This document shows positions 1 to 64,000 of a stretch of 64,000 nt of DNA, piece by piece. The DNA lies in the IMG/VR virus record IMGVR_UViG_3300042861_002374. One strand, 5' to 3'. The position numbers and the translations under genes were made by a program. Numbering within the stretch: position 1 is the first letter of the stretch; each line of letters begins with the position of its first letter. This DNA comes from an uncultured virus (IMG/VR IMGVR_UViG_3300042861_002374) (taxonomy: Varidnaviria; Bamfordvirae). The notes beneath the pieces were generated by a model that was not told the origin of the DNA, ran no database searches, and saw nothing but the letters and a program-made list of their open reading frames with translations.

Positions 1-666
1 TTTATCTAATACACGATAAATACCTTCTCTAATAGTTTTAATATCAATAGAAACAGAATCTATCTTTTCATATAATGTCTCCAGATCTATAGTAATCATT
101 AGTTTTTTATCTGATGAACCTCCGAAATTATGTATAAAAAAACATTCATAAGTATCATCTCTTCTAATACAACAAAGATAATTATTAAAAGTAATAGCAA
201 TCTTATATTTGAGGCTTTGTGTGCAAAATTTAAGACGACGTAATTGACGGAAAACTTCTCTTAGTTGTTTAATATCATCACTTTTATTATTGTCTTTTAA
301 CGATACAGGATGATTATATTTTTCTTCTAAATGATCAGCCAGATTGCCTTTACTACGTAATCCAGGACTTAAATCAATATCATCACATTCATACTCTTTG
401 TCCAAATCAAAATTATCTGGCTCTCCTGCATAATCACCTGGGATATGACCATCTTCTGTTACATCTATATATTTTACCTTGAATACATCATCTCCTAGCC
501 CAATCGCAATTTCATATTTGCTTGGTATATAAAGCATAAAGCTGTCTGCATTCTCTATGCTAAGAACTTCTATATAAACAATAAAACCATGCATGATGAA
601 AAATTTTTTGGGTATTAATCCTTTTCTAGTCAATAATTTTTCCAACTTATTAAATGATAAAGCCAT
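1..666 (-). CDS. Hypothetical protein, 3'-truncated by the window edge (not in the ORF track)
   Basis: ATG at 666-664 opens a frame that reads to position 1 (MALSFNKLEKLLTRKGLIPKKFFIMHGFIVYIEVL...IREGIYRVLDK); divergent from the 716 gene. Confidence 0.8.
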   Translation of the reverse strand, partial: MALSFNKLEKLLTRKGLIPKKFFIMHGFIVYIEVLSIENADSFMLYIPSKYEIAIGLGDDVFKVKYIDVTEDGHIPGDYAGEPDNFDLDKEYECDDIDLSPGLRSKGNLADHLEEKYNHPVSLKDNNKSDDIKQLREVFRQLRRLKFCTQSLKYKIAITFNNYLCCIRRDDTYECFFIHNFGGSSDKKLMITIDLETLYEKIDSVSIDIKTIREGIYRVLDK

Positions 667-715
667 TTTTAGTTCTAAGTTTATTAGTTTAAAACCATAT
701 TTAGAATTCTCTAAA

Positions 716-1066
716 ATGTCAATACAGTACCAACAAAATGCACCTTCAATGTCATTTCAAGCAGGTGATCCAATTTCCCAACTACCAGTTGATAAAAATC
801 CTCCTAATATTAATGAAATACATATAATAGATACTTTGTTTAAAAAACATCGCAAAACTATGGATGTTATTTTAGAAGAAGCAAAAGATGCTATAATAGT
901 CGGATTATTAATTATAGGTTTCTGCTTGCCACAAGTTGATAATATTATAAATAAAATTTTACCTATTAGCCAAAAATCTGTTTATTTTTTACTTGCAATA
1001 AAAGGTATATTAGCTTCTATAATCTATTGGTTTATTAAACATTTTTATCTTTCGCGTAAATCTTAA
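716..1066 (+). CDS. Small membrane protein with two C-terminal hydrophobic helices
   Basis: Track ORF 593..1066 overlaps the upstream minus-strand gene; AAAATG start at 716 (MSIQYQQ...) is more plausible; hydrophobic AIIVGLLIIGFCL and YFLLAIKGILASIIYWFI. Confidence 0.7.
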   Translation: MSIQYQQNAPSMSFQAGDPISQLPVDKNPPNINEIHIIDTLFKKHRKTMDVILEEAKDAIIVGLLIIGFCLPQVDNIINKILPISQKSVYFLLAIKGILASIIYWFIKHFYLSRKS

Positions 1067-1084
1067 TTATTCTATATATAATAA

Positions 1085-2653
1085 ATGAATAATAAAAAGA
1101 AATATATTATAGCTGGATGTATTATTATCGTATTTATAACTATTGGATTAATATTAGGTTTAACACATAAAGAAAGTGGATCAATTGGACAAGGAAGCAA
1201 AGGTGTGTTCACTGAAATTCCATTCATATATAAAGCAGATAAAAATACAATGCAACCTTGTGATGCAAATTCTCCTGATTTACTTTGCCCAACTGGGATA
1301 ACAACTTATGAAGATACATACGCAAAACATGGACTTTGGTACGTAGATCCGTTGAATGATCCTACAAAATCAATATGTCAATCTTTATACACAAAAACAT
1401 GTACTGCTGCTGATAAAACAAACTGTAATTTAGATCAAGGAGATCCACTTCTTAAAGGTAATGGAGATAAATATTCTGGCTGGTGCAATTATTATGGTAA
1501 TCAAGTAGAGAACCCTTTTAGTATTTGTTGTAATGTAGGAGATTATGCTCATGCTAAACCACAATGGAACTGGATTATTGGAACATGTAAAGGATATAAC
1601 TGTCAAAATCTAGATTATCATACAGACGCAAAAAATCACGGTACAGATCTAATTGTCAATTATGTTGGAGCATATCAATATGATCAGAAATCAGAAATTT
1701 GGGTATGTCAACAAGATAGTTCTTTTAATATGGATGGTAAACATAATCCACAAGATATAATGAAAGTTGATGAAAATTGGCTTCCCGGACCTTTACCCGG
1801 AGGAGCTAGTAATTGGGGATATGGTTATTACCCAGCCGGTCGTACTGGAGTTGGTGCTCCAGCTTTCGCATTTATCCTTTCAGTTGAAAAAATGTTTAAT
1901 GTAGCATGGTATATGTTAAACCAGGCTACATTAGATAGAGGACCTGCTAATAAAATGGGAGAAGTTATTTTACAAAAAATAGGTCTAAACCCAGAAGAAG
2001 CTGCTGGTGTTGTTGCAGCTAGTAACACTTGGCTATCTGCTCGTTCGGGTGAATGGGATATTCTTGAAACTACAATGCTTTCTAAAGATACAACTCAAAA
2101 CCCTGATTATCTTAATCTTTACTCAAACACAGCAACTAACCCAGGTTCTAATGGTATTTGCTTACATCATGGAAATGGAGATATATCGACCAAAGATGAA
2201 AACCAATCCGGTGGATGGTTTACCAAAAAATATTTTGTAGGTGATAATTATATAAATAACGAGTCTAATCCTCGTGTATTTTTTGTTGTTATGGATACAA
2301 ATGGAACTACAGTATTTCAGATTCCAACTTATGATGGTGCTCCTGAATATTGGAGAGGTATTGGTAGAAAAAGTGCATGGATGAACCTACCGGGTAAATT
2401 TACAGGATCTGATCCGGTAACTGGAGCTTGCTCAGATCCTACAAAATTTTGTGCTACTTTCATGCCTTCATGTGCCGCTAAGACACCAGATGATATAAAA
2501 ACATATAATTGTTCTGTTGCTGGGGCTGACGCAGGATGGTGCGGAAACTTTATCGCTAATAGTCTTGTAAGCACTCATAATGTTTGGGGTAATACAAAAG
2601 CTTTTGATGGTAAGGTAGAATGGACTAAAGAAATGCAAACATTGAATTCTTAA
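1085..2653 (+). CDS. Membrane-anchored Cys-rich protein with a GH16-like catalytic motif (putative beta-glucanase)
   Basis: N-terminal TM anchor; SGEWDILE matches the GH16 E-x-D-x-x-E motif; Trp/Gly/Cys-rich extracellular-type body. Confidence 0.55.
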   Translation: MNNKKKYIIAGCIIIVFITIGLILGLTHKESGSIGQGSKGVFTEIPFIYKADKNTMQPCDANSPDLLCPTGITTYEDTYAKHGLWYVDPLNDPTKSICQSLYTKTCTAADKTNCNLDQGDPLLKGNGDKYSGWCNYYGNQVENPFSICCNVGDYAHAKPQWNWIIGTCKGYNCQNLDYHTDAKNHGTDLIVNYVGAYQYDQKSEIWVCQQDSSFNMDGKHNPQDIMKVDENWLPGPLPGGASNWGYGYYPAGRTGVGAPAFAFILSVEKMFNVAWYMLNQATLDRGPANKMGEVILQKIGLNPEEAAGVVAASNTWLSARSGEWDILETTMLSKDTTQNPDYLNLYSNTATNPGSNGICLHHGNGDISTKDENQSGGWFTKKYFVGDNYINNESNPRVFFVVMDTNGTTVFQIPTYDGAPEYWRGIGRKSAWMNLPGKFTGSDPVTGACSDPTKFCATFMPSCAAKTPDDIKTYNCSVAGADAGWCGNFIANSLVSTHNVWGNTKAFDGKVEWTKEMQTLNS

Positions 2654-2700
2654 AAAATATTAGTTCTTATTATATAACATAAAAATGTTATATAAATTAT

Positions 2701-3162
2701 TTAACTGTTACAAAATTGTGAACCTTTACATCCACTATTAGCAGGACAAGATGGTAATTTATCAACCTTTGTATGATTTCCACAACTTTTTGAACAATAA
2801 AATCTCTTACCAGGAGGACTCTTATGAGAAGGATTAGAAGTATCTTCACAAAATACTGACTCATTACAACAACTAGTTTTCTCTCCACCTTGACAATTAT
2901 CATAAAAAACATCACCAATTTCCGTATAACAATTTGATCCAATCGGACCAGTCGGACCACCCGGACCAATTGGACCACTTGGTCCACTCGGACCAATACA
3001 TTTACCTGTGCTAGTGTCGCATGTTTGACCAGTAGAACAAATACCGCAATCTTTTTTGCGAAAATGTTTAACTATCAAATATGTTACTGCTCCTAAAGAA
3101 AGGCCTATTATTATTGATATCAGAACTGTAAGAAATATTTTTTGAGTTTCACTTAAAATCAT
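2701..3162 (-). CDS. Membrane-anchored Cys-rich protein with a short collagen-like G-P-x run
   Basis: N-terminal TM; GPSGPSGPIGPGGPTGPIG; Cys-rich modules on both sides. Confidence 0.75.
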   Translation of the reverse strand: MILSETQKIFLTVLISIIIGLSLGAVTYLIVKHFRKKDCGICSTGQTCDTSTGKCIGPSGPSGPIGPGGPTGPIGSNCYTEIGDVFYDNCQGGEKTSCCNESVFCEDTSNPSHKSPPGKRFYCSKSCGNHTKVDKLPSCPANSGCKGSQFCNS

Positions 3163-3181
3163 TTATTATAAGATAAACATA

Positions 3182-3562
3182 TTAGTTATTTCTAATTGTT
3201 TCTATATCTTTTTTATTTTTGTAAAAGTAAGAAAAAATACATATTGCTATAATAAATGTTACAATAAAAGTTGCTATGAACAACTTTTTATAGCTGAGTT
3301 TTTTTTCTGGGAGTTTTCCATCTATACTAATATCTTCCATAATAAACCACGGTTTCCAAAACAAAAGGAGAAGAAAAATTATTAAAGGAATAACACAGTA
3401 ATAAATTATACGTGATTTTAATATAGAACTAGAAAAAACACTTGTATTTTTTGCATCTGCAGACACTATTGTAGATGTAGATGTAGATGTAGATGTAATT
3501 GTAATTTGATTAACTTTTTCATGCAAACTTTTTATTGTTGCATCTATTTCATCGTCTTCCAT
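3182..3562 (-). CDS. Small two-TM membrane protein
   Basis: Two hydrophobic segments flanking KPWFIM...KKLSYKKL. Confidence 0.7.
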   Translation of the reverse strand: MEDDEIDATIKSLHEKVNQITITSTSTSTSTIVSADAKNTSVFSSSILKSRIIYYCVIPLIIFLLLLFWKPWFIMEDISIDGKLPEKKLSYKKLFIATFIVTFIIAICIFSYFYKNKKDIETIRNN

Positions 3563-3601
3563 TTATTTTAAGTTTAGAAATGCTTTTAGACATTATTTAA
3601 T

Positions 3602-6600
3602 TTATGTATTGTTTTTAATAATATTTTTAATCATTGGAAAAAATCCAAGTTCGTTAATAATCTTATTCTTTGCTTCTCTAATAGCTTCAATTCGCATAGA
3701 CCACCAATCTTCTTTAATGGCTTTTTCAATTATTCTTTTAGACTCTTCTATATCTTCTAAAGGAAGACGTACAAATGCATTAGGATTAATGTAATTTTCA
3801 AGATTTGGACATCCCCAATAGAAAGGTAAACATTCGCAAACTAGTGCCTCCCATATCTTTTCAGTTGCATAATTTTTTTCTAAATTGTTTTCCACTGACA
3901 AAACATACTTGTATTTTGAGTAAACATTGTACCTATTATCATTTGGCACTAGACCAATATAAGAGTCCAAATTATGGTAATTTTCTCTTCCATATATATC
4001 AATATTTCCCATTTCTTTTGTAAACGCAATCCGTAACTGATGCCCAACATCATTTGTTTTGTAACTTATAATAGTCGCAGCTTTGTCTTTTTTATCCGGA
4101 AGATTTTCTAAATCTTCATTAAAACTCCATTGTGCTGGATTCAAAAACTTTTTGTGTGAATTTACATGCAAGAACATTGAAGGATCAGGCTCAGCCCATA
4201 TACCCCATGTCTTCACACCCCAGTTTTTTGAGTTATCATTTACCCAAGGTTCCATCTGAAAAATTATGGTTTTTTGTGGATCATAAAATTCAGCTTCTGA
4301 AGGAAAATTTACAATAATATAATAGTCAGCCTTTTCTTCTGATGTCAGAACAAAATCACTCTGACTCATAAGTCCATACTCTTGTGCCATTTGTTCACAA
4401 GATTGCCAATTTCCAATAAGTTTTATCTTTGTTTTTACATTCACTTCATCTTTAGCCTTGACAGTATTTCTAACATATAATCCATCTTTATCTTTATCAT
4501 TAAAATATTGAGAAGGCTTGAGATTGTTTATATCAATTTTGCTTTTGAAAAAACCTAATGTATTGAACCCTACACATCCAGGTGTCTCGATAACTTTTTT
4601 CTTACATTCTTTTAATGATAATTTATCGGAAAAGAACAAATCATCATTTATATGATCAACTCCTTTAAAAAATGTAAATTCTTCAATATCATCATTTAAT
4701 GTTAACGAACTTAGATCTCTTTGTATATCAGTATCTACGTTCTTTCCTGGAAACTCATACCATTCCGAAAATACAATTTGAGGACGTATTTCTGTTTTCT
4801 TTAAATCATTACAAATTTTAACGATATAATCAATTCCATGCTTAATACCATTCTTTTCAATGTAATCTATTAAAATACTAGCACCTTTCTTGTTTATAGA
4901 ATATGCAAAACACGCTCCAATATTCAAATCATTTCGCATTTCCGAAATCTCCAGTTTATCTGATTCTTTAACATATATATCTTTAGTAGCTTCTCTATTT
5001 ACTTGAAACATATGATATCCTAGAAATAAGAAATCAAAAGTCTTAAAAAGATTGTTAGACTTTAAAGTTTCATACACACTCTTAAAATTAGAAGACAATG
5101 AAATATCATCCTCAAAAATAACATAATATTCAGCGAATGGATTATTTAAAAGTTCTTTCCACAAGTTGTAGTGTGAAAGAGCACACCCAATAAAACCAGA
5201 TCTGCTTCCAAAATCATTTCCTCTGAATAAATTACTCAGAAAATTTGTTACCTCTAGTTGTTTTCCATCTACTCCATCAACAAATTGGTAGTCTTCAAAC
5301 TGAATACTCTTAAAAAGATTTTTCATAGCTTCTTTTCGATCTTGTCTGCGCTTCAAATTAACAACTTTTATATTTGTATTCAGATTGTTGTTATTCACAT
5401 TGTTGTTATTCACAATCTTGTTATTCACATTGTTAAATTGATTTTCATTATTTAAGTCATAAGCGTTCTTTACAGTGTTGCTTTTAATTTCAGATGTTAA
5501 TCTACCTGTATGCATACAACACACTTGGTCAAAAAAAGCTGACTTATATCCAGCTCTTGTCCATTTGTCAGCGTAATCTCTCTCAAAAAATGTGTTTTCA
5601 CTATTATAATTTCCTAATTTCAAAATAGTGTCAACATCAATTATACTTGGTCTGAAGCTATAATGAGGCCAATAATGACAATTATTATAAGGAAAGTTAC
5701 CATTCTTATGTTCATGAACCACAAATCCTGGAAATATTGGAAGATAACCTCTTATATCTAAATTATCAACAGTTTCAGCATATGCACGGTTAAAAAGAAC
5801 TTGCTTGATATCCGTATTTAAATTTAACAGATTGATAGAATCCTTAACATAAGAACGCTTGATGTAAAATAAGAAATCATCTTCCAAATGAACCCAGTAC
5901 TTTGGTTTCATTTCAGCGAGCTTATTCCAAATAATATTCATGCTTTCGCGGTGACCTTTTTCTTCAGGTTTTTTCATGTAAAAATTCATAAAAGGATACT
6001 GCTTTCGCATCACCTTACGATCTTCTTTTGTAGAATTATCATCAACACAAAACCAATAATCAATGTCTCCAACATCATCCCAATGATTTAAAATAGAGTT
6101 AACGGTTTCAATAAATAAATCAAGACGCTTGCACGACGTTATAGATAAAAAAACTTTATTTTTATATTCAGGAATTTTAAGTTTAGAAGTTTTTGTAAGT
6201 TCCGTACGATTTTTCTTTAACAAAATCTTCCAAAGCACAGACATTTCTTTCAGTTCTGTACAAGTATGAATGTATGTGCTCAACATATAAAAAAGTTTAA
6301 GAGTATCTGGATCTTCATTCATTTCACTCACTAACAACTTCAAATTCTTAAAAGAAATGTCAATAAGAACTTTATCAGCTATATTATTCAAAATAATTTT
6401 CTTAACACACGAATAAGCCAACTTTTTGTTGTTACATTTTAAAGCGCTTATACTTGTGTTAAATTCAAAAATATCTCTGTAAAAGTCTCCGTACAAAAAT
6501 AGTTTATCTTGCGGGTTTTTATTATAATCTTTGTACTTTTCGTACAATAAAATAACTAACAAATGCATACCAGAGTCCTTTAACATTTCTACTGCGAATA

Positions 6601-7420
6601 TAATACCTTCCATTCGTTCTGGATCATTTTGTTCTGATTTTAAGAAATATTCAATCGCTTTTTGGAAATTTCCTTTACCCTGATATTGTTTCCCGAGCAT
6701 CAGGCATGAATAATACTTTTCCTGTGACCAATTATTCAACTTTTCTGCAACAAGAGTATACCATTCAATAGATTCATCATTTTTTCCACAATCTCTGAAA
6801 CTTTGAGCACAATAAAAAGCATATCTACCACTTAAAGATCCTGAAGTTTCCACCTCTTTTTGATAAGCAGCTTTTAAAACAAGAGCGTCTTTATAATATT
6901 TGTCTTTATCTAAACTGCGAGCACCAGATTTTCCTGACTCAATATAATAATTCCCTTCTATAATAAAATCTGTAGCATTTCCTGCTTCTAATGTTAAATA
7001 TTCATGTAAAACTCCTACAAATTTTGACTTTTTGTGTGCAGTAACTAATAGAGGTCGAAGATAAGTAAATCCACTTCCAAACTTCATCTTGTACATGTCA
7101 TGTGTTAGTTTTGGAATAATAACATTTCCGTGAATAGTATCATCGGCATCAAAAATAAAAATATAATCTGCTTTTTTGTATGCTCCCTGAAGCGCTAGAG
7201 TTCGATTATGTCCAAAATCAACCCACTCATGCTGTAGAAGTTCGCCAGGTATTCCTTCTTTTTTGAAAAACTCTTTTATAATTTCACGAGTATTATCTGA
7301 TGATCCTGTATCACAAATAACCCAATAAGAAAAATTAATTTGTTTTACAAGTCTTTCCAATGTTTCCCCAATTATGTGACCTTCGTTTTTAACGATCATA
7401 TTTAAGCATATCTTGCTCAT
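3602..7420 (-). CDS. Multidomain glycosyltransferase: GT2 + TPR-like + GT2-like + GT25 + GT10-like
   Basis: ICLNMIVKNE...DTGSSD...DFGHNRTLAL...DADD (GT2); FYCAQS TPR-like helices; TSCKRLDLF...VDDNS...HLEDD; VVNLKRRQDR...GCALSH...FEDD (GT25); YKYVLSVEN...YATEKIWEAL...PFYWG (GT10 fucosyltransferase signature). Confidence 0.88.
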   Translation of the reverse strand: MSKICLNMIVKNEGHIIGETLERLVKQINFSYWVICDTGSSDNTREIIKEFFKKEGIPGELLQHEWVDFGHNRTLALQGAYKKADYIFIFDADDTIHGNVIIPKLTHDMYKMKFGSGFTYLRPLLVTAHKKSKFVGVLHEYLTLEAGNATDFIIEGNYYIESGKSGARSLDKDKYYKDALVLKAAYQKEVETSGSLSGRYAFYCAQSFRDCGKNDESIEWYTLVAEKLNNWSQEKYYSCLMLGKQYQGKGNFQKAIEYFLKSEQNDPERMEGIIFAVEMLKDSGMHLLVILLYEKYKDYNKNPQDKLFLYGDFYRDIFEFNTSISALKCNNKKLAYSCVKKIILNNIADKVLIDISFKNLKLLVSEMNEDPDTLKLFYMLSTYIHTCTELKEMSVLWKILLKKNRTELTKTSKLKIPEYKNKVFLSITSCKRLDLFIETVNSILNHWDDVGDIDYWFCVDDNSTKEDRKVMRKQYPFMNFYMKKPEEKGHRESMNIIWNKLAEMKPKYWVHLEDDFLFYIKRSYVKDSINLLNLNTDIKQVLFNRAYAETVDNLDIRGYLPIFPGFVVHEHKNGNFPYNNCHYWPHYSFRPSIIDVDTILKLGNYNSENTFFERDYADKWTRAGYKSAFFDQVCCMHTGRLTSEIKSNTVKNAYDLNNENQFNNVNNKIVNNNNVNNNNLNTNIKVVNLKRRQDRKEAMKNLFKSIQFEDYQFVDGVDGKQLEVTNFLSNLFRGNDFGSRSGFIGCALSHYNLWKELLNNPFAEYYVIFEDDISLSSNFKSVYETLKSNNLFKTFDFLFLGYHMFQVNREATKDIYVKESDKLEISEMRNDLNIGACFAYSINKKGASILIDYIEKNGIKHGIDYIVKICNDLKKTEIRPQIVFSEWYEFPGKNVDTDIQRDLSSLTLNDDIEEFTFFKGVDHINDDLFFSDKLSLKECKKKVIETPGCVGFNTLGFFKSKIDINNLKPSQYFNDKDKDGLYVRNTVKAKDEVNVKTKIKLIGNWQSCEQMAQEYGLMSQSDFVLTSEEKADYYIIVNFPSEAEFYDPQKTIIFQMEPWVNDNSKNWGVKTWGIWAEPDPSMFLHVNSHKKFLNPAQWSFNEDLENLPDKKDKAATIISYKTNDVGHQLRIAFTKEMGNIDIYGRENYHNLDSYIGLVPNDNRYNVYSKYKYVLSVENNLEKNYATEKIWEALVCECLPFYWGCPNLENYINPNAFVRLPLEDIEESKRIIEKAIKEDWWSMRIEAIREAKNKIINELGFFPMIKNIIKNNT

Positions 7421-7560
7421 TTAATTCTTCATTATTTAGTTTTTAAGTAAATTTTAATCATAATTTGTCAAACAAAAGTACTAAAAATTTTTATTATTTA
7501 ATAAAAATTTACTTTTTATCTAGTATGGATTAAAAGTTTTACGTTTATTTTTAATTTTTC

Positions 7561-7655
7561 CAACACCCCCACGTCAAGCACCTGTTTCCGCTCTGATTTC
7601 CCTTTGTCAGAGAGTGATGACGTGAGATTAAAACAGTAAAAACCGCAGTGCTCTA
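7561..7655 (-). ncRNA. Candidate structured RNA (GC-rich, pseudoknot-capable) between two minus-strand genes
   Basis: About 48% GC island in AT-rich intergenic DNA with four complementary segment pairs; G-U wobbles work only on the minus strand. Confidence 0.45.
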
Positions 7656-7657
7656 AA

Positions 7658-8491
7658 TTACATTTGTTTATTTAATATTGACATTATTTTTTGGCGAATA
7701 GCTTGTGCACGAGGGCCTTTGTCTATCGCGTCCTTAGCATCTGCGGCATCCTTAGAATCCGCGTCCATTTTTTGTAATGCGTCTTCTACATTTTTATCTC
7801 GTTCAGCTTGTGCTGCTTGTAATAGATTTGCTTTTTCAGCAGCTGTGTGATTGGAAGACTTCTCAATCGATTCAACTGCCTCAGCATGTGCAGCATAAGC
7901 AGCCGCAATTGCACCAAGTGCCCTCTCTTTCGCTTTTGTATTAAATTTGTCTGGATTATCTTCCTTTGCTTTTTCTGCTGCTATTTTTGCGTCCTTTACA
8001 ACCTGGTCCCTTAATTTACCTTCGTCTTGGCCTGATAACTGAGCAGCGTTTTTTATATTTTCATTCTTCTTATCTGTCAAGAATTTTACAAGAGGGCCGA
8101 TGACTGTAGAAACAATTAAAGCACACAAACCTAAAATCAGGCTCATACCCAATGCACACTTAATACTTAAAAAACTACCTGTTTGTACTGGATTACCAGT
8201 CGTATTTGTACAACTAGCAGTTCCTCCTGTTGTTGTTGAACTTTTCCACGAACACCCTTTTAAGCCTCCACATACATCTTCAGAAGTACCAGTTGTGCAA
8301 TCATCTTGAGTTGTGAAACAATTAGATGTAAAACCAGTTAATATGTTGGCAAATGCCCCTAAAACGTCTCCGACACCTTGACCAATTCCACCACCTCCAG
8401 TTAAAAGTTTTACTCCACCAATTACAAAAATAACTACAATTATAAAAAATATAATTTTAACCCAGTTTTTTTTTAAAAATGATGAACCCAT
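7658..8491 (-). CDS. Membrane protein, possibly N-myristoylated
   Basis: MGSSF start, two hydrophobic segments around a Cys-containing loop, Ala-rich helical C-terminus. Confidence 0.7.
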   Translation of the reverse strand: MGSSFLKKNWVKIIFFIIVVIFVIGGVKLLTGGGGIGQGVGDVLGAFANILTGFTSNCFTTQDDCTTGTSEDVCGGLKGCSWKSSTTTGGTASCTNTTGNPVQTGSFLSIKCALGMSLILGLCALIVSTVIGPLVKFLTDKKNENIKNAAQLSGQDEGKLRDQVVKDAKIAAEKAKEDNPDKFNTKAKERALGAIAAAYAAHAEAVESIEKSSNHTAAEKANLLQAAQAERDKNVEDALQKMDADSKDAADAKDAIDKGPRAQAIRQKIMSILNKQM

Positions 8492-8555
8492 TTATTTACA
8501 AATAAGTAACTTTAAAAATATTATTTATTAAAATTATTATTAAATTATTATTAAA

Positions 8556-9746
8556 TTAACACGTTCCTTTACCTGCCTGATATCCCGATATTACACCAGA
8601 TGTAACTGCAGAAAAAGCACCAAAAATTAGTGGTATAGATGACCCTCCTGTCTCTGGAGCAGATAAAAACGCGGCTATACCAAGAAATGCTATTAGACCA
8701 GCCGCTATTCCATTCCCTGCGTTTGCTGGTTTACATCCAGGTGGTAATGGAGCGGCCGGATCGTCAGTTCCAGTTCTAATAAGTTTTACATAATAATCTT
8801 GACTCCCATCAGTTCCTCCTTTTATACCATTTAAAAACCCAATCCACCCGCCAGAGTTTGTACCAGATGGTGCCAACAAATGTTGAAAAGCTATTGCATC
8901 AACTGGCATACCATCTGTGCTAAATTTAGCACCGCAAAAATAAGTAACAAGAGGTGTATCTGGCATAATACCCATTCTAGCTAAAAAATTATCGGGACGA
9001 CCAGCATCCTCATCAGTTCCATTATCAAGAAACCACTTTGTGTAGGCTTTTCCGTCATCTAGAGTATAGCGAGGATGTAAAACATCATTTTTATCTGGCT
9101 CCATAACCCAGGCAGTTGCTCCAGGAGTACCATTTAACCATTCTAATATTAAACCTGACCAGGATGTTGTATCTGTGTTATCTGGATATAAACCGTAGAA
9201 TCCATCTTCGGTAGCTTTCAAATTATATGTATACCAAGTTTCTCCTTTAGGACCAGTTATAGCAGATGATTGTACATATACTAAAGGAATTTCTTCTTTA
9301 ATACCTTTTCCTCCTCTTATACTTGGTGTAGCTGGATTTGTAAACCATGCATCAAACAAATCGTCTTTGTCAGTTGAAGATAATTTTACTGTTTCACAAA
9401 AACTTTTTGGTGTTAATAAACCACGTTTTTTATTATTTTGTACATAAATTGTGTATGGAAAAAGTTGATCTATTACAAAACGTATTTGCTGTACATCTAA
9501 CTGATTTAATGGGGATGCAAAAAGTTTAGAAAGATAAAATAACGGGGTGCTGTAATTTGCACAAATTACTGTAAATAGATCAAATTGATGGTTATATTTG
9601 TCACCTCCGTTGGTTTTCCACCAATCAAAATTAGGTTTGTAGTTAATTCTAAGCATAACGTACGAAACTATTAACCACATTAAAAAAGATACTAAAAGTA
9701 TAACACATATTGCCCATCCTAAACCTATTTTATTTAAAAAGGCCAT
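8556..9746 (-). CDS. Membrane protein with N-terminal TM and C-terminal Gly/Ala-rich hydrophobic hairpin
   Basis: 396-aa ORF; GIAAGLIAFLGIAAFLSAPETGGSSIPLIFGAFSAV at the C-terminus. Confidence 0.7.
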   Translation of the reverse strand: MAFLNKIGLGWAICVILLVSFLMWLIVSYVMLRINYKPNFDWWKTNGGDKYNHQFDLFTVICANYSTPLFYLSKLFASPLNQLDVQQIRFVIDQLFPYTIYVQNNKKRGLLTPKSFCETVKLSSTDKDDLFDAWFTNPATPSIRGGKGIKEEIPLVYVQSSAITGPKGETWYTYNLKATEDGFYGLYPDNTDTTSWSGLILEWLNGTPGATAWVMEPDKNDVLHPRYTLDDGKAYTKWFLDNGTDEDAGRPDNFLARMGIMPDTPLVTYFCGAKFSTDGMPVDAIAFQHLLAPSGTNSGGWIGFLNGIKGGTDGSQDYYVKLIRTGTDDPAAPLPPGCKPANAGNGIAAGLIAFLGIAAFLSAPETGGSSIPLIFGAFSAVTSGVISGYQAGKGTC

Positions 9747-9870
9747 TTATTATTAAATAAAATAAATATAAAATTTTTATTCTACCGATCTATCACAATA
9801 AAAAAGAGTTTTATTAATAACATTAATTATAAGTAAATTTTATTCTCTAAAGTTTAGTTGATTCTAAAAA

Positions 9871-9878
9871 AAAATTGA
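9871..9878 (+). promoter_or_regulatory. AAAATTGA early-promoter-like motif
   Basis: Exact octamer known as the mimivirus early promoter, 38 nt upstream of the ATG at 9916. Confidence 0.7.
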
Positions 9879-9915
9879 AATTAAGTTTCATCTTTATTTA
9901 AATAGAAATAAAATC

Positions 9916-10788
9916 ATGAATACTCTTGTAGGACAAATTGAAAATGTTATTCAAAAGTCTATGATTAATTTTATAAATCGTGTATCTACAAAATATAATT
10001 TGGATTATGATGAATTGTTTGAATTGTGGGATAATAAGACAGATAATAGCATATTGCACTCAAAACCGAGTGCATCATCTTCAAATATACCATCTCCTAC
10101 AAAAACAGACAGTGGATCATCTGCTAAAAATGAAGGATGTCCGTATATTTATACAAAAGGAGAAAAAGAGGGTGAAACTTGTAACATTAAGCCTAAAGGA
10201 AATGTAGTATATTGCACAAGACACAAGAAATATGAAGGAAGTGAGCCAAAACAAAAGAAGGTATTGCCTTCTACAAAGAAATCTATTGGTGGAAATACTA
10301 CAGCAAAAAAGTCTCCTCAAAAGAAGGCAGTTAACACTGTTCTTCGTAAAAACAAGACACTCGACAAGCTATGGCATTCAGCGACTGGTATGGTTTTTAA
10401 GTCTGCTAAAGAAAGAGTAGTAATAGGTAAGTGTGTAGATGATAAACTACTACCACTTACTAGTGAAGATATTGAAGTATGTATGGCTCACAGTTTTGCT
10501 TTTGAAAAAGAATCAGATGATGTGAAAATACCAAATGAAGAATCTGAAGACGAAAAGGAACTTGTACCAAAAGTCTTTGCTAAAATTTCAGATAATAAGC
10601 AGGCCAAGTGCATTAAGAAATCTATAGCAGCTGCTATAACAGAAACAAAAATACAAGCCAAAGATGTTGAAGAAATTCTTGGAGAACTTCAGATGAAATC
10701 TAGCAAAAATTTAAACGAAAAAGAATTATTTGGTGACAGTGATAGTAGCGTCAAAAGCGAAGATGAAGATGAGCTAATAGACGAATAA
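9916..10788 (+). CDS. Hypothetical protein with a C3H-like Zn finger; paralog of 26362..27132
   Basis: CPYIYTKGEKEGETC...YCTRH; shares N-terminal KYNLDxxEL..W and C-terminal H..T..VF...IG....LT.EDI..C domains with the 26362 gene; acidic tail. Confidence 0.75.
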   Translation: MNTLVGQIENVIQKSMINFINRVSTKYNLDYDELFELWDNKTDNSILHSKPSASSSNIPSPTKTDSGSSAKNEGCPYIYTKGEKEGETCNIKPKGNVVYCTRHKKYEGSEPKQKKVLPSTKKSIGGNTTAKKSPQKKAVNTVLRKNKTLDKLWHSATGMVFKSAKERVVIGKCVDDKLLPLTSEDIEVCMAHSFAFEKESDDVKIPNEESEDEKELVPKVFAKISDNKQAKCIKKSIAAAITETKIQAKDVEEILGELQMKSSKNLNEKELFGDSDSSVKSEDEDELIDE

Positions 10789-10802
10789 TAAATAATTAGA
10801 TG

Positions 10803-10831
10803 ATTTTATAACCATAATATGGTTATAAAAT
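10803..10831. terminator. AT-rich palindromic hairpin (3'-end processing signal of the giant-virus hairpin-rule type)
   Basis: ATTTTATAACCAT-AAT-ATGGTTATAAAAT just after a stop codon; similar hairpins near 2671, 12684, 16164, 27146, 32315, 36563, 42170, 46190, 50641. Confidence 0.65.
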
Positions 10832-10854
10832 ATATAATATATTATATATAATAA

Positions 10855-12171
10855 ATGATTAGTAAACAAAAAGTTTTTTTAGCTATTCTAGTATTTATTA
10901 TTTTAATAGCATCAGGTGTTGTAATATATTTTATTATTAAACAAAACCATAAATCATGCAAAAAAGATTCAGATTGCACTTCAAATTCTTGTAATATAAG
11001 CACCGGACAGTGCAATCCGAAATCTGGTTGTTCTTCAAATTCAGATTGCACTTCAAATTCTTGTAATATAAGCACCGGACAGTGCAATCCGAAATCTGGT
11101 TGTTCTTCAAATTCAGATTGCACTTCAAATTCTTGTAATAAAAGCACTGGACAGTGCAATCCGAAATCTGGTTGTTCTTTACCTTCAGATTGTCCGGGAA
11201 ATATTTGTAATACAGCCACTGGACAGTGCTCAAAATGTACATCTAATTCAGATTGTCCGACTGATAAACCTTATTGCAATGATGAGGGATCGTGTGTTAC
11301 ATGTCTAGGAGATACAGATTGCACTTCAAATTCTTGTGATAAAAGCACTGGACAGTGCAATCCGAAATCTGGTTGTTCTTTACCTTCAGATTGTCCGGGA
11401 AATATTTGTAATACAGCCACTGGACAGTGCTCAAAATGTACATCTAATTCAGATTGTCCGACTGAAAAACCTAATTGCGATGATGGTAAGGGATCGTGTT
11501 TTAAATGTTCTTCACCTTCAGAGTGTCCAGGATATCTTTGTATAAGTGGACGGTGCGCGATATGTACAACAACTTCATGTCCGCCTGATAAACCTTATTG
11601 CAATGATGCGGGATCGTGTTCTAAATGTACATCTTCTTCACAATGCTTAGTTGGAAAGTGTAGAAGTGATGGAACGTGTGGTGACTGTAATGAAGGTTGT
11701 GATTTTTCAGCTACCGACCAGGGATTTTGCTACCAAAGTAATAAATGTGGTGAGATTTGCGGATGTACAGGTGGCGAAATATGTAATGGAAGCCCTTCAA
11801 CTCAAAATAGTTGTGTCAAGGGTCTAGAGGTGTTTTTTATAAGTCTACCGTATACTTTTGATCAAGCAAACAAAATGAAAAGTTTAGCTAATCCTGTTAT
11901 ACTAACTCAACTAGCAAATTACTCTCAGATTTACAACGCTTTTAATGTAGGGTTCAGAAATCATAATGATACTGTACGTGGATGGGTAGGTGGCGATATG
12001 GGGAACACATTATGGATTGATGGAGATAGTATTAAGACTACTCATACTGATCCAACAGCTGTACAAGGAGTATTCTTATATGGACCTAAACCCGATATTA
12101 ATTCATATCCATATCAAAATAGAGTAGGAATTTTACCATGGTCTAAGACACAATGGTCGATGTACACTTAA
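10855..12171 (+). CDS. Membrane-anchored Cys-rich repeat protein with a C-terminal Link-module-like domain
   Basis: TM anchor; repeated CSSNSDCTSNSCNISTGQCNPKSG units; C-terminal EVFFI...YTFDQA...QLANYSQIYNAFNVGF...GWV...GVFLYG. Confidence 0.75.
   Translation: MISKQKVFLAILVFIILIASGVVIYFIIKQNHKSCKKDSDCTSNSCNISTGQCNPKSGCSSNSDCTSNSCNISTGQCNPKSGCSSNSDCTSNSCNKSTGQCNPKSGCSLPSDCPGNICNTATGQCSKCTSNSDCPTDKPYCNDEGSCVTCLGDTDCTSNSCDKSTGQCNPKSGCSLPSDCPGNICNTATGQCSKCTSNSDCPTEKPNCDDGKGSCFKCSSPSECPGYLCISGRCAICTTTSCPPDKPYCNDAGSCSKCTSSSQCLVGKCRSDGTCGDCNEGCDFSATDQGFCYQSNKCGEICGCTGGEICNGSPSTQNSCVKGLEVFFISLPYTFDQANKMKSLANPVILTQLANYSQIYNAFNVGFRNHNDTVRGWVGGDMGNTLWIDGDSIKTTHTDPTAVQGVFLYGPKPDINSYPYQNRVGILPWSKTQWSMYT
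10967..11480 (+). repeat. Intragenic tandem repeats (72-bp units and a larger duplicated block)
   Basis: TTCAGATTGCACTTCAAATTCTTGTAAT...CAGTGCAATCCGAAATCTGGTTGTTC recurs at 72-bp spacing three times; the third unit plus its downstream sequence recurs from about 11315. Confidence 0.9.
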
Positions 12172-12225
12172 TTTTGTAAAGACAACTTATTTTTTAATCT
12201 AAATACGAGAACAAACTAATATAGA

Positions 12226-12684
12226 ATGCCTATTTTAAAGCATGTACATCACGGAATTCCAAATTTATATTCATCTCTAAAATATGATACATCATGTCTT
12301 CATTTTGCCAAACTTTTTAAAGGAAATAAACCATTTGGTCAATGGATGCCAAATTCTACTCACATGCACGCAGAACATAATGCGATCAGAATATTAAGAA
12401 ATCAAAAACAAAGAAAAAATCATCATCTGACAATGGTAGTTCTTAGATTTGACAGTTTGCATCAGCTAAAATTATCCAAACCTTGCTCTAGATGTGTTGA
12501 ACTATTGAACCGTCATAATATATGCACAGTTATATACAGCAATGAAAATGGTGAGCTAGTGAAAGAAAACACTGAATATATTGTTCACAAACCAAGTAGT
12601 ATGGCCTGTAATATTCCAAAGCATGGACGAATAGTATCATTCACTAAATTTAAAGAAATGCCACCAAGAATAGCCAATCATTAA
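12226..12684 (+). CDS. Zinc-dependent cytidine/dCMP deaminase-family protein
   Basis: HAE and SKPCSRC motifs, followed by VIYS. Confidence 0.85.
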   Translation: MPILKHVHHGIPNLYSSLKYDTSCLHFAKLFKGNKPFGQWMPNSTHMHAEHNAIRILRNQKQRKNHHLTMVVLRFDSLHQLKLSKPCSRCVELLNRHNICTVIYSNENGELVKENTEYIVHKPSSMACNIPKHGRIVSFTKFKEMPPRIANH

Positions 12685-12717
12685 ATCTTATATTTATAAT
12701 ATAAGATTTATAATTTT

Positions 12718-14253
12718 TCACCACCAACTTATTGCTAAAGCTCCTTTTGTTAAAATATTTGGTACACGTTTAAATGTTGTTAAATCTGTTGATGTGATAA
12801 TACCATTAGAAGTACTAAAAACCCAAACATTTTCATTCCATTCAATTGATTTAATAAAATCTCCCGAAAAAGATTCAATATAAGTCCAATCATTTCCATT
12901 TGGTGAGATTGCAATAGGATATTCTTTTCCATAACGGTTTACACCTTCACCTACAGCGATCCAAGTATTTCCAGTCCATTTTACATCATTAGCTCTTGAA
13001 AAAATATTACGCTCGCTATCTAAACCATGCCAAGTAAATCCTTCATCTAATGACCATGCAATAGTATTATTTGTTTTTCCATAAGTTATATCACCTACAA
13101 CAACGCAAGTTTTTTCATTACACGCTACCGCATTTGCTGTTACAAATAACTTACTAGAATCTTCTACACCTTTCCAATTTTTTCCATCTTCAGATGTAGC
13201 AATAGAATACGTTCCCTCTCCTCCACCTACAGCAATCCAATTCTTTCCATTCCACGATATTCCTCTTCCTTCCGATAAAATATTACGTGAATCTTTTACA
13301 CCATTCCAATATTTTCCATCTAATGACCATGCGATTGAGTAGTCTCCTACACCTACAGCTACCCAAAGATTTCCATTCCACTTAACTTGTATACCTCCTT
13401 GTGAAAAAATTTGATTAGTATAAGAATTGTCTGCCTTTATCCAAGTATTTCCATTTGGTGACCAAGCAATAGAAAAGTCAATTGATGAACCTACTACAAC
13501 CCATATTAATCCATTGCATGCTATTCCTGTCGCAAATTTTGAAAATAATTGATCAGGTATAGGCACCCATTCAATTCCATTTGTTGATGTTGCCATAGTA
13601 CCGGTAAATACATTTTGTGGCTTGCCTGGTTGAGAAAATGTATAAGGCATACCTACTGCAACAAACATATTTTGTATAAGAGGATTAAAACATCTTCCTT
13701 CTACACATTGTTGAGAATCTGGACATGTGCATGTACCTTTACAACCATCAGAACCAACAGAACAATCATATCCTGTGCAAGTAGTTGTTGGTATACAATC
13801 AACACATTTTCCACCTATACATTTTTGAGAATCTGGACATGTGCATGTACCTTTACAACCATCAGAACCAACAGAACAATCATATCCTGTGCAAGTAGTT
13901 GTTGGTATACAATCAACACATTTTCCACCTATACATTTTTGAGAATCTGGACATGTGCATGTACCTTTACAATTGTCAGAACCAAGAGAACAATCAGTTC
14001 CGGTACAAGTAGTTATTGGTATACAATCAACACATTTTCCTTCTACACATTGTTTAGAATCTGGACATGTGCATGTACCTTTACAACCGTCAGAACCATT
14101 AGAACAATCAGTTCCAATGCAAGTAGTTATTGGTATACATTTTTTATCGCGCTTTTTTATATTTAAAAGTTTTATTAAAACTATTATTCCTAAGATTAAA
14201 AATACTGAAAATATTAGTAAAAGAATTGCTTTTTGATTGTTAGTTAATTTCAT
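12718..14253 (-). CDS. Membrane-anchored protein with a Cys-rich repeat stalk and a beta-propeller-like head
   Basis: TM anchor; four 38-aa CIPxTTCTGxDCSxGSDGCKGTCTCPDSQxCxxGKC units (114-bp DNA repeats); repeated WNG..WVAVG...IAWS.DG..W blades. Confidence 0.8.
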   Translation of the reverse strand: MKLTNNQKAILLLIFSVFLILGIIVLIKLLNIKKRDKKCIPITTCIGTDCSNGSDGCKGTCTCPDSKQCVEGKCVDCIPITTCTGTDCSLGSDNCKGTCTCPDSQKCIGGKCVDCIPTTTCTGYDCSVGSDGCKGTCTCPDSQKCIGGKCVDCIPTTTCTGYDCSVGSDGCKGTCTCPDSQQCVEGRCFNPLIQNMFVAVGMPYTFSQPGKPQNVFTGTMATSTNGIEWVPIPDQLFSKFATGIACNGLIWVVVGSSIDFSIAWSPNGNTWIKADNSYTNQIFSQGGIQVKWNGNLWVAVGVGDYSIAWSLDGKYWNGVKDSRNILSEGRGISWNGKNWIAVGGGEGTYSIATSEDGKNWKGVEDSSKLFVTANAVACNEKTCVVVGDITYGKTNNTIAWSLDEGFTWHGLDSERNIFSRANDVKWTGNTWIAVGEGVNRYGKEYPIAISPNGNDWTYIESFSGDFIKSIEWNENVWVFSTSNGIITSTDLTTFKRVPNILTKGALAISWW

Positions 14254-14293
14254 TTATTTATACAAAAAAATAATATATATAATTTTTATCATA

Positions 14294-16154
14294 AAAGCTT
14301 CTTACTTAATTTAACGTGTCTTTTTAGATTACAAAATTAATTATCAATACATTTTCTTTAGAACTAAAATTAAAAAAGGAGGAGGATAAAAAAAATCCAA
14401 ATCCAAAGAAAAATTTGTAATAATTTTTGAAAATATTGGAAAAGAAAATCAAAAAAGGAAAACTTTTCAAAAGTTCGTACGAAAATCCGTTTTTTTAGGA
14501 TCTTGTATTTTTAAAATGCGTCCTACACACACACAAATTTCAAATTTTATAAAAAGTTACTTTTATCAGAGAATAGTCACTACTTTTTATTTTTTTACTT
14601 CTATTTCCAGCATTTTTCGGCATTTTAAATTTTACCAGGAAAAAACTCGTGTTTATCATAAAAAAGGTTATTCTTTTCATTCTTGGTTTAAATAAAAGAA
14701 TGAAAAGAATAAATATGGAACAATGTCAGTTTTGTAATAACATGTTTGGAGATATTAAAATGCTAAAACAGCACCAGAAAAAAACGAAGTATTGTCTAAA
14801 AATTCAAGAAGCCCAAGCGAAAGAAGAGGCTGATGCTAAAAAAAGAAAAGAAGAAGAAGAATTAATTTTAAAAGAAAAGACAAAAGAACTAACTTGTAAG
14901 TTTTGTAGTAAGGAGTTTAAAACAAAATATTTGTTAAATAAACATCAAACACAAACTAAATATTGTCTGTTATTGCAAGAATCTCAAAATTCTAAAGAAA
15001 TTGTAAAATCTTTTGTTACGTGTAAATTTTGCAATAAGAACTTTTCATCTTCAACTTTTAATAGACATGATTCAACATGCAAGAAGAAAAATCAATTTCT
15101 TCTTAATCAAAAAGATGACGAAAATGTAAGATTAAAAGCTGAGAAAAATGAAGAAATCTCTATTTTAAAAATGAAAGCTGAAAAAGATCAAGAAATCTCT
15201 ATTCTAAAAATGAAAGTTGAAAAGGATCAAGAAATTACTAGATTAAAAGTTCAAAAAGCTGAAGAGATTAGTTTAATATACAAGGCCGCTGCCGATCGTG
15301 CACAGGCTACAAATGACGAGATAGCAAAAAAACCGACCTATCAGAAAAACATTCAAAATAATTTGATGATATCAAGTCTTACTCCTCTTGATTTATCACA
15401 AGCTCGTGTTGATAGTATAATAGATGAAAAGTATACAAAGAATGATTTTTATGAAGGTCAGAAAGGAGCAGCACAAGTTGTTTACAAATATCTTTCTACA
15501 GACTCAAATGGAAAATCTCAGATAGTTTGTACTGATACAGAACGTGGTACGTTTCATCACATCGATGTTAATGGTGAACATGTTGTTGATTATAAGAATT
15601 CTCATTTAATAAACAGAGTACATTTACCTCTTAAGAGAAAAGCAAGTAAGTTTGCAGCAGAGGAATCTGTAAAAAACCCATCTGCTTTTAAAGACATCAT
15701 TATGAGCGAGAGTTCTATCAGAGAACTAGAAACAAAGCCTGGTTTGTTCAATAGAACAATGGCAAAACTTACAGGAAAGAATTGCGCTAAAACACTTACT
15801 CAACAACTTGATTTATCAATCACAGAAGAGTGGTTGTTAGAAAATGCAAAGTTTCTCACTATAGAGCATATTTTAAGAGGTCCAGAGGGTTATGCAGATT
15901 ATGCATTATCTTATCCTTTAAACAATCGGCTTATTATTGATGAAGACGATGATTCAGAACCTACATTTTTAAAATTCAAAAATGGTTCAGGTGAAATTAT
16001 AATTGATTACGGCGCAAATATTTTATCAAAGATGATATTTGAATCATTAAGAGAACAGATAATTTTTTTGTTAAACAACACAGAACATTTTTTTTCAAAG
16101 ATAGATACTATTTTTATGGAGGAGTTTACAAGAATTTTAATGGACAACATATAA
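14294..16154 (+). mobile_element. MIGE-like interspersed element, copy 1 (conserved non-coding leader + zinc-finger ORF)
   Basis: Leader and ORF are both homologous to the inverted copy at 44332..46157; similarity stops at the stop codon; flanks are unrelated. Confidence 0.65.
14700..16154 (+). CDS. Multi-zinc-finger, coiled-coil repeat-family protein
   Basis: Three CxxC...H...C fingers (CQFCNN...HQKKTKYC etc.), coiled coil, conserved FYEGQKGAAQ...IVCTDTERGTF domain; start placed at MKRINMEQ by comparison with the paralog. Confidence 0.85.
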   Translation: MKRINMEQCQFCNNMFGDIKMLKQHQKKTKYCLKIQEAQAKEEADAKKRKEEEELILKEKTKELTCKFCSKEFKTKYLLNKHQTQTKYCLLLQESQNSKEIVKSFVTCKFCNKNFSSSTFNRHDSTCKKKNQFLLNQKDDENVRLKAEKNEEISILKMKAEKDQEISILKMKVEKDQEITRLKVQKAEEISLIYKAAADRAQATNDEIAKKPTYQKNIQNNLMISSLTPLDLSQARVDSIIDEKYTKNDFYEGQKGAAQVVYKYLSTDSNGKSQIVCTDTERGTFHHIDVNGEHVVDYKNSHLINRVHLPLKRKASKFAAEESVKNPSAFKDIIMSESSIRELETKPGLFNRTMAKLTGKNCAKTLTQQLDLSITEEWLLENAKFLTIEHILRGPEGYADYALSYPLNNRLIIDEDDDSEPTFLKFKNGSGEIIIDYGANILSKMIFESLREQIIFLLNNTEHFFSKIDTIFMEEFTRILMDNI

Positions 16155-16215
16155 GTTTTTATGAAATCTTATACTGTTATAAGATTTACAAGAAGAATAC
16201 ACATACTACCAAAAA

Positions 16216-19200
16216 TTATTCTACGTTTTTAAGGTCTTTAGGTTTACGTTTTTCTGACGAACCACATGTATTATCTTCCAATACATATCCTTTTTTATCC
16301 ATCCAAATATGCAAATATGCACATAAATCGCTGGTAAACAGACTACCCCAGAATAATATACGTCTTAACTCATTTTCTGAAAGTGTGGGATCTGCAAGAG
16401 CTTTTACACTTTTTGTAGATATGGCGCTTAATAGTTTTTCTTTAGTTGTTATTTTATTAACAGTTTCTAATATATTCTTCATCTTTTTTGTTGTAGCGAT
16501 GCCTTTATCTAAAAGAGCATTATCAATTTCAGTTAAATCATCCATAGTTGGAATTGGTATATTTAAGTTTTTCTTGTCAAGTATTATAGAAATCAATTCG
16601 GATTTGTCTTTTGTAGTACATACTCTACCAGATGTTTTTTTATTACCTTTTACTTGTTTAGTCTTAACATCACGAATGCAAAATTCATCGCTGTCAGGAT
16701 TATAAAGACCGTAATATCCGTAAATATTAGATTCTAACATTTGTTGTTTATCATCCTTATATTTTTCTTTTTTGTCAGCATATTCTTTACTGCAATTCTC
16801 CCAAATTGCATTTTCTTGACTATCGTCAAAACAACGAAGGTTTATATTTTCTTCCGAATCATCTAGAAGCCATGAAACCCATATGTTATCAAAGTTAGTA
16901 TATTTACTTTTAAAATATTTAAGAATTAACTCTCTTGTTTTTGATCCAGGACCATTGTCAATTCCCATTTTTTTATAACGAATATTACCTTCTATACTAC
17001 CTTCTATAAAGAACTCGCGTACTTCAATAGGTAAACGAATCATGACTTTTCTAATATCTTTGATAGAAGTAGCTTTTGAAGCTAAATTAACTATTTCGGG
17101 CAATGAATTAATGTATATAGGTTCGATAACATCATCAAAAGTAATTGGTTCCTTAATATGAGGATATTGAGTATAATATTCAGATGAAGAAGCGCCAATA
17201 ACAGAAGAGAGACTGTCAACGAGAAAAAATATGTTATTATCTTCTTTTAGGTATGATAAAAATCCATATTTGTTCGTTATTTTTTTACTATCATTGATCA
17301 AAACACGCAAAGCTGATATTATCTCAAATTCTTTAAATGTTGGCAAATTATCAATAATTGTATTCAAATCAAGTCTAAAGTTATTTCTAAACATAAGAAT
17401 TATTTCATCAATTATATTTTGTATATTTTGATCATCATATTGTAAATAAAATGTAGAATAATCTAAATCTTTAATATCGGCAGGAACTCCAATATTATCA
17501 CACAAATAATTACAGTCCATATAATCACATTCTCTTTCGTTGTCATAACCAATAAGATGATTACGACTATAAAAAAGAGCACAATCCCATGCTGATTCTT
17601 TCATAATACGTTCAACTCCTTTTATAGAAATATCTTTATCTTCAGCTTTTTTGTACATATGCAAATCAATACTAGGAACATCTTTTGTGTACGGAATTGA
17701 AACACGTTGATAAATATTTAAGGTTGGAACAATTCCAGATTCTAATAAGTCACGATGCGATCCTAGACGATATCCACGAGCAATAGCTTGAGAAGTTTCG
17801 CTATAATTAAACCAAGGAGTTTGAATTTCTTCTACTTGAATATTTTTAAATGAAAATCCTTCGGATATTTTACGAGACCCAATAATAACATTAATTATTT
17901 TTCCGTGAATATTATCAGGTTGATTAAAACGTTCGACTAGTAATCGAATTTGATTTACTGTAGAAGTTTCGCTAGTTAAGGATGCATATCTTAGTTTTTT
18001 CGAATTTAATGGTTCATTTCCAGAAGCTTTACTGAAACCAAAAAGTTCTAAAATTAAACCAAAAAGTATAAGACCAGATCCAGTAACAAATTCGTTATAG
18101 ACAAAGATAGATTTATTTTCAGATACGGCTTGTAAAATATTTCTAATCGATGCTGCGTATTTACTGCTAAAATGAGATAAATTATCTATCATTTCATCTT
18201 GTGTATCTGCTTTAATTAGTTCGTTTAATTTGTGTTCGGTATTAAAAGAATACTTATAACTAGCTTTTTTTCCTGTCTTATTACCTATACCTAATATAGA
18301 ATCTTTAATTCTTGATATATATTTATTGAATCCAACTGATCCATATGTACCATCTGGAAAAACAAACAAGGCTGCTTGACGAGAATTTGAGTATACACCT
18401 TTATGTTCCCCGTGACGATCTTCAGTATAAGCGAGAGCGTACTGTTTTGATTGAAATTCTCCCATAAAATCATGTACAATTACGAAGTGTTCTAACTCAG
18501 AAACTCGATCACCAACAAACACTTTTTTAATTTTACTCTGCATTGCTTTCAAGTAAGAGACTCTTCCCTTGAATAATTTCTTAAGATGATCTATTTTTTC
18601 AGATTTAATATAGTATAATTCATCGCCTTTTTTGTCAAAAAAATTATCTACAAACTCTTGTCCAGTTGGAAAAATTTGATTATCATCCGGAAGAATGAGA
18701 TTCATAACGGACGCTATTTCGTCAACTCCATCTTTCATTGGAGTTCCACTCATGAGCAAAATTTTACAATCCTTTACCGCATGTAGAAATCTCCAAAATT
18801 CTTTATAAACATTTAATGATATTTTTATTGTTTTTCCTGGTTGATCTGATTCTTCTTCAACATATGCTTTCATCCGCAGATTGTGAACTTCGTCTATAAT
18901 TATTATACTATTATTGAAGTTTTCTTGGCACCATTTAGAAAGAGATTCATCTGTTTTATAGAAGCTAATTTTCTTGGCAAATGTTTCAAAAGTATTAGTA
19001 TCATAGTAATCTTTTATAGCTTTTTTCTTTCTGTGAACTTTTTCAAGATCTGTACTGTCTTTATATCCCGGTGGTATATAGCGACCATCTGTGCATTTGA
19101 AGATCAATTCGTTTATAAAATTATCTATTAAAGCATCTCCTTTGGCTAAATATAAAGCTCCTTTAAACTTTCCTTCTTGTCTAATCTGTTCTATAGCTCC

Positions 19201-19479
19201 GACGGCAGAACAAGTTTTTCCAGATCCCATTTCATGTACTAAAAGAAGCTCGTCGTAAAGTGTATTAGAAGAGAAAAAATGAGCGATAGCTTTTTGATGT
19301 TTCATAAGAGTGCCAGTTTCAGTAGGAATTTCCTCAAATTCTTTAAGACGATTATCATAAAATTCTTTTTTCTTGTATAAAGTTTCGTAGAAATCTTCAT
19401 CATACGGATTTAAAATATCATCAATATCACGATTAATATTTGGATATTTAAGAAGAAAGTTAGTAATATCTAATTCCAT
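16216..19479 (-). CDS. D6/D11-like SF2 (SNF2-type) helicase
   Basis: LLVHEMGSGKT (Walker A), IIDEVHN, LMSGTPM, SEGFSFKNI, QAIARGYRLGSH. Confidence 0.92.
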   Translation of the reverse strand: MELDITNFLLKYPNINRDIDDILNPYDEDFYETLYKKKEFYDNRLKEFEEIPTETGTLMKHQKAIAHFFSSNTLYDELLLVHEMGSGKTCSAVGAIEQIRQEGKFKGALYLAKGDALIDNFINELIFKCTDGRYIPPGYKDSTDLEKVHRKKKAIKDYYDTNTFETFAKKISFYKTDESLSKWCQENFNNSIIIIDEVHNLRMKAYVEEESDQPGKTIKISLNVYKEFWRFLHAVKDCKILLMSGTPMKDGVDEIASVMNLILPDDNQIFPTGQEFVDNFFDKKGDELYYIKSEKIDHLKKLFKGRVSYLKAMQSKIKKVFVGDRVSELEHFVIVHDFMGEFQSKQYALAYTEDRHGEHKGVYSNSRQAALFVFPDGTYGSVGFNKYISRIKDSILGIGNKTGKKASYKYSFNTEHKLNELIKADTQDEMIDNLSHFSSKYAASIRNILQAVSENKSIFVYNEFVTGSGLILFGLILELFGFSKASGNEPLNSKKLRYASLTSETSTVNQIRLLVERFNQPDNIHGKIINVIIGSRKISEGFSFKNIQVEEIQTPWFNYSETSQAIARGYRLGSHRDLLESGIVPTLNIYQRVSIPYTKDVPSIDLHMYKKAEDKDISIKGVERIMKESAWDCALFYSRNHLIGYDNERECDYMDCNYLCDNIGVPADIKDLDYSTFYLQYDDQNIQNIIDEIILMFRNNFRLDLNTIIDNLPTFKEFEIISALRVLINDSKKITNKYGFLSYLKEDNNIFFLVDSLSSVIGASSSEYYTQYPHIKEPITFDDVIEPIYINSLPEIVNLASKATSIKDIRKVMIRLPIEVREFFIEGSIEGNIRYKKMGIDNGPGSKTRELILKYFKSKYTNFDNIWVSWLLDDSEENINLRCFDDSQENAIWENCSKEYADKKEKYKDDKQQMLESNIYGYYGLYNPDSDEFCIRDVKTKQVKGNKKTSGRVCTTKDKSELISIILDKKNLNIPIPTMDDLTEIDNALLDKGIATTKKMKNILETVNKITTKEKLLSAISTKSVKALADPTLSENELRRILFWGSLFTSDLCAYLHIWMDKKGYVLEDNTCGSSEKRKPKDLKNVE

Positions 19480-19539
19480 TTTCTCTTTACCAATATATAT
19501 TTTAGGTAGATTTTTTATACATACAATAAGTATAAAAAA

Positions 19540-20772
19540 TTAATAATCTTCAGAATCCGAGTTTTTATCAGAATTTGATTTTTTATCATTATCAGAGTTC
19601 TTATCTGAATCATTATCAGAGTTCTGATCTGAATCATTATCTGAATCATTATCAGAGTTCTTATCCGAATCATTATCAGAGTTCTTATCTGAGTTCTTAT
19701 CTGAGTTCTTATCTGAATCATTATCTGAATCATTATCAGAGTTCTTATCTGAGTTCTTATCAGAGTCTAATTCTTTATATTCATCTGGAAGATATTTAAT
19801 TAGTTCAGGGAATTTTCTTGAAACTTTTTCCGGATTAACTAAAAATGTATACATTTTTTGTATAATCGGATCTGTATGTTCAAATTCTCTTTGAATATGA
19901 TTTCCAGGTAATAATTTACCTATTATTTCGTACTGATTTCCACCTAAACAAAGAACAACAATAGATTTTCTACCTTTTAAATGTTCATTTGTTGCCGAAT
20001 TGTTGTATGGCATTCTATATTTACTATCTAAGAAATATATATCGCGTTTAAAACGTTTTGAAACAATATTTATTGTGTATGTGTCAATATTATCGAATAA
20101 ATTTTTTCTTCCTTCTACATAATCTTTAAATGCTTCGTCTGAAGCTTCTTTAATAACAGTAGAGACAAATTTGCATACGCAATTACGAATATATTCAGCT
20201 TTTTCATGAGAAACTGATTTTATTTCTTTCTTTTTGTTTATATATATTATACTATTTTTAATGATTTTATCTTGTAATTCTGAAAATTTTTTATCTTCGC
20301 TAGATGGTATTATATTCTTTTCAAATCCATCTTTTAGTGGAATCAATTCACTTATTAATTTATATACATCAATATTTTTCTCATCATTACCTATCAAAGT
20401 TTTAATAACGCGATGAGTACTATTGCCTTTTGCTCTTTGGTCATTGCATAAGAAACGGTAACAATTAAGAATAATATCTGACATATTTTCTTGAAATGGA
20501 ATTTTGGCAATCATTCCACCGTCCATTTCTTGCCAACTTTCACGATTTACTTTACCAGTGATGCTAGAACGGAAACGCTGAACAAAATCTAATCTTTCTT
20601 TATTATCCATAGAAGGATATTCTTTTGAATAAGCATATAGCAAACAATGAAAAAAGGATGAAGAATCAGAAATTATTCCTGTTCTTACAAGTACGTCATC
20701 CGCTTCTATAGGACTCCTAAAAACAACCGTTTTGTTAATTGGTAGTTGTTTTAGTTTACCAAGCTTTGTCAT
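19540..20772 (-). CDS. OTU-like fold protein, probably catalytically inactive, with an acidic repeat tail
   Basis: VRTGIISDSSSFFHCLL resembles the OTU GDGxCFF box with Cys replaced by Ser; LGGNQYE resembles the HY box with His replaced by Gln; SDKN/SDND 12-bp repeats at 19550-19770. Confidence 0.55.
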   Translation of the reverse strand: MTKLGKLKQLPINKTVVFRSPIEADDVLVRTGIISDSSSFFHCLLYAYSKEYPSMDNKERLDFVQRFRSSITGKVNRESWQEMDGGMIAKIPFQENMSDIILNCYRFLCNDQRAKGNSTHRVIKTLIGNDEKNIDVYKLISELIPLKDGFEKNIIPSSEDKKFSELQDKIIKNSIIYINKKKEIKSVSHEKAEYIRNCVCKFVSTVIKEASDEAFKDYVEGRKNLFDNIDTYTINIVSKRFKRDIYFLDSKYRMPYNNSATNEHLKGRKSIVVLCLGGNQYEIIGKLLPGNHIQREFEHTDPIIQKMYTFLVNPEKVSRKFPELIKYLPDEYKELDSDKNSDKNSDNDSDNDSDKNSDKNSDKNSDNDSDKNSDNDSDNDSDQNSDNDSDKNSDNDKKSNSDKNSDSEDY

Positions 20773-20854
20773 AATTTTGTTTAGTTGTACTATTTTTTTA
20801 AATGTCCTTATAATGAAGAATCATGCTTTTGTAAATCTTTACTTAATGTAAAAG

Positions 20855-22006
20855 ATGAATACTTCAGATATAGAAAAACCATGGAAATACAAAAACAAAT
20901 GGTTAGTTTGGCCAGAAACTGTACTTGATATTATAACTATATCTGATTGTAATGATACAGTTGATGGTATATGCTTATCTGGAAAAACAATTGAAGAATG
21001 TATAGATGAATGCAAAGGATCCTGCGGTGTAGGATATCATATTCAGTTTGAAAATGGAAGCACATTGTGTGCACCTATTCATACAAACATTAATTATCAA
21101 AATCCAATTCATCGTCTTCGAAGAAAATCTATATATCCTGAATTAAATAATGTAAAAATTTCTACATTTATTAATATTGATTATTTTCCTTTTCCACCAG
21201 AAGAAGCAAACGTTGTTTTTTTTGAAGATCTAGTGAATATTAGTGATACTGTTAGAGGTATATTTGTTGGAACAGAAAACAATGAAAATAGCGGTAAACG
21301 GATTAAATTAGTTAAAGAAGGTGCAAATAATCTCCAAATTACACAAGCAAAAATATCAGGAAGTCAAATAGCAAACTCAATTCCACTTAGATACGGTGAC
21401 CCTTTTCAAATTGCTATACCAGCGACTTCTTTATTAATTAGCGTATCACAAAAAAATAATTTGGTCTGGGAATCATTACCAAATATATTTATATTTTCTA
21501 CAGATGAATCAACTTTTAATCTTATTCCTGTAGACTCAACAAAACATTATGGTGATATTGTAACCTATGGAGATACCTTTGCTATAAGCAATTCGAGCAG
21601 ATCTGCTTTTGTGGTGATGAATACTCATTATTCTGAGTTGCAAATAAAATATGATAATTTAGAAAAAATTCTCAATAATAAAATCTTTATATGCACTTTT
21701 ACTATAACATCTAAAATGTTAGGATACTATTGCGATGGAAGGGAATGTAAACCAGTTCCTATAAAAGATATGAATAAAAGTGGTATGTCTGGAAGATATA
21801 AAGGTGTTACAGTAGGTCGTAATCCAAGCTGTTGGGGAGTATGTAATTATCTTAAGTTAGGAACAAACGATACATTGCCTTTTAGCACTAAACCTAATAT
21901 TAATATTGTTAAACAAAATCATTATAAGCCCAAAAAATTCTTGTTTTTATTACTTAGTATGATTTTTATATTCATACTGAGTATAATAATATTAATTATA
22001 CGATAA
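20855..22006 (+). CDS. Hypothetical Cys-containing protein with a C-terminal TM anchor
   Basis: 383-aa ORF ending in FLFLLLSMIFIFILSIIILIIR. Confidence 0.75.
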   Translation: MNTSDIEKPWKYKNKWLVWPETVLDIITISDCNDTVDGICLSGKTIEECIDECKGSCGVGYHIQFENGSTLCAPIHTNINYQNPIHRLRRKSIYPELNNVKISTFINIDYFPFPPEEANVVFFEDLVNISDTVRGIFVGTENNENSGKRIKLVKEGANNLQITQAKISGSQIANSIPLRYGDPFQIAIPATSLLISVSQKNNLVWESLPNIFIFSTDESTFNLIPVDSTKHYGDIVTYGDTFAISNSSRSAFVVMNTHYSELQIKYDNLEKILNNKIFICTFTITSKMLGYYCDGRECKPVPIKDMNKSGMSGRYKGVTVGRNPSCWGVCNYLKLGTNDTLPFSTKPNINIVKQNHYKPKKFLFLLLSMIFIFILSIIILIIR

Positions 22007-22349
22007 GTCTATCTTGACGTAATTTTTCTTCTTCCATGCTTTGAACGTGCATTTTTATAAATGTGTGCAAGATATGTCTAAGTTTAATAGGAAAATCTGT
22101 AAAACACCAGGACAAATCTTCTTTACCTTTTTCACTTGTTTCCTCTCTTATTCCTTTATACGGAAGTACTTCTGAAAGTTTTTCATTTTCATTTTCAATT
22201 CGATAAAATTGTATGAGAGAATACACAAGATCTTTACCTGTATCATCTATTTTTTCAATTTTACTTACAAATTCTTCTTTTTGCTTTATACTTAAATCTT
22301 TTTCTGGATATTCCTTGTTCAAAATATCATAAAGTGGAAATAAAGTCAT
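21996..22349 (-). CDS. Small protein with an ET/NET-domain-like helical pattern
   Basis: LSIKQKEEFVSKIEKI...LVYSLI...DFPIKLRHILHTFI; TAAATTGA upstream. Confidence 0.55.
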   Translation of the reverse strand: MTLFPLYDILNKEYPEKDLSIKQKEEFVSKIEKIDDTGKDLVYSLIQFYRIENENEKLSEVLPYKGIREETSEKGKEDLSWCFTDFPIKLRHILHTFIKMHVQSMEEEKLRQDRLIV

Positions 22350-22413
22350 CTTTCTTTTTTAAGAGTTTTAAATTTTTAAAACTCAATTTAAGTTTTAAAA
22401 TTTTTATTATTTA

Positions 22414-23046
22414 TTATCTCATTCCTCCTGATCCTGATGGATCTAGTGAATTACCACCAAAATTTCTTGTCGAAGTTCCCATTCCTGATTGAGATGGTAA
22501 TTGTTGTTTAGGTGCTGTACGATCAGGTCCTGTATTATCTGCGTTATATGCATCGTTAAATTCCAAATAACATACATTGTCGTCAGTACCACAAAGAGGA
22601 ATTCCAATAGTATAAGCAGGAATTCCACCTCTTTGATCTTCCTTGATATTTTCATGTTTATTGTTTGTATCACAGGTCTGTACATTTTTTGCTACCTCCA
22701 CAATAAATCTTCCGATTTCTTCAGCTAAATACGGTCCATTATATCTCATATGAGGTTTGCCGTTGATATACAAAACAATATATGGAACAACTTGAATTGG
22801 AGCAATAGTATTTCTAGACATAATAACACATTGCTTATTTTGACTTACATTAATCATTCCAAATTGACATCCGCCTACGGATCCAGGTAAACGCTTAAAA
22901 ATTGGAATCAAAGATTGACAATGATGACACTCGGTAGAGTAGAATAAAATGAGAGAGAATCCTTGTATATTAGTGCACATAATAGGACCTTTACCTCCAC
23001 GCTGATTATTAAAGTCAGCTGTCGTAAGAAAAAGTAATCCACTCAT
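22414..23046 (-). CDS. Thioredoxin-fold protein
   Basis: LFYSTECHHC (CxxC), VPYIVLYING cis-Pro loop. Confidence 0.88.
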   Translation of the reverse strand: MSGLLFLTTADFNNQRGGKGPIMCTNIQGFSLILFYSTECHHCQSLIPIFKRLPGSVGGCQFGMINVSQNKQCVIMSRNTIAPIQVVPYIVLYINGKPHMRYNGPYLAEEIGRFIVEVAKNVQTCDTNNKHENIKEDQRGGIPAYTIGIPLCGTDDNVCYLEFNDAYNADNTGPDRTAPKQQLPSQSGMGTSTRNFGGNSLDPSGSGGMR

Positions 23047-23144
23047 ATTTTATAACAGGTGAACATTACATTTAAGCCAAAATACAAAAAAAAAATTATT
23101 AAAAGTAAATTTTTATACAGTGAAAAAACATTTACTTTAACAAA

Positions 23145-25844
23145 ATGACAAGAGTTCTTAAAATTTTTGATCCAAATGATAAACCTTTTGGTCGGCTTAG
23201 TAATAATTACAAACAGAATATACGTTTTGGAGATGGAAAACCATGTAAATCACTTACAAATTATATTTACGCGAATCTGCTTTCAGAATATCCTAATAAA
23301 CAAGAAATTTGTTATACAACAAAAAATGTTGATGCTGTTTTTGAAAAATTACGACAAACAGAAATCAATAATATAATATTAAATTCAATTAAAAAAGCCT
23401 TGAAAATAAAATTTCAAAACAAACATCTTGCCAATTTGTTGATATCAACAGGTGATGCTAAAATAATTTATTTTAGTGATGACTGTTTTATTGGTTCTGG
23501 ACCTAAACTGGTCGGAGGTAAAAATTGGTATGGATTATGTCTAGAACAAACGCGAAGAGAGCTGATTAACGAAGTAAAAGCACGCGAAAGAGATATTGCA
23601 AAATCCGAAAAAGATAAAATTATTTATGATACATATTTAGCCTACTACGGTCTACTAGCTCACATAAAGAAGGGTGATGACTTAAAAAATTTTATAGGCA
23701 TGTCATCACACAAAATAGTTGAAATATTAGGAAGAAAAAATTTAGAAGCACGTCTTCTTTCTAACCAAAATTTTTTTGCCAATGCTAAAAAACAAATGTA
23801 CAAAGATATAGAAAGTTACGTTAAAAATTTTACTGATTTAGCATCTGAAATTCGCAAAAATGAAATTACTGATTTACGTTTACGAAAGAAGAGAGAATTG
23901 AAAAAAATCATTTTTGATATATATGCAGACTATGTTCTCTCTAAAGAATATCCAGACCTGAAAAAAGAGAAATATGGTGAAGCAAAAGATCAACATTTTA
24001 AATCAATGGCTTTTGATGAAAAAGCGTATGAATTAGAAGATAAAGTTTACACACTTTACAAAAATAAATCTTTCGATTTCTCAGAAAGATTAAGTAAAAG
24101 TATAGATGAGGTTATTAAATCCTTTCCTATTCCGAGCAAAGACGATGTAAAAGAAGCAGTTAACTACAAATCATCTTTTGATATTAAGCCAGATGCTTTT
24201 GTAAATACAACACAATATGACAAAGAATTTTTTGTATTACCATCTACTCCTCTTCCTAATGATCCAAACTATGCAGTTTTAAGTCCTTACATTCAGTATG
24301 TTCCTTTTTCACCAATGTATTTTGATAATCTTAAAATTGATAATTTAGATTTTCTCACAGTATCACACTATATTATAACATGTCTAATTAAATATGTAAA
24401 TAATATTACTATAGAAAAAGCTCATGCTTATATTCTAAAACACCCAGATCAACCAATAAAAGACTGGGAAAGTTTCTTACATCCTGATGGAGCAACTTGT
24501 AAATACTCGATTATGAAAGACAACATATATGAAAAAAATTTATGTAAATATGCATTTGAAGGTCTGGAAAAGAAATTTGAAGATCGTAATATGCAAGACT
24601 TTCTCTTAGCTACAGGAAATGACATTTTAGTGTATAATGATTTGAATGATCCTATTCTTGGTGTCGGTAAAACAGGAAAAGGTAAAAATAAAATAGGGTT
24701 ATATTTGACAAAACTTAGAACAAAAATAGCAAGTGAGAGACAAAAGGAAACATTTCATCTTGTGAAAGCTGAAGATATCACAACCATTTTTGAAAGAAAT
24801 AATTTTATGAAAGAATGGATTAAGTCTCGAGTTAAAGATATGTGCAGAGTTTTAATGATAATCAAAAATTATTTGAAAACTAAAATTAAAGTTGAAGTTG
24901 AATTATCAGCAGAATTTGCAACTGCTGTATTGGATAATATTTATCAACCTTGTTCAAAAATTTACGGAGCTGCAAATAAAATTACAGCAGCAGTTCCTGA
25001 TTATTTTCGTTTAATAATAACTTCATGTGAAGGGTTTGAAACACTAAAATATACTACATCAGAAGTTTTATGGAAACGTTTGGTTGTAATAATATACTAT
25101 TTATTTGAACATCTGCACGAGTCTGGACTTGGGTTTGAAAATATCCCAACTGAAATAGCTCGCGCACAGATAACAGCGTCTATGGTTCAAAGATGCGAAA
25201 AAATTGTTACAGACGAAGTAGAAAACTGTATCGCATCTGCTTTAATTAATTTAATTATTGGAATTGTTAACTTTAATAAAAAAATTGCACAAGACTATGT
25301 TGTAGGTGAAATAGATGTCAAGACTGCTACTATGATTATTTTAACAAACGACGTTTACAAACCTAAACCTAAACCTAAACCTGTAATAAAACCCGGATTT
25401 GATAAAAGTATATTTGGAATTGAAGATGGTGAGAAACCTGAAGAGGATGGTGAGAAACCTGAAGAGGATGGTGAGAAACCTGAAGAGGATGGTGAGAAAC
25501 CTGAAGAGGATGGTGAGAAACCTGAAGAGGATGGTGAGAAACCTGAAGAGGATAGTGAAAATCCGGACGAATTAGTTTTTGATGATAAATCAATAGAAAC
25601 AGATCAAGAAACAGATCAAGAAACAGATGAAGAAATATATGAAGACGAAACAGATGAAGAGGGAAATAAAGATTATTCTCCACGTAACGATTTAATTGTT
25701 GAATTTTTATCACAAATTGATGAAGTTAAAGATAAAGAATCTATTGCGACAGCAATTGAAGAAGCCATTAAAATTATCAAACACTCGAGAATGCCTGAAC
25801 AGATTAAAAGAAACCGTATTAACTTTTTTGCAACACAACGTTAA
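23145..25844 (+). CDS. Large protein with two NADAR-like domains and an acidic repeat
   Basis: PFGRLSNNY...ALKIKF...LLISTG...GKNWYG, and again FSPMY...GLEKKF...LLATG...GKNKIG. Confidence 0.65.
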   Translation: MTRVLKIFDPNDKPFGRLSNNYKQNIRFGDGKPCKSLTNYIYANLLSEYPNKQEICYTTKNVDAVFEKLRQTEINNIILNSIKKALKIKFQNKHLANLLISTGDAKIIYFSDDCFIGSGPKLVGGKNWYGLCLEQTRRELINEVKARERDIAKSEKDKIIYDTYLAYYGLLAHIKKGDDLKNFIGMSSHKIVEILGRKNLEARLLSNQNFFANAKKQMYKDIESYVKNFTDLASEIRKNEITDLRLRKKRELKKIIFDIYADYVLSKEYPDLKKEKYGEAKDQHFKSMAFDEKAYELEDKVYTLYKNKSFDFSERLSKSIDEVIKSFPIPSKDDVKEAVNYKSSFDIKPDAFVNTTQYDKEFFVLPSTPLPNDPNYAVLSPYIQYVPFSPMYFDNLKIDNLDFLTVSHYIITCLIKYVNNITIEKAHAYILKHPDQPIKDWESFLHPDGATCKYSIMKDNIYEKNLCKYAFEGLEKKFEDRNMQDFLLATGNDILVYNDLNDPILGVGKTGKGKNKIGLYLTKLRTKIASERQKETFHLVKAEDITTIFERNNFMKEWIKSRVKDMCRVLMIIKNYLKTKIKVEVELSAEFATAVLDNIYQPCSKIYGAANKITAAVPDYFRLIITSCEGFETLKYTTSEVLWKRLVVIIYYLFEHLHESGLGFENIPTEIARAQITASMVQRCEKIVTDEVENCIASALINLIIGIVNFNKKIAQDYVVGEIDVKTATMIILTNDVYKPKPKPKPVIKPGFDKSIFGIEDGEKPEEDGEKPEEDGEKPEEDGEKPEEDGEKPEEDGEKPEEDSENPDELVFDDKSIETDQETDQETDEEIYEDETDEEGNKDYSPRNDLIVEFLSQIDEVKDKESIATAIEEAIKIIKHSRMPEQIKRNRINFFATQR
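25422..25560 (+). repeat. 21-bp coding tandem repeat (EDGEKPE, about 6.5 copies)
   Basis: GAGGATGGTGAGAAACCTGAA repeated almost perfectly. Confidence 0.95.
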
Positions 25845-25881
25845 TTTTTATTATATAAAACGATTACAAATATAATAATAA

Positions 25882-26124
25882 ATGGATAATTATACTAAAG
25901 TGCAAATTTCTGCTAAGATATACTGGGGATTTAATATTGAAATACCAAACGTAAGAATTATTGAAATGTCTGATAAGGATATTATAGATGAGATAAAAAA
26001 TTTTATGAAAACTTTTTTTAATATACATAATCTCGAGGAGTTAAGGGCTGGTATAGATAATCTAAATCTTCATATCCACGATAGACCACCTCTTGGTCAA
26101 ACAATTTATGTTTGTGATCATTAA
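25882..26124 (+). CDS. Hypothetical protein (80 aa)
   Basis: ATAAATG start context typical of this genome; non-overlapping ORF. Confidence 0.65.
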   Translation: MDNYTKVQISAKIYWGFNIEIPNVRIIEMSDKDIIDEIKNFMKTFFNIHNLEELRAGIDNLNLHIHDRPPLGQTIYVCDH

Positions 26125-26318
26125 TTTAACACAAAACTTGAAAATTTGTGGTATAGTAGTACTTTCAATGACAAAAATTATATTTATCAAGCTATAATTT
26201 TATCAACTCTAAACAAAACAAATATTTTTATGTCTAATAAATCTTACATATGATAATAATGCACTTGTTATAAAAAAATCACAGCCCGTGTTATTCATGG
26301 TAAAAGTGGTAAAAAAAA

Positions 26319-26326
26319 AAAATTGA
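26319..26326 (+). promoter_or_regulatory. AAAATTGA early-promoter-like motif
   Basis: Exact octamer about 36 nt upstream of the ATG at 26362. Confidence 0.7.
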
Positions 26327-26361
26327 GGTTTAAGGAATAATTATCGATGATAAAATCAAAA

Positions 26362-27132
26362 ATGTCATTGAATCAAACTGTAACAAAGGCTGTAAATGAA
26401 GTTATTAATAAATTTATCAAAAATATAGCAACTAAGTATGATTTGGATCCAAACGAACTTTTAGCTGAATGGGAAGATAATAAAATTTCTACTAAACCTA
26501 TAGTAAATAAGCCTCTTGACACTAAACCTATAGTAAATAAGTCTCTTGACACTGATAATATTGATCAAAATACACTTTCACAATATAAGAAAACTGAGCT
26601 ACAGGATCTTTGTCGCAAAAGATCTTTAAAATGTACAGGAACAAAAGAACAGCTGATTAGTTTTTTGTTAGGAAAAGATGTAACTATTTCCGAAAAGCCA
26701 ACGGAGAAAAAAGCAGAAACAAAGATTGTATCTAGTCCTGTTGTTAAGAAACTCACTTCTTCTATTCCTACAGTTGCTATTCGTCGTAATCAATTTGGAA
26801 ATCACGAACATCCAGATACTTCACTTGTTTTTGACAAAAAGACTAAAAAGGCGATTGGAAAACAAAATGAAGATGGTACAATTGAAGATCTTACAGAAGA
26901 TGATATTGATATATGCAACAAATGGAAATTTTCTTATATTATTCCAGATAATCTTGACAAGAAAACCAAACTGACGGATGTTAAAGTTGAAGAACTTGAG
27001 GACGACGAGATATTAGAAAGTGATGAAGAAGAAGAAGTTCCTGTTGAAGATGAACTAGCAGAGGATGAATTGATAGACGAAGAAGAAGATTTTGAAGATG
27101 AATATGAAGATGAAGATGTAGATTATGAATAA
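26362..27132 (+). CDS. SAP-domain protein with an acidic tail; paralog of 9916..10788
   Basis: LSQYKKTELQDLCRKRSLKCTGTKEQLISFL is a SAP motif; start placed at MSLNQ. Confidence 0.8.
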   Translation: MSLNQTVTKAVNEVINKFIKNIATKYDLDPNELLAEWEDNKISTKPIVNKPLDTKPIVNKSLDTDNIDQNTLSQYKKTELQDLCRKRSLKCTGTKEQLISFLLGKDVTISEKPTEKKAETKIVSSPVVKKLTSSIPTVAIRRNQFGNHEHPDTSLVFDKKTKKAIGKQNEDGTIEDLTEDDIDICNKWKFSYIIPDNLDKKTKLTDVKVEELEDDEILESDEEEEVPVEDELAEDELIDEEEDFEDEYEDEDVDYE

Positions 27133-27180
27133 GTTTTCTTTGATTAAAATAAAAGATAATTCTTTTATTTTCTTAAATTA

Positions 27181-28563
27181 TTAGTTCTTTCCTAACTCAT
27201 GATTCATATTAAGGCGAGCAACCATTCTTGATATATCACACATTTCTTGTTCACTCTTAACTTTTACAGTACACACAGGATCAAAACCTAATTGACCATA
27301 ACTCATTTGATATATTTTACCAGGTGTATCTCTAACCGTACCGTCGTGATGTATTTTCATATCTTCTGTAAGTTTTACTATTCTTCTTTGCATATATCCA
27401 GAAGTTGCTGTACCCATAGCAGTATCACAAACACCCTCTCTTCCAGACATTGCATGAAAATAAAACTGTCTTGGATTTAAGCCACGAAGGAATCCACGAC
27501 CAATAAATCCTCTTGATTCATATTCCATTTCTGGTTCTAAATCTCCGAATGGATAATGCGGAAGAGAACGTTTACCATGATTAAGAAGAAGAGGAACCCT
27601 CTGACCCTTTAAATTTTGTTGACCTAATAAACCTGTAATTTGTGCTATATTGAAAAAATCACCTTTACTTCCAGAAAGCACTGTAGAAAGAAAATTATTA
27701 TCTTCTGAAAGTGCTTCTTTTGCAATTCTTAACCCAATGTCTTTGGCTTTATTCAAAGATGCATTTATTCTGATTTCACGAATACTTGGATGAGAAGTTG
27801 CTTGTTTTATTGCCTCTGCTTCAATATAGCACTTTCTAACAACGTCCCTAATTTCTTCCTCTTTTGTTACGCCATCTTGATTTACAGTCTGAGGTATTAA
27901 ACAATCACCTAACCCTACAGAAAATCCATCGATTAGTAAATACTGATTAGTAGTAAATTGTATACAATCTATAAAATATGAAGCTGCTTCTGGACCATAC
28001 TCTTTGTGAAGAAGATGATGTATAGAATTATGTGAAGCTCCAATAATGGCTTTGTCTATTGTTCCTTCATATAATACACCCCTCCAAATTTTTACAGTTG
28101 GTTCTGCTGGATTTGCATCGTTTGTCCTTTCGTAGTTAAAATCTAACGGTAAAAAAAGCGAAATTAGACCATGTCCATTGAAACACTGAACTTTTTTATT
28201 CTTTTCTTTTAAAATATTTTTTATGTGATCAATACGCTCTATAACTTCTAAAGAAGACATTACCGATTTACCTGATGTACCAATCTCTTTATTTTTCCTT
28301 GCCAACTCGTCACAAAAACTGTTAAGCTTTTTAGATGACCAAGGTGGAATAGGAAGAGACATTGCGATGTTGAAAAACTGCCCTTTTGTTAATTTTTTAC
28401 TATTTCTTGTCATACGATAAGCTCCGAGCAAAGAATCCTGAACAATAGCCATATTAGGCTTGCTACTTTGAGGAGAAATCATATTCCATTGCGCTGCTGA
28501 CAAATATTTCATCTCAGCCTGTGACTCTAGAGATTGGGGTACATGTATATTCATTTCATCTCC
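27181..28563 (-). CDS. rpb1: RNA polymerase largest subunit (N-terminal half of split Rpb1), exon 2
   Basis: Begins GGA GAT GAA ATG (GDEMN, second half of the catalytic motif); VQDSLLG, SGSKG, HAMSGREG, TATSGYMQRR. Confidence 0.95.
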   Translation of the reverse strand, partial: GDEMNIHVPQSLESQAEMKYLSAAQWNMISPQSSKPNMAIVQDSLLGAYRMTRNSKKLTKGQFFNIAMSLPIPPWSSKKLNSFCDELARKNKEIGTSGKSVMSSLEVIERIDHIKNILKEKNKKVQCFNGHGLISLFLPLDFNYERTNDANPAEPTVKIWRGVLYEGTIDKAIIGASHNSIHHLLHKEYGPEAASYFIDCIQFTTNQYLLIDGFSVGLGDCLIPQTVNQDGVTKEEEIRDVVRKCYIEAEAIKQATSHPSIREIRINASLNKAKDIGLRIAKEALSEDNNFLSTVLSGSKGDFFNIAQITGLLGQQNLKGQRVPLLLNHGKRSLPHYPFGDLEPEMEYESRGFIGRGFLRGLNPRQFYFHAMSGREGVCDTAMGTATSGYMQRRIVKLTEDMKIHHDGTVRDTPGKIYQMSYGQLGFDPVCTVKVKSEQEMCDISRMVARLNMNHELGKN

Positions 28564-28912
28564 CGATGATCTCCCTATGCTTTCACATAGGGTCGGACTG
28601 TATCTTAAGCCGATTCAGGATTGGTAGTCCATCATTATCGACCAACACCCGTGCAGTCTCTGAACGCCTGTCATATCCTTCCATAACGGACTTAGACAGT
28701 AACGCTGCGGATTGCCCAATCCCTAACATTATTACCATTGGGTACGGCTATTAACCGTGTTCCCCAGTTCGTGTTTCCACATACTGGGTGGTAGTTAGGG
28801 CTCTAAGGGGTTTCCCGCATCAAGGTGTTTCGCAAGTATTTTCAAATTTGGAAATACTCACTAGGAGGTAGCACCCTTTTCAGGCCTCCTGTTTTTGACA
28901 GAGGTAAACCTA
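28564..28912 (-). ncRNA. Group I self-splicing intron (IC1-like core, no internal ORF), 349 nt
   Basis: P UUGAUGCGGGAAA (28811-28823), Q AAUCCGCAGC (28704-28713), R GUUCAGAGACUGCA (28652-28665), S AAGAUACAGUCC (28595-28606); P3 AACACCU/GGGUGUU; P1 exon UUUUGAU with IGS GUCAAAA and a U-G pair at the splice site; terminal G at 28564; removal restores NADFDGDEMN in frame. Confidence 0.96.
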
Positions 28913-31807
28913 ATCAAAATCTGCATTAAATCCCTTTGTAACAGATAAATTTATCCTAAATGTCTTGAAATTCATTATTATAACTTGCATTGCAAGCATG
29001 CTTGACTTGTGAAGTGTTGGCTGTCGATTTAGTAATACATAATCTCCATTTTGCAAAGGGCGATCAACAATCCATCCAAGTGATACTTTGTAACTTCTAT
29101 TAGAAACTTTTAAATTTGTGATAAACTGTCCATCGCGTTCTACCTGATCTGATTCTTGTATCAACTCCCTACCATCTACAACTTTTATCAACTCACCTGC
29201 TCTGTGAATAATATCACCATGCATTAAACGAGTACCATGACGAAAACGTTTTAGATCTATTACTGTCTCGCTATCTGGTTTCCACAAAGATTTAATTTTT
29301 CCATCGTCAATCAATTTTTGCATCTCTTCAATGTTGAATTCTGTAACGCGAATTGGAGAAGTCAAAATTTTTGCAATCTCTTCTGGTACACCTAACTCTC
29401 CCATTCGCAATGTAGGATCTGGACCAATCACTGTACGCGCTGTTTGATCACAATTATGTGTAATAGTAGCATCCCCTAGTAAAAAACGATTATTTTTATC
29501 TACTTCAAAACCATAATATTTTCCAATACCATCCTCTACTACTTTGATGTTATAACAAGACATATCTTTTTTAGACGGAGCATAACATTTCTTATGTGGA
29601 AGAAGAGTCGGAATATTTTCAATACCAGCACCTGATATAACTAATTTCAACGCGTTTCCATGTTGTTTTCCATCTTTATTAGTCCATGATGTTTTCTTGT
29701 TAGTCACCGAAGTTCTAAATCCTAGAGATATTGCTATACGCTGTGCCCCATCGATAATTTGTTTGTGATCATAGCATTGAGTTATCGCAATTGTTGTTCC
29801 ATCATTTTCAACTGTGCCATCTGTGTCAATTAAACCAGCTAAAACAAGAAGCCTCGTATTAACATCATTAATAATATAATCTTCAGGAATATGCTTGTTA
29901 CTAACAAGATCATATTCTTTCAATTTTTGTGTCAGAGGATTACAATTATATTCCTTCTTATTAGTTGAAGATATATAAAAATGTATACATTTATCTTTTT
30001 TATAGTTGGAAATCTTACCTCCATTATTAGATGCCCACAAATTCCAATAATTTATTAGTTCTTCATCTATAGAAGTAAATAATGGATCTCTTGCACTACC
30101 ATCTCCTAACCACATTCCTAAAATTCGTGGGTCAAGACTTACAGGTTTGTGTTCCCATTGAATAGGTGTATTTAATTTAACACCTAGCATTAAACGACGA
30201 TCAGTCTCCGGTAATGATAAATAATCTTTAACATGAATATCAATAATAGGATTAACGTCAATAGTGTTTCTGATTTGTTCCATCTCTTCTAATGCTTGTT
30301 CTTTCGTTAATCCAAGAACAACTGCGACTTCAATTGATTTCTTACTCCCATCATCTGTATAATTTAAACGAAAAGTTCCATATGTTTTTCTCTTCTCATT
30401 CCATGTAATTTTTTTATCTTTATCTAGCTTTAGTAAATCTCTTCTTTCCTCTACCTCTTTCAATGCATCATCTTTTGTTTTTGGTGGAATAACAGATACT
30501 CTTTTTACGTGAATCTTTTTATCACTTCTTTCATACCATTTCATAACCCAAGACCCATTTTTACCTAAATTTTCTCTCCAATTGATACAAGCATGTCCAC
30601 AATATTTAAGTGTTAAAATATGTTCGCAACTAATACCATAGTCGTCTCCATTTGATTGTATGACTTTATAAAGCGAACTAGTACCGCTAACCGTATCTAT
30701 CACAGTTCGTGGAGTGCCGTCATCTCCAATAACTATATCTCCAATTTTTATTTGTTCTACTGGTTTAGGTAAACCAGTGTTATACATTAATATTGGAGTA
30801 TTTTCTGTGCAGGCTCTCTTGCCCATCATGTTGTTTCTTATCTGTCCGTCTTTTCCTGTTAGGCGTTCTTTAATACCCTTGATTGGACGTCCATTTGTAG
30901 TGTGCTTTGCTTTTCCCTGACCGTTGTTGAATGTCGTAAGGATACGAAAACGTAAACTTGCTAAAGCGCGCTGACGAAAAGTATCTCCTTTATCTCTTTT
31001 CCTTGATTTTTGGTTACTTTCACATTCTTCATCTTCTTCAATCAAGTTGTTATTTGCTTTAATGATTTCAATATATTGAATTGTTAAGTCATCATCACAT
31101 AACTTATTGTCTGCGCGTACGTATGGCCTATCACATGGTGGAAGCACTGGAAGAACAGAAATAATAAAATTACGCGGATGACAAAGAGCTGGATCAAATC
31201 CTAATAATTCAACATCATTGTTTGAAATATTGTCAAAAACCTTTTTTATTTCCTCTGTTGTTAAAATAATACTAGTCTTATTTTTCTTTCCGTCTTCGTA
31301 CACTAAAGAAAAACTGCTATCTAGTGCAGTGAATTTGATTTTTGGTCGATCCTTACCACATATGATCGGATCTCCATTATCGTCAATTTTACCAGTATGT
31401 TGACAACACATGTCAACCTTTTTTATTTTTTCCAAAATTTTGGAAAAACGTGATTCTCCTTTGTATCTGGATAGTCCGCATATAGAAATTTGATCTTCTT
31501 GTAAAATTAATCTGTAACATTTTAAACAAAAACAATTCAAAAACGCAGTTACTCTTTTGTAATAAAGAGGGTGTACTATAGGTTCATTTAACTCAATATA
31601 TCCAAAATGTCCAGGACATTCTGAAGCATTTTCCTTACACGTTTCACATTTCATAGTTGAATCGGTTGTTCCCATCCTTGGATCATAAATACTACCAATA
31701 CCAGTCTTTTTTGCATTATCAACTTTACAGACTGCCATGCTTAAAATTTCTTCTGGTGAATATATACCAAATGTTATTGATTCAATTTCCCTAGTATCAT
31801 GATTCAT
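28913..31807 (-). CDS. rpb1: RNA polymerase largest subunit (N-terminal half of split Rpb1), exon 1, intein-containing
   Basis: CETC...CPGHFG Zn site, LPVLPPCDRP, RLTGKDGQIRNNMMGKR, NRQPTLH, FNADFD. Confidence 0.96.
29453..30814 (-). mobile_element. Intein (454 aa, residues 332-785) with a LAGLIDADG homing endonuclease
   Basis: Interrupts MMGKR/CDQTARTVIG; block A ACTENTPILM, block B ISCEHIL, LGMWLGDG and LAGLIDTDG, block F YYGFEVD, C-terminal THN followed by Cys+1. Confidence 0.93.
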
Positions 31808-31843
31808 AGTTCTATTTTTTATAAAAAAAAATTATATACATTT

Positions 31844-31851
31844 TCAATTTT
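31844..31851 (-). promoter_or_regulatory. AAAATTGA early-promoter-like motif upstream of rpb1
   Basis: TCAATTTT on the plus strand, 37 nt upstream of the ATG at 31807. Confidence 0.7.
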
Positions 31852-31881
31852 AATTTTAAAATACAATCTTTATAAAATTTT

Positions 31882-32312
31882 TATTACTGGTAAATTGAAA
31901 TTAGGTCAAGAGAAATCAAACAAAGAACTATAGAATAAATTTCAACAAAAACATGAATTTATAACAGAAAAACTAGAGGATTATAAGAGAATGACAATGT
32001 TGTATATATAATGTCACACGTTGCTTTCAACACCAGCGTTTAAAAACCGATTAGCATCATACAACACAGGTGCGCCACAAGATTATAAAGTTTATTATCT
32101 TATCAGAGATGGATGAAGAAAACACACATTCACAAAAATGTACAAATTATATGGTAAATTAATTCTAAAATGGATTGTCAAGTATGAAAAAGATCTTGGT
32201 ATAACAAAAACTTGTATTAAAAAGATTAAACAAAAATCAACTAAATTTTACGGAAATAGGAAAAAATTACGACGTAGACAGTACAAGCCCTGTTAGCTGG
32301 ATTTCATAATTA
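31882..32312 (+). pseudogene. Collapsed, internally deleted relic of the KilA-N/T5orf172 gene family (compare 34771..36564)
   Basis: Ordered blocks match about 35215-35280, 35455-35475, 35535-35610, 35897-35930, 36362-36438 and 36492-36590; no long ORF remains. Confidence 0.85.
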
Positions 32313-32381
32313 TAAATTTGTAATAAAATTTTGTTACAAATTAGTTTTATCTAATCATTCCGAACTTTTTGTTTGGAATGA

Positions 32382-32455
32382 TGGACCTGGACGGACTCGA
32401 ACCGTCGACCTTCGGCTCATAAGACCGATGCTCTAACCAACTGAGCTACAAGTCC
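32382..32455 (-). tRNA. trnI: tRNA-Ile (anticodon UAU)
   Basis: GGACTTG TA GCTC AGTTGGTTA GAGC A TCGGT CTTATGA GCCGA AGGTC GACGG TTCGAGT CCGTC CAGGTCC A forms a full cloverleaf; no intron. Confidence 0.95.
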
Positions 32456-32605
32456 CCAAAGTTTTTCTGTGTGTAGTTTTTTTCTAAAAAATTGAATTTT
32501 TGATGGATATACACAACTTTGGGGACTAAATATCAGAGACCTACCTAAAACTTATCATTTTCATCTCCTCTACTATATAGAAATACTATCTTTAAATCTA
32601 ATTTT

Positions 32606-33103
32606 TTAATATTTTTTGTGCAAAGTAGCTCTAAGACATTCACGATGAAAACTATCGTCAAAAGATATCAGATATTCAGCTGTTATAGGATAAGTGTCTT
32701 CTAAAATTCTTTTAGCCTTAATTGGTTTATCTTCTCCGAAAGGTAAAAGTTCTTTAAACTTGTATGTTTCTTGTAAGTTTCTAAGTCCTACTCCGTATGA
32801 GGGGAGTGTGTCTTCTCCGGCGAAACTAGCACTAAATTGTAAATCTTTTTTAATCAAAGAGAGTTCGTGAAACTGTTCATTTAATAATTGTAATTGTTCT
32901 CGTAACACCGGATTATTTGCTTTGCATATTTTTACGTGTTTATGTAATGATGATTTTAATGTAAATACTGTAGTGCAAAAACAACATTCATATTCTTTTT
33001 CTACACGTTTATTTTGCTTGATTAAACAGTATTTTGCAGTCTTTTGATGTTGTTTTAACGATAATGATGTTTTTAAAATAGCTTTACAATGCACACACTC
33101 CAT
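32606..33103 (-). CDS. Short zinc-finger protein related to the repeat-family N-terminus (possibly truncated)
   Basis: MECVHC...HQKTAKYC and CCFC...HVKIC fingers similar to the 14700 and 45750 genes, without their conserved C-terminal domain. Confidence 0.65.
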   Translation of the reverse strand: MECVHCKAILKTSLSLKQHQKTAKYCLIKQNKRVEKEYECCFCTTVFTLKSSLHKHVKICKANNPVLREQLQLLNEQFHELSLIKKDLQFSASFAGEDTLPSYGVGLRNLQETYKFKELLPFGEDKPIKAKRILEDTYPITAEYLISFDDSFHRECLRATLHKKY

Positions 33104-33231
33104 TTTAATAGATGAAATTGTATATTTAAATATACTTTGGTTAATAATGAAATTTCATCATAAATTACATTTAGTAATTTATTGAACAAATATTTAAAAT
33201 TCACTGTGAAGTTTTATAAAAGACGTAATCT

Positions 33232-33825
33232 TTAGGTGCACACACATGCATACATTGAGTTCCCACAGTCAATACACATTTTAAGATTTCGTCGACAAGT
33301 TGGACATGGTATTCCTTCTTTTTTCACATCCATACATCCATATACTTCTGATTGTTCCAACTTACTTTTAACATAAGTATTCAGACAGGGTAAGCAAAAT
33401 CTGTGACCACAAGTTGTTTCTTCCATAAGATGAAGTTGTACTTCTCGTAAACATATAGCACATTTTTCCTCTGGACTTACAATTCTTCCAGCTGGACAGG
33501 AATCTATACACACAGAGTGATATTGACAAATATATTGTTTTTTTAGTCCTGATTCAAGTTCTTCTAAAGTTGAAAAGCAAAAAGTGTTGTTATTATCAAC
33601 ATCTCTAAAGTGAACGCATCTTTTAGAATATTCACTTTTTATACTTGGAGACCATTCAAAATGAAATTTAGGTCTTGAGTATGTCAAATCATCGCTAAAT
33701 TTCTTAATAAAAACTGATCCTTTTTTACTACATATGTAAAAAAAACGAATCAAAAATAAACTATAATTATTATAGTCGTAATCTAAAATTTCTTCAAAAG
33801 TTTCCTTAGTAATTTGACTTGTCAT
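33232..33825 (-). CDS. RING finger (C3HC4) protein, putative E3 ligase
   Basis: CAIC...CGHRFCLPC...CPTCR. Confidence 0.88.
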   Translation of the reverse strand: MTSQITKETFEEILDYDYNNYSLFLIRFFYICSKKGSVFIKKFSDDLTYSRPKFHFEWSPSIKSEYSKRCVHFRDVDNNNTFCFSTLEELESGLKKQYICQYHSVCIDSCPAGRIVSPEEKCAICLREVQLHLMEETTCGHRFCLPCLNTYVKSKLEQSEVYGCMDVKKEGIPCPTCRRNLKMCIDCGNSMYACVCT

Positions 33826-34054
33826 TTATTATATAAATTTGTAATAAAATTTTGTTACAAATTATTAAGCCCGTAGGTATACGTAGCACTAAATCAAACC
33901 GGAGATTCTTTAGTAATTTGACTTGTCATAAATTTGTAATATTTTTTTACAAATTATTAAAAGACTATGTACTCTTTTTTTGATAAAAAATCAGAATTAA
34001 TTGATGTTGGTACACGGCTTGAATAAATTATTTCGAACAAAATGTTCGAAATAA

Positions 34055-34076
34055 TGAACCAGTCGGGGATTGAACC
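34055..34076 (-). pseudogene. tRNA-Lys 3' fragment (T loop + acceptor 3' strand) with its own 3' hairpin
   Basis: GGTTCAATCCCCGACTGGTTCA is nearly identical to the adjacent tRNA-Lys 3' end; hairpin at 34027-34055. Confidence 0.7.
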
Positions 34077-34099
34077 ATTTTGAACATTTTTCTTCAAAA

Positions 34100-34175
34100 T
34101 GGTGAACCAGGTGGGGATTGAACCCACGACCACGCGGTTAAAAGCCGCGCGCTCTACCTGCTGAGCTACTGGTCC
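34100..34175 (-). tRNA. trnK: tRNA-Lys (anticodon UUU), followed by CCA in the DNA
   Basis: GGACCAG TA GCTC AGCAGGTA GAGC G CGCGG CTTTTAA CCGCG TGGTC GTGGG TTCAATC CCCAC CTGGTTC A CCA forms a full cloverleaf. Confidence 0.95.
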
Positions 34176-34770
34176 CCAAAGTTTATCTGTGTACAGTTTT
34201 TCTCAATAAAAAGTTGATTTTTTTATTTTGCTGGATGTACACAACTTTGGGGACTTCACTTTCTCTCTTGTCCTCCTCCTCTCTACTATATAAAACCTTA
34301 TCTTTAAATCAATTTTATTTTTTCAAACTCAAATTGTAGCAAAAATTTGTAAATTACTTTTTAACTATTTGCAATCAAAATTTGTGTGATCACAATGTTG
34401 AATACTTTCATTCAAGGTCTAGAAAAGAATTAAGCATTTTCCCTTAAAAACGTTATAAACTTGTAATATTAATTAATATTACAAAATAATCATAAACTAA
34501 ATATTTTTAAAAAATGAAATCGGTGAGCTGAACCCACGACCACTAGTTTTTGAATAATTTTGTGAGTTCAATCCCCTCAACCAATAATTAACTTTTCTGA
34601 ATCATTCCGAACTTTTGTTTGAAATGAACTTGGTAGTGATTAAACTTGCTTAAAAGACTTAAAAGATGTGTACATATGAGATCAGCAACGTGGTGTATAA
34701 TGTCATACTTTTCTTTCACTAAGCACATCTCCAATCTAAAGATTTCTATTTATATAAATAGAAAACTGAA

Positions 34771-36564
34771 ATGTCAAGAAAGCCTCCTACCAAAGATCTT
34801 TTCTTGTCAAATAATAGACTCGAAGTCTTTAAATCAAATATTACTAAAGTTGATGATAATTTTTTTAATTGTCCTCTTACTTTAATAAATGGTGATACTA
34901 TGAATATTCCTATGAGAAATGATGGATATATTAACGCTACTTTATTATGTACTGCTGGAGGGAAATTATTTTCTAATTGGTATCAAAATAAACAAACCAA
35001 AGATTTGATAAACGCTTTAGAAAGTGATAAAGAAAATTCTAATATTAGTAAAAATAAAGAAATTCTAAATATTGGAATTCCAGTTTTTAAAAGTATAGAA
35101 GTAACTAAAGGCAGATATGGAGGTTCTTGGATTCATCCTGACTTGGCTATTCAATTAGCACAATGGATATCACCACAATTTGCAATTAAAGTTTCTCGTT
35201 GGATGAGAGAGTTGTTACTTTTTGGTAAAGTTGAATTAGGTCAAGAGAAATCAATCAAAGAACTAGAGAATAAATTTCAGGAGCAAATTAAGCTATTGAC
35301 TCAAGAAAAACAACAAGCTATAAAAGAGAAAGAAGAAGTTATACTAGAAAAAGCAACTATTACTCGTCGTCTCTCATCAGTAATGCAAAATCATAACAAG
35401 ATGCTTAAAAGACGTAGAAGAGGAGTATACGAGATTGGCAACGTTGTCTATATATTGTCACACGTGGCTTTCACTACTTACTACCAAGACGACTATTATA
35501 AAATAGGTATGTCAACACAATCAGCAAGTGAGACAACACCAGCGTTTAAAAACCGATTATCATCATATAAAACAGGCGCACCACAAGATTATAAAGTTCA
35601 TTATCTTATCTACGTCGAGAATAACAAATTAATTGAAGATATACTCAAACTAAAATTCAAAGATCAGCTTAATCCAAGCAATGGAGAATGGATAAAAGGT
35701 GTAAAATTAGAAGATATAATAAAGTCTATTAGACATTTATGTGAGTATATTGGTTTGCCGTATAAAGAACACAGTATAATGAAGAATAAAAATATTGTAG
35801 ATGATGGAAAAATATTGGATGAAGAGGATGAAGAGGATAAAGAGGATATAGAGGAAACAGAACTTTTGACTAATAAGTTTACTGAAATAGAATTTATAGA
35901 GACGGATGAAGAAAACACAGATTCAGAACAAGAGGACGAGGAGGACGTGGAGCATGTAAAGATTGACAGTGAAGAATCAGAGGTAAAACAAGTAGAAATG
36001 ATAGAGGAGATTGAAAAGTACGATGCAAAGCAATTAACAAAAATGCTATTACAATTTGGATTAAAAGTGTCCGGAAACAAGGATGAAAAAAAGGCACAAA
36101 TTCGTGAATACGCTAAGAAAAATAACACAATTGTAGAAGAATATATTTCAAATGTAATGGAAAAAGAAAAACAAAATTTTTGTATTGATTGCAAAACTGA
36201 AATAACTTATAAGGCAGCTAGGTGCGAGTGCTGTTATAAAAAATCATCCAGAGTTGTAATAGATAGACCAGATTATGAAACATTAAAAAAGCAATATCAA
36301 GATTGTGGTAAAAATATGACTGTATTAGCGGAAATGTACAAAATATCTAACAATGCTCTTAAAAAGTGGTTTGTTAAATATGAAAAGGAACTTGGTATAA
36401 AAGAAAGTTGTCTTAAAAAGATTAAAGAAAAAACAACTATAAAAAAGCCAAGTGACGAAGAACTTTCAAAAGATAGATACGTGTTAAAACTAAATTTTAC
36501 GGAAATAGGCAAAAAATACGAGATTGATAGAAGTACAGCTAAAGATTGGATTTCTAAGTTATAA
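34771..36564 (+). CDS. KilA-N + T5orf172/GIY-YIG-like + SAP-like + Zn-ribbon/HTH multidomain protein
   Basis: DGYINATLLC...GSWIHPDLAIQLAQWISP (KilA-N); VYIL...YKIGMS...RLSSYKTG...NGEWI (T5orf172); CIDC...CECC; C-terminal HTH-like repeats. Confidence 0.88.
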   Translation: MSRKPPTKDLFLSNNRLEVFKSNITKVDDNFFNCPLTLINGDTMNIPMRNDGYINATLLCTAGGKLFSNWYQNKQTKDLINALESDKENSNISKNKEILNIGIPVFKSIEVTKGRYGGSWIHPDLAIQLAQWISPQFAIKVSRWMRELLLFGKVELGQEKSIKELENKFQEQIKLLTQEKQQAIKEKEEVILEKATITRRLSSVMQNHNKMLKRRRRGVYEIGNVVYILSHVAFTTYYQDDYYKIGMSTQSASETTPAFKNRLSSYKTGAPQDYKVHYLIYVENNKLIEDILKLKFKDQLNPSNGEWIKGVKLEDIIKSIRHLCEYIGLPYKEHSIMKNKNIVDDGKILDEEDEEDKEDIEETELLTNKFTEIEFIETDEENTDSEQEDEEDVEHVKIDSEESEVKQVEMIEEIEKYDAKQLTKMLLQFGLKVSGNKDEKKAQIREYAKKNNTIVEEYISNVMEKEKQNFCIDCKTEITYKAARCECCYKKSSRVVIDRPDYETLKKQYQDCGKNMTVLAEMYKISNNALKKWFVKYEKELGIKESCLKKIKEKTTIKKPSDEELSKDRYVLKLNFTEIGKKYEIDRSTAKDWISKL

Positions 36565-36701
36565 ATTTGTAATAAATATTGTTACAAATTATTTTATACT
36601 TGATTCTTAAAAATGGTTGTGTATCTTGGATATTTATTATAAATTATTTGTATAATATTCTTACAATAACAAAAGTTAATTTTTATTATAAATATGATTA
36701 A

Positions 36702-38702
36702 TTAACTGTTCGATATAGACCAGATGTATTGATAACTATAAGGAAATGGTATTAGATCTGTGTTTGGATCAACAGAACCTTCAGGTGGTTTTAGACCATA
36801 TAAGAATATTCCACCTATTTTTTGGTTTATCGATAGAGTTAAAGTTTTAGCATCAGTTTTATACAAGTTTCCATCACTTGCCCATCCATTTTTATAAGGA
36901 TAATAAAAAATGCCGTTATCGAATTGAGCTTTTATTTGTTCTTTAGTAGCAATAGTGGCTTGCATCTTACTAGCTGCACTTTTGGCAGATGCAAAATCAT
37001 ACAAAAATCCATCCTGTTTTTCTGTATAATAAACTTCCTCGATTGGCTTCCTTGGATCACCACGACTCCACATAGAATATTTATTCCTATACGCAAAAGG
37101 ATATATGCATGCTCCTAACTTGTTATAGGCTACATTTTGGCAATTATAAGGAGGAATAGATTTTTTTACACCATACAAAAATACTGCATTTCTATAAATA
37201 CAGTCAGGATATTTATAAAAAAAATATCCTGACTGTGGTGTTTCCATATCAAATGCATAACAGTATCCATCATTTGCCACACCCACAATGTTATACTCTT
37301 GATAAATAAAAAATCCTTTTTGCACAGCATCTGTTAATTGTTCAGGTGTTGCAAGTTGATCGGTAATGCCTATACTTTTCAAATATTGTTGTGTTTTATC
37401 AAGATGTAAATTGTCTCCGCCGACTTTAAAATAATTGTCAGTGTATACATAGACTTCTTCATTACTTGGTAAACTTGTCATATAATCACTCGATGTGTTT
37501 GGGTAAAATACTGATCTAAATTTTGAATTTTTTGTAGGTGGTGGAGGTGATGGTGAATCACCGAATTTTGAATCAAAATTCTCGTCAAATAGACCAAAAC
37601 TTTCATTTTTAACGGCGTTTCTTGTATCTCTAATTGTAAACCAAAAAACTCTTTCTGGCCATACAATTCCTTGATCTGTTGAAGCATTCAAAAAGTTTTC
37701 GTACATTTTCTTTTCTACATCTACAGATGCCCATCCTTTTCCTGTTGCAAAAGATGCTAACGGAGCACTTGTCCAGCCAATTTCTGTAATCCAAAGTTTG
37801 GCATTTGGGTTAATATTTTTTACCAAAGTATAATAAGGATTAATTTGATTTTTAACAATTATATTATCTTTTGACCATGACACTGAATTTTCCAATGCTG
37901 TTTCTGTCATAGTTTTATTAGTGTTATCACTAAATAAGTCACTGTAAATATTTGAACAGACAAGAGGATCCAAAACAGGGGGGGATCCATTTTGTGACTT
38001 AAATAAACTTTTGTATTCTGGTATTGTATTAAATGTGTTTGTGACAAAACACGCTGTAATAGGAGGATGCAATCCATTTGTATAGACAGTTTTTAAACAT
38101 GATCTTAATTGATTTGCAAAGGTTTTTATACTAGTAAAATTGTCTTTTACAGTGTCGCCTTTTTTTGGTTCTCTATTTGATGTTGGTTCATTAAAAACTG
38201 AAAAAGCAATAATTTTTGTCAGCATGCTTGGAGGCCATGACTTTAATGTGTTGCACATTTTTGTTATACCTGGTATACCTGTTTTTTGATCTGTTATTGA
38301 ATCATGTTTAGATATACCTATAAAAACTTCAACATTTTGAGAAAGTAAGTATTTAATCCATGGTAATTCACCAAAAAATGAATATGTTCGTACTGAAGTT
38401 ATTGGTGAATTAGTAAGAGGCCATGTTTTAATTTTATTCCATACGTCAGAAATTGGTTTAGGTGGTTTTGCAATAGTTGTAGCGTCTACAGTAGTTGTAT
38501 CTAAACAAATTCCACGTGTAAAAGCACCGGATGGGTCAGTTGAACTATTGGATAAGTCACCTGAACTATTAGGTGAGATATAAATTTCTTTTGTATTTTC
38601 GCAAAATTTATTCTTAAAAATGATAAAGAGAAAAATGCATAATGCAAAGGTTAGGATGACTGTTATAAGTATTGGTAACAATTTTTTAAGAGAATCGTTC
38701 AT
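36702..38702 (-). CDS. Membrane-anchored GH17-like beta-1,3-glucanase with two C-terminal Link-like modules
   Basis: TM anchor; VRTYS, SVFNEP (acid/base), WITEIGW (nucleophile), ESFGLF; Pro linker; EEVY...LATPEQLTDAVQKG and EEVY...IATKEQIKAQFDNG...GW. Confidence 0.78.
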   Translation of the reverse strand: MNDSLKKLLPILITVILTFALCIFLFIIFKNKFCENTKEIYISPNSSGDLSNSSTDPSGAFTRGICLDTTTVDATTIAKPPKPISDVWNKIKTWPLTNSPITSVRTYSFFGELPWIKYLLSQNVEVFIGISKHDSITDQKTGIPGITKMCNTLKSWPPSMLTKIIAFSVFNEPTSNREPKKGDTVKDNFTSIKTFANQLRSCLKTVYTNGLHPPITACFVTNTFNTIPEYKSLFKSQNGSPPVLDPLVCSNIYSDLFSDNTNKTMTETALENSVSWSKDNIIVKNQINPYYTLVKNINPNAKLWITEIGWTSAPLASFATGKGWASVDVEKKMYENFLNASTDQGIVWPERVFWFTIRDTRNAVKNESFGLFDENFDSKFGDSPSPPPPTKNSKFRSVFYPNTSSDYMTSLPSNEEVYVYTDNYFKVGGDNLHLDKTQQYLKSIGITDQLATPEQLTDAVQKGFFIYQEYNIVGVANDGYCYAFDMETPQSGYFFYKYPDCIYRNAVFLYGVKKSIPPYNCQNVAYNKLGACIYPFAYRNKYSMWSRGDPRKPIEEVYYTEKQDGFLYDFASAKSAASKMQATIATKEQIKAQFDNGIFYYPYKNGWASDGNLYKTDAKTLTLSINQKIGGIFLYGLKPPEGSVDPNTDLIPFPYSYQYIWSISNS

Positions 38703-38766
38703 TTTATATATATATATATATAATATAAAATTTATTAATATTCATAAGGAAGATCAATGTAATAGT

Positions 38767-41502
38767 CTACATAGGTGGTAATGTTTTTGTATTTTTATCG
38801 TATTTTACCAAATCATCTTCTTCTAGAATAATAACTTCTCCAGAGTCTACATCATCCTGAAGTGTTCGTATTCTATGTCCATCCCATTTAATACCACGTT
38901 CTGATTCTCCCCACAAACGATCAAAATATTCTTTCACCTCATTTTTGATAGGTAAAGACATATTAGGCCATCCTTCCTTGAACCATTCTTTAAACTGAGC
39001 ATATATTTCAGTAAGAGTCAATGATGCTGAATCGTCATCAATGATGCATTCTTCAATAAATTGACGGTAGACATCATTTTGACGACGATAAATCGCAGTA
39101 GCTTCCCGTACTTTCTCTGGTTCTACTCGTACATTAACTTTCTGACGCCATTGAAGTAAATACCAAGCAAATGCAGAGACTAATCCAGGAATATTCTTAC
39201 CAAACTCTTTGTCCATAGGAAAACGTTTCTGCTTAATTTGCTCTTCAAAAGTTACTGGGCAAGGTTCTCCGGGTTCTACAAATGTTGATTCAAATGGAAT
39301 AACACGAATACGGTTCCAAGTTGCCTTATCAGAATATTTTAGTTTAGGAAGTTTGTTACAAATGAAAGTTAACATAAACATTGGAAAAACTTCTCGAGTG
39401 CTCTTTCCCCTCTCAAAGAGATCACGAGCCCAATAACTATCTCCACCACTCAGCTTCTTTAATTCACCAATATTGAGTTGTTCATCCGCATCTGGTTCTT
39501 CCATCGTAGCATGACGTACTGGAGGAGCTGCCCGAGACAACTCGGGGTTTGCCGAACCTGAAGCAACTTTCTTTCCTGTAAAATATTGTGTATTGAATTT
39601 AATAGCTAGCTCTCCAAGCATCAATTCAAAAAATTTCTGAGTAATAGATTTGGCATTATCTCCTTCTCCTGTCCACATGTATACTTTCTTTTGTTTATTT
39701 CCTCCAACAAATACATCAGAATAAGTATCTAAAAAATATGTTCTAATTGTCTCATCTGGAAATACTTTTGTTAAGAATTCAATAACATTTTGCACAACCT
39801 CATCTGATTCATTATACTCCTTATATTCAATTGGGATTGTTTTATTTATAAAATCCTCTGGACGACCAGAACGAAACTCGTTCAATTTAAGATCGTAAAC
39901 TCCGTTACTAAAACCAATAATATATGGATTTTGATCCAATTTTTGTTTAAAACGACGATCATAAAATACCTCCATCGCTTCTTTCATAATATTATTCTTG
40001 TAAGGAGACGCTTTGAGATTGCTTACTATCTTCTGTACTTGTTTCAGTCGAGCGTTAAACATTGCTTCCTCACCCTTGTCTTTAACAGTTGCAAGTTTTG
40101 TGAACAGTTCAGAACCCATATCGTTATATTTGTTGACAATATCTTCTGAAATTTTTTCTCTCAAGAATACTCCCTCCTCAATCTCTTCCCATTTATGATC
40201 CTTAAATTGATACCATGTTTTACCAGCTATTGAAGCACAAACAAATTCAGTTCCGTATTCAGAAAACAAAACTTTTGCAATGTCATTATGTGAACCGTTC
40301 AAAGACTCTTTTACAAAATGTTCTGCCTGTTCATTCTTGAAAACTTTGTAAAGTTGCGGACTATCTATACTTGCAAAATGCTTGAGAGTACCTAAAGTCA
40401 AATCTTTTTTAACCATCCTCTCCCACTCATATATACAATTTGCTTCATCGTATTTTTCCTCACACCTAGAAGAGAATTCCATCCATTGTTCTAGAGCTTC
40501 TGGACTGGCATCTCCAATGTTGTACAAAATCCATCCGATAGTAATCCACTCATTACGTTCTTCACAACGAAAATCAGCTAGCATAGGTAATAAACGTTCC
40601 GAAATTTTAAGAGCTTCTTCAACAGAAACTTTTAATGGTTTTTTGTTTTTTGTTTTTTGTTCTTGTATCTTTCCCTTCAAAGGTGAAATTAAACCATTCT
40701 TTAGTTCTTGTGTAAGTCTACCATATGGGATTATACTCAGAATTCTTGGTAAAAACCTTTTTACGTCGTGATTAATAGGAATTACCTTTTCTTTCATATC
40801 GTAAATAAGATAGTCTTTAAAAGCATCTTCTAAAGTCTCCTCGGTTCCTTCGGACGTAAAGACCTTTGTAACTTTATACGGATCCATATCTTCGGCTTTT
40901 CTACTTCCATATAACAGCCATGGAACTGTGCAACACGCTTTGTCAATTACAACTGACGAATCTTCATAACCAATATCAGCAAATATTCTCATTTCTTGAG
41001 TTGCATCTTTAACACGAGGAATCAAATGAACTTCTTGATCTACTTTGCTCAAAAAAAGATTTGGAAAATGCAAATGAAACCCATTCTTTACATAAGACGT
41101 TTCTCCAGCAGAAATATAATACATCTGTTTTTCCAGAAGAACACAAAGTAGATTATCATCTGTACATCCTTCTACAATATTTCTGAGAACAGACTGGTAT
41201 ATGTCTATTATCTGTTTTACATGATTTTCTGTATAAAGATGTTCTTCAAACTCTATATCACCTGTATCTTTAACTTTCAAATCTATATCAGCTAGTACAG
41301 GAAGATAATGTTGTGGTTTTTCTGCAATGCCAACTAGAGCATTTTCATCTTCCGAAATTTTGTCGCAATATATATCCCAAAAAGTTTCTAATTTCTCTCG
41401 ATTAAACTGAAATTTTCCTCTCGGTTGAAGCATAGAAACGTGAGTATGGAATACACCATCTACATAATTTTCACGGAGTATTTGTTCTATTGATTGAATC
41501 AT
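38767..41502 (-). CDS. D5R: D5-like primase-helicase (AEP + PriCT-2 + D5_N + SF3 helicase)
   Basis: LADIDL, GFHLHFP, WITIGWIL..W.EFS, GVYDL, GEGDNAKS, CNKLP...ATWNRIRVIPF; AAAATTGA upstream at 41534-41541. Confidence 0.95.
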   Translation of the reverse strand: MIQSIEQILRENYVDGVFHTHVSMLQPRGKFQFNREKLETFWDIYCDKISEDENALVGIAEKPQHYLPVLADIDLKVKDTGDIEFEEHLYTENHVKQIIDIYQSVLRNIVEGCTDDNLLCVLLEKQMYYISAGETSYVKNGFHLHFPNLFLSKVDQEVHLIPRVKDATQEMRIFADIGYEDSSVVIDKACCTVPWLLYGSRKAEDMDPYKVTKVFTSEGTEETLEDAFKDYLIYDMKEKVIPINHDVKRFLPRILSIIPYGRLTQELKNGLISPLKGKIQEQKTKNKKPLKVSVEEALKISERLLPMLADFRCEERNEWITIGWILYNIGDASPEALEQWMEFSSRCEEKYDEANCIYEWERMVKKDLTLGTLKHFASIDSPQLYKVFKNEQAEHFVKESLNGSHNDIAKVLFSEYGTEFVCASIAGKTWYQFKDHKWEEIEEGVFLREKISEDIVNKYNDMGSELFTKLATVKDKGEEAMFNARLKQVQKIVSNLKASPYKNNIMKEAMEVFYDRRFKQKLDQNPYIIGFSNGVYDLKLNEFRSGRPEDFINKTIPIEYKEYNESDEVVQNVIEFLTKVFPDETIRTYFLDTYSDVFVGGNKQKKVYMWTGEGDNAKSITQKFFELMLGELAIKFNTQYFTGKKVASGSANPELSRAAPPVRHATMEEPDADEQLNIGELKKLSGGDSYWARDLFERGKSTREVFPMFMLTFICNKLPKLKYSDKATWNRIRVIPFESTFVEPGEPCPVTFEEQIKQKRFPMDKEFGKNIPGLVSAFAWYLLQWRQKVNVRVEPEKVREATAIYRRQNDVYRQFIEECIIDDDSASLTLTEIYAQFKEWFKEGWPNMSLPIKNEVKEYFDRLWGESERGIKWDGHRIRTLQDDVDSGEVIILEEDDLVKYDKNTKTLPPM

Positions 41503-41621
41503 TTGTCTTATTATTCCATTCCATAAATGTTTTTCAATTTTACTTTTCTAAACATCAATTCGAACAATATACATCTTATTCATGTAATTAAGATTTAAAA
41601 ACTTTTTTTCAATATAGAAAG

Positions 41622-42155
41622 ATGTCTACACATATTGAGAATGAAAACGCAAATGATGAAACTAAAGATACGAATAATACAGAAGATAAGAAAACTTCTG
41701 AAGAAAATATTATAAACGATCAATCAGATGATGATGATAGTGATGATGATAGTGATGACGAGAGCGACATAATCCCAAATCTTTCTTTGAAGAAAGGTTC
41801 ATCCATTTTTATTATTAATGTTGACGGAGTTCCAACTTTTTATACCAAGAATATTAAAGATGCAAGAGAAAGGATGTGGGATCTAGCTAGGATCCGCAGA
41901 AATAGAGAAACAAATTATAATACTTATATTCGTGGATGTCCTGATAAGAATAGAATTGAAATTGTAGGATCTTACAAGTTGTCTATATTTTCTGTAGATC
42001 GAGCTATTTGCTGGCTGCATATTTCTAGAGTACAAGAAGTTGTACAAGATATTATTTCTAAGGAGGAATCTCCTGATAAAGATACAAATCTTCCTGAAGA
42101 ATTATCTCAGCCTAAACTAAATTCTCCACCTAAAAATCGTGGATTTTTTTGGTAA
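41622..42155 (+). CDS. Hypothetical protein with an acidic N-terminus
   Basis: 177-aa non-overlapping ORF followed by a hairpin. Confidence 0.7.
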   Translation: MSTHIENENANDETKDTNNTEDKKTSEENIINDQSDDDDSDDDSDDESDIIPNLSLKKGSSIFIINVDGVPTFYTKNIKDARERMWDLARIRRNRETNYNTYIRGCPDKNRIEIVGSYKLSIFSVDRAICWLHISRVQEVVQDIISKEESPDKDTNLPEELSQPKLNSPPKNRGFFW

Positions 42156-42258
42156 TTTATATAATCTATTTTCTAATACACAAATTGTATTAGAATTATT
42201 ATATGTTACAGAGTAAAATATTTTTAAAAGTCTTGAAAAATAAAAGCATTATTAACTT

Positions 42259-43806
42259 TTATTTTGTTAGAAATCTTAGATAATTAACCATTTGGTCTTT
42301 TTTAATATAAGATATATCATAACTAACAATATACCCTTGTAATAAATTAATTATTGAAATATTATCAACCTTATTAAAGCTTGAACTACAATTTAACAAC
42401 GAGGCGTACCCTAATAATTGTAACATTTCATAGACAGAGTTTTTACCACACGTGCATTTGATATCATATAAATAATTGTTTATTACTAAATCACAATCTG
42501 CCGGAATATTTTTATTGTCTAATAATTCAATTCGGTATCCTAACGATGGATTTAATAAAATATTTGGCTGTTCCAGTAATGCTCCGCTGCAAACCCGTGG
42601 TGGTAGCCGGCGAATATTTGATGATTTCTTTTTTTTTACCAGTTCTTCACACATATTTTTTAAAGGCAAATAAAACACCTCTTCTATATTGTTTGTAAAC
42701 TTAATTAAATCCAATATTTGATTAACTTTGTTTTGTTTTGGACACCAGCCGAATGATATTGTATGTGTCAAAGAAGTTATAAATAATTCTTTCATAATTT
42801 TAACAGATGGATATAATTTGGTGTTTTTTGATTTTTCGTAACAAATGTTTACACATTCGTCTAATTTACATTCAGCTGACAATAGAACATCATCTTCTGT
42901 ATCAGTATATTCTACAAATCGTCGTTTGCACCCATACGAACAAATATGTCTTGATGTGTTAGGTTCTACACGTTGTATATACTTATTTTCTATATATTTG
43001 TTGTAGTAAAATTCTTTATTAACAAAATCAACGCAATTAGGAATACGGTATCTAATCCAACCATTATAATTTCTATACTCAATATTTAACCATTCATTTT
43101 TCTTATTTTTTACAATGAAATTATCGCCTTGATTAATACTAGTAATATGATCAGATTTTATAGAAGGTTTTTTATGTACATCCCACAAATTAAAATCGTC
43201 ATTAGGAATAAAAGTCCATACTTCTTCGTCTAAAATCATGTTAATCTCATTGTTATTATTTATTTGACATTCTGCTCTTCTATCATAAAATGTTTTTTGT
43301 GTTATTTCGCAAATTATTCTTCTTACAAGATAATCTAAGAATGTTCCGGTTAATGAACTATCGATAGAATACATTGTTTTAATAAATTGAAAATAATCCT
43401 TTGAAGCCACTTTTGTTGTGTGTAGTTGTTGCTCATTTTCAATATTATCCATATCTCTAAGTTCTACATGGGTCGAGGCTTCTGTAAACTGAGTAAAATC
43501 AATACATTCGTCATTCAATATTTGTTTGATTGTTTTATTGTATTGCAAAACATCAATATTATTAAAACATTCTTTCATAATGTAGTAATAACAAGGTTTA
43601 TTTGAAATATTTCTGATTCTTTTAGTTAGATTACCTATCATTTTTATTTTACTATAATGATTTTTGTATAACCATTCATATAAATATGACTTAATATCCT
43701 CATTTTTTTCGTTATTTGAAACCTGAATTATAGATTTTATTGGACTTTTTAACAATTCACCAATTGTTTTATATTTTTGGCTCGTGATTAAGGTAAGACT
43801 ATCCAT
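42259..43806 (-). CDS. PD-(D/E)XK (RecB-like) nuclease-family protein with an inserted bacterial SH3b-like domain
   Basis: ADCDLVINNYLYDIKCT...LQLLGYA; VHKKPSIKSDHITSINQGDNFIVKNKKNEWLNIEYRNYNGWI. Confidence 0.62.
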   Translation of the reverse strand: MDSLTLITSQKYKTIGELLKSPIKSIIQVSNNEKNEDIKSYLYEWLYKNHYSKIKMIGNLTKRIRNISNKPCYYYIMKECFNNIDVLQYNKTIKQILNDECIDFTQFTEASTHVELRDMDNIENEQQLHTTKVASKDYFQFIKTMYSIDSSLTGTFLDYLVRRIICEITQKTFYDRRAECQINNNNEINMILDEEVWTFIPNDDFNLWDVHKKPSIKSDHITSINQGDNFIVKNKKNEWLNIEYRNYNGWIRYRIPNCVDFVNKEFYYNKYIENKYIQRVEPNTSRHICSYGCKRRFVEYTDTEDDVLLSAECKLDECVNICYEKSKNTKLYPSVKIMKELFITSLTHTISFGWCPKQNKVNQILDLIKFTNNIEEVFYLPLKNMCEELVKKKKSSNIRRLPPRVCSGALLEQPNILLNPSLGYRIELLDNKNIPADCDLVINNYLYDIKCTCGKNSVYEMLQLLGYASLLNCSSSFNKVDNISIINLLQGYIVSYDISYIKKDQMVNYLRFLTK

Positions 43807-44028
43807 GATTTATATATTAATATAAATTGTCTTTATTTTATTTAGATTTTATTTTTTGTTAGTTATAGAGGCTTAATTTGAAAAACTAGAATCATTATTG
43901 TATCAATACTAGTTTATTTTGTAACTAAAATTCTCTAACTATTTGCCTGATCTCAGCCTAAAACTAAATTTTCTACTGAGTTTATTCTTCATATAATATG
44001 AATATGAAGAAATGTAATAAATATCTTT

Positions 44029-44208
44029 TTAGTATATTACTGTTGAAGCGTTACTGCACATAGAGTCTGAACGATCAAAATTTTCGTCTTCTACCATTTG
44101 TAAGAGAATATCAAATGGATTTTCATAATCAATATTACGAATTAACTGTTCATTTTGGATATTTGACTGGTTGTTTAAAATAAAATTATTGATTTGAATA
44201 GTAGACAT
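44029..44208 (-). CDS. Small hypothetical protein (59 aa, below the ORF-track cutoff)
   Basis: AAAAATG start, MSTIQINNF...NASTVIY then TAA; fills an intergenic gap. Confidence 0.45.
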   Translation of the reverse strand: MSTIQINNFILNNQSNIQNEQLIRNIDYENPFDILLQMVEDENFDRSDSMCSNASTVIY

Positions 44209-44331
44209 TTTTAATCTAATATTATTTTCTACTACAAATATTCATTTTTATATTTTGCATGTGGTTTTCTCAAGAGGATTGAAACTAAGTCATTATGTGG
44301 GTTGAGAGTATCAAAATGTAATTTTACTTGT

Positions 44332-45750
44332 TTATATATTATTCATTAAAATTTTTCTAAACTCCTCCATAAAAGTAGGATTGCGATTAAAACCAACTAT
44401 ATTGTGTTCAACCATCAAATTATTCTCTTGATCATTAAGAGAATCAATAATCATCTTTCCTAAAAGCAGTCCGTTTATGTCTACTATTATATCACCTTTC
44501 AAATCTTTATACTTTAAAAATCTAACTTTATGTTCTGAATCATAATAATCATCATCAATGATAAGACGATTATTTAAAGGATAAGATAATGAGTAATCCG
44601 CATACCCTTCTGGACCTCTTAAAATATGGTCTATAGTCAAAAACTTTGCATTTTTCAACAACCACTCTTTTGTGATTGATAAATTAGATTGTTGCTCAAT
44701 CAGTTGTTTAGCACAATTCTTTCCTGTGAGCTGAGCCATTGTTCTGTTGAACAAACCAGGTTTTATTTCTAACTCTCTGATAGAACTCTCATTCGTAACA
44801 ATATCTTTAATCGCAGTTGGATTTTTTACACATTCTTCTGCTGCAAACTTGCTTGCTTTTCTCTTAAGAGGTAAATGCACTCTGTCTATCAAATGAACAT
44901 TCTTATAATCAACAACATGTTCACCATTAACATCGATGTGGTGGAACGTACCACGTTCTGTATCAGTACAAACTATCTGTGATTTGCCATTTGAGTCTGT
45001 AGAAAGATATTTGTAAACAACTTGAGCTGCTCCTTTCTGACCTTCATAAAAATCGTTCTTTGTATACTTTTCATCTATTATACTATCAACACGAGCCTGA
45101 GATAAATCAAGAGGAGTAAGACTTGAAATCATCAGATTGTTTTGAATGTTTTTTGTGCTGTTTTTCTGATAAGTAGGCTGTTTTGCTATCTCTTCGAATG
45201 CAGCTTTGTATACTAAACTAATTTCTTCGGCTTTCTCAATTTTTAATCTGGTAATTTCTTCATTTTTTTGAGCTTTTTCAATTTTTAATTTAACATTTTC
45301 TTCATCTTTTTGATTAAGAAGATATTGATTTTTTTTCTTACATATTATATCATGTCTATTAAAAGTTAAAGCTGAAAAGTTCTTATTACAAAATTTACAC
45401 GTTACTAAACATACTTTAATTTCTTGATAATTTTGAGATTCTTGTATTTTAAGACAATATTTTGCTTGGGTCTGATGAATACGTAAAAGATATTTTGTTT
45501 TGAACTCTTTACTACAAAATTGACAAGTTAATTCTTTAGCTATCTCTTTTAAAGCTTGTTCTTCTGCTTTGGCTTTATTCTCTTCTATCTCTTTGACTTT
45601 AGCTTCTATAAGAGCTTTTTCATCTTGTTCTTTTGCTTTAATTTCTTGTATTTTCAGACAATACTTAGTCTTTTTTTGGTGTTGACGTAGCATCTTAGTA
45701 TCACCAAAAATATTATTACAAAACTGACATTCCATCTGCTTTATTTTCAT
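44332..45750 (-). CDS. Multi-zinc-finger, coiled-coil repeat-family protein (paralog of 14700..16154)
   Basis: Near-identical central domain (NNLMISSLTPLDLSQARVDS...PGLFNRTMA) and the same three fingers. Confidence 0.88.
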   Translation of the reverse strand: MKIKQMECQFCNNIFGDTKMLRQHQKKTKYCLKIQEIKAKEQDEKALIEAKVKEIEENKAKAEEQALKEIAKELTCQFCSKEFKTKYLLRIHQTQAKYCLKIQESQNYQEIKVCLVTCKFCNKNFSALTFNRHDIICKKKNQYLLNQKDEENVKLKIEKAQKNEEITRLKIEKAEEISLVYKAAFEEIAKQPTYQKNSTKNIQNNLMISSLTPLDLSQARVDSIIDEKYTKNDFYEGQKGAAQVVYKYLSTDSNGKSQIVCTDTERGTFHHIDVNGEHVVDYKNVHLIDRVHLPLKRKASKFAAEECVKNPTAIKDIVTNESSIRELEIKPGLFNRTMAQLTGKNCAKQLIEQQSNLSITKEWLLKNAKFLTIDHILRGPEGYADYSLSYPLNNRLIIDDDYYDSEHKVRFLKYKDLKGDIIVDINGLLLGKMIIDSLNDQENNLMVEHNIVGFNRNPTFMEEFRKILMNNI

Positions 45751-46157
45751 TCCTTAACTTTTTAAGTAGGAATAAAATACAGTTTTTTTTATATAAAAAC
45801 ATCACTTTTCCTGATAAATTTAAAAACGTCTAGAAATAGTCTAGAATAAGATTAAAAGGAATGAAAATAGTGACTATTCTCTGATAAAAGTTACTTTTTG
45901 CAAAAAATTGAAATTTGTGTGTGTGTAAGACTCGTTTTAAAAATACCCGACCCTGAAAAAACCTGATTTTTCGTTCGAACTTTTGAAAAAGGCGGAGGAG
46001 CAAAAAAAGGTTTTTGGTTTTTCATTTTCTTTCCTAATATTTTGAGAAATTTATACAAAATTTTCTTTGAATTTGGATTTTTTTCTCCTCCTCCGCCTTT
46101 TTTCAATTAAAAAAATTAGTATTTAAAAATTCAACTCTATAATGAGTAAGAAGCTTT
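44332..46157 (-). mobile_element. MIGE-like interspersed element, copy 2
   Basis: Leader homologous to 14294-14700, including AAAGCTTCTTACT, AAAAAGG..GGAGGA, ACACACACACAAATTTCAA and ACTTTTATCAGAGAATAGTCACTA; 15-bp inverted repeat at 45986-46000 and 46088-46102. Confidence 0.65.
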
Positions 46158-46217
46158 CTCAGAAAAACTAATCAGTGTAATTTTTTGAAAATCTTATATT
46201 GTAAATATAAGATCATT

Positions 46218-46925
46218 CTACAGTTTTTTGTCAATATAAACAAGTATCTTGAAAGCCTGTAACTGACATAATACATCTGCTAAATCATCTCTTTTACGAG
46301 ACGATGTTAATGATGCTATAGTATCTAAATCTTTTCTTTCTTTTAATATATTCATAGCCTTTTCAATACTCCATTTTTTTCTTGCTGGCTTGTCTATTGC
46401 CTTAAAAGTAGATTTTCCTTTTGTTGATATCTTTTCTATCTTTTTTGCTCCCAAAATCTGTGTTTTGTGGTAAGCAGGAAACTCTATGATTTCTTTAAAT
46501 CTTCCGTATTTGAAAGCAAAATAAGACCAACAATGTTGTCCTAATTTTAGAGCCATTGTATTATGTCTTTTTCCGAAAGACATCTGTTTTTCAATGACAA
46601 ATGCATCACATTGATCCCAATAATCAACATACTTATCTAATAAGTCTGTCATATTGTGATAAGTTTCTGGATCTAAATAAGAACCCTTTTTACATCCATC
46701 TGTGAGATCTGTATTTTGAAATATAATGCTTTTTCCATTAACACAAACTTTTTTTATTATGCTTTCAAAAGCAGGAGTTGTAGTTCCATCAGGATTGTAT
46801 CTGTTTGCGATTGGCAGTCGAGGCAAGTTCATAATATCTGATTTGTTAAATTCTTCAATGTAGAAAGCGAAGTTTTTTTTCCCTATGTCGAAACTTGCAA
46901 CCCATACAATATCAGAGTCGCTCAT
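46218..46925 (-). CDS. A22R: Holliday junction resolvase (poxvirus A22/RuvC-like)
   Basis: ASFDIGKKNFA, VIEKQ, RKKWSI, KRDDLAD. Confidence 0.92.
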   Translation of the reverse strand: MSDSDIVWVASFDIGKKNFAFYIEEFNKSDIMNLPRLPIANRYNPDGTTTPAFESIIKKVCVNGKSIIFQNTDLTDGCKKGSYLDPETYHNMTDLLDKYVDYWDQCDAFVIEKQMSFGKRHNTMALKLGQHCWSYFAFKYGRFKEIIEFPAYHKTQILGAKKIEKISTKGKSTFKAIDKPARKKWSIEKAMNILKERKDLDTIASLTSSRKRDDLADVLCQLQAFKILVYIDKKL

Positions 46926-46951
46926 TTATGAGATAGTATATGGTTTTTAGA

Positions 46952-47422
46952 CTAATTTTCCATCTCTTTTGATATATAACCATCTAATCTTGCTGTAATA
47001 ATTTGTAATAAAGTGTCCATATCACAACAAAATTTAGTATCTGCTATATAAGTGAATTTAAGATTTGCAAGACCATTTGTAGCTTGTTGAAGATCACTTA
47101 GTAAATGACCAAAAAGAACTTGTTCGGTATTTTTGTCTGATCTTTCGTAAGTTACAAGTAGTTCAAATGCTCGTGAAATTGTTTCCTGACAAAAATTTAA
47201 AACATTTCCTCGATTATCCTGATATATGAACGTTCGTATTATTGAAGTACTAAGACCATCTGGTTGTACATACATATGTCTTGTGTTAATCTTTTCACCC
47301 TTCTTGATTTTACCAATAAATTTAAGTTTGCTGATAATTTCTTGATTGCTGTCCATCTTATTAGCAGTATTTCCTGAATCTTTAAGCGCCTTGAAGGCAA
47401 CAGTTGCCAAATGCAAATACAT
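46952..47422 (-). CDS. Hypothetical helical protein of a type common in large DNA viruses
   Basis: LKFIGKIKKGEKIN...GLANLKFTY..D; true start may be the internal MDSNQ. Confidence 0.7.
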   Translation of the reverse strand: MYLHLATVAFKALKDSGNTANKMDSNQEIISKLKFIGKIKKGEKINTRHMYVQPDGLSTSIIRTFIYQDNRGNVLNFCQETISRAFELLVTYERSDKNTEQVLFGHLLSDLQQATNGLANLKFTYIADTKFCCDMDTLLQIITARLDGYISKEMEN

Positions 47423-47499
47423 AGTTTTATTAGAATAACTTTATCAATATTTCACTTATTTTAATTTTATTTATATATTCTAAAATAAATATATAAATA

Positions 47500-48495
47500 A
47501 TGAGGTTATTAACACAAGACGAAAAATCCACATTGATTCTTCTTACTACAGCAACTCTTGCTGCAACCGCTATTACATTATACTTTAGTATAAATATAGA
47601 AAAAAAGAATAAGCATATACTTTGTAGTAAAATACATATTATTCACACTGGAGGAGAAATCGAAACAAAATTTAAGGAAAATTATTCAAAAAATATAAAT
47701 AAATATGACATCTCTTCTTATGAACCTCTAATGAATTCATCCAATATTGTGCCAAACGACTGGAATATAATAGCAGAAGATATAGGGAGAAAATATCACA
47801 ATTACGATGCGTTCATAATTGTGTGCGGTCGAGATACACTCGCGTACACAGCTTCAGCTCTTTCATTTATGCTTGAAAATTTGTCTAAACCAGTTGTATT
47901 GACAGATGGAGAAGTTAATTCTGCTGTAAAATTGACATCTACAACTAAAATACCAGAAGTTATGGTAGCATCACGCGGAAAGCTTTTAAGAGGATGCAGA
48001 GTTGTATATAAATCATCAGAGCATTTTACTTCACCGAATTATCCTCCTCTTAATCAAGTAAATTCTCTAATCCCTCCAGAAGAACCTCCTCGAATAAAAT
48101 TTGTTAACCCAAATATTAATGTAGTTGTTATCAAGGTTTTTCCAGGTATAAACGCAAAATATCTTATAAATAATGCAGATGTACACGGTATTGTTCTTGA
48201 AATGTACGGCACCGGTAATGGACCTATTTCACAAAATTTTCTTGATGCTATTAGAGCATTAGCAAACAAAGGAATTGTAATAGTAGCAGTATCTCAGAAC
48301 AACCAAGTAATAGGATCTGAAATAGATATTCGTATTTTAGAAGCAGGTGTGCTAGCTGGATATGATATGACTACAACAGCTGCATATGCAAAGATTTGTT
48401 TCCTTCTTGGAAACGTAAAAGATAAAAAAATAATTGGTCAGCTTATGGAAAAACCTTTTCGTGGAGAAATGTCAGTAAATTATCCTACTGTATAA
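47500..48495 (+). CDS. Membrane-anchored L-asparaginase (type I) homolog with substituted catalytic residues
   Basis: IHTGGEI, SSNIVPNDW, YDAFIIVCGRDTLAYTASALSFMLENLSKPVVLT, GIVLEMYGTGN, DMTTTAAYAK; N-terminal hydrophobic helix. Confidence 0.88.
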   Translation: MRLLTQDEKSTLILLTTATLAATAITLYFSINIEKKNKHILCSKIHIIHTGGEIETKFKENYSKNINKYDISSYEPLMNSSNIVPNDWNIIAEDIGRKYHNYDAFIIVCGRDTLAYTASALSFMLENLSKPVVLTDGEVNSAVKLTSTTKIPEVMVASRGKLLRGCRVVYKSSEHFTSPNYPPLNQVNSLIPPEEPPRIKFVNPNINVVVIKVFPGINAKYLINNADVHGIVLEMYGTGNGPISQNFLDAIRALANKGIVIVAVSQNNQVIGSEIDIRILEAGVLAGYDMTTTAAYAKICFLLGNVKDKKIIGQLMEKPFRGEMSVNYPTV

Positions 48496-48498
48496 TAA

Positions 48499-48759
48499 AT
48501 GAATTGCATCGTATACCAGATAAATAAAATTTCACAACAAAGTAAAAGTGTTGGGAACTTGAAAAAACACACCGAAATGAATATATGGCTTAAATCTAAT
48601 GGAGAGAAAAATTATGTGTATGAGGTGTGGAAAAATCTTGAACAACATTCAAGCTGGTGTTGGAAAGAAACAAAGAATAGATGGGGACGAATGTCAAAAC
48701 CAATAAAGAAAAAAAAAATAATTGATGAAGAATGGGGTATTTTGTTTCAGAAAAAATGA
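48499..48759 (+). CDS. Hypothetical protein (86 aa)
   Basis: ATAAATG start directly after the asparaginase stop. Confidence 0.5.
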   Translation: MNCIVYQINKISQQSKSVGNLKKHTEMNIWLKSNGEKNYVYEVWKNLEQHSSWCWKETKNRWGRMSKPIKKKKIIDEEWGILFQKK

Positions 48760-48765
48760 TAAACC

Positions 48766-49251
48766 TTACATTATCTGTTCACCAAATATTTTATGATAAT
48801 ATAAATTTGCCGATTTCCATTTTTGTTCTTTGTATAAAAATATCAGGTTTTCACGTATAATATTTTTAAATCTTTCATCTCCTCTAATAAGAATTTTATT
48901 ACGAGATATAATCTTGAATATATTACTAAAAATAACTTCTCGTTGATCATTATCTTGTAATATCTCAACTTCGACAAGCATTCTGTTTAATTGTCTTGCA
49001 AAGCAAGTCCGACGAGCAAATTTTGTATTAGATCTAGTTACAGTCTTTACATTGCGAATGTTTCCTCTGCATTGCGGACATTTTGTGTAGAAAGGAGTAC
49101 TAATTATTGTTCTTTCTTGATAAATATAAGTAAGTACATTCGATGTTTCTTCTAAATATTTACCCCAACATCTAGGATGAGCATAACATTCACACGTGTT
49201 ACACACTTTATTTTTTGCTTTGCTTAAACATACAAAACAATCATGTGACAT
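48766..49251 (-). CDS. RING-variant zinc-finger protein
   Basis: CFVC...CNTCEC..HPRC...CPQCR. Confidence 0.75.
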   Translation of the reverse strand: MSHDCFVCLSKAKNKVCNTCECYAHPRCWGKYLEETSNVLTYIYQERTIISTPFYTKCPQCRGNIRNVKTVTRSNTKFARRTCFARQLNRMLVEVEILQDNDQREVIFSNIFKIISRNKILIRGDERFKNIIRENLIFLYKEQKWKSANLYYHKIFGEQIM

Positions 49252-49310
49252 AATTTCTTATATCACAGAAAATTTTAGTTTAAATCTTATAATTTATAGC
49301 ATACTTATAA

Positions 49311-50636
49311 ATGATGTCTCTTTGTAAAGTACTTACTGATAATTATAATACAAATATTCTTGATGCAGTAGATCCTATAATATCGAAGGAATTTTTAAAA
49401 ATATCTACTCAATATCGTGGAGGAAATAAAGGTAGAAAAGTTCTGATGGATCTAATATATAATCATTATAATAACACTAAACCACTTCCTAAATTTATTG
49501 GCGGACCAAAAACTCTTACGTCTCATTGGAGTGAAGAATATCAGATGATGGTATATATCTTTGGAGAATGGCATTCAAATAAAATGGACTGTAAAAATTT
49601 TAAAGAATTTAAAATAGGAGAACAAGTTCCAGTAGAAGTTTTTTTAGCAGAGCTTATAAAAACTACCGACGTTTTTATCGACATTTATTTTGAATTTTCT
49701 CCATATAAAGGTGAAGAATACGATGAAGAATATCCATTTATTAAACCTAATGAAGCAGAAGGAGATGATATTTTGTCTAAATTTTTTGTAATTGAACAAG
49801 ATCGTTTGACTAAACTTTTTGAACATTTTAAAACATGCATACAATACTCAACACGTGCTGCAGCCGAATGTAGATTGGCTAGAGTTCATTATTTCGACAT
49901 AAGATTTAATAGATCAAAAGATAGGAAAGAAAATCGTCTTGACGACGTATCTTGGTTTCTGGTAGAAATATCTGATATTTTGTCGAAAAAGTCTACTATT
50001 GATATTAAGATTGCAAACTTTAAAAAGTTTATGCAGGATAATCCGAGAATTAAAAGAGTTTTAGATGGTCTTATAGCACCCAAAGACATTGATTTTCAGT
50101 CTTTTTGGATAAAACAAATACGTGATAATGTGCATGCTATGAAAGAAGTAGATAAATCTCCGTTAAAACCAAAAATTATGGAGTTTATTGACAAAGAAAC
50201 TATTATTGAAGCAATGAAATATAGAGCAGATTTTATAAAATACATTCCAAGTATTTTTAGCGACAAAACAAAAGATTATTTATTACTAGATAACTTACAA
50301 CTTATTACTACTTATATTAGGAATACTAATGCACTAATTGCAGATGTGTATACTTTATCTCGCATGTTCAGAAACTTTAATATTGCAAAATCGGCTTACA
50401 AAGGTGGACCTATTAATGATCAACCAGACAAACCCCATAATGTAATAATATATGCTGGGGATGGTCACTCCAGACAGTACAGAAAGTTTCTAGAAAGTAT
50501 TAATTTTAAAGAAATCTCAAAATCAGGTAGCTCAGAAATAAAAGAAGGAGAGCCTAAATTTTGTGTTAATATGAAAACATTTAAAGAGCCATTTTTTTCT
50601 AATTGGCCTAGCAAACAGAAATATAGGTTGAATTAA
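49311..50636 (+). CDS. Hypothetical protein with TraB/TIKI/EreA-like GExH...GxxH motifs
   Basis: VYIFGEWH, IYFEF, VIIYAGDGHS. Confidence 0.55.
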   Translation: MMSLCKVLTDNYNTNILDAVDPIISKEFLKISTQYRGGNKGRKVLMDLIYNHYNNTKPLPKFIGGPKTLTSHWSEEYQMMVYIFGEWHSNKMDCKNFKEFKIGEQVPVEVFLAELIKTTDVFIDIYFEFSPYKGEEYDEEYPFIKPNEAEGDDILSKFFVIEQDRLTKLFEHFKTCIQYSTRAAAECRLARVHYFDIRFNRSKDRKENRLDDVSWFLVEISDILSKKSTIDIKIANFKKFMQDNPRIKRVLDGLIAPKDIDFQSFWIKQIRDNVHAMKEVDKSPLKPKIMEFIDKETIIEAMKYRADFIKYIPSIFSDKTKDYLLLDNLQLITTYIRNTNALIADVYTLSRMFRNFNIAKSAYKGGPINDQPDKPHNVIIYAGDGHSRQYRKFLESINFKEISKSGSSEIKEGEPKFCVNMKTFKEPFFSNWPSKQKYRLN

Positions 50637-50668
50637 TTCATTTTATAATATTTGATATTATAAAACAC

Positions 50669-52648
50669 CTAGATTTGTTGAAAAAATTTTTTAAAATAAT
50701 GGGGTTGTTCACTTGGTACAAAAATTAGATCACCATTAGGTAAAAATCCGGTATGCTTATAAGATGAATTTATATCTTCTATAGTTTTAAACAATGTAAC
50801 ACATTCATCTTTATTTTTACATTTTATTTGTGTGCCAATAATAAAATCTTCTATAAGTAATATTGGTTTGCATGTATTAATTAAATTCTTACTTCCTTTT
50901 AGGACATCAATCTCGTGACCTTCAACATCAATATGATAAACACCTATTAAGCCTATCTCTCCTTTCTTAAATAAATCATCAGCTGGGATAAAAATGTTTG
51001 ATTCTTCTTCGTTAGTTTTTGTTAAATTAATTTTTTCTTTTTTAATATCCCAACGTTGTCCGCCTGTATTATTACCATCATTATTAGTATTCTCCGAATG
51101 TCCCAATATTTTTTTAAGATCAGAAAGCCCATAATTTAAAATTTTGATATTAGAAACTGAATTTATAATGGACATTTTTTTCATAAAATCGCATTTTTCC
51201 TGTGATGGATCAATAGCATATACAATTACATCATCCCTTCCAATATTTTTAAGAGCTAAAGCAAGAGAAATAGATAAATCACCGATATGTGCACCAACAT
51301 CTATGACTCCATAGTCAGGATTATTATTTTTAGCAAAATTAAAAATAGCTTTTTTTTCTTCTATTTCATAATGAAGTCCTGGCCAATTTTTTCTTGTAAA
51401 ATCACTTTCTTCCCATAACATATCGGAACCATCTATAGGGTTCTTTATTTTTTTATTTGGGAACATCAACAAATTTTTAATTTCTTCAAACGTAGTAGTG
51501 ACTATGCTACTATAACAGTCGTCAACCCCAAAAGAAATATAAATTTTATTGTTTTTTTGATCTACTAGTAAACCAGAACCAAATTCTATGTTAACGAAAG
51601 GTGTCAATAGATTAAAAGATTTTGACACATGGGTTATATTAAAAGGAGGATATTTATTAAATAAATAAATAAAATTCTTTCTAGTCAACTCTCCATTTTG
51701 GACCCCCCTCGTATGACCCAAACCAATATATCTTTCTATCCCGTCTAATATTATAAGTTGTGCAGGAGCGCCGTTTCCAATGTCATTTCCAATATTATTT
51801 ATAATTTCTGGGAAAGTTGTAGAAAATATTTTTTTACATAATCCAGTATCCATATTTATATCTAATATAACATGTGGGTTAATACTATAAACTATATATA
51901 ATTTATTTTTATATTGAAAAGGCATCCAATTTTTTTCTGGATGTCGCATGGGATAATAATCCAACAATAAAGGAGATCTACTCTGATTTAGAGGAAATAA
52001 TATAATATAATGCCCAAACTTATTAGTGTTTACTGTACTTTTAAATGGGAAATTTTTACCTCGAAAAGATGTTATAATCCAGTCTTCGTCATTATATTTA
52101 AAAATTCTAGGGTCTTCAAATCCTAAAGAATCCTCATTATTAGCAATATTATTTTTTGTGTAAAATGGATTAATAAGTTCAGGTATATCTATTTTTTTTC
52201 TATCCGACAAATCCAATTCAAATTTTACAATACCACTTGAAGATTCTTTATTTTTTCCAAATATATTAAAATAATTAGAGAAGCCTTTAATAATGTCTGG
52301 TTTCATATCTTTGAAATGGTTATATACGCATTTCTTTAACCTACTAATGTAACTATGACCAGATACTCGAGCTATTGTTGTTATTTTACCATCTTTGTTC
52401 CACTGAATTGAAGGATTATATACAAAAAACAAAGATTTGTCGGTAGAAACATTTGTAAAAATATCGTCTGAATTACTAGATGAAAGTTTATAATATTTTG
52501 CACTTAAGTCAACTTTTTGATTTTTTAAATACAATGATGTACTTATATTTTTATTACTTGAACTATTTCCTAAATAGTTACATATCACAAAAATAATTAT
52601 TGTAAAAAGAACTAATATTATAAATATTATAATAAGTTTCCAATTCAT
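50669..52648 (-). CDS. Membrane-anchored five-bladed beta-propeller glyco-enzyme domain fused to an FkbM methyltransferase
   Basis: YNPSI, FEDPRIF, EKNWMPF, IEFGSGL, SFGVDD (GH130/beta-mannosyltransferase-like); IDVGAHIG and HIDVEGHE..VLKG (FkbM). Confidence 0.8.
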   Translation of the reverse strand: MNWKLIIIFIILVLFTIIIFVICNYLGNSSSNKNISTSLYLKNQKVDLSAKYYKLSSSNSDDIFTNVSTDKSLFFVYNPSIQWNKDGKITTIARVSGHSYISRLKKCVYNHFKDMKPDIIKGFSNYFNIFGKNKESSSGIVKFELDLSDRKKIDIPELINPFYTKNNIANNEDSLGFEDPRIFKYNDEDWIITSFRGKNFPFKSTVNTNKFGHYIILFPLNQSRSPLLLDYYPMRHPEKNWMPFQYKNKLYIVYSINPHVILDINMDTGLCKKIFSTTFPEIINNIGNDIGNGAPAQLIILDGIERYIGLGHTRGVQNGELTRKNFIYLFNKYPPFNITHVSKSFNLLTPFVNIEFGSGLLVDQKNNKIYISFGVDDCYSSIVTTTFEEIKNLLMFPNKKIKNPIDGSDMLWEESDFTRKNWPGLHYEIEEKKAIFNFAKNNNPDYGVIDVGAHIGDLSISLALALKNIGRDDVIVYAIDPSQEKCDFMKKMSIINSVSNIKILNYGLSDLKKILGHSENTNNDGNNTGGQRWDIKKEKINLTKTNEEESNIFIPADDLFKKGEIGLIGVYHIDVEGHEIDVLKGSKNLINTCKPILLIEDFIIGTQIKCKNKDECVTLFKTIEDINSSYKHTGFLPNGDLIFVPSEQPHYFKKFFQQI

Positions 52649-52790
52649 TTATTATAATATTTATAATATTTATAATTTTTTTGAATGATAACATAATAAG
52701 TTTCTATGTGTTGCCAATTCCAAGTACATCCTTCTATTTTTGATCTTACTTAAGTCGAGTAATTATTTTTCATTTATAAAGATTTTTGCT

Positions 52791-55700
52791 CTAACCAACA
52801 AACTTAAGTTTAGGTGTAAACAATTCACTTAATTCATTCAACAAATTACGTCTAACCTTATATCTGAATTTGTATTGATTCAACACAAAATCTACAACAC
52901 CAGGATATGCAACAGATAATACCTGATCAAGTGGATTTGCAAGAGCTTTTAAGTAATAAAAGTAATCAATTTTGATAGCATTTTTGTGTCTAGAATAATA
53001 TTCAGCACATTCAACCTTCTCATATTGTTTCGCAGTATGTTTGTCAGGTCCTGTGATCAAATACTCTAAACGAGTACCTGCATCTACTCTTTGACCTCTT
53101 TGTTGCATTCTTTGTGCTAATTGAACTTGAGCTGGTAAACAAAGGAGATAGTATTCTTCTTGATTTTCAGCTCCTTTGTTTTTTAACTGTTCTTCTCGTT
53201 CAGAAAGAATTGAAGAGAGTATAGGAACAGTGTAATCACCTACCTTGGCTTTTCTAACACCTTTTTCATTTGTAAATGCTTCGGCTTGGAGACCACCTGA
53301 ATTTCCTACGGCTTTTGTAACAACAAAATCTGTATAAGGATTACACCCAGAGAACATTTTATTAATTTTTTCAAGGACCCAATACAAAACTTCATCTCTT
53401 GGTGTTTTATCAGCAATGTGATTGATAACACCTTCATAGATTACTCTGACAAAATTACTGTTGTCACGGCGGGCAAGTAATACTCCTTTTTTACCAATGC
53501 TATCACTGTATATTAACTGACCTCGTTTTTTCTCAATCTTTCTATGCATATACCTCTTTTTGGTCAAAATGAAGAAGAAATTATAAATACATCCTTCAAA
53601 CTCTAACTTAATAGGTGGTGGGAACAACTTTGTGAGCTCGTCGGCGACAAACTCTGAATAGTCCCATAATTCTTCATCAGACTTTCCTTCCATTAGAGGA
53701 AAATTGATATAATTTGAATCAGTATCTCCATATACCAATTGACCGTCAAATTTATTTACAATAGTCTCAGCTGTAATTTCTATGTTTTTTCTACCCATAT
53801 AAGTCGTACACATAGCTCCAGGCATAAAAGGTAAGTATCCACGCCTAACTCCCATCGCTCCGTACATACTGTTAGCAGAAACTTTATATGCCAGCTGTCG
53901 TTTGTCAAGAACTCCGATCAAACTATTCAAGGATTCAATTTCTTTCGTGTTATCGTCACCATTTGTTTCTAAAACACCAATTCTTTTCTTGGCTTTAACC
54001 ATATCAACATTACGAGTATGAGAACGTGCATCAAGAAGATTTTGAATAATACTTGGTAATACTCCTCTTGGTTCTTTCAAAAAACGATAGTATCTCTTTG
54101 CACACATTGGAAATTTAGGTTTACTTTTGTTCAAATCTGAGCGTTCTTTGACATAAGGTTTAAGCTCGTCAATCATAGATTTGATTTCATCACCAAATTC
54201 TTTCTTCCTAAACTTGTCTGTCGTTTTATTCTTTTTCTCTCTAATTTTCTTAATCTTTTCTTGTTCTATTTCAATCATTTTGTTTAATTGCATCTTTCTA
54301 ATAATTTTTGGATCATGTTCACACCCGATGTGATCTTCCCATTGCATCACATGACATTTATCATCTGGAATATCTGATTCGTCAGATACCCACGTATGAT
54401 AATCAATATTGTAAGCAATAATAGTAGTCGGATATAGAGATGCAAAATCAAATGGGACAACTTGATTATACTGCCCTGGTACTGGAGGAAACACATGTGC
54501 TCCAACATAACGCTCTGATTCAGATACTTGGTACGCGTCCTTCTCAACAACTATGTTTTCATACATACAATACTTATATAATTGACTGTACACCTTAATC
54601 TGCTGACCTTGTGTGTATAAAGTAAAAATAGGAACACAACAAGTTGCAGCCATCTCTGTGAGCCCTGTCCAAGTCTGTAGCTTGTCCATGAGCTTTACAG
54701 TTAGCTCACTATCTTTAATACAATACAACCCACAAATTCCGATTGCTTTTTTTGCTCTTTTACTATATTCACCATCCTTGTTTTTTGTGACTCCGATACG
54801 ATAGCACTTAAATATCCCTTTTACGCTAAGTGGATCTTTTGTTTCTCCGATAAAATGCTCAGCAATTGTTTTCAATTTGTAGTTGCTAAACTTGAAATCG
54901 CGTTTCACAAGTGGCAAAAGATCAACAAAAACTCTTCCCTCTGCGTCAAGAAATTGAAATTCTTGATTTTTGTATGCAGAAGAAGACCATTTGATTGTTT
55001 TCTCTTTGGCATGTGCATATTTATGAAAACCTTGCTGATCAAAATTGAAGATGCACATGTTAAATTTCGCACGATCAATCATATACGGAATATCAAAACC
55101 CAAGATATTATATCCTACAATAACGTTTGGATTTTCTTCTCTGACAAGATCTGTGAAACCTGTTAAAAGATCTGCCTCAGTATCATACATGTAAATCAGA
55201 ACATCCTGTCCGACAACATCTTGTTCTGGTTGACCCAAAGTAAGCAAATATTTTTCATATTTATCTGATGATTCACCATATCTTGATATTACGCATGAAA
55301 TTTGAAATATTTTATCACCTGGTTTATTTGCATTAGGCATGGCAGATGGATTTGTTGAATTAACTTCAATATCAAATCCCATAATTTTTGGACACGGTAC
55401 TTTGTCACTTACTAGTGGAGATAGATTTTTCCATTGTACTTTAAACTCATGATCGCAAAGAGTTAATTTCTCATCATTTTTTTGAGGTTTACCTGAAAAT
55501 TGTATCCAACCTGCTGTTGAAATTTGTCTACAGCAAGTTAACTGTAAAATAGGATCCGCATCTGATTCATGTATTTTTAATTTAACCCCTCCTATACCTG
55601 CTATGTTTAAAGAACCTCGAAGTTTATAACCAAGAGTCTTTATATCTTTTCTTGAAGAAAAAGAACAAAAGAGAAATGGAAATAGCTTTGTTTTACCATT

Positions 55701-55985
55701 TTGATCAATATGTGCTCCATAAAGACGTTTTTTCATCATTAGCATTTTTTTAATTGGTTTTTGTCTGTTCAACAATTCGTCTATCTTATTTCCAACAAGT
55801 TGAGCCAATCCTGTTGTCCAGTTTATTCTATCTGGTAGTTCGATGTACACATAAGGTGTAAAGTTGTCAACACGAAGACATATATTTTTGTTTTCATCGT
55901 CTACACCGTATATTCGGATTGATGTAATTTCTTCTTCATCATCGTCTATGTGCCAACTGTAGCTAAAGAGTTTGTGTGTCTCCAT
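52791..55985 (-). CDS. polB: Family B DNA polymerase (no intein)
   Basis: FDIE, GYNILGFD, FDFASLYP, KVSANSMYG, YGDTDS, KKRY. Confidence 0.98.
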   Translation of the reverse strand: METHKLFSYSWHIDDDEEEITSIRIYGVDDENKNICLRVDNFTPYVYIELPDRINWTTGLAQLVGNKIDELLNRQKPIKKMLMMKKRLYGAHIDQNGKTKLFPFLFCSFSSRKDIKTLGYKLRGSLNIAGIGGVKLKIHESDADPILQLTCCRQISTAGWIQFSGKPQKNDEKLTLCDHEFKVQWKNLSPLVSDKVPCPKIMGFDIEVNSTNPSAMPNANKPGDKIFQISCVISRYGESSDKYEKYLLTLGQPEQDVVGQDVLIYMYDTEADLLTGFTDLVREENPNVIVGYNILGFDIPYMIDRAKFNMCIFNFDQQGFHKYAHAKEKTIKWSSSAYKNQEFQFLDAEGRVFVDLLPLVKRDFKFSNYKLKTIAEHFIGETKDPLSVKGIFKCYRIGVTKNKDGEYSKRAKKAIGICGLYCIKDSELTVKLMDKLQTWTGLTEMAATCCVPIFTLYTQGQQIKVYSQLYKYCMYENIVVEKDAYQVSESERYVGAHVFPPVPGQYNQVVPFDFASLYPTTIIAYNIDYHTWVSDESDIPDDKCHVMQWEDHIGCEHDPKIIRKMQLNKMIEIEQEKIKKIREKKNKTTDKFRKKEFGDEIKSMIDELKPYVKERSDLNKSKPKFPMCAKRYYRFLKEPRGVLPSIIQNLLDARSHTRNVDMVKAKKRIGVLETNGDDNTKEIESLNSLIGVLDKRQLAYKVSANSMYGAMGVRRGYLPFMPGAMCTTYMGRKNIEITAETIVNKFDGQLVYGDTDSNYINFPLMEGKSDEELWDYSEFVADELTKLFPPPIKLEFEGCIYNFFFILTKKRYMHRKIEKKRGQLIYSDSIGKKGVLLARRDNSNFVRVIYEGVINHIADKTPRDEVLYWVLEKINKMFSGCNPYTDFVVTKAVGNSGGLQAEAFTNEKGVRKAKVGDYTVPILSSILSEREEQLKNKGAENQEEYYLLCLPAQVQLAQRMQQRGQRVDAGTRLEYLITGPDKHTAKQYEKVECAEYYSRHKNAIKIDYFYYLKALANPLDQVLSVAYPGVVDFVLNQYKFRYKVRRNLLNELSELFTPKLKFVG

Positions 55986-56033
55986 TGTTATTTATTGATT
56001 TACTATTTTGATTTTTAAAACCAATTTTACTTT

Positions 56034-56912
56034 TTAAGTATCTCTTAACCAAAACATAGCTGCTCTAGCAAAGAAGCGTGGAGCATTATTCTGTAAATCT
56101 TCTGAACTTTCATACAATTGATCCAATGCATTATAAGAATTCACCCCTCTTTCATTTAGGATTTCCATCATTTGCGGCCAAGCTTCAGTTATTTCAGGAT
56201 TATAATTTTTGTAAATCCAATATGCCAAAAGTTGTTGGCTACTTCGAGAAGTCTCGCTCAAAAATTGTTGTCTTTCGTTTGAATCAGTTGGTAAAAATGG
56301 AGGTAATGGTTCTGATAAAAAATGCATAGAATTATATAAATTACCACCATTTAGACGTAAATTAATATAAAAATCAATATAAAAATTATCTAAATCAGTA
56401 TACGAAAGTAAAAGTCGTTGTCTCATATGCCTCATAATACGAGTCCAATGCCAATCATTAACTAATTCGCGATTATATTTTCTAAAAATCCAAAATGCAC
56501 GAAGTTGATCACTAGTTCTAAAAGGTCTATCCATCCATTCTTTTAACAAATAAGAATTTTTAGGAGGTAATGTTTCAAGTTGATAATCTGGATTTTGTTG
56601 GTTGTATAATTGAAGTGTCATATTATCATAGTCAAAATCATCCAGACCAGCTTCTGATATCATAGACCTACGATCTAAAATAGGAATATACATTAAATAT
56701 ATATTATTATATTTATCTTTTAATTTTTTCCATTTTCCTTTTCTTTGAGATGGAAGATCAAATGTAGATTCATTTGTCAAGATATTTTTATAGTAAATTT
56801 TAGCTGATTTTTTTAATGTTTTTTGTTCCCAAACATTAATCATTTGTAATAATAAAATATTAAAATATTTTATAAACATCCATATAATTTCGTATTTTTT
56901 CGTGACATGCAT
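56034..56912 (-). CDS. Hypothetical protein with an N-terminal WW-like domain and an internal duplication
   Basis: WEQKTLKKSAKIYYKNILTNESTFDLP; LPP...QLRAFWIFRKYN versus LPP...QLLAYWIYKNYN; true start probably the internal MINVW. Confidence 0.65.
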   Translation of the reverse strand: MHVTKKYEIIWMFIKYFNILLLQMINVWEQKTLKKSAKIYYKNILTNESTFDLPSQRKGKWKKLKDKYNNIYLMYIPILDRRSMISEAGLDDFDYDNMTLQLYNQQNPDYQLETLPPKNSYLLKEWMDRPFRTSDQLRAFWIFRKYNRELVNDWHWTRIMRHMRQRLLLSYTDLDNFYIDFYINLRLNGGNLYNSMHFLSEPLPPFLPTDSNERQQFLSETSRSSQQLLAYWIYKNYNPEITEAWPQMMEILNERGVNSYNALDQLYESSEDLQNNAPRFFARAAMFWLRDT

Positions 56913-56941
56913 TTCTAAATATTTTTAGAAACAAACTAATT

Positions 56942-57811
56942 TTATACTCCAGTATATATATAATCAGCTGGTAAATAGTAAGAGTTTGATTTCTTCAAAA
57001 ATTTGGCTGTATTATTATAATTATTACTATTTCCATGAGATAGTCCATTTGCTCCTTTGTGCAACGCATCTTCTTCATACCCATAATAAAGAGGCTTAAT
57101 TTTTTTTATTATCGGATGATTATAACCAAAACCTAAAATACCAATTTCTTTTGAAGCTAAATAATTTGAAAGAACCAAGTCATCTGCTAGATAATGATAA
57201 ATAGGTACTTTAGTTTTGTCAAACATTTCAAGAGGTATGTTTTCTAGAAATTTCTTCTTATATAGAACACATGAAAAACCTTCTAACATAAAAATTTCTG
57301 ATAATTCGCCATGTTTTTTAAGAGGATTTTTTAAACAACCAGCATATCCAGATATTACATGATTAGGATATAAACTGTGATATTTTAGATAAAGTTGTAT
57401 TATTTTATCTGGGTAACTAATATCATCATCTACTGAAAAAATAATATCATTTTCTCTCACAATATCATTCTTACATGTTGGGACTATTTTAGTTGCGGGA
57501 CCAAGATCTTCACAAAAATTTAAGATAATATTATCTTTTAATAAAAATTTTGGTATGTCTGAAAACTTACTTCCATCTCGTTTAAATATATTAGGTAAAT
57601 TTATAAAGTATAAATCTGGTTTAATAGTTTGATTTTCTAATGAGTTTATACACTCAGATATTTTATTGATTCTTTTAGGTGAAGTTGTCATAGAAATAAT
57701 AATACGTGGTTCTTTTGGTATAAAAATATTTTTCGATCTATAAAATTGTTTAACTATAAAAAATATACACGTAAAAAAAAGGCAAAATATTCCTATAATA
57801 TAAAATTTCAT
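56942..57811 (-). CDS. GT-A fold glycosyltransferase
   Basis: ISMTTSPKRI, DLGPATK, SVDDDISY, ADDLVLS; N-terminal TM. Confidence 0.85.
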   Translation of the reverse strand: MKFYIIGIFCLFFTCIFFIVKQFYRSKNIFIPKEPRIIISMTTSPKRINKISECINSLENQTIKPDLYFINLPNIFKRDGSKFSDIPKFLLKDNIILNFCEDLGPATKIVPTCKNDIVRENDIIFSVDDDISYPDKIIQLYLKYHSLYPNHVISGYAGCLKNPLKKHGELSEIFMLEGFSCVLYKKKFLENIPLEMFDKTKVPIYHYLADDLVLSNYLASKEIGILGFGYNHPIIKKIKPLYYGYEEDALHKGANGLSHGNSNNYNNTAKFLKKSNSYYLPADYIYTGV

Positions 57812-57854
57812 TTTATATTAAACGGAGAATTTTTTCGAAGTGAGAAATTTGTAT

Positions 57855-58730
57855 TTAAAGAACTGTATTTCCCATATGTTCTACCATTTTTTTTATTAGA
57901 CCTGTATATCCTCCATTTGTAGATTGTATATAATATGTGGCATTGCACATAAAAATAAAATCTTCGTCTGCTTTTTTACCAAGACGCATATGAATATTAT
58001 ATCCTTTGCTCTCAAAATATCTTTTAATTATTTGTATATATTGACAGCTTTTTGGAGTTGGCATTTCAATATGGCTTCCTGCCACAAATATTAACTTACC
58101 TACATCTTTCTGATTTATTTTTTTTATTTTATCTTCAAGGTAGCTTAATGGAGGAGTATAATTTGAATGAGAATTAATATCGTTATATGTATAAGTAGAA
58201 AGAATTGTAATTAAGTCTGCTGGATTATGTTCAATAACATCGCCAAGCCTTAAGTGTATAACAATATCATTTTTGGAAGGTAAATCTTTGGTTTCTTTTG
58301 TTTTTTCCTTAACAATAGAAAATAGAATATTATAATCTTTCTGTTTATTAGTCTTTTTCATATATTCTGTTGCTATAGAATTTGGAAAGTTTTTATAGTG
58401 GTATTCTTCTCCACCACCTTTCCATCTATTTTTAGTCAGAACCATATCTCCTAACCTATAATAATCATTATTAGAATACAGACCACAACAATATTCTTTT
58501 GATGTAATTTCATCGCTAATAGATTCTATTATACTTTCCCATTTTTCTTTTAATTTTTTTTTATTTATTCTTATTATTCCAATAATTATTGGATATATTA
58601 TAGTAATAAGTACACCCACCACTACAATTATCAGTGATTCTTTTTTTACCCCAATAATAGTGATTATAGAACCTACTGTAAAAAATATATAGTCATGTAC
58701 TTTAAAATAAATTATACTTTTACTATTCAT
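57855..58730 (-). CDS. GT11-like (alpha-1,2-fucosyltransferase-like) membrane protein
   Basis: VIHLRLGD GDP-fucose-binding motif, ADEDFIFM...STNGGY; two N-terminal TMs. Confidence 0.65.
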   Translation of the reverse strand: MNSKSIIYFKVHDYIFFTVGSIITIIGVKKESLIIVVVGVLITIIYPIIIGIIRINKKKLKEKWESIIESISDEITSKEYCCGLYSNNDYYRLGDMVLTKNRWKGGGEEYHYKNFPNSIATEYMKKTNKQKDYNILFSIVKEKTKETKDLPSKNDIVIHLRLGDVIEHNPADLITILSTYTYNDINSHSNYTPPLSYLEDKIKKINQKDVGKLIFVAGSHIEMPTPKSCQYIQIIKRYFESKGYNIHMRLGKKADEDFIFMCNATYYIQSTNGGYTGLIKKMVEHMGNTVL

Positions 58731-58771
58731 TTATTATAATGATATAAATATAAATTTTTATGATTAAATAA

Positions 58772-59536
58772 ATGATAGATCTTTATAGTATACCAGTATA
58801 CTATATCAGTTTCAAAAAAGAAAAAGATCTAGAAAAAAATTTGACTGAAAGAGGGTTTAATAAAATAATTCATTTTAAAGCTATTAATGGGCGCAAGTTT
58901 AAACCAGATTTCTTGCTTAAAAAAAATTTGCTAACTATACGTTCTTATCAAGACCTATTATTAGGCAGACATCAGCATTCAGGAATGCCTAGCATAGGAG
59001 CGATAGGATGTACTATGAGTCATAATGAAATATGGAAATTATGTGTAGAATATGATCTGCCTTATGTAGCCGTAGCGGAAGCTGATTTATATTTGAATGA
59101 GATTACACCACACATTGAAGAAAAAATCAAAGAAATTCTGAAAGAACCAAACTCTGTATTTATGAGTGAAAAAATAAATAAACAAGGAATAGTAACATCA
59201 TTCCAAGGAGCTCACTTTTATATCATTTCTAACTCTGCGTGTAAAGAATTAATAAATAATGTATTTCCTATAGATGTTCAGACTGATTACTACATTGCTC
59301 ACATGGATACTATAAAAAAAATAAATTTAGATGGATTTAAAATTGGTACACAAAAAAAGCATGATAGTTTTATACAAAATTCTTCATGTATTAAATCTAA
59401 ACTACCAACATCTGTATTTCCATATTTAATTATTTTTATATTATTCATATTATTGGTATCTAGCACATTATATCTATTGTATTCTAGAAATAAATTTAGA
59501 AATCAATTACTTTCGCAAAACCTTATAAAAACATAA
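58772..59536 (+). CDS. GT25-family glycosyltransferase, tandem copy 1
   Basis: YYIS, FKAING, GAIGCTMSH..IW, FPIDVQTD; C-terminal TM. Confidence 0.85.
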   Translation: MIDLYSIPVYYISFKKEKDLEKNLTERGFNKIIHFKAINGRKFKPDFLLKKNLLTIRSYQDLLLGRHQHSGMPSIGAIGCTMSHNEIWKLCVEYDLPYVAVAEADLYLNEITPHIEEKIKEILKEPNSVFMSEKINKQGIVTSFQGAHFYIISNSACKELINNVFPIDVQTDYYIAHMDTIKKINLDGFKIGTQKKHDSFIQNSSCIKSKLPTSVFPYLIIFILFILLVSSTLYLLYSRNKFRNQLLSQNLIKT

Positions 59537-59782
59537 ATTTTAACCATGATAAAATGTTATAATTCAAGATAATCTTTCATATATTGAGACTGCATTCTAT
59601 ATCTAAAAAAGGGCAATATTTCATTTGATTTTTATTTTCTTCTTATTATTGGATATATTATAATAAGTACACCTATTCTTGATTATATAGCATTTGCATG
59701 TAGCATTTGCATGTAGCATTATTAAACCACACTCATCACAAAATATAAATGATATAAAATATAAATTATTATGACTAAATAA

Positions 59783-60544
59783 ATGTTTGATCTTTATAGT
59801 ATACCAGTATACTATATCAGTTTCAAAAAAGAAAAAGATCTAGAAAAAAATTTGACTGAACGAGGGTTTAATAAAATAATTCATTTTAAAGCTATTAATG
59901 GGCGCAAGTTTAACCCAGACTTCTTGATTAAAAAAAACTTAATAACTATACGTTCTTATCAAGACCTATTATTAGGTAGACATCAGCATTCAGGAATGTC
60001 TAGCCTAGGAGTTATAGGATGTACTATGAGTCATAATGAAATATGGAAATTATGTGTAGAATATGATCTGCCTTATGTAGCCATAGCGGAAGCTGATTTA
60101 TATTTGAATGAGATTACACCACACATTGAAGAAAAAATCAAAGAAATTCTGAAAGAACCAAACTCTGTATTTATGAGTGAAAAAATAAATAAACAAGGAA
60201 TAGTAACATTCTTCCAAAGAACTCACTTTTATATCATTTCCAACTCTGCGTGTAAAGAATTAATAAATAATGTATTTCCTATAGATGTTCAGACTGATTA
60301 CTACATTGCTCATATGGATACTATAAAAAAAATAAATTTAGATGGATTTATAATTGGTACACAAAAAAAGCATGATAGTTTAATCCAAGATTTTTGTATT
60401 AAATGTAAACTACCAACATCTGTATTTCCATATTTGATTATTTTTATATTATTCATATTATTGGTATGTAGCACATTATATCTATGGTATTCTAGAAATA
60501 AATTTAGAAATCAATTACTTTCTAGAAAACTTATAAAAACATAA
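59783..60544 (+). CDS. GT25-family glycosyltransferase, tandem copy 2
   Basis: Near-identical to copy 1. Confidence 0.85.
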   Translation: MFDLYSIPVYYISFKKEKDLEKNLTERGFNKIIHFKAINGRKFNPDFLIKKNLITIRSYQDLLLGRHQHSGMSSLGVIGCTMSHNEIWKLCVEYDLPYVAIAEADLYLNEITPHIEEKIKEILKEPNSVFMSEKINKQGIVTFFQRTHFYIISNSACKELINNVFPIDVQTDYYIAHMDTIKKINLDGFIIGTQKKHDSLIQDFCIKCKLPTSVFPYLIIFILFILLVCSTLYLWYSRNKFRNQLLSRKLIKT

Positions 60545-60770
60545 ATTTTAACCATGATAAAATGTTATAATTCAACATCATCTTTCATATATTGAGACAT
60601 TCTATATCATTTGATTTTTTTATTTCTTCTTATTATTATTGGATATATTATAATAAGGACACCTATTCTTGATCATGTAGCATTTGCATGTAGCATTTGC
60701 ATGTAGCATTATTAAACCACACTCATCACAACTATAATGATATAAAATATAAATTTTTATGATTAAATAA

Positions 60771-61535
60771 ATGATAGATCTTTATAGTATACCAGTATAC
60801 TATATCAGTTTCAAAAAAGAAAAAGATCTAGAAAAAAATTTGACTGAAAGAGGGTTTAATAAAATAATTCATTTTAAAGCTATTAATGGCCGAAAGTTTA
60901 AACCAGACTTCTTGCTTAAAAAAAACTTAATAACTATACGTTCTTACTATGACCTATTATCAGGCAGACATCAGCATTCAGGAATCCCTAGCATGGGAGC
61001 TATAGGATGTACTATGAGTCATAATGAAATATGGAAATTATGTGTAGAATATGATCTACCTTATATAGCTGTAGCTGAAGCTGATTTATATTTGAATGAG
61101 ATTACACCACACATTGAAGAAAAAATCAAAGAAATTCTGAAAGAACCAAACTCTATATTTATGAGTGAAAAAATAACTAAAAAAGGAACAGTAACATTTT
61201 TCGAAAAAACTCACTTTTATATCATTTCCAACTCTGCGTGTAAAGAATTAATAAATAATGTATTTCCTATAGATGTTCAGACTGATTACTACATTGCTCA
61301 CATGGATACTATAAAAAAAATAAATTTAGATGGATTTAGAATTGGTTCACAAAAAATTCATCTTAGTTCAATCCAAAATCTTTGTATTAAATCTAATCTA
61401 CCCACATCTCTATTTCCATATTTTATTTTTTTTATATTATTAGTATTATTAATATCTAGCACAATATATCTATGGTATTCTAGAAATAAATTTAAGCAGA
61501 AATCAATTACTTTAGCGAACCTTATAAAAACATAA
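60771..61535 (+). CDS. GT25-family glycosyltransferase, tandem copy 3
   Basis: Near-identical to copies 1 and 2. Confidence 0.85.
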   Translation: MIDLYSIPVYYISFKKEKDLEKNLTERGFNKIIHFKAINGRKFKPDFLLKKNLITIRSYYDLLSGRHQHSGIPSMGAIGCTMSHNEIWKLCVEYDLPYIAVAEADLYLNEITPHIEEKIKEILKEPNSIFMSEKITKKGTVTFFEKTHFYIISNSACKELINNVFPIDVQTDYYIAHMDTIKKINLDGFRIGSQKIHLSSIQNLCIKSNLPTSLFPYFIFFILLVLLISSTIYLWYSRNKFKQKSITLANLIKT

Positions 61536-61561
61536 ATTTAACCATGATAAAATTTTATATT

Positions 61562-63079
61562 TCAACATTTTTTACAAGACCATCTTTCGGCAATTGTCGG
61601 GGATGAATGTTCTTGTGTAGTTTGAGACCCTGTACCTCCTGGCCCACCGCATTCCATATCTAAAAGGGGAGAAAGATAACAATCATCCTTTTTACGATAT
61701 TTCATTTTTAGAGAAAGATGATTTCCTTTCTTGACGTAATTTCCCATCATAATATCTTGTGGTATTTTAATAGGAAAAAAACGTTTTATTAAAAATTCAG
61801 CATACTTTTTCGATATGATATAAGCCGCCGCACCTGCATTATATTCTTCTGTTTCTTTAACAATGTTAATTCCTGGAGAAACACTCATAATAAATTCATG
61901 ATCTTCTTCTGTATCTGCCCAATTTCCGTTCCACAGATGCAAAACCGAGAAATCATCATAATTAGAATTTTTCAATTTGGACATAATAAGGTTTACTTTT
62001 TTAATAAAGTCTGGTTTTACCTCAACATCATCCTCTAATATTAACGCATAATCCTCACATGAATTGATAAGTTTTTTCCAACAGTTAAAGTGTGACATAT
62101 TGATAGAAATTTCGATAGTAGTCATATCTGCTTTGGCGGAAACAATCTTTTTCTTAATCATTTCACACATTAATGATTGGTTAAATTTATTACCCAAAAC
62201 ACAAGGCACACGACAAGCGTTCAAACCTGCTACGCCTGCATATTTCTTAAATTTTTCGTAACGTTTTTTATGCACAGAACAATTAACTACATAAACACCC
62301 ATTTTGATGTCAAAGTTATTATAACAACCTCCAGATTTAGAACAAGTTTTTGTATCTTTTTGCATCCAATAATCCGCCTTTTTGATATTCTTTGGTGAAC
62401 TTTTCAAACAACATTTTACACATGCTCGTTCTCGAAGTTTATCTGTTGGTTCTGCTGGCTTACGCATTCGATTAGTTAGATTTACTTTAATACTCTCGAC
62501 TTCTTTTTCATTTTGATGATCGTACTGTCTGTATGCTATTTTGTTCCAATCTTTTCCATATAATTTATCAAAGTATTTTTGATAATTCTTAGGACCTAAT
62601 ACATTAAAATCTCCAAACTCATATTCTACCAAAGGAAAAAGATCTTTTTCATTCCAAACCTCCTTAGGCCATGCATCTCGAGCAGCTTTAAGCGACAAAT
62701 AATATTTTCCATCTGGAAACTTTCTAAATGGAAAAACATCCATAAAAGGAAAAGAATAACACTGTTCTTCACCATCTATCACAATTTTCTTTCTGTCCGT
62801 GTAAAAAATTTTGTAACCACACCAAACTTTGCAGATACTATATCCACACTTATTCAAATTTGTTTCTAAATCTAAAAATTTTTTAATATCTTTGGATAAA
62901 ATACCAATATCCAAGTCGTCATCCCATGGAATAATACCCGTGTGCCGAACAGCTCCTAGCAATGTACCACCATCTGCCCAATATTTTATTCCATTATTTA
63001 CTAATATCTGATGTATATCATACATTAATTGATAAAGAAGCTTTACACTTGATTTGTTTGTTTCTTTTAATTTACTCAT
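61562..63079 (-). CDS. LicD-family phosphotransferase fused to a GT25 glycosyltransferase
   Basis: GGTLLGAVRH.GIIPWDDDLDI, DVFPF, YFDKLYGKDW (LicD); MSHFNCW...ILEDD...AYIIS (GT25); start placed at MSKLKE. Confidence 0.88.
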   Translation of the reverse strand: MSKLKETNKSSVKLLYQLMYDIHQILVNNGIKYWADGGTLLGAVRHTGIIPWDDDLDIGILSKDIKKFLDLETNLNKCGYSICKVWCGYKIFYTDRKKIVIDGEEQCYSFPFMDVFPFRKFPDGKYYLSLKAARDAWPKEVWNEKDLFPLVEYEFGDFNVLGPKNYQKYFDKLYGKDWNKIAYRQYDHQNEKEVESIKVNLTNRMRKPAEPTDKLRERACVKCCLKSSPKNIKKADYWMQKDTKTCSKSGGCYNNFDIKMGVYVVNCSVHKKRYEKFKKYAGVAGLNACRVPCVLGNKFNQSLMCEMIKKKIVSAKADMTTIEISINMSHFNCWKKLINSCEDYALILEDDVEVKPDFIKKVNLIMSKLKNSNYDDFSVLHLWNGNWADTEEDHEFIMSVSPGINIVKETEEYNAGAAAYIISKKYAEFLIKRFFPIKIPQDIMMGNYVKKGNHLSLKMKYRKKDDCYLSPLLDMECGGPGGTGSQTTQEHSSPTIAERWSCKKC

Positions 63080-63139
63080 TTTATTATTATAAAGATAAAA
63101 ATTAACCTTATTTTTTTTATATATTATCAATCGTTAAAA

Positions 63140-64000
63140 ATGAAACTAAATAGTAAACAAAAGCTAATGATAGTATCAGGAGTATTAGCTATATTACTTA
63201 TAACATTGATATTATTTTTAATATTAAAACCTAAACATTCACCAAACACGTGTTCGTGGACATATAGTGATTGGGGTGATTGTGATTCTTCAGGAAACCA
63301 AACACGTAAAACAACAGATTGTAAAAACACGGCTGGAATAGTTTGTGCTGATACTACTAAATGTGGCACCCCTATTCTTTCACAATCATGTACATCACCA
63401 GACACATGTTCATGGACATATAGTGATTGGTCTGTTTGTACAGATGCCACACCTAATCAAACTAGAACAGTAACTTGTCAAAATACATCAGGTACATCAT
63501 GCGATATTTCAAAATGCACCGGTACAAAAGATGATATTAATAGACAATGTGTTCTAAGTTGTTGTGACAAGACACAAAATCCTTGGACTTGTAATCCAGC
63601 ATCATCATCGATTTGTCCAAAAGGTCAAACTCGTACATATGATTGTAGCTCGTGTACTAATATATTTCCAGATAATGTTTATATATTTACACAAACTGAT
63701 GCAAATAACCCCGCTGATATGCAAAATAAAATAAATAACGCGTTTAACGGACCTCCTCCTCAAGGAGGAATTGGTAAACACGAAAATAAGAAAGATAATC
63801 CGGGACAAAACAGCACTACAAATTATGCATTTTTATTTATGCCCGGGACATATAATGTTGATATACCAATAGGATATTATACTCATGTAGCTGGGTTAGG
63901 TCAAACAAACGATCAAGTTACAATGAAAGGAGGTCCTATTGTTGAAAACGGTTCTGATTTGTATTCAATCGGTGCATTAAATAATTTTTGGAGATCATGC
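63140..64000 (+). CDS. Membrane-anchored TSP1-repeat protein with a bacterial-type GH55 exo-beta-1,3-glucanase domain (runs off the window; not in the ORF track)
   Basis: MKLNSKQKLMIVSGVLAILLITLILFLIL TM; two WTYSDW..C...QTR...C TSP1-like repeats; YAFLFMPGTYNVDIPIGYYTHVAGLG...ALNNFWRS as in bacterial GH55. Confidence 0.78.
   Translation, partial: MKLNSKQKLMIVSGVLAILLITLILFLILKPKHSPNTCSWTYSDWGDCDSSGNQTRKTTDCKNTAGIVCADTTKCGTPILSQSCTSPDTCSWTYSDWSVCTDATPNQTRTVTCQNTSGTSCDISKCTGTKDDINRQCVLSCCDKTQNPWTCNPASSSICPKGQTRTYDCSSCTNIFPDNVYIFTQTDANNPADMQNKINNAFNGPPPQGGIGKHENKKDNPGQNSTTNYAFLFMPGTYNVDIPIGYYTHVAGLGQTNDQVTMKGGPIVENGSDLYSIGALNNFWRSC

Follow-up and report, generated by a model that had tools for sequence, protein, structure and literature searches.

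Known Systems of tRNA Maturation and Boundary Hairpins

The 5′ ends of tRNAs are matured near-universally by RNase P, a mainly nuclear or organellar enzyme that cleaves at a junction between single strand and duplex and whose substrates require a single-stranded leader beside the cleavage site. Other arrangements are known, however. Bacterial pre-rRNA and some bacterial tRNA precursors form leader–trailer stalks that are cut by RNase III, while the TMERs of murine gammaherpesvirus 68, which are products of RNA polymerase III (Pol III), carry hairpins after a tRNA-like part that are released by tRNase Z. In Nanoarchaeum equitans, an example of "life without RNase P", tRNAs are transcribed without a leader from a promoter whose spacing to +1 is constant.

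In the Mimiviridae, gene-end palindromes are nicked by an RNase III-like enzyme (R343/Mg559) and the transcripts are then polyadenylated, a pattern termed the hairpin rule (Byrne et al. 2009, as relayed by citing papers; Priet et al. 2015, PMC4402537), with the Mimivirus R343 protein cleaving inside the hairpins (PMC4402537). Polyadenylated tRNAs have also been observed in Mimivirus, where their synthesis is attributed to the viral polymerase (PMC4810235), and the main text of Priet et al. 2015 (PMC4402537) does not mention tRNA. The portions of the literature surveyed here, which did not include Byrne et al. 2009, hold no account of hairpins overlapping the 5′ ends of giant-virus tRNAs, nor an explanation of how giant viruses with cytoplasmic factories turn capped, leader-bearing transcripts into mature tRNAs. 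Here, we describe such a hairpin at two tRNA genes of an uncultured freshwater giant virus, where, judging from comparative sequence analysis, it probably marks the place at which the virus cuts the tRNA from a longer transcript.

Organization of the Two tRNA Cassettes

The DNA analysed, hereafter the window, comprises 64,000 nt of IMGVR_UViG_3300042861_002374. One run search placed DNA of the region in 20 sequencing runs from lake and freshwater metagenomes, with no RNA runs among the matches. Two tRNA genes were recovered by both ARAGORN and Rfam and, as an earlier reading made from the sequence only had proposed (hereafter the sequence-only reading), they have an upstream layout in common, in which a box is followed by a helix of 12–13 bp lying over the tRNA start; a further hairpin then begins at the discriminator. 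The features are as follows:

32570..32598, minus strand: Ile cassette box, GATTTAAAGA-N9-TATATAGTAG
32515..32527, minus strand: Ile leader helix, 5′ arm of the inverted repeat, AGUCCCCAAAGUU
32451..32463, minus strand: Ile leader helix, 3′ arm, AACUUUGG followed by GGACU, the last 5 nt (32451-32455) being tRNA nt 1-5
32382-32455, minus strand: tRNA-Ile(UAU), CCA not encoded
32354-32382, minus strand: tRNA-Ile 3′ hairpin, AUCAUUCCAAAC-loop-GUUCGGAAUGAU, 12 bp with one A.C, beginning at discriminator A73
34309-34316, minus strand: AAAATTGA of the Lys cassette, overlapping the Lys box (whole region 34283..34316)
34283-34310, minus strand: Lys cassette box, GATTTAAAGA-N8-TATATAGTAG, presumed promoter for the viral RNA polymerase
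34243..34254, minus strand: Lys leader helix, 5′ arm of the inverted repeat, GUCCCCAAAGUU
34172..34183, minus strand: Lys leader helix, 3′ arm, AACUUUGG followed by GGAC, the last 4 nt (34172-34175) being tRNA nt 1-4
34100-34175, minus strand: tRNA-Lys(UUU), CCA encoded (34103-34175 without CCA, 73 nt)
34074-34103, minus strand: tRNA-Lys 3′ hairpin, ACCAUUUUGAA-loop-UUCAAAAUGGU, 11 bp, beginning at discriminator A73
34055-34074, minus strand: tandem relic repeating the T-arm and 3′ acceptor strand of tRNA-Lys (repeat family D1, spacing 48)
34028-34054, minus strand: 12-bp hairpin of the tandem relic (whole relic 34028..34074)

In a scan of Rfam 15, only the two tRNAs and one group I intron reached threshold, and no family was found for the leader, the hairpin, or the module described below at gathering or E-value thresholds. 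Sub-threshold matches near the cassettes were weak and overlapped the tRNAs.

The arms of both leader helices proved to be perfect inverted repeats, as claimed from the letters, with a length of 13 bp in the Ile cassette (32451-63 with 32515-27, counting a flanking A-T pair) and 12 bp in the Lys cassette. The whole 64 kb window holds just four copies of the arm core, GTCCCCAAAGTT, and these form two inverted pairs (32452-63/32515-26 and 34172-83/34243-54). MFE folds of the two cassettes contained the complete leader helix, including the first tRNA bases, with z-scores of -4.9 and -7.5, and in the alignments (A1 and A2) the stems were conserved while the loops diverged, again as proposed. Runs of 5–8 T are present in the leader loops and arms.

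This layout departs from each of the cellular and herpesviral systems outlined above. As in the bacterial stalks, pairing with flanking sequence encloses a mature RNA end, and the resulting duplex would be the substrate of a nuclease; however, the bacterial leader pairs with the trailer around the whole RNA, whereas in these cassettes the 5′ flank does not pair with the 3′ flank, both arms instead lying on the 5′ side (leader plus tRNA nt 1-6) and the 3′ flank forming its own local hairpin. The TMERs likewise join viral tRNA-type genes to hairpins and let tRNA-processing sites double as hairpin-release sites, but their order is a tRNA followed by pre-miRNA hairpins of at least ~20 bp in one Pol III unit, whereas here the key hairpin comes first and reaches into the tRNA, the 3′ hairpins measure 10–12 bp across the cassettes, and the T5–T8 runs in the loops would stop Pol III. 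With N. equitans, the cassettes share the potential for tRNA 5′ ends made without RNase P; unlike in its leaderless genes, the box has no fixed distance to +1, standing 52–155 nt upstream of the tRNA in 17 metagenomic cassettes, with a structured leader in between.

Upstream Box and Affinity of the Virus

Within public contigs, the box is essentially confined to positions ahead of such cassettes, and the Ile-type box also occurs in relatives. A scan for the box in metagenomes returned 99 stretches, 81 of them without a downstream tRNA; these are mostly a chance-like TATAAAGTAG variant, and five (L056, L063, L098, L101, and L107) are cassette relics. One further stretch (L093), with a tRNA-Arg 490 nt away and a GC content of 41%, was dropped as unrelated to the cassettes.

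The AAAATTGA motif, an early motif of the Mimivirus type, closely precedes four ORFs, Rpb1 and D5 among them, and recurs within the Lys box; a one-off variant of it, AAAATTGG, is found upstream of PolB. Across the window, AAAATTGA is not enriched (20 found vs. 21 expected), and its position ahead of the four ORFs and in the Lys box is, by our own estimate, suggestive. Based on the placement of AAAATTGA and AAAATTGG and the frequency of gene-end hairpins, the virus looks Mimivirus-like, and a likeness to irido- or marseilleviruses is not favoured.

Conservation and Geometry of the Leader Helix

We compared the Lys/Ile cassettes of related giant-virus contigs from metagenomes, 28 distinct ones in all. 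In 27 of them, positions -1/+1 are spanned by a helix of 10 bp or more, and the sole cassette lacking it is a truncated pseudo-copy in which an uncompensated mismatch leaves 6 bp. By comparison, a helix of 10 bp or more across the junction arose by chance in 2.75% of 2800 leader shuffles, and none of this length was found at 17 unrelated viral tRNAs. None of nine tRNA-Ile genes from other giant-virus lineages had a helix of more than 7 bp; given that these lineages carry near-identical tRNA-Ile bodies with no leader hairpin, the device is lineage-specific and dispensable for giant-virus tRNAs generally.

Pairing is maintained across changes in sequence. More than one Watson–Crick pair type occurs at +4, -1, -2, -4, -6, -7, and -8, a signal that comes mostly from comparison between different hairpin types; among the 14 long-form cassettes, 10 of the 13 outer-helix pairs are invariant. 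At least six unrelated stem sequences were noted (including GUCCCCAAAG.., UCCUGAGAGCUUA.., GGUCCAAAAAAG.., AUCCAAAAAGAA.., GUCCCCAAAUAA.., and AUGUCCUCAAACUU..), with the 5′ arm following tRNA nt 4-6 (GGAU with AUCC; GGACAU with AUGUCC). The sequence-only reading had held that a lack of covariation would speak against it, and compensatory changes instead reach into the tRNA itself, at nt 4-6.

Between -1 and the loop side there are 7–9 bp in 26 of the 28 cassettes, with 3–6 tRNA nucleotides inside the helix. The distance from the hairpin centre to +1 is 9–10 nt in seven intact cassettes with loops of 3–4 nt, 10–13 nt in five cassettes with loops of 8–9 nt, and ~31–37 nt in the long forms; the number of base pairs below the junction (8 ± 1) is steadier than this distance.

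The arrangement extends to other tRNAs in a six-tRNA array of another contig (L192; Gly, Thr, Gln, and three Leu). Here, tRNA-Gln and the three tRNA-Leu each stand behind a hairpin of 10–12 bp that ends in the first 3–4 tRNA nucleotides, while the helix at tRNA-Gly has 9 bp and that at tRNA-Thr is weaker and bulged. This array was the one retained from a scan for ACCTCATA..TATGAGGT, which returned at least 119 stretches, mostly unrelated, the others serving as the source of control tRNAs. Two short-stem pattern matches (L011 and L019), both GC-rich coding loci, were dropped as chance.

Within these alignments, the helix is conserved, covaries with tRNA bases, is specific to tRNA starts of the clade, and decays in the pseudo-copy. 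The covariation, the unrelated stems, the L192 array, and the loss in the pseudo-copy together support, on comparative grounds, the view that selection maintains this structure at the start of the tRNA.

These comparisons also bear on two readings that would detach the hairpin from tRNA maturation. In the first, the hairpin only ends or stabilises the RNA upstream of it, either the leader or the preceding tRNA, and the overlap with the tRNA is a by-product of tight packing. The size of the hairpin, which matches that of the gene-end hairpins of the genome, agrees with such a role, and the single hairpin in each L192 spacer could mark where the preceding tRNA ends; however, that hairpin is placed 7–9 nt from the previous tRNA and yet always overlaps the start of the next. 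Moreover, the hairpin is present even at the leading tRNA of each cassette, where only a leader lies upstream, tandem Lys–Ile units hold one 3′ hairpin plus one separate 5′ hairpin between their tRNAs, and the overlap, never zero in 27 of the 28 cassettes, covaries with tRNA nt 4-6. We therefore consider this reading quite unlikely.

In the second, the palindrome acts in DNA, as a site for a dimeric factor, a Pol III-type promoter with an internal start, or a hairpin repeat, mobile or prone to recombination, with tRNA starts as its targets. The cassettes are indeed prone to rearrangement, as seen from the 48-nt tandem relic of the window, tRNA-less tandem modules, and, in relatives, a truncated copy of the promoter plus 5′ half that lies 2.4 kb upstream of an intact gene, and T-runs resembling Pol III terminators follow some of the L192 tRNAs. 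Against this, protein-binding sites conserve sequence, whereas here pairing survives at least six unrelated sequences, and no target-site duplications were seen. A MITE-like spread away from tRNAs, another finding that was to have told against the sequence-only reading, was likewise not observed; the motif is confined to the two tRNAs in the window and is therefore not dispersed in many copies as a MITE would be. G.U pairs outnumber A.C by 5 to 1 in the 5′ hairpins but not in the 3′ hairpins (2 vs. 10, reflecting one inherited site), a mixed outcome that weighs only weakly against an action in DNA. An action in DNA alone thus seems most improbable.

3′ Hairpins and Gene-End Hairpins

In all cassettes seen, the 3′ hairpin starts at discriminator nt 73-75, as had been proposed for the two tRNAs of the window. 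Its interpretation as a feature particular to tRNAs did not stand, however. Of 40 ORFs in the window, 22 have a perfect hairpin of 9 bp or more in the 90 nt behind the stop codon, compared to 1 of 400 coding windows, and these gene-end hairpins fall in the same size class as the tRNA hairpins. The 3′ hairpins therefore belong to the ordinary gene-end class of this genome and are not tRNA-specific.

The window thus obeys the hairpin rule of the Mimiviridae, in which AT-rich, perfect hairpins of 9–14 bp with short loops lie at transcript boundaries, and the tRNA 3′ hairpins, each lying directly after a gene product, fit it without modification. The 5′ hairpins are like the hairpin-rule signal in form and unlike it in position: rather than marking the 3′ end of their RNA, they precede and overlap the tRNA. 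Here, a hairpin stands at the start of an RNA, embeds its first 3–6 nt, and covaries with it.

Proposed Processing of the tRNA 5′ End

We propose, with a probability of about 45%, that the leader helix is an RNA processing signal by which the tRNA 5′ end is set by a nuclease specific for double strands, probably the RNase III-like hairpin-rule enzyme. For this reading, we infer that the leader is part of the transcript and that the helix is cut, and also the enzyme, the cut site, and the independence from RNase P. The viral RNA polymerase would make both tRNAs as leader-bearing precursors, starting from the upstream box as presumed promoter, which in the Lys cassette overlaps the Mimivirus-type early motif. 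Given that T-runs are Pol III terminators, those in the leader would halt that polymerase before the tRNA, and a leader-bearing precursor thus points to the viral one. The leader would then fold onto itself and the first 3–6 tRNA nucleotides, placing the mature 5′ end inside a helix of ~12–13 bp, ~8 bp from the loop side and 3–6 bp from the open end. A nuclease acting inside double-stranded RNA may use this helix as the platform on which it recognizes and cleaves its substrate; the likeliest candidate is the RNase III-like nickase of gene-end hairpins in Mimivirus-like viruses. The scissile bond is paired on both sides and would therefore suit an enzyme of this type. A ruler measuring from the open end would sometimes miss +1, given the variable overlap of 3–6 nt and the weaker Gly and Thr helices in L192. 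The cut would fall at the tRNA 5′ end or leave an entry point within a few bases of it, with host RNase P not needed, and the discriminator hairpin would act as an ordinary gene-end signal giving the first 3′ cut. A helix of 12–13 bp is shorter than is typical of classical RNase III substrates. A Pfam scan of 36 window ORFs (28 of those of at least 150 a.a. and eight around the cassettes) detected neither a Ribonuclease_3 domain nor a viral poly(A) polymerase, the former result agreeing with the statement made from the letters that no RNase III gene is visible in the window.

The same helix could instead act as a folding switch or protective clamp, transiently holding the 5′ acceptor strand until the 3′ strand has been transcribed, whether as a guard against misfolding or 5′ exonucleases or as a means of slowing maturation. 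Strand exchange would then give the cloverleaf, and the mature end would be made by host RNase P, or by a 5′-3′ exonuclease after a cut elsewhere. That the duplex competes with the acceptor stem, as was first suggested, is borne out in silico by conformers that are nearly isoenergetic: in eight of nine modelled cassettes, the energy difference between the complete leader helix and a cloverleaf whose leader hairpin is shortened was -0.6 to +3.3 kcal/mol, the window Ile cassette being the exception at +7.2, and such a near-balance is as expected of a switch. The leader 5′ arm also matches the 3′ acceptor strand of the tRNA in its first bases, and other giant-virus lineages dispense with the helix. 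However, the hairpin left over in the cloverleaf conformer extends right up to -1, and most cassettes have G-C at -1 and -2, such that RNase P would presumably find no single-stranded leader adjoining its site, and a constant 8 ± 1 bp below the junction would be needless for a mere clamp. On balance, we regard a switch or clamp as unlikely.

A bolder form of the processing-signal reading is that this freshwater Mimivirus-like clade matures its own tRNA 5′ ends without RNase P, the RNase III-like nuclease of mRNA 3′ ends cutting the ~12 bp helix at or next to +1. We hold this only tentatively and think it somewhat doubtful as a whole. If true, one machinery would serve both mRNA 3′ ends and tRNA 5′ ends, giving the hairpin-rule nuclease a possible second job, and a eukaryotic cell would host a way of maturing tRNA 5′ ends that has not been described before. 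A covarying helix that buries the 5′ processing site is a concrete signal for virus-specific tRNA maturation, and the lineages with and without it on near-identical tRNA-Ile provide a natural comparison for finding the enzyme. Should RNase P still make the cut, the helix would be a clear case of a leader-encoded folding switch on a tRNA.

The Inner GUGUAC..GUACAC Module

A second hairpin is nested in the leader loop of the Lys cassette, and a fold and alignment identified a degraded copy of it in the Ile cassette:

34187..34242, minus strand: Lys inner hairpin, GUGUACA..(CAGCAA, A-rich, mini-hairpin UCAAC-U5-A-UUGA)..UGUACACAG, parted from the outer helix by an asymmetric bulge
32464..32514, minus strand: Ile leader loop with the degraded inner-module copy, GUGUAU..CUACACAC

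The sequence-only reading had treated leader and hairpins as one shared cassette. The helix is indeed found at nearly every tRNA of the clade; the cassette is not a single unit, however, since the inner module is separable, and the GUGUAC hairpin is an optional add-on module. In the window, it occurs at the two tRNAs only. In relatives, it can stand alone, follow tRNAs, or form arrays lacking tRNAs; one of the search patterns used for the module caught the TGGTAC subtype only.

For this inner module alone, one can consider that it encodes or is the precursor of a small RNA, either miRNA-like or protein-binding, and rides on tRNA transcription units, much as the tRNA-linked hairpins of murine gammaherpesvirus 68 do. 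Its sequence is conserved and separable, in several arrangements among relatives, and compensatory changes are present in its stems (helix 2). The inner stem has just 7–8 bp, however, reaching 19–20 bp with the outer helix only across the interrupting bulge, and the module has no Rfam match. A small-RNA role would also leave unexplained the short hairpins that lack the module and still keep the overlap, and we judge it very unlikely.

The module is free-standing ahead of a short 5′ hairpin at three loci (L065, L091, and L126) and lies 3′ of tRNAs at four others (L057, L112, L139, and L146). Copies without a tRNA are found in tandem, inside or beside cassettes: two loci (L050 and L153) have two copies of the module behind the box with tRNA stumps only, and one (L155) carries inner modules in a tandem row.

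tRNA cassettes of the window

The two tRNA genes of the window each lie in a cassette comprising an upstream box, a hairpin whose 3′ arm runs into the first bases of the tRNA (the leader helix, spanning the −1/+1 junction at the mature 5′ end), and a 3′ hairpin that starts at the discriminator:

32382-32455, minus strand: tRNA-Ile(UAU)
32570-32598, minus strand: upstream box of Ile, GATTTAAAGA-N8/9-TATATAGTAG on the transcribed strand
32354-32382, minus strand: 3′ hairpin of Ile
34100/34103-34175, minus strand: tRNA-Lys(UUU)
34283-34310, minus strand: upstream box of Lys, same form
34074-34103, minus strand: 3′ hairpin of Lys

Downstream of the box, both cassettes carry the helix GUCCCCAAAGUU / AACUUUGG|GGAC. 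The sequence-only reading had proposed a layout shared by the two tRNAs, with perfect inverted arms that take in tRNA nucleotides 1–5 in Ile (13 bp) and 1–4 in Lys (12 bp) and a hairpin at each 3′ end, and this was borne out; the window contains four copies of GTCCCCAAAGTT and no more, which make up the two inverted pairs of the leader helices. A second stem within the leader loop (GUGUACA/UGUACAC in Lys, degraded in Ile) is set apart by a 3′-side bulge. In whole-precursor folds (z-scores −4.9 and −7.5), the full leader helix forms and displaces the acceptor stem, reproducing in silico the competition that had been predicted.

We also noted a second copy of the tRNA-Lys T-arm and 3′ acceptor strand directly after the Lys 3′ hairpin (34028-34074, minus strand), a 48-nt tandem unit with its own, older-looking 12-bp hairpin similar to the one found 3′ of tRNA-Lys in relatives. 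The Ile 3′ hairpin (32354-32382 and relatives) has one A·C mismatch on the tRNA strand, kept in 10 distinct cassettes, at a position that would be a G·U pair on the opposite strand and is A-U in other lineages. The start (~50 nt) of a RING-finger ORF (33232-33825) recurs, together with the region upstream of it, as a second copy 104 nt further up (33799-33955), and a palindrome of 33 nt, TATAAATTTGTAATAAAATTTTGTTACAAATTA, is present in two copies with 100% identity, at 32311-32343 and 33832-33864, 1521 nt apart; these repeats suggest a recent local rearrangement between the tRNA cassettes.

Conservation and covariation of the leader helix

Viral and metagenomic contigs were scanned with patterns for related cassettes, and 98 instances were collapsed to 28 distinct cassette tRNAs. 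Cassettes with the leader helix occur at tRNA-Lys and tRNA-Ile genes of related viruses: a contiguous 10–14 bp helix crosses the −1/+1 junction in 27 of the 28, which are related to one another and so are not independent events. Among relatives, the helix is kept through several different stem sequences (L-numbers denote loci in related contigs):

GUCCCCAAAG..CUUUGG|GGAC, long or short loop
GUCCCCAAAUAA..UUAUUUGG|GGAC, L065
GUCCCUAAAUA..UAUUUAG|GGAC, L091
GGUCCAAAAAAG..CUUUUUU|GGACC, L125
AUCCAAAAAGAA..UUCUUUUU|GGAU, L126
UCCUGAGAGCU..AGCUCUCA|GGA, L057
UCCUGAAAGCU..AGCUUUCA|GGA, L146
AUGUCCUCAAACUU..AAGUUUGA|GGACAU, L286

Covariation, looked for in these helices, is present, with at least two Watson-Crick pair types at each of seven positions (+4, −1, −2, −4, −6, −7, and −8), and the 5′ arm tracks the tRNA's own nucleotides 4–6. 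Such pairing, kept through unrelated sequences, speaks against a palindrome acting at the DNA level, and a mobile element is countered by the lack of dispersed copies; we regard either origin as highly improbable. The loop-side end of the helix lies 7–9 bp from −1 in 26 of the 28 cassettes, and the paired tRNA nucleotides number three in 2 cassettes, four in 13, five in 10, and six in 3. The helix is missing from one cassette only, a truncated copy (box, leader, and 5′ half of tRNA-Lys, first 32 nt; same sequence in L021, L036, and L056), located 2.4 kb upstream of an intact cassette and followed by unrelated DNA past the break. Its palindrome has an uncompensated mismatch, which would befit a relic no longer under selection.

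In the 14 long-form cassettes, which carry an inner GUGUAC..CAGCAA..GUACAC hairpin in the leader loop, the proposed structure pairs 92.9% of alignment cells, compared to 26–48% with partners slid (100% for the cloverleaf on the same alignment), and both sides changed in 11 of 37 pairs. Given that 10 of 13 outer-helix pairs are invariant, the outer helix is mostly uninformative within this subset. Across the cassettes, the leader helix is shown to be a selected structure tied to the first bases of the tRNA.

Controls and lineage distribution

In 2800 trials with shuffled leaders, 2.75% gave a helix of at least 10 bp, and five unrelated viral loci contributed 17 tRNAs, none of which reached 10 bp. 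We compared 18 distinct tRNA-Ile(UAU) genes with near-identical bodies: the nine starting GGAC have helices of 12–14 bp, and the nine of other giant-virus lineages (acceptor stems UCUCGUG, GCACUUG, GCUCUUG, UCUCACG, and GAGAGUG) have at most 7 bp, which makes the feature lineage-specific.

The upstream box is essentially confined to cassettes. In viral contigs, its 15 matches all fall within cassette-bearing contigs (4 viewed directly, the rest overlapping known cassette loci), and in metagenomes, 17 of 99 matches have a tRNA-Lys(UUU) or tRNA-Ile(UAU) starting 52–155 nt downstream; most of the others look like chance. Two gene orders occur, one with separate Lys and Ile cassettes, each with its own box (as in the window), and a tandem one (long hairpin, Lys, 3′ hairpin, 13 nt, short hairpin, Ile, 3′ hairpin). 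Plain gene-end punctuation, with an incidental overlap with the tRNA, is hard to reconcile with such double hairpins between tandem tRNAs and with a helix that covaries with the tRNA, and appears improbable.

The inner module and a further tRNA array

In relatives, the inner hairpin takes up various places as a module in its own right. It stands free ahead of a short 5′ hairpin (L065, L091, L126), follows the 3′ hairpin of the tRNA (L057, L112, L139, L146), occurs twice behind the box, each copy ending with nucleotides 1 to ~9 of a tRNA otherwise lost (L050, L153; 430-650), and forms a tandem row without tRNAs (L155, 200-620). Within the window, it is found at the two tRNAs only, and the concern that the motif is a dispersed repeat, widespread away from tRNAs, did not hold there. 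A small-RNA role, which would concern this module only, seems quite improbable. In lineages without the 5′ hairpin (L276, L283, L287, L288), ..ACAGCAA.. lies 15–30 nt after tRNA-Ile; resembling the CAGCAA core of the module, it may be a shared signal.

Scanning for the module led to a tRNA array (Gly, Thr, Gln, Leu, Leu, Leu) in another giant-virus contig (L152/L192), where each spacer holds one hairpin, always overlapping the next tRNA and separated from the previous one by 7–9 U/A-rich nt. Ahead of tRNA-Gln and of each of the three tRNA-Leu lies a 10–12 bp hairpin with a 3′ arm ending in the first 3–4 nt of that tRNA (ACCUCAUAUAU..AUAUAUG|AGGU; ..AUAUAUGA|GGU; ACCUCAUACGG-guaa-CCGUAUGA|GGU; ACCCGAAAGG-ucu-CCUUUCG|GGU). 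At tRNA-Gly, a module-like inner hairpin is enclosed by an outer helix of 9 bp (GCUAAAAUC/GAUUUUA|GC), and tRNA-Thr has only a bulged, weaker helix.

Virus identity and gene content

The window, AT-rich (~30% GC) DNA of an uncultured giant virus, encodes:

52791-55985, minus strand: family-B DNA polymerase (PolB)
38767-41502, minus strand: D5-type primase-helicase
27181-31807, minus strand: RNA polymerase subunit Rpb1, split twice

Rpb1 ORF 28910-31807 contains an intein (Hint and LAGLIDADG homing endonuclease, ~residues 335–784), and a group I intron (28574-28916; Rfam RF00028, 66.9 bits) lies between it and Rpb1 ORF 27181-28554. PolB relatives are numerous, the matches listed being metagenomic or generically named, and DNA of the region is present in lake and freshwater metagenome runs.

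The octamer AAAATTGA lies 20–60 nt upstream of Rpb1, D5, and two further ORFs, with a one-off variant (AAAATTGG) upstream of PolB; the early promoter of mimiviruses and CroV is AAAAATTGA, as stated in a section of the Bodo saltans virus paper (PMC5871332). Across the whole window, AAAATTGA is found 20 times against 21 expected, and the promoter argument is therefore one of position only. A perfect hairpin (9–13 bp, loop 3–14 nt, at most 90 nt past the stop codon) follows 22 of 40 window ORFs versus 1 of 400 random coding windows. Octamer position and this hairpin rule, known from Mimiviridae gene ends, both suggest that the virus is Mimivirus-like (Imitervirales-type).

Between the stop codons of convergent gene pairs lies one shared, perfect palindrome of 10–13 bp (e.g., 2654-2700, 12685-12717, 16155-16215, 27133-27180, and 50637-50668), which could be an end signal on both strands. 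Three tandem paralogous ORFs of glycosyltransferase family 25 (~253 aa each) have near-identical upstream regions; glycosyltransferase regions span 58772-61535 (plus strand), 61562-63130 (minus), and 3602-7420 (minus), with larger multi-domain glycosyltransferases nearby.

A putative processing pathway

The precursor would start at the upstream box and would probably be made by the viral polymerase, because the Lys box overlaps AAAATTGA and T5–T8 runs in the leaders would stop polymerase III. Its scissile bond would be paired on both sides, suiting a nuclease that cuts inside duplex RNA; the RNase P cleavage site is a single-strand/duplex junction. Even once the strands have exchanged to give the cloverleaf, what remains of the leader hairpin stops at −1, and most cassettes have G-C pairs at −1 and −2. 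The two conformers are near-equal in energy (−0.6 to +3.3 kcal/mol in eight of nine cassettes; window Ile +7.2), as a folding switch or clamp would have it, with RNase P still making the cut, a reading we consider unlikely.

Our tentative preference, at a probability of roughly 0.45, is for a cut that the leader hairpin directs to +1 or a neighbouring position, the 3′ hairpin providing the usual end signal, because of the paired scissile bond, the signs of the viral polymerase, and a known RNase III-like enzyme, R343. Polyadenylated Mimivirus tRNAs have been reported and ascribed to the viral polymerase (PMC4810235). In Mimivirus-like viruses, the known nuclease of this type is Mimivirus R343, which cuts inside gene-end hairpins, according to a paper whose main text makes no mention of tRNA (PMC4402537). 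Signals of the hairpin-rule type at tRNA 5′ ends appear to be new; within the portions covered of the literature on giant-virus tRNAs and hairpins, which did not extend to Byrne et al. 2009, no such arrangement is described. In a variant of the hairpin-guided cut, endonucleolytic entry would be followed by 5′-3′ trimming up to the acceptor stem. A simple ruler measured from the open end is hard to square with an overlap that varies over 3–6 nt and with the weak helices of the L192 Gly and Thr.
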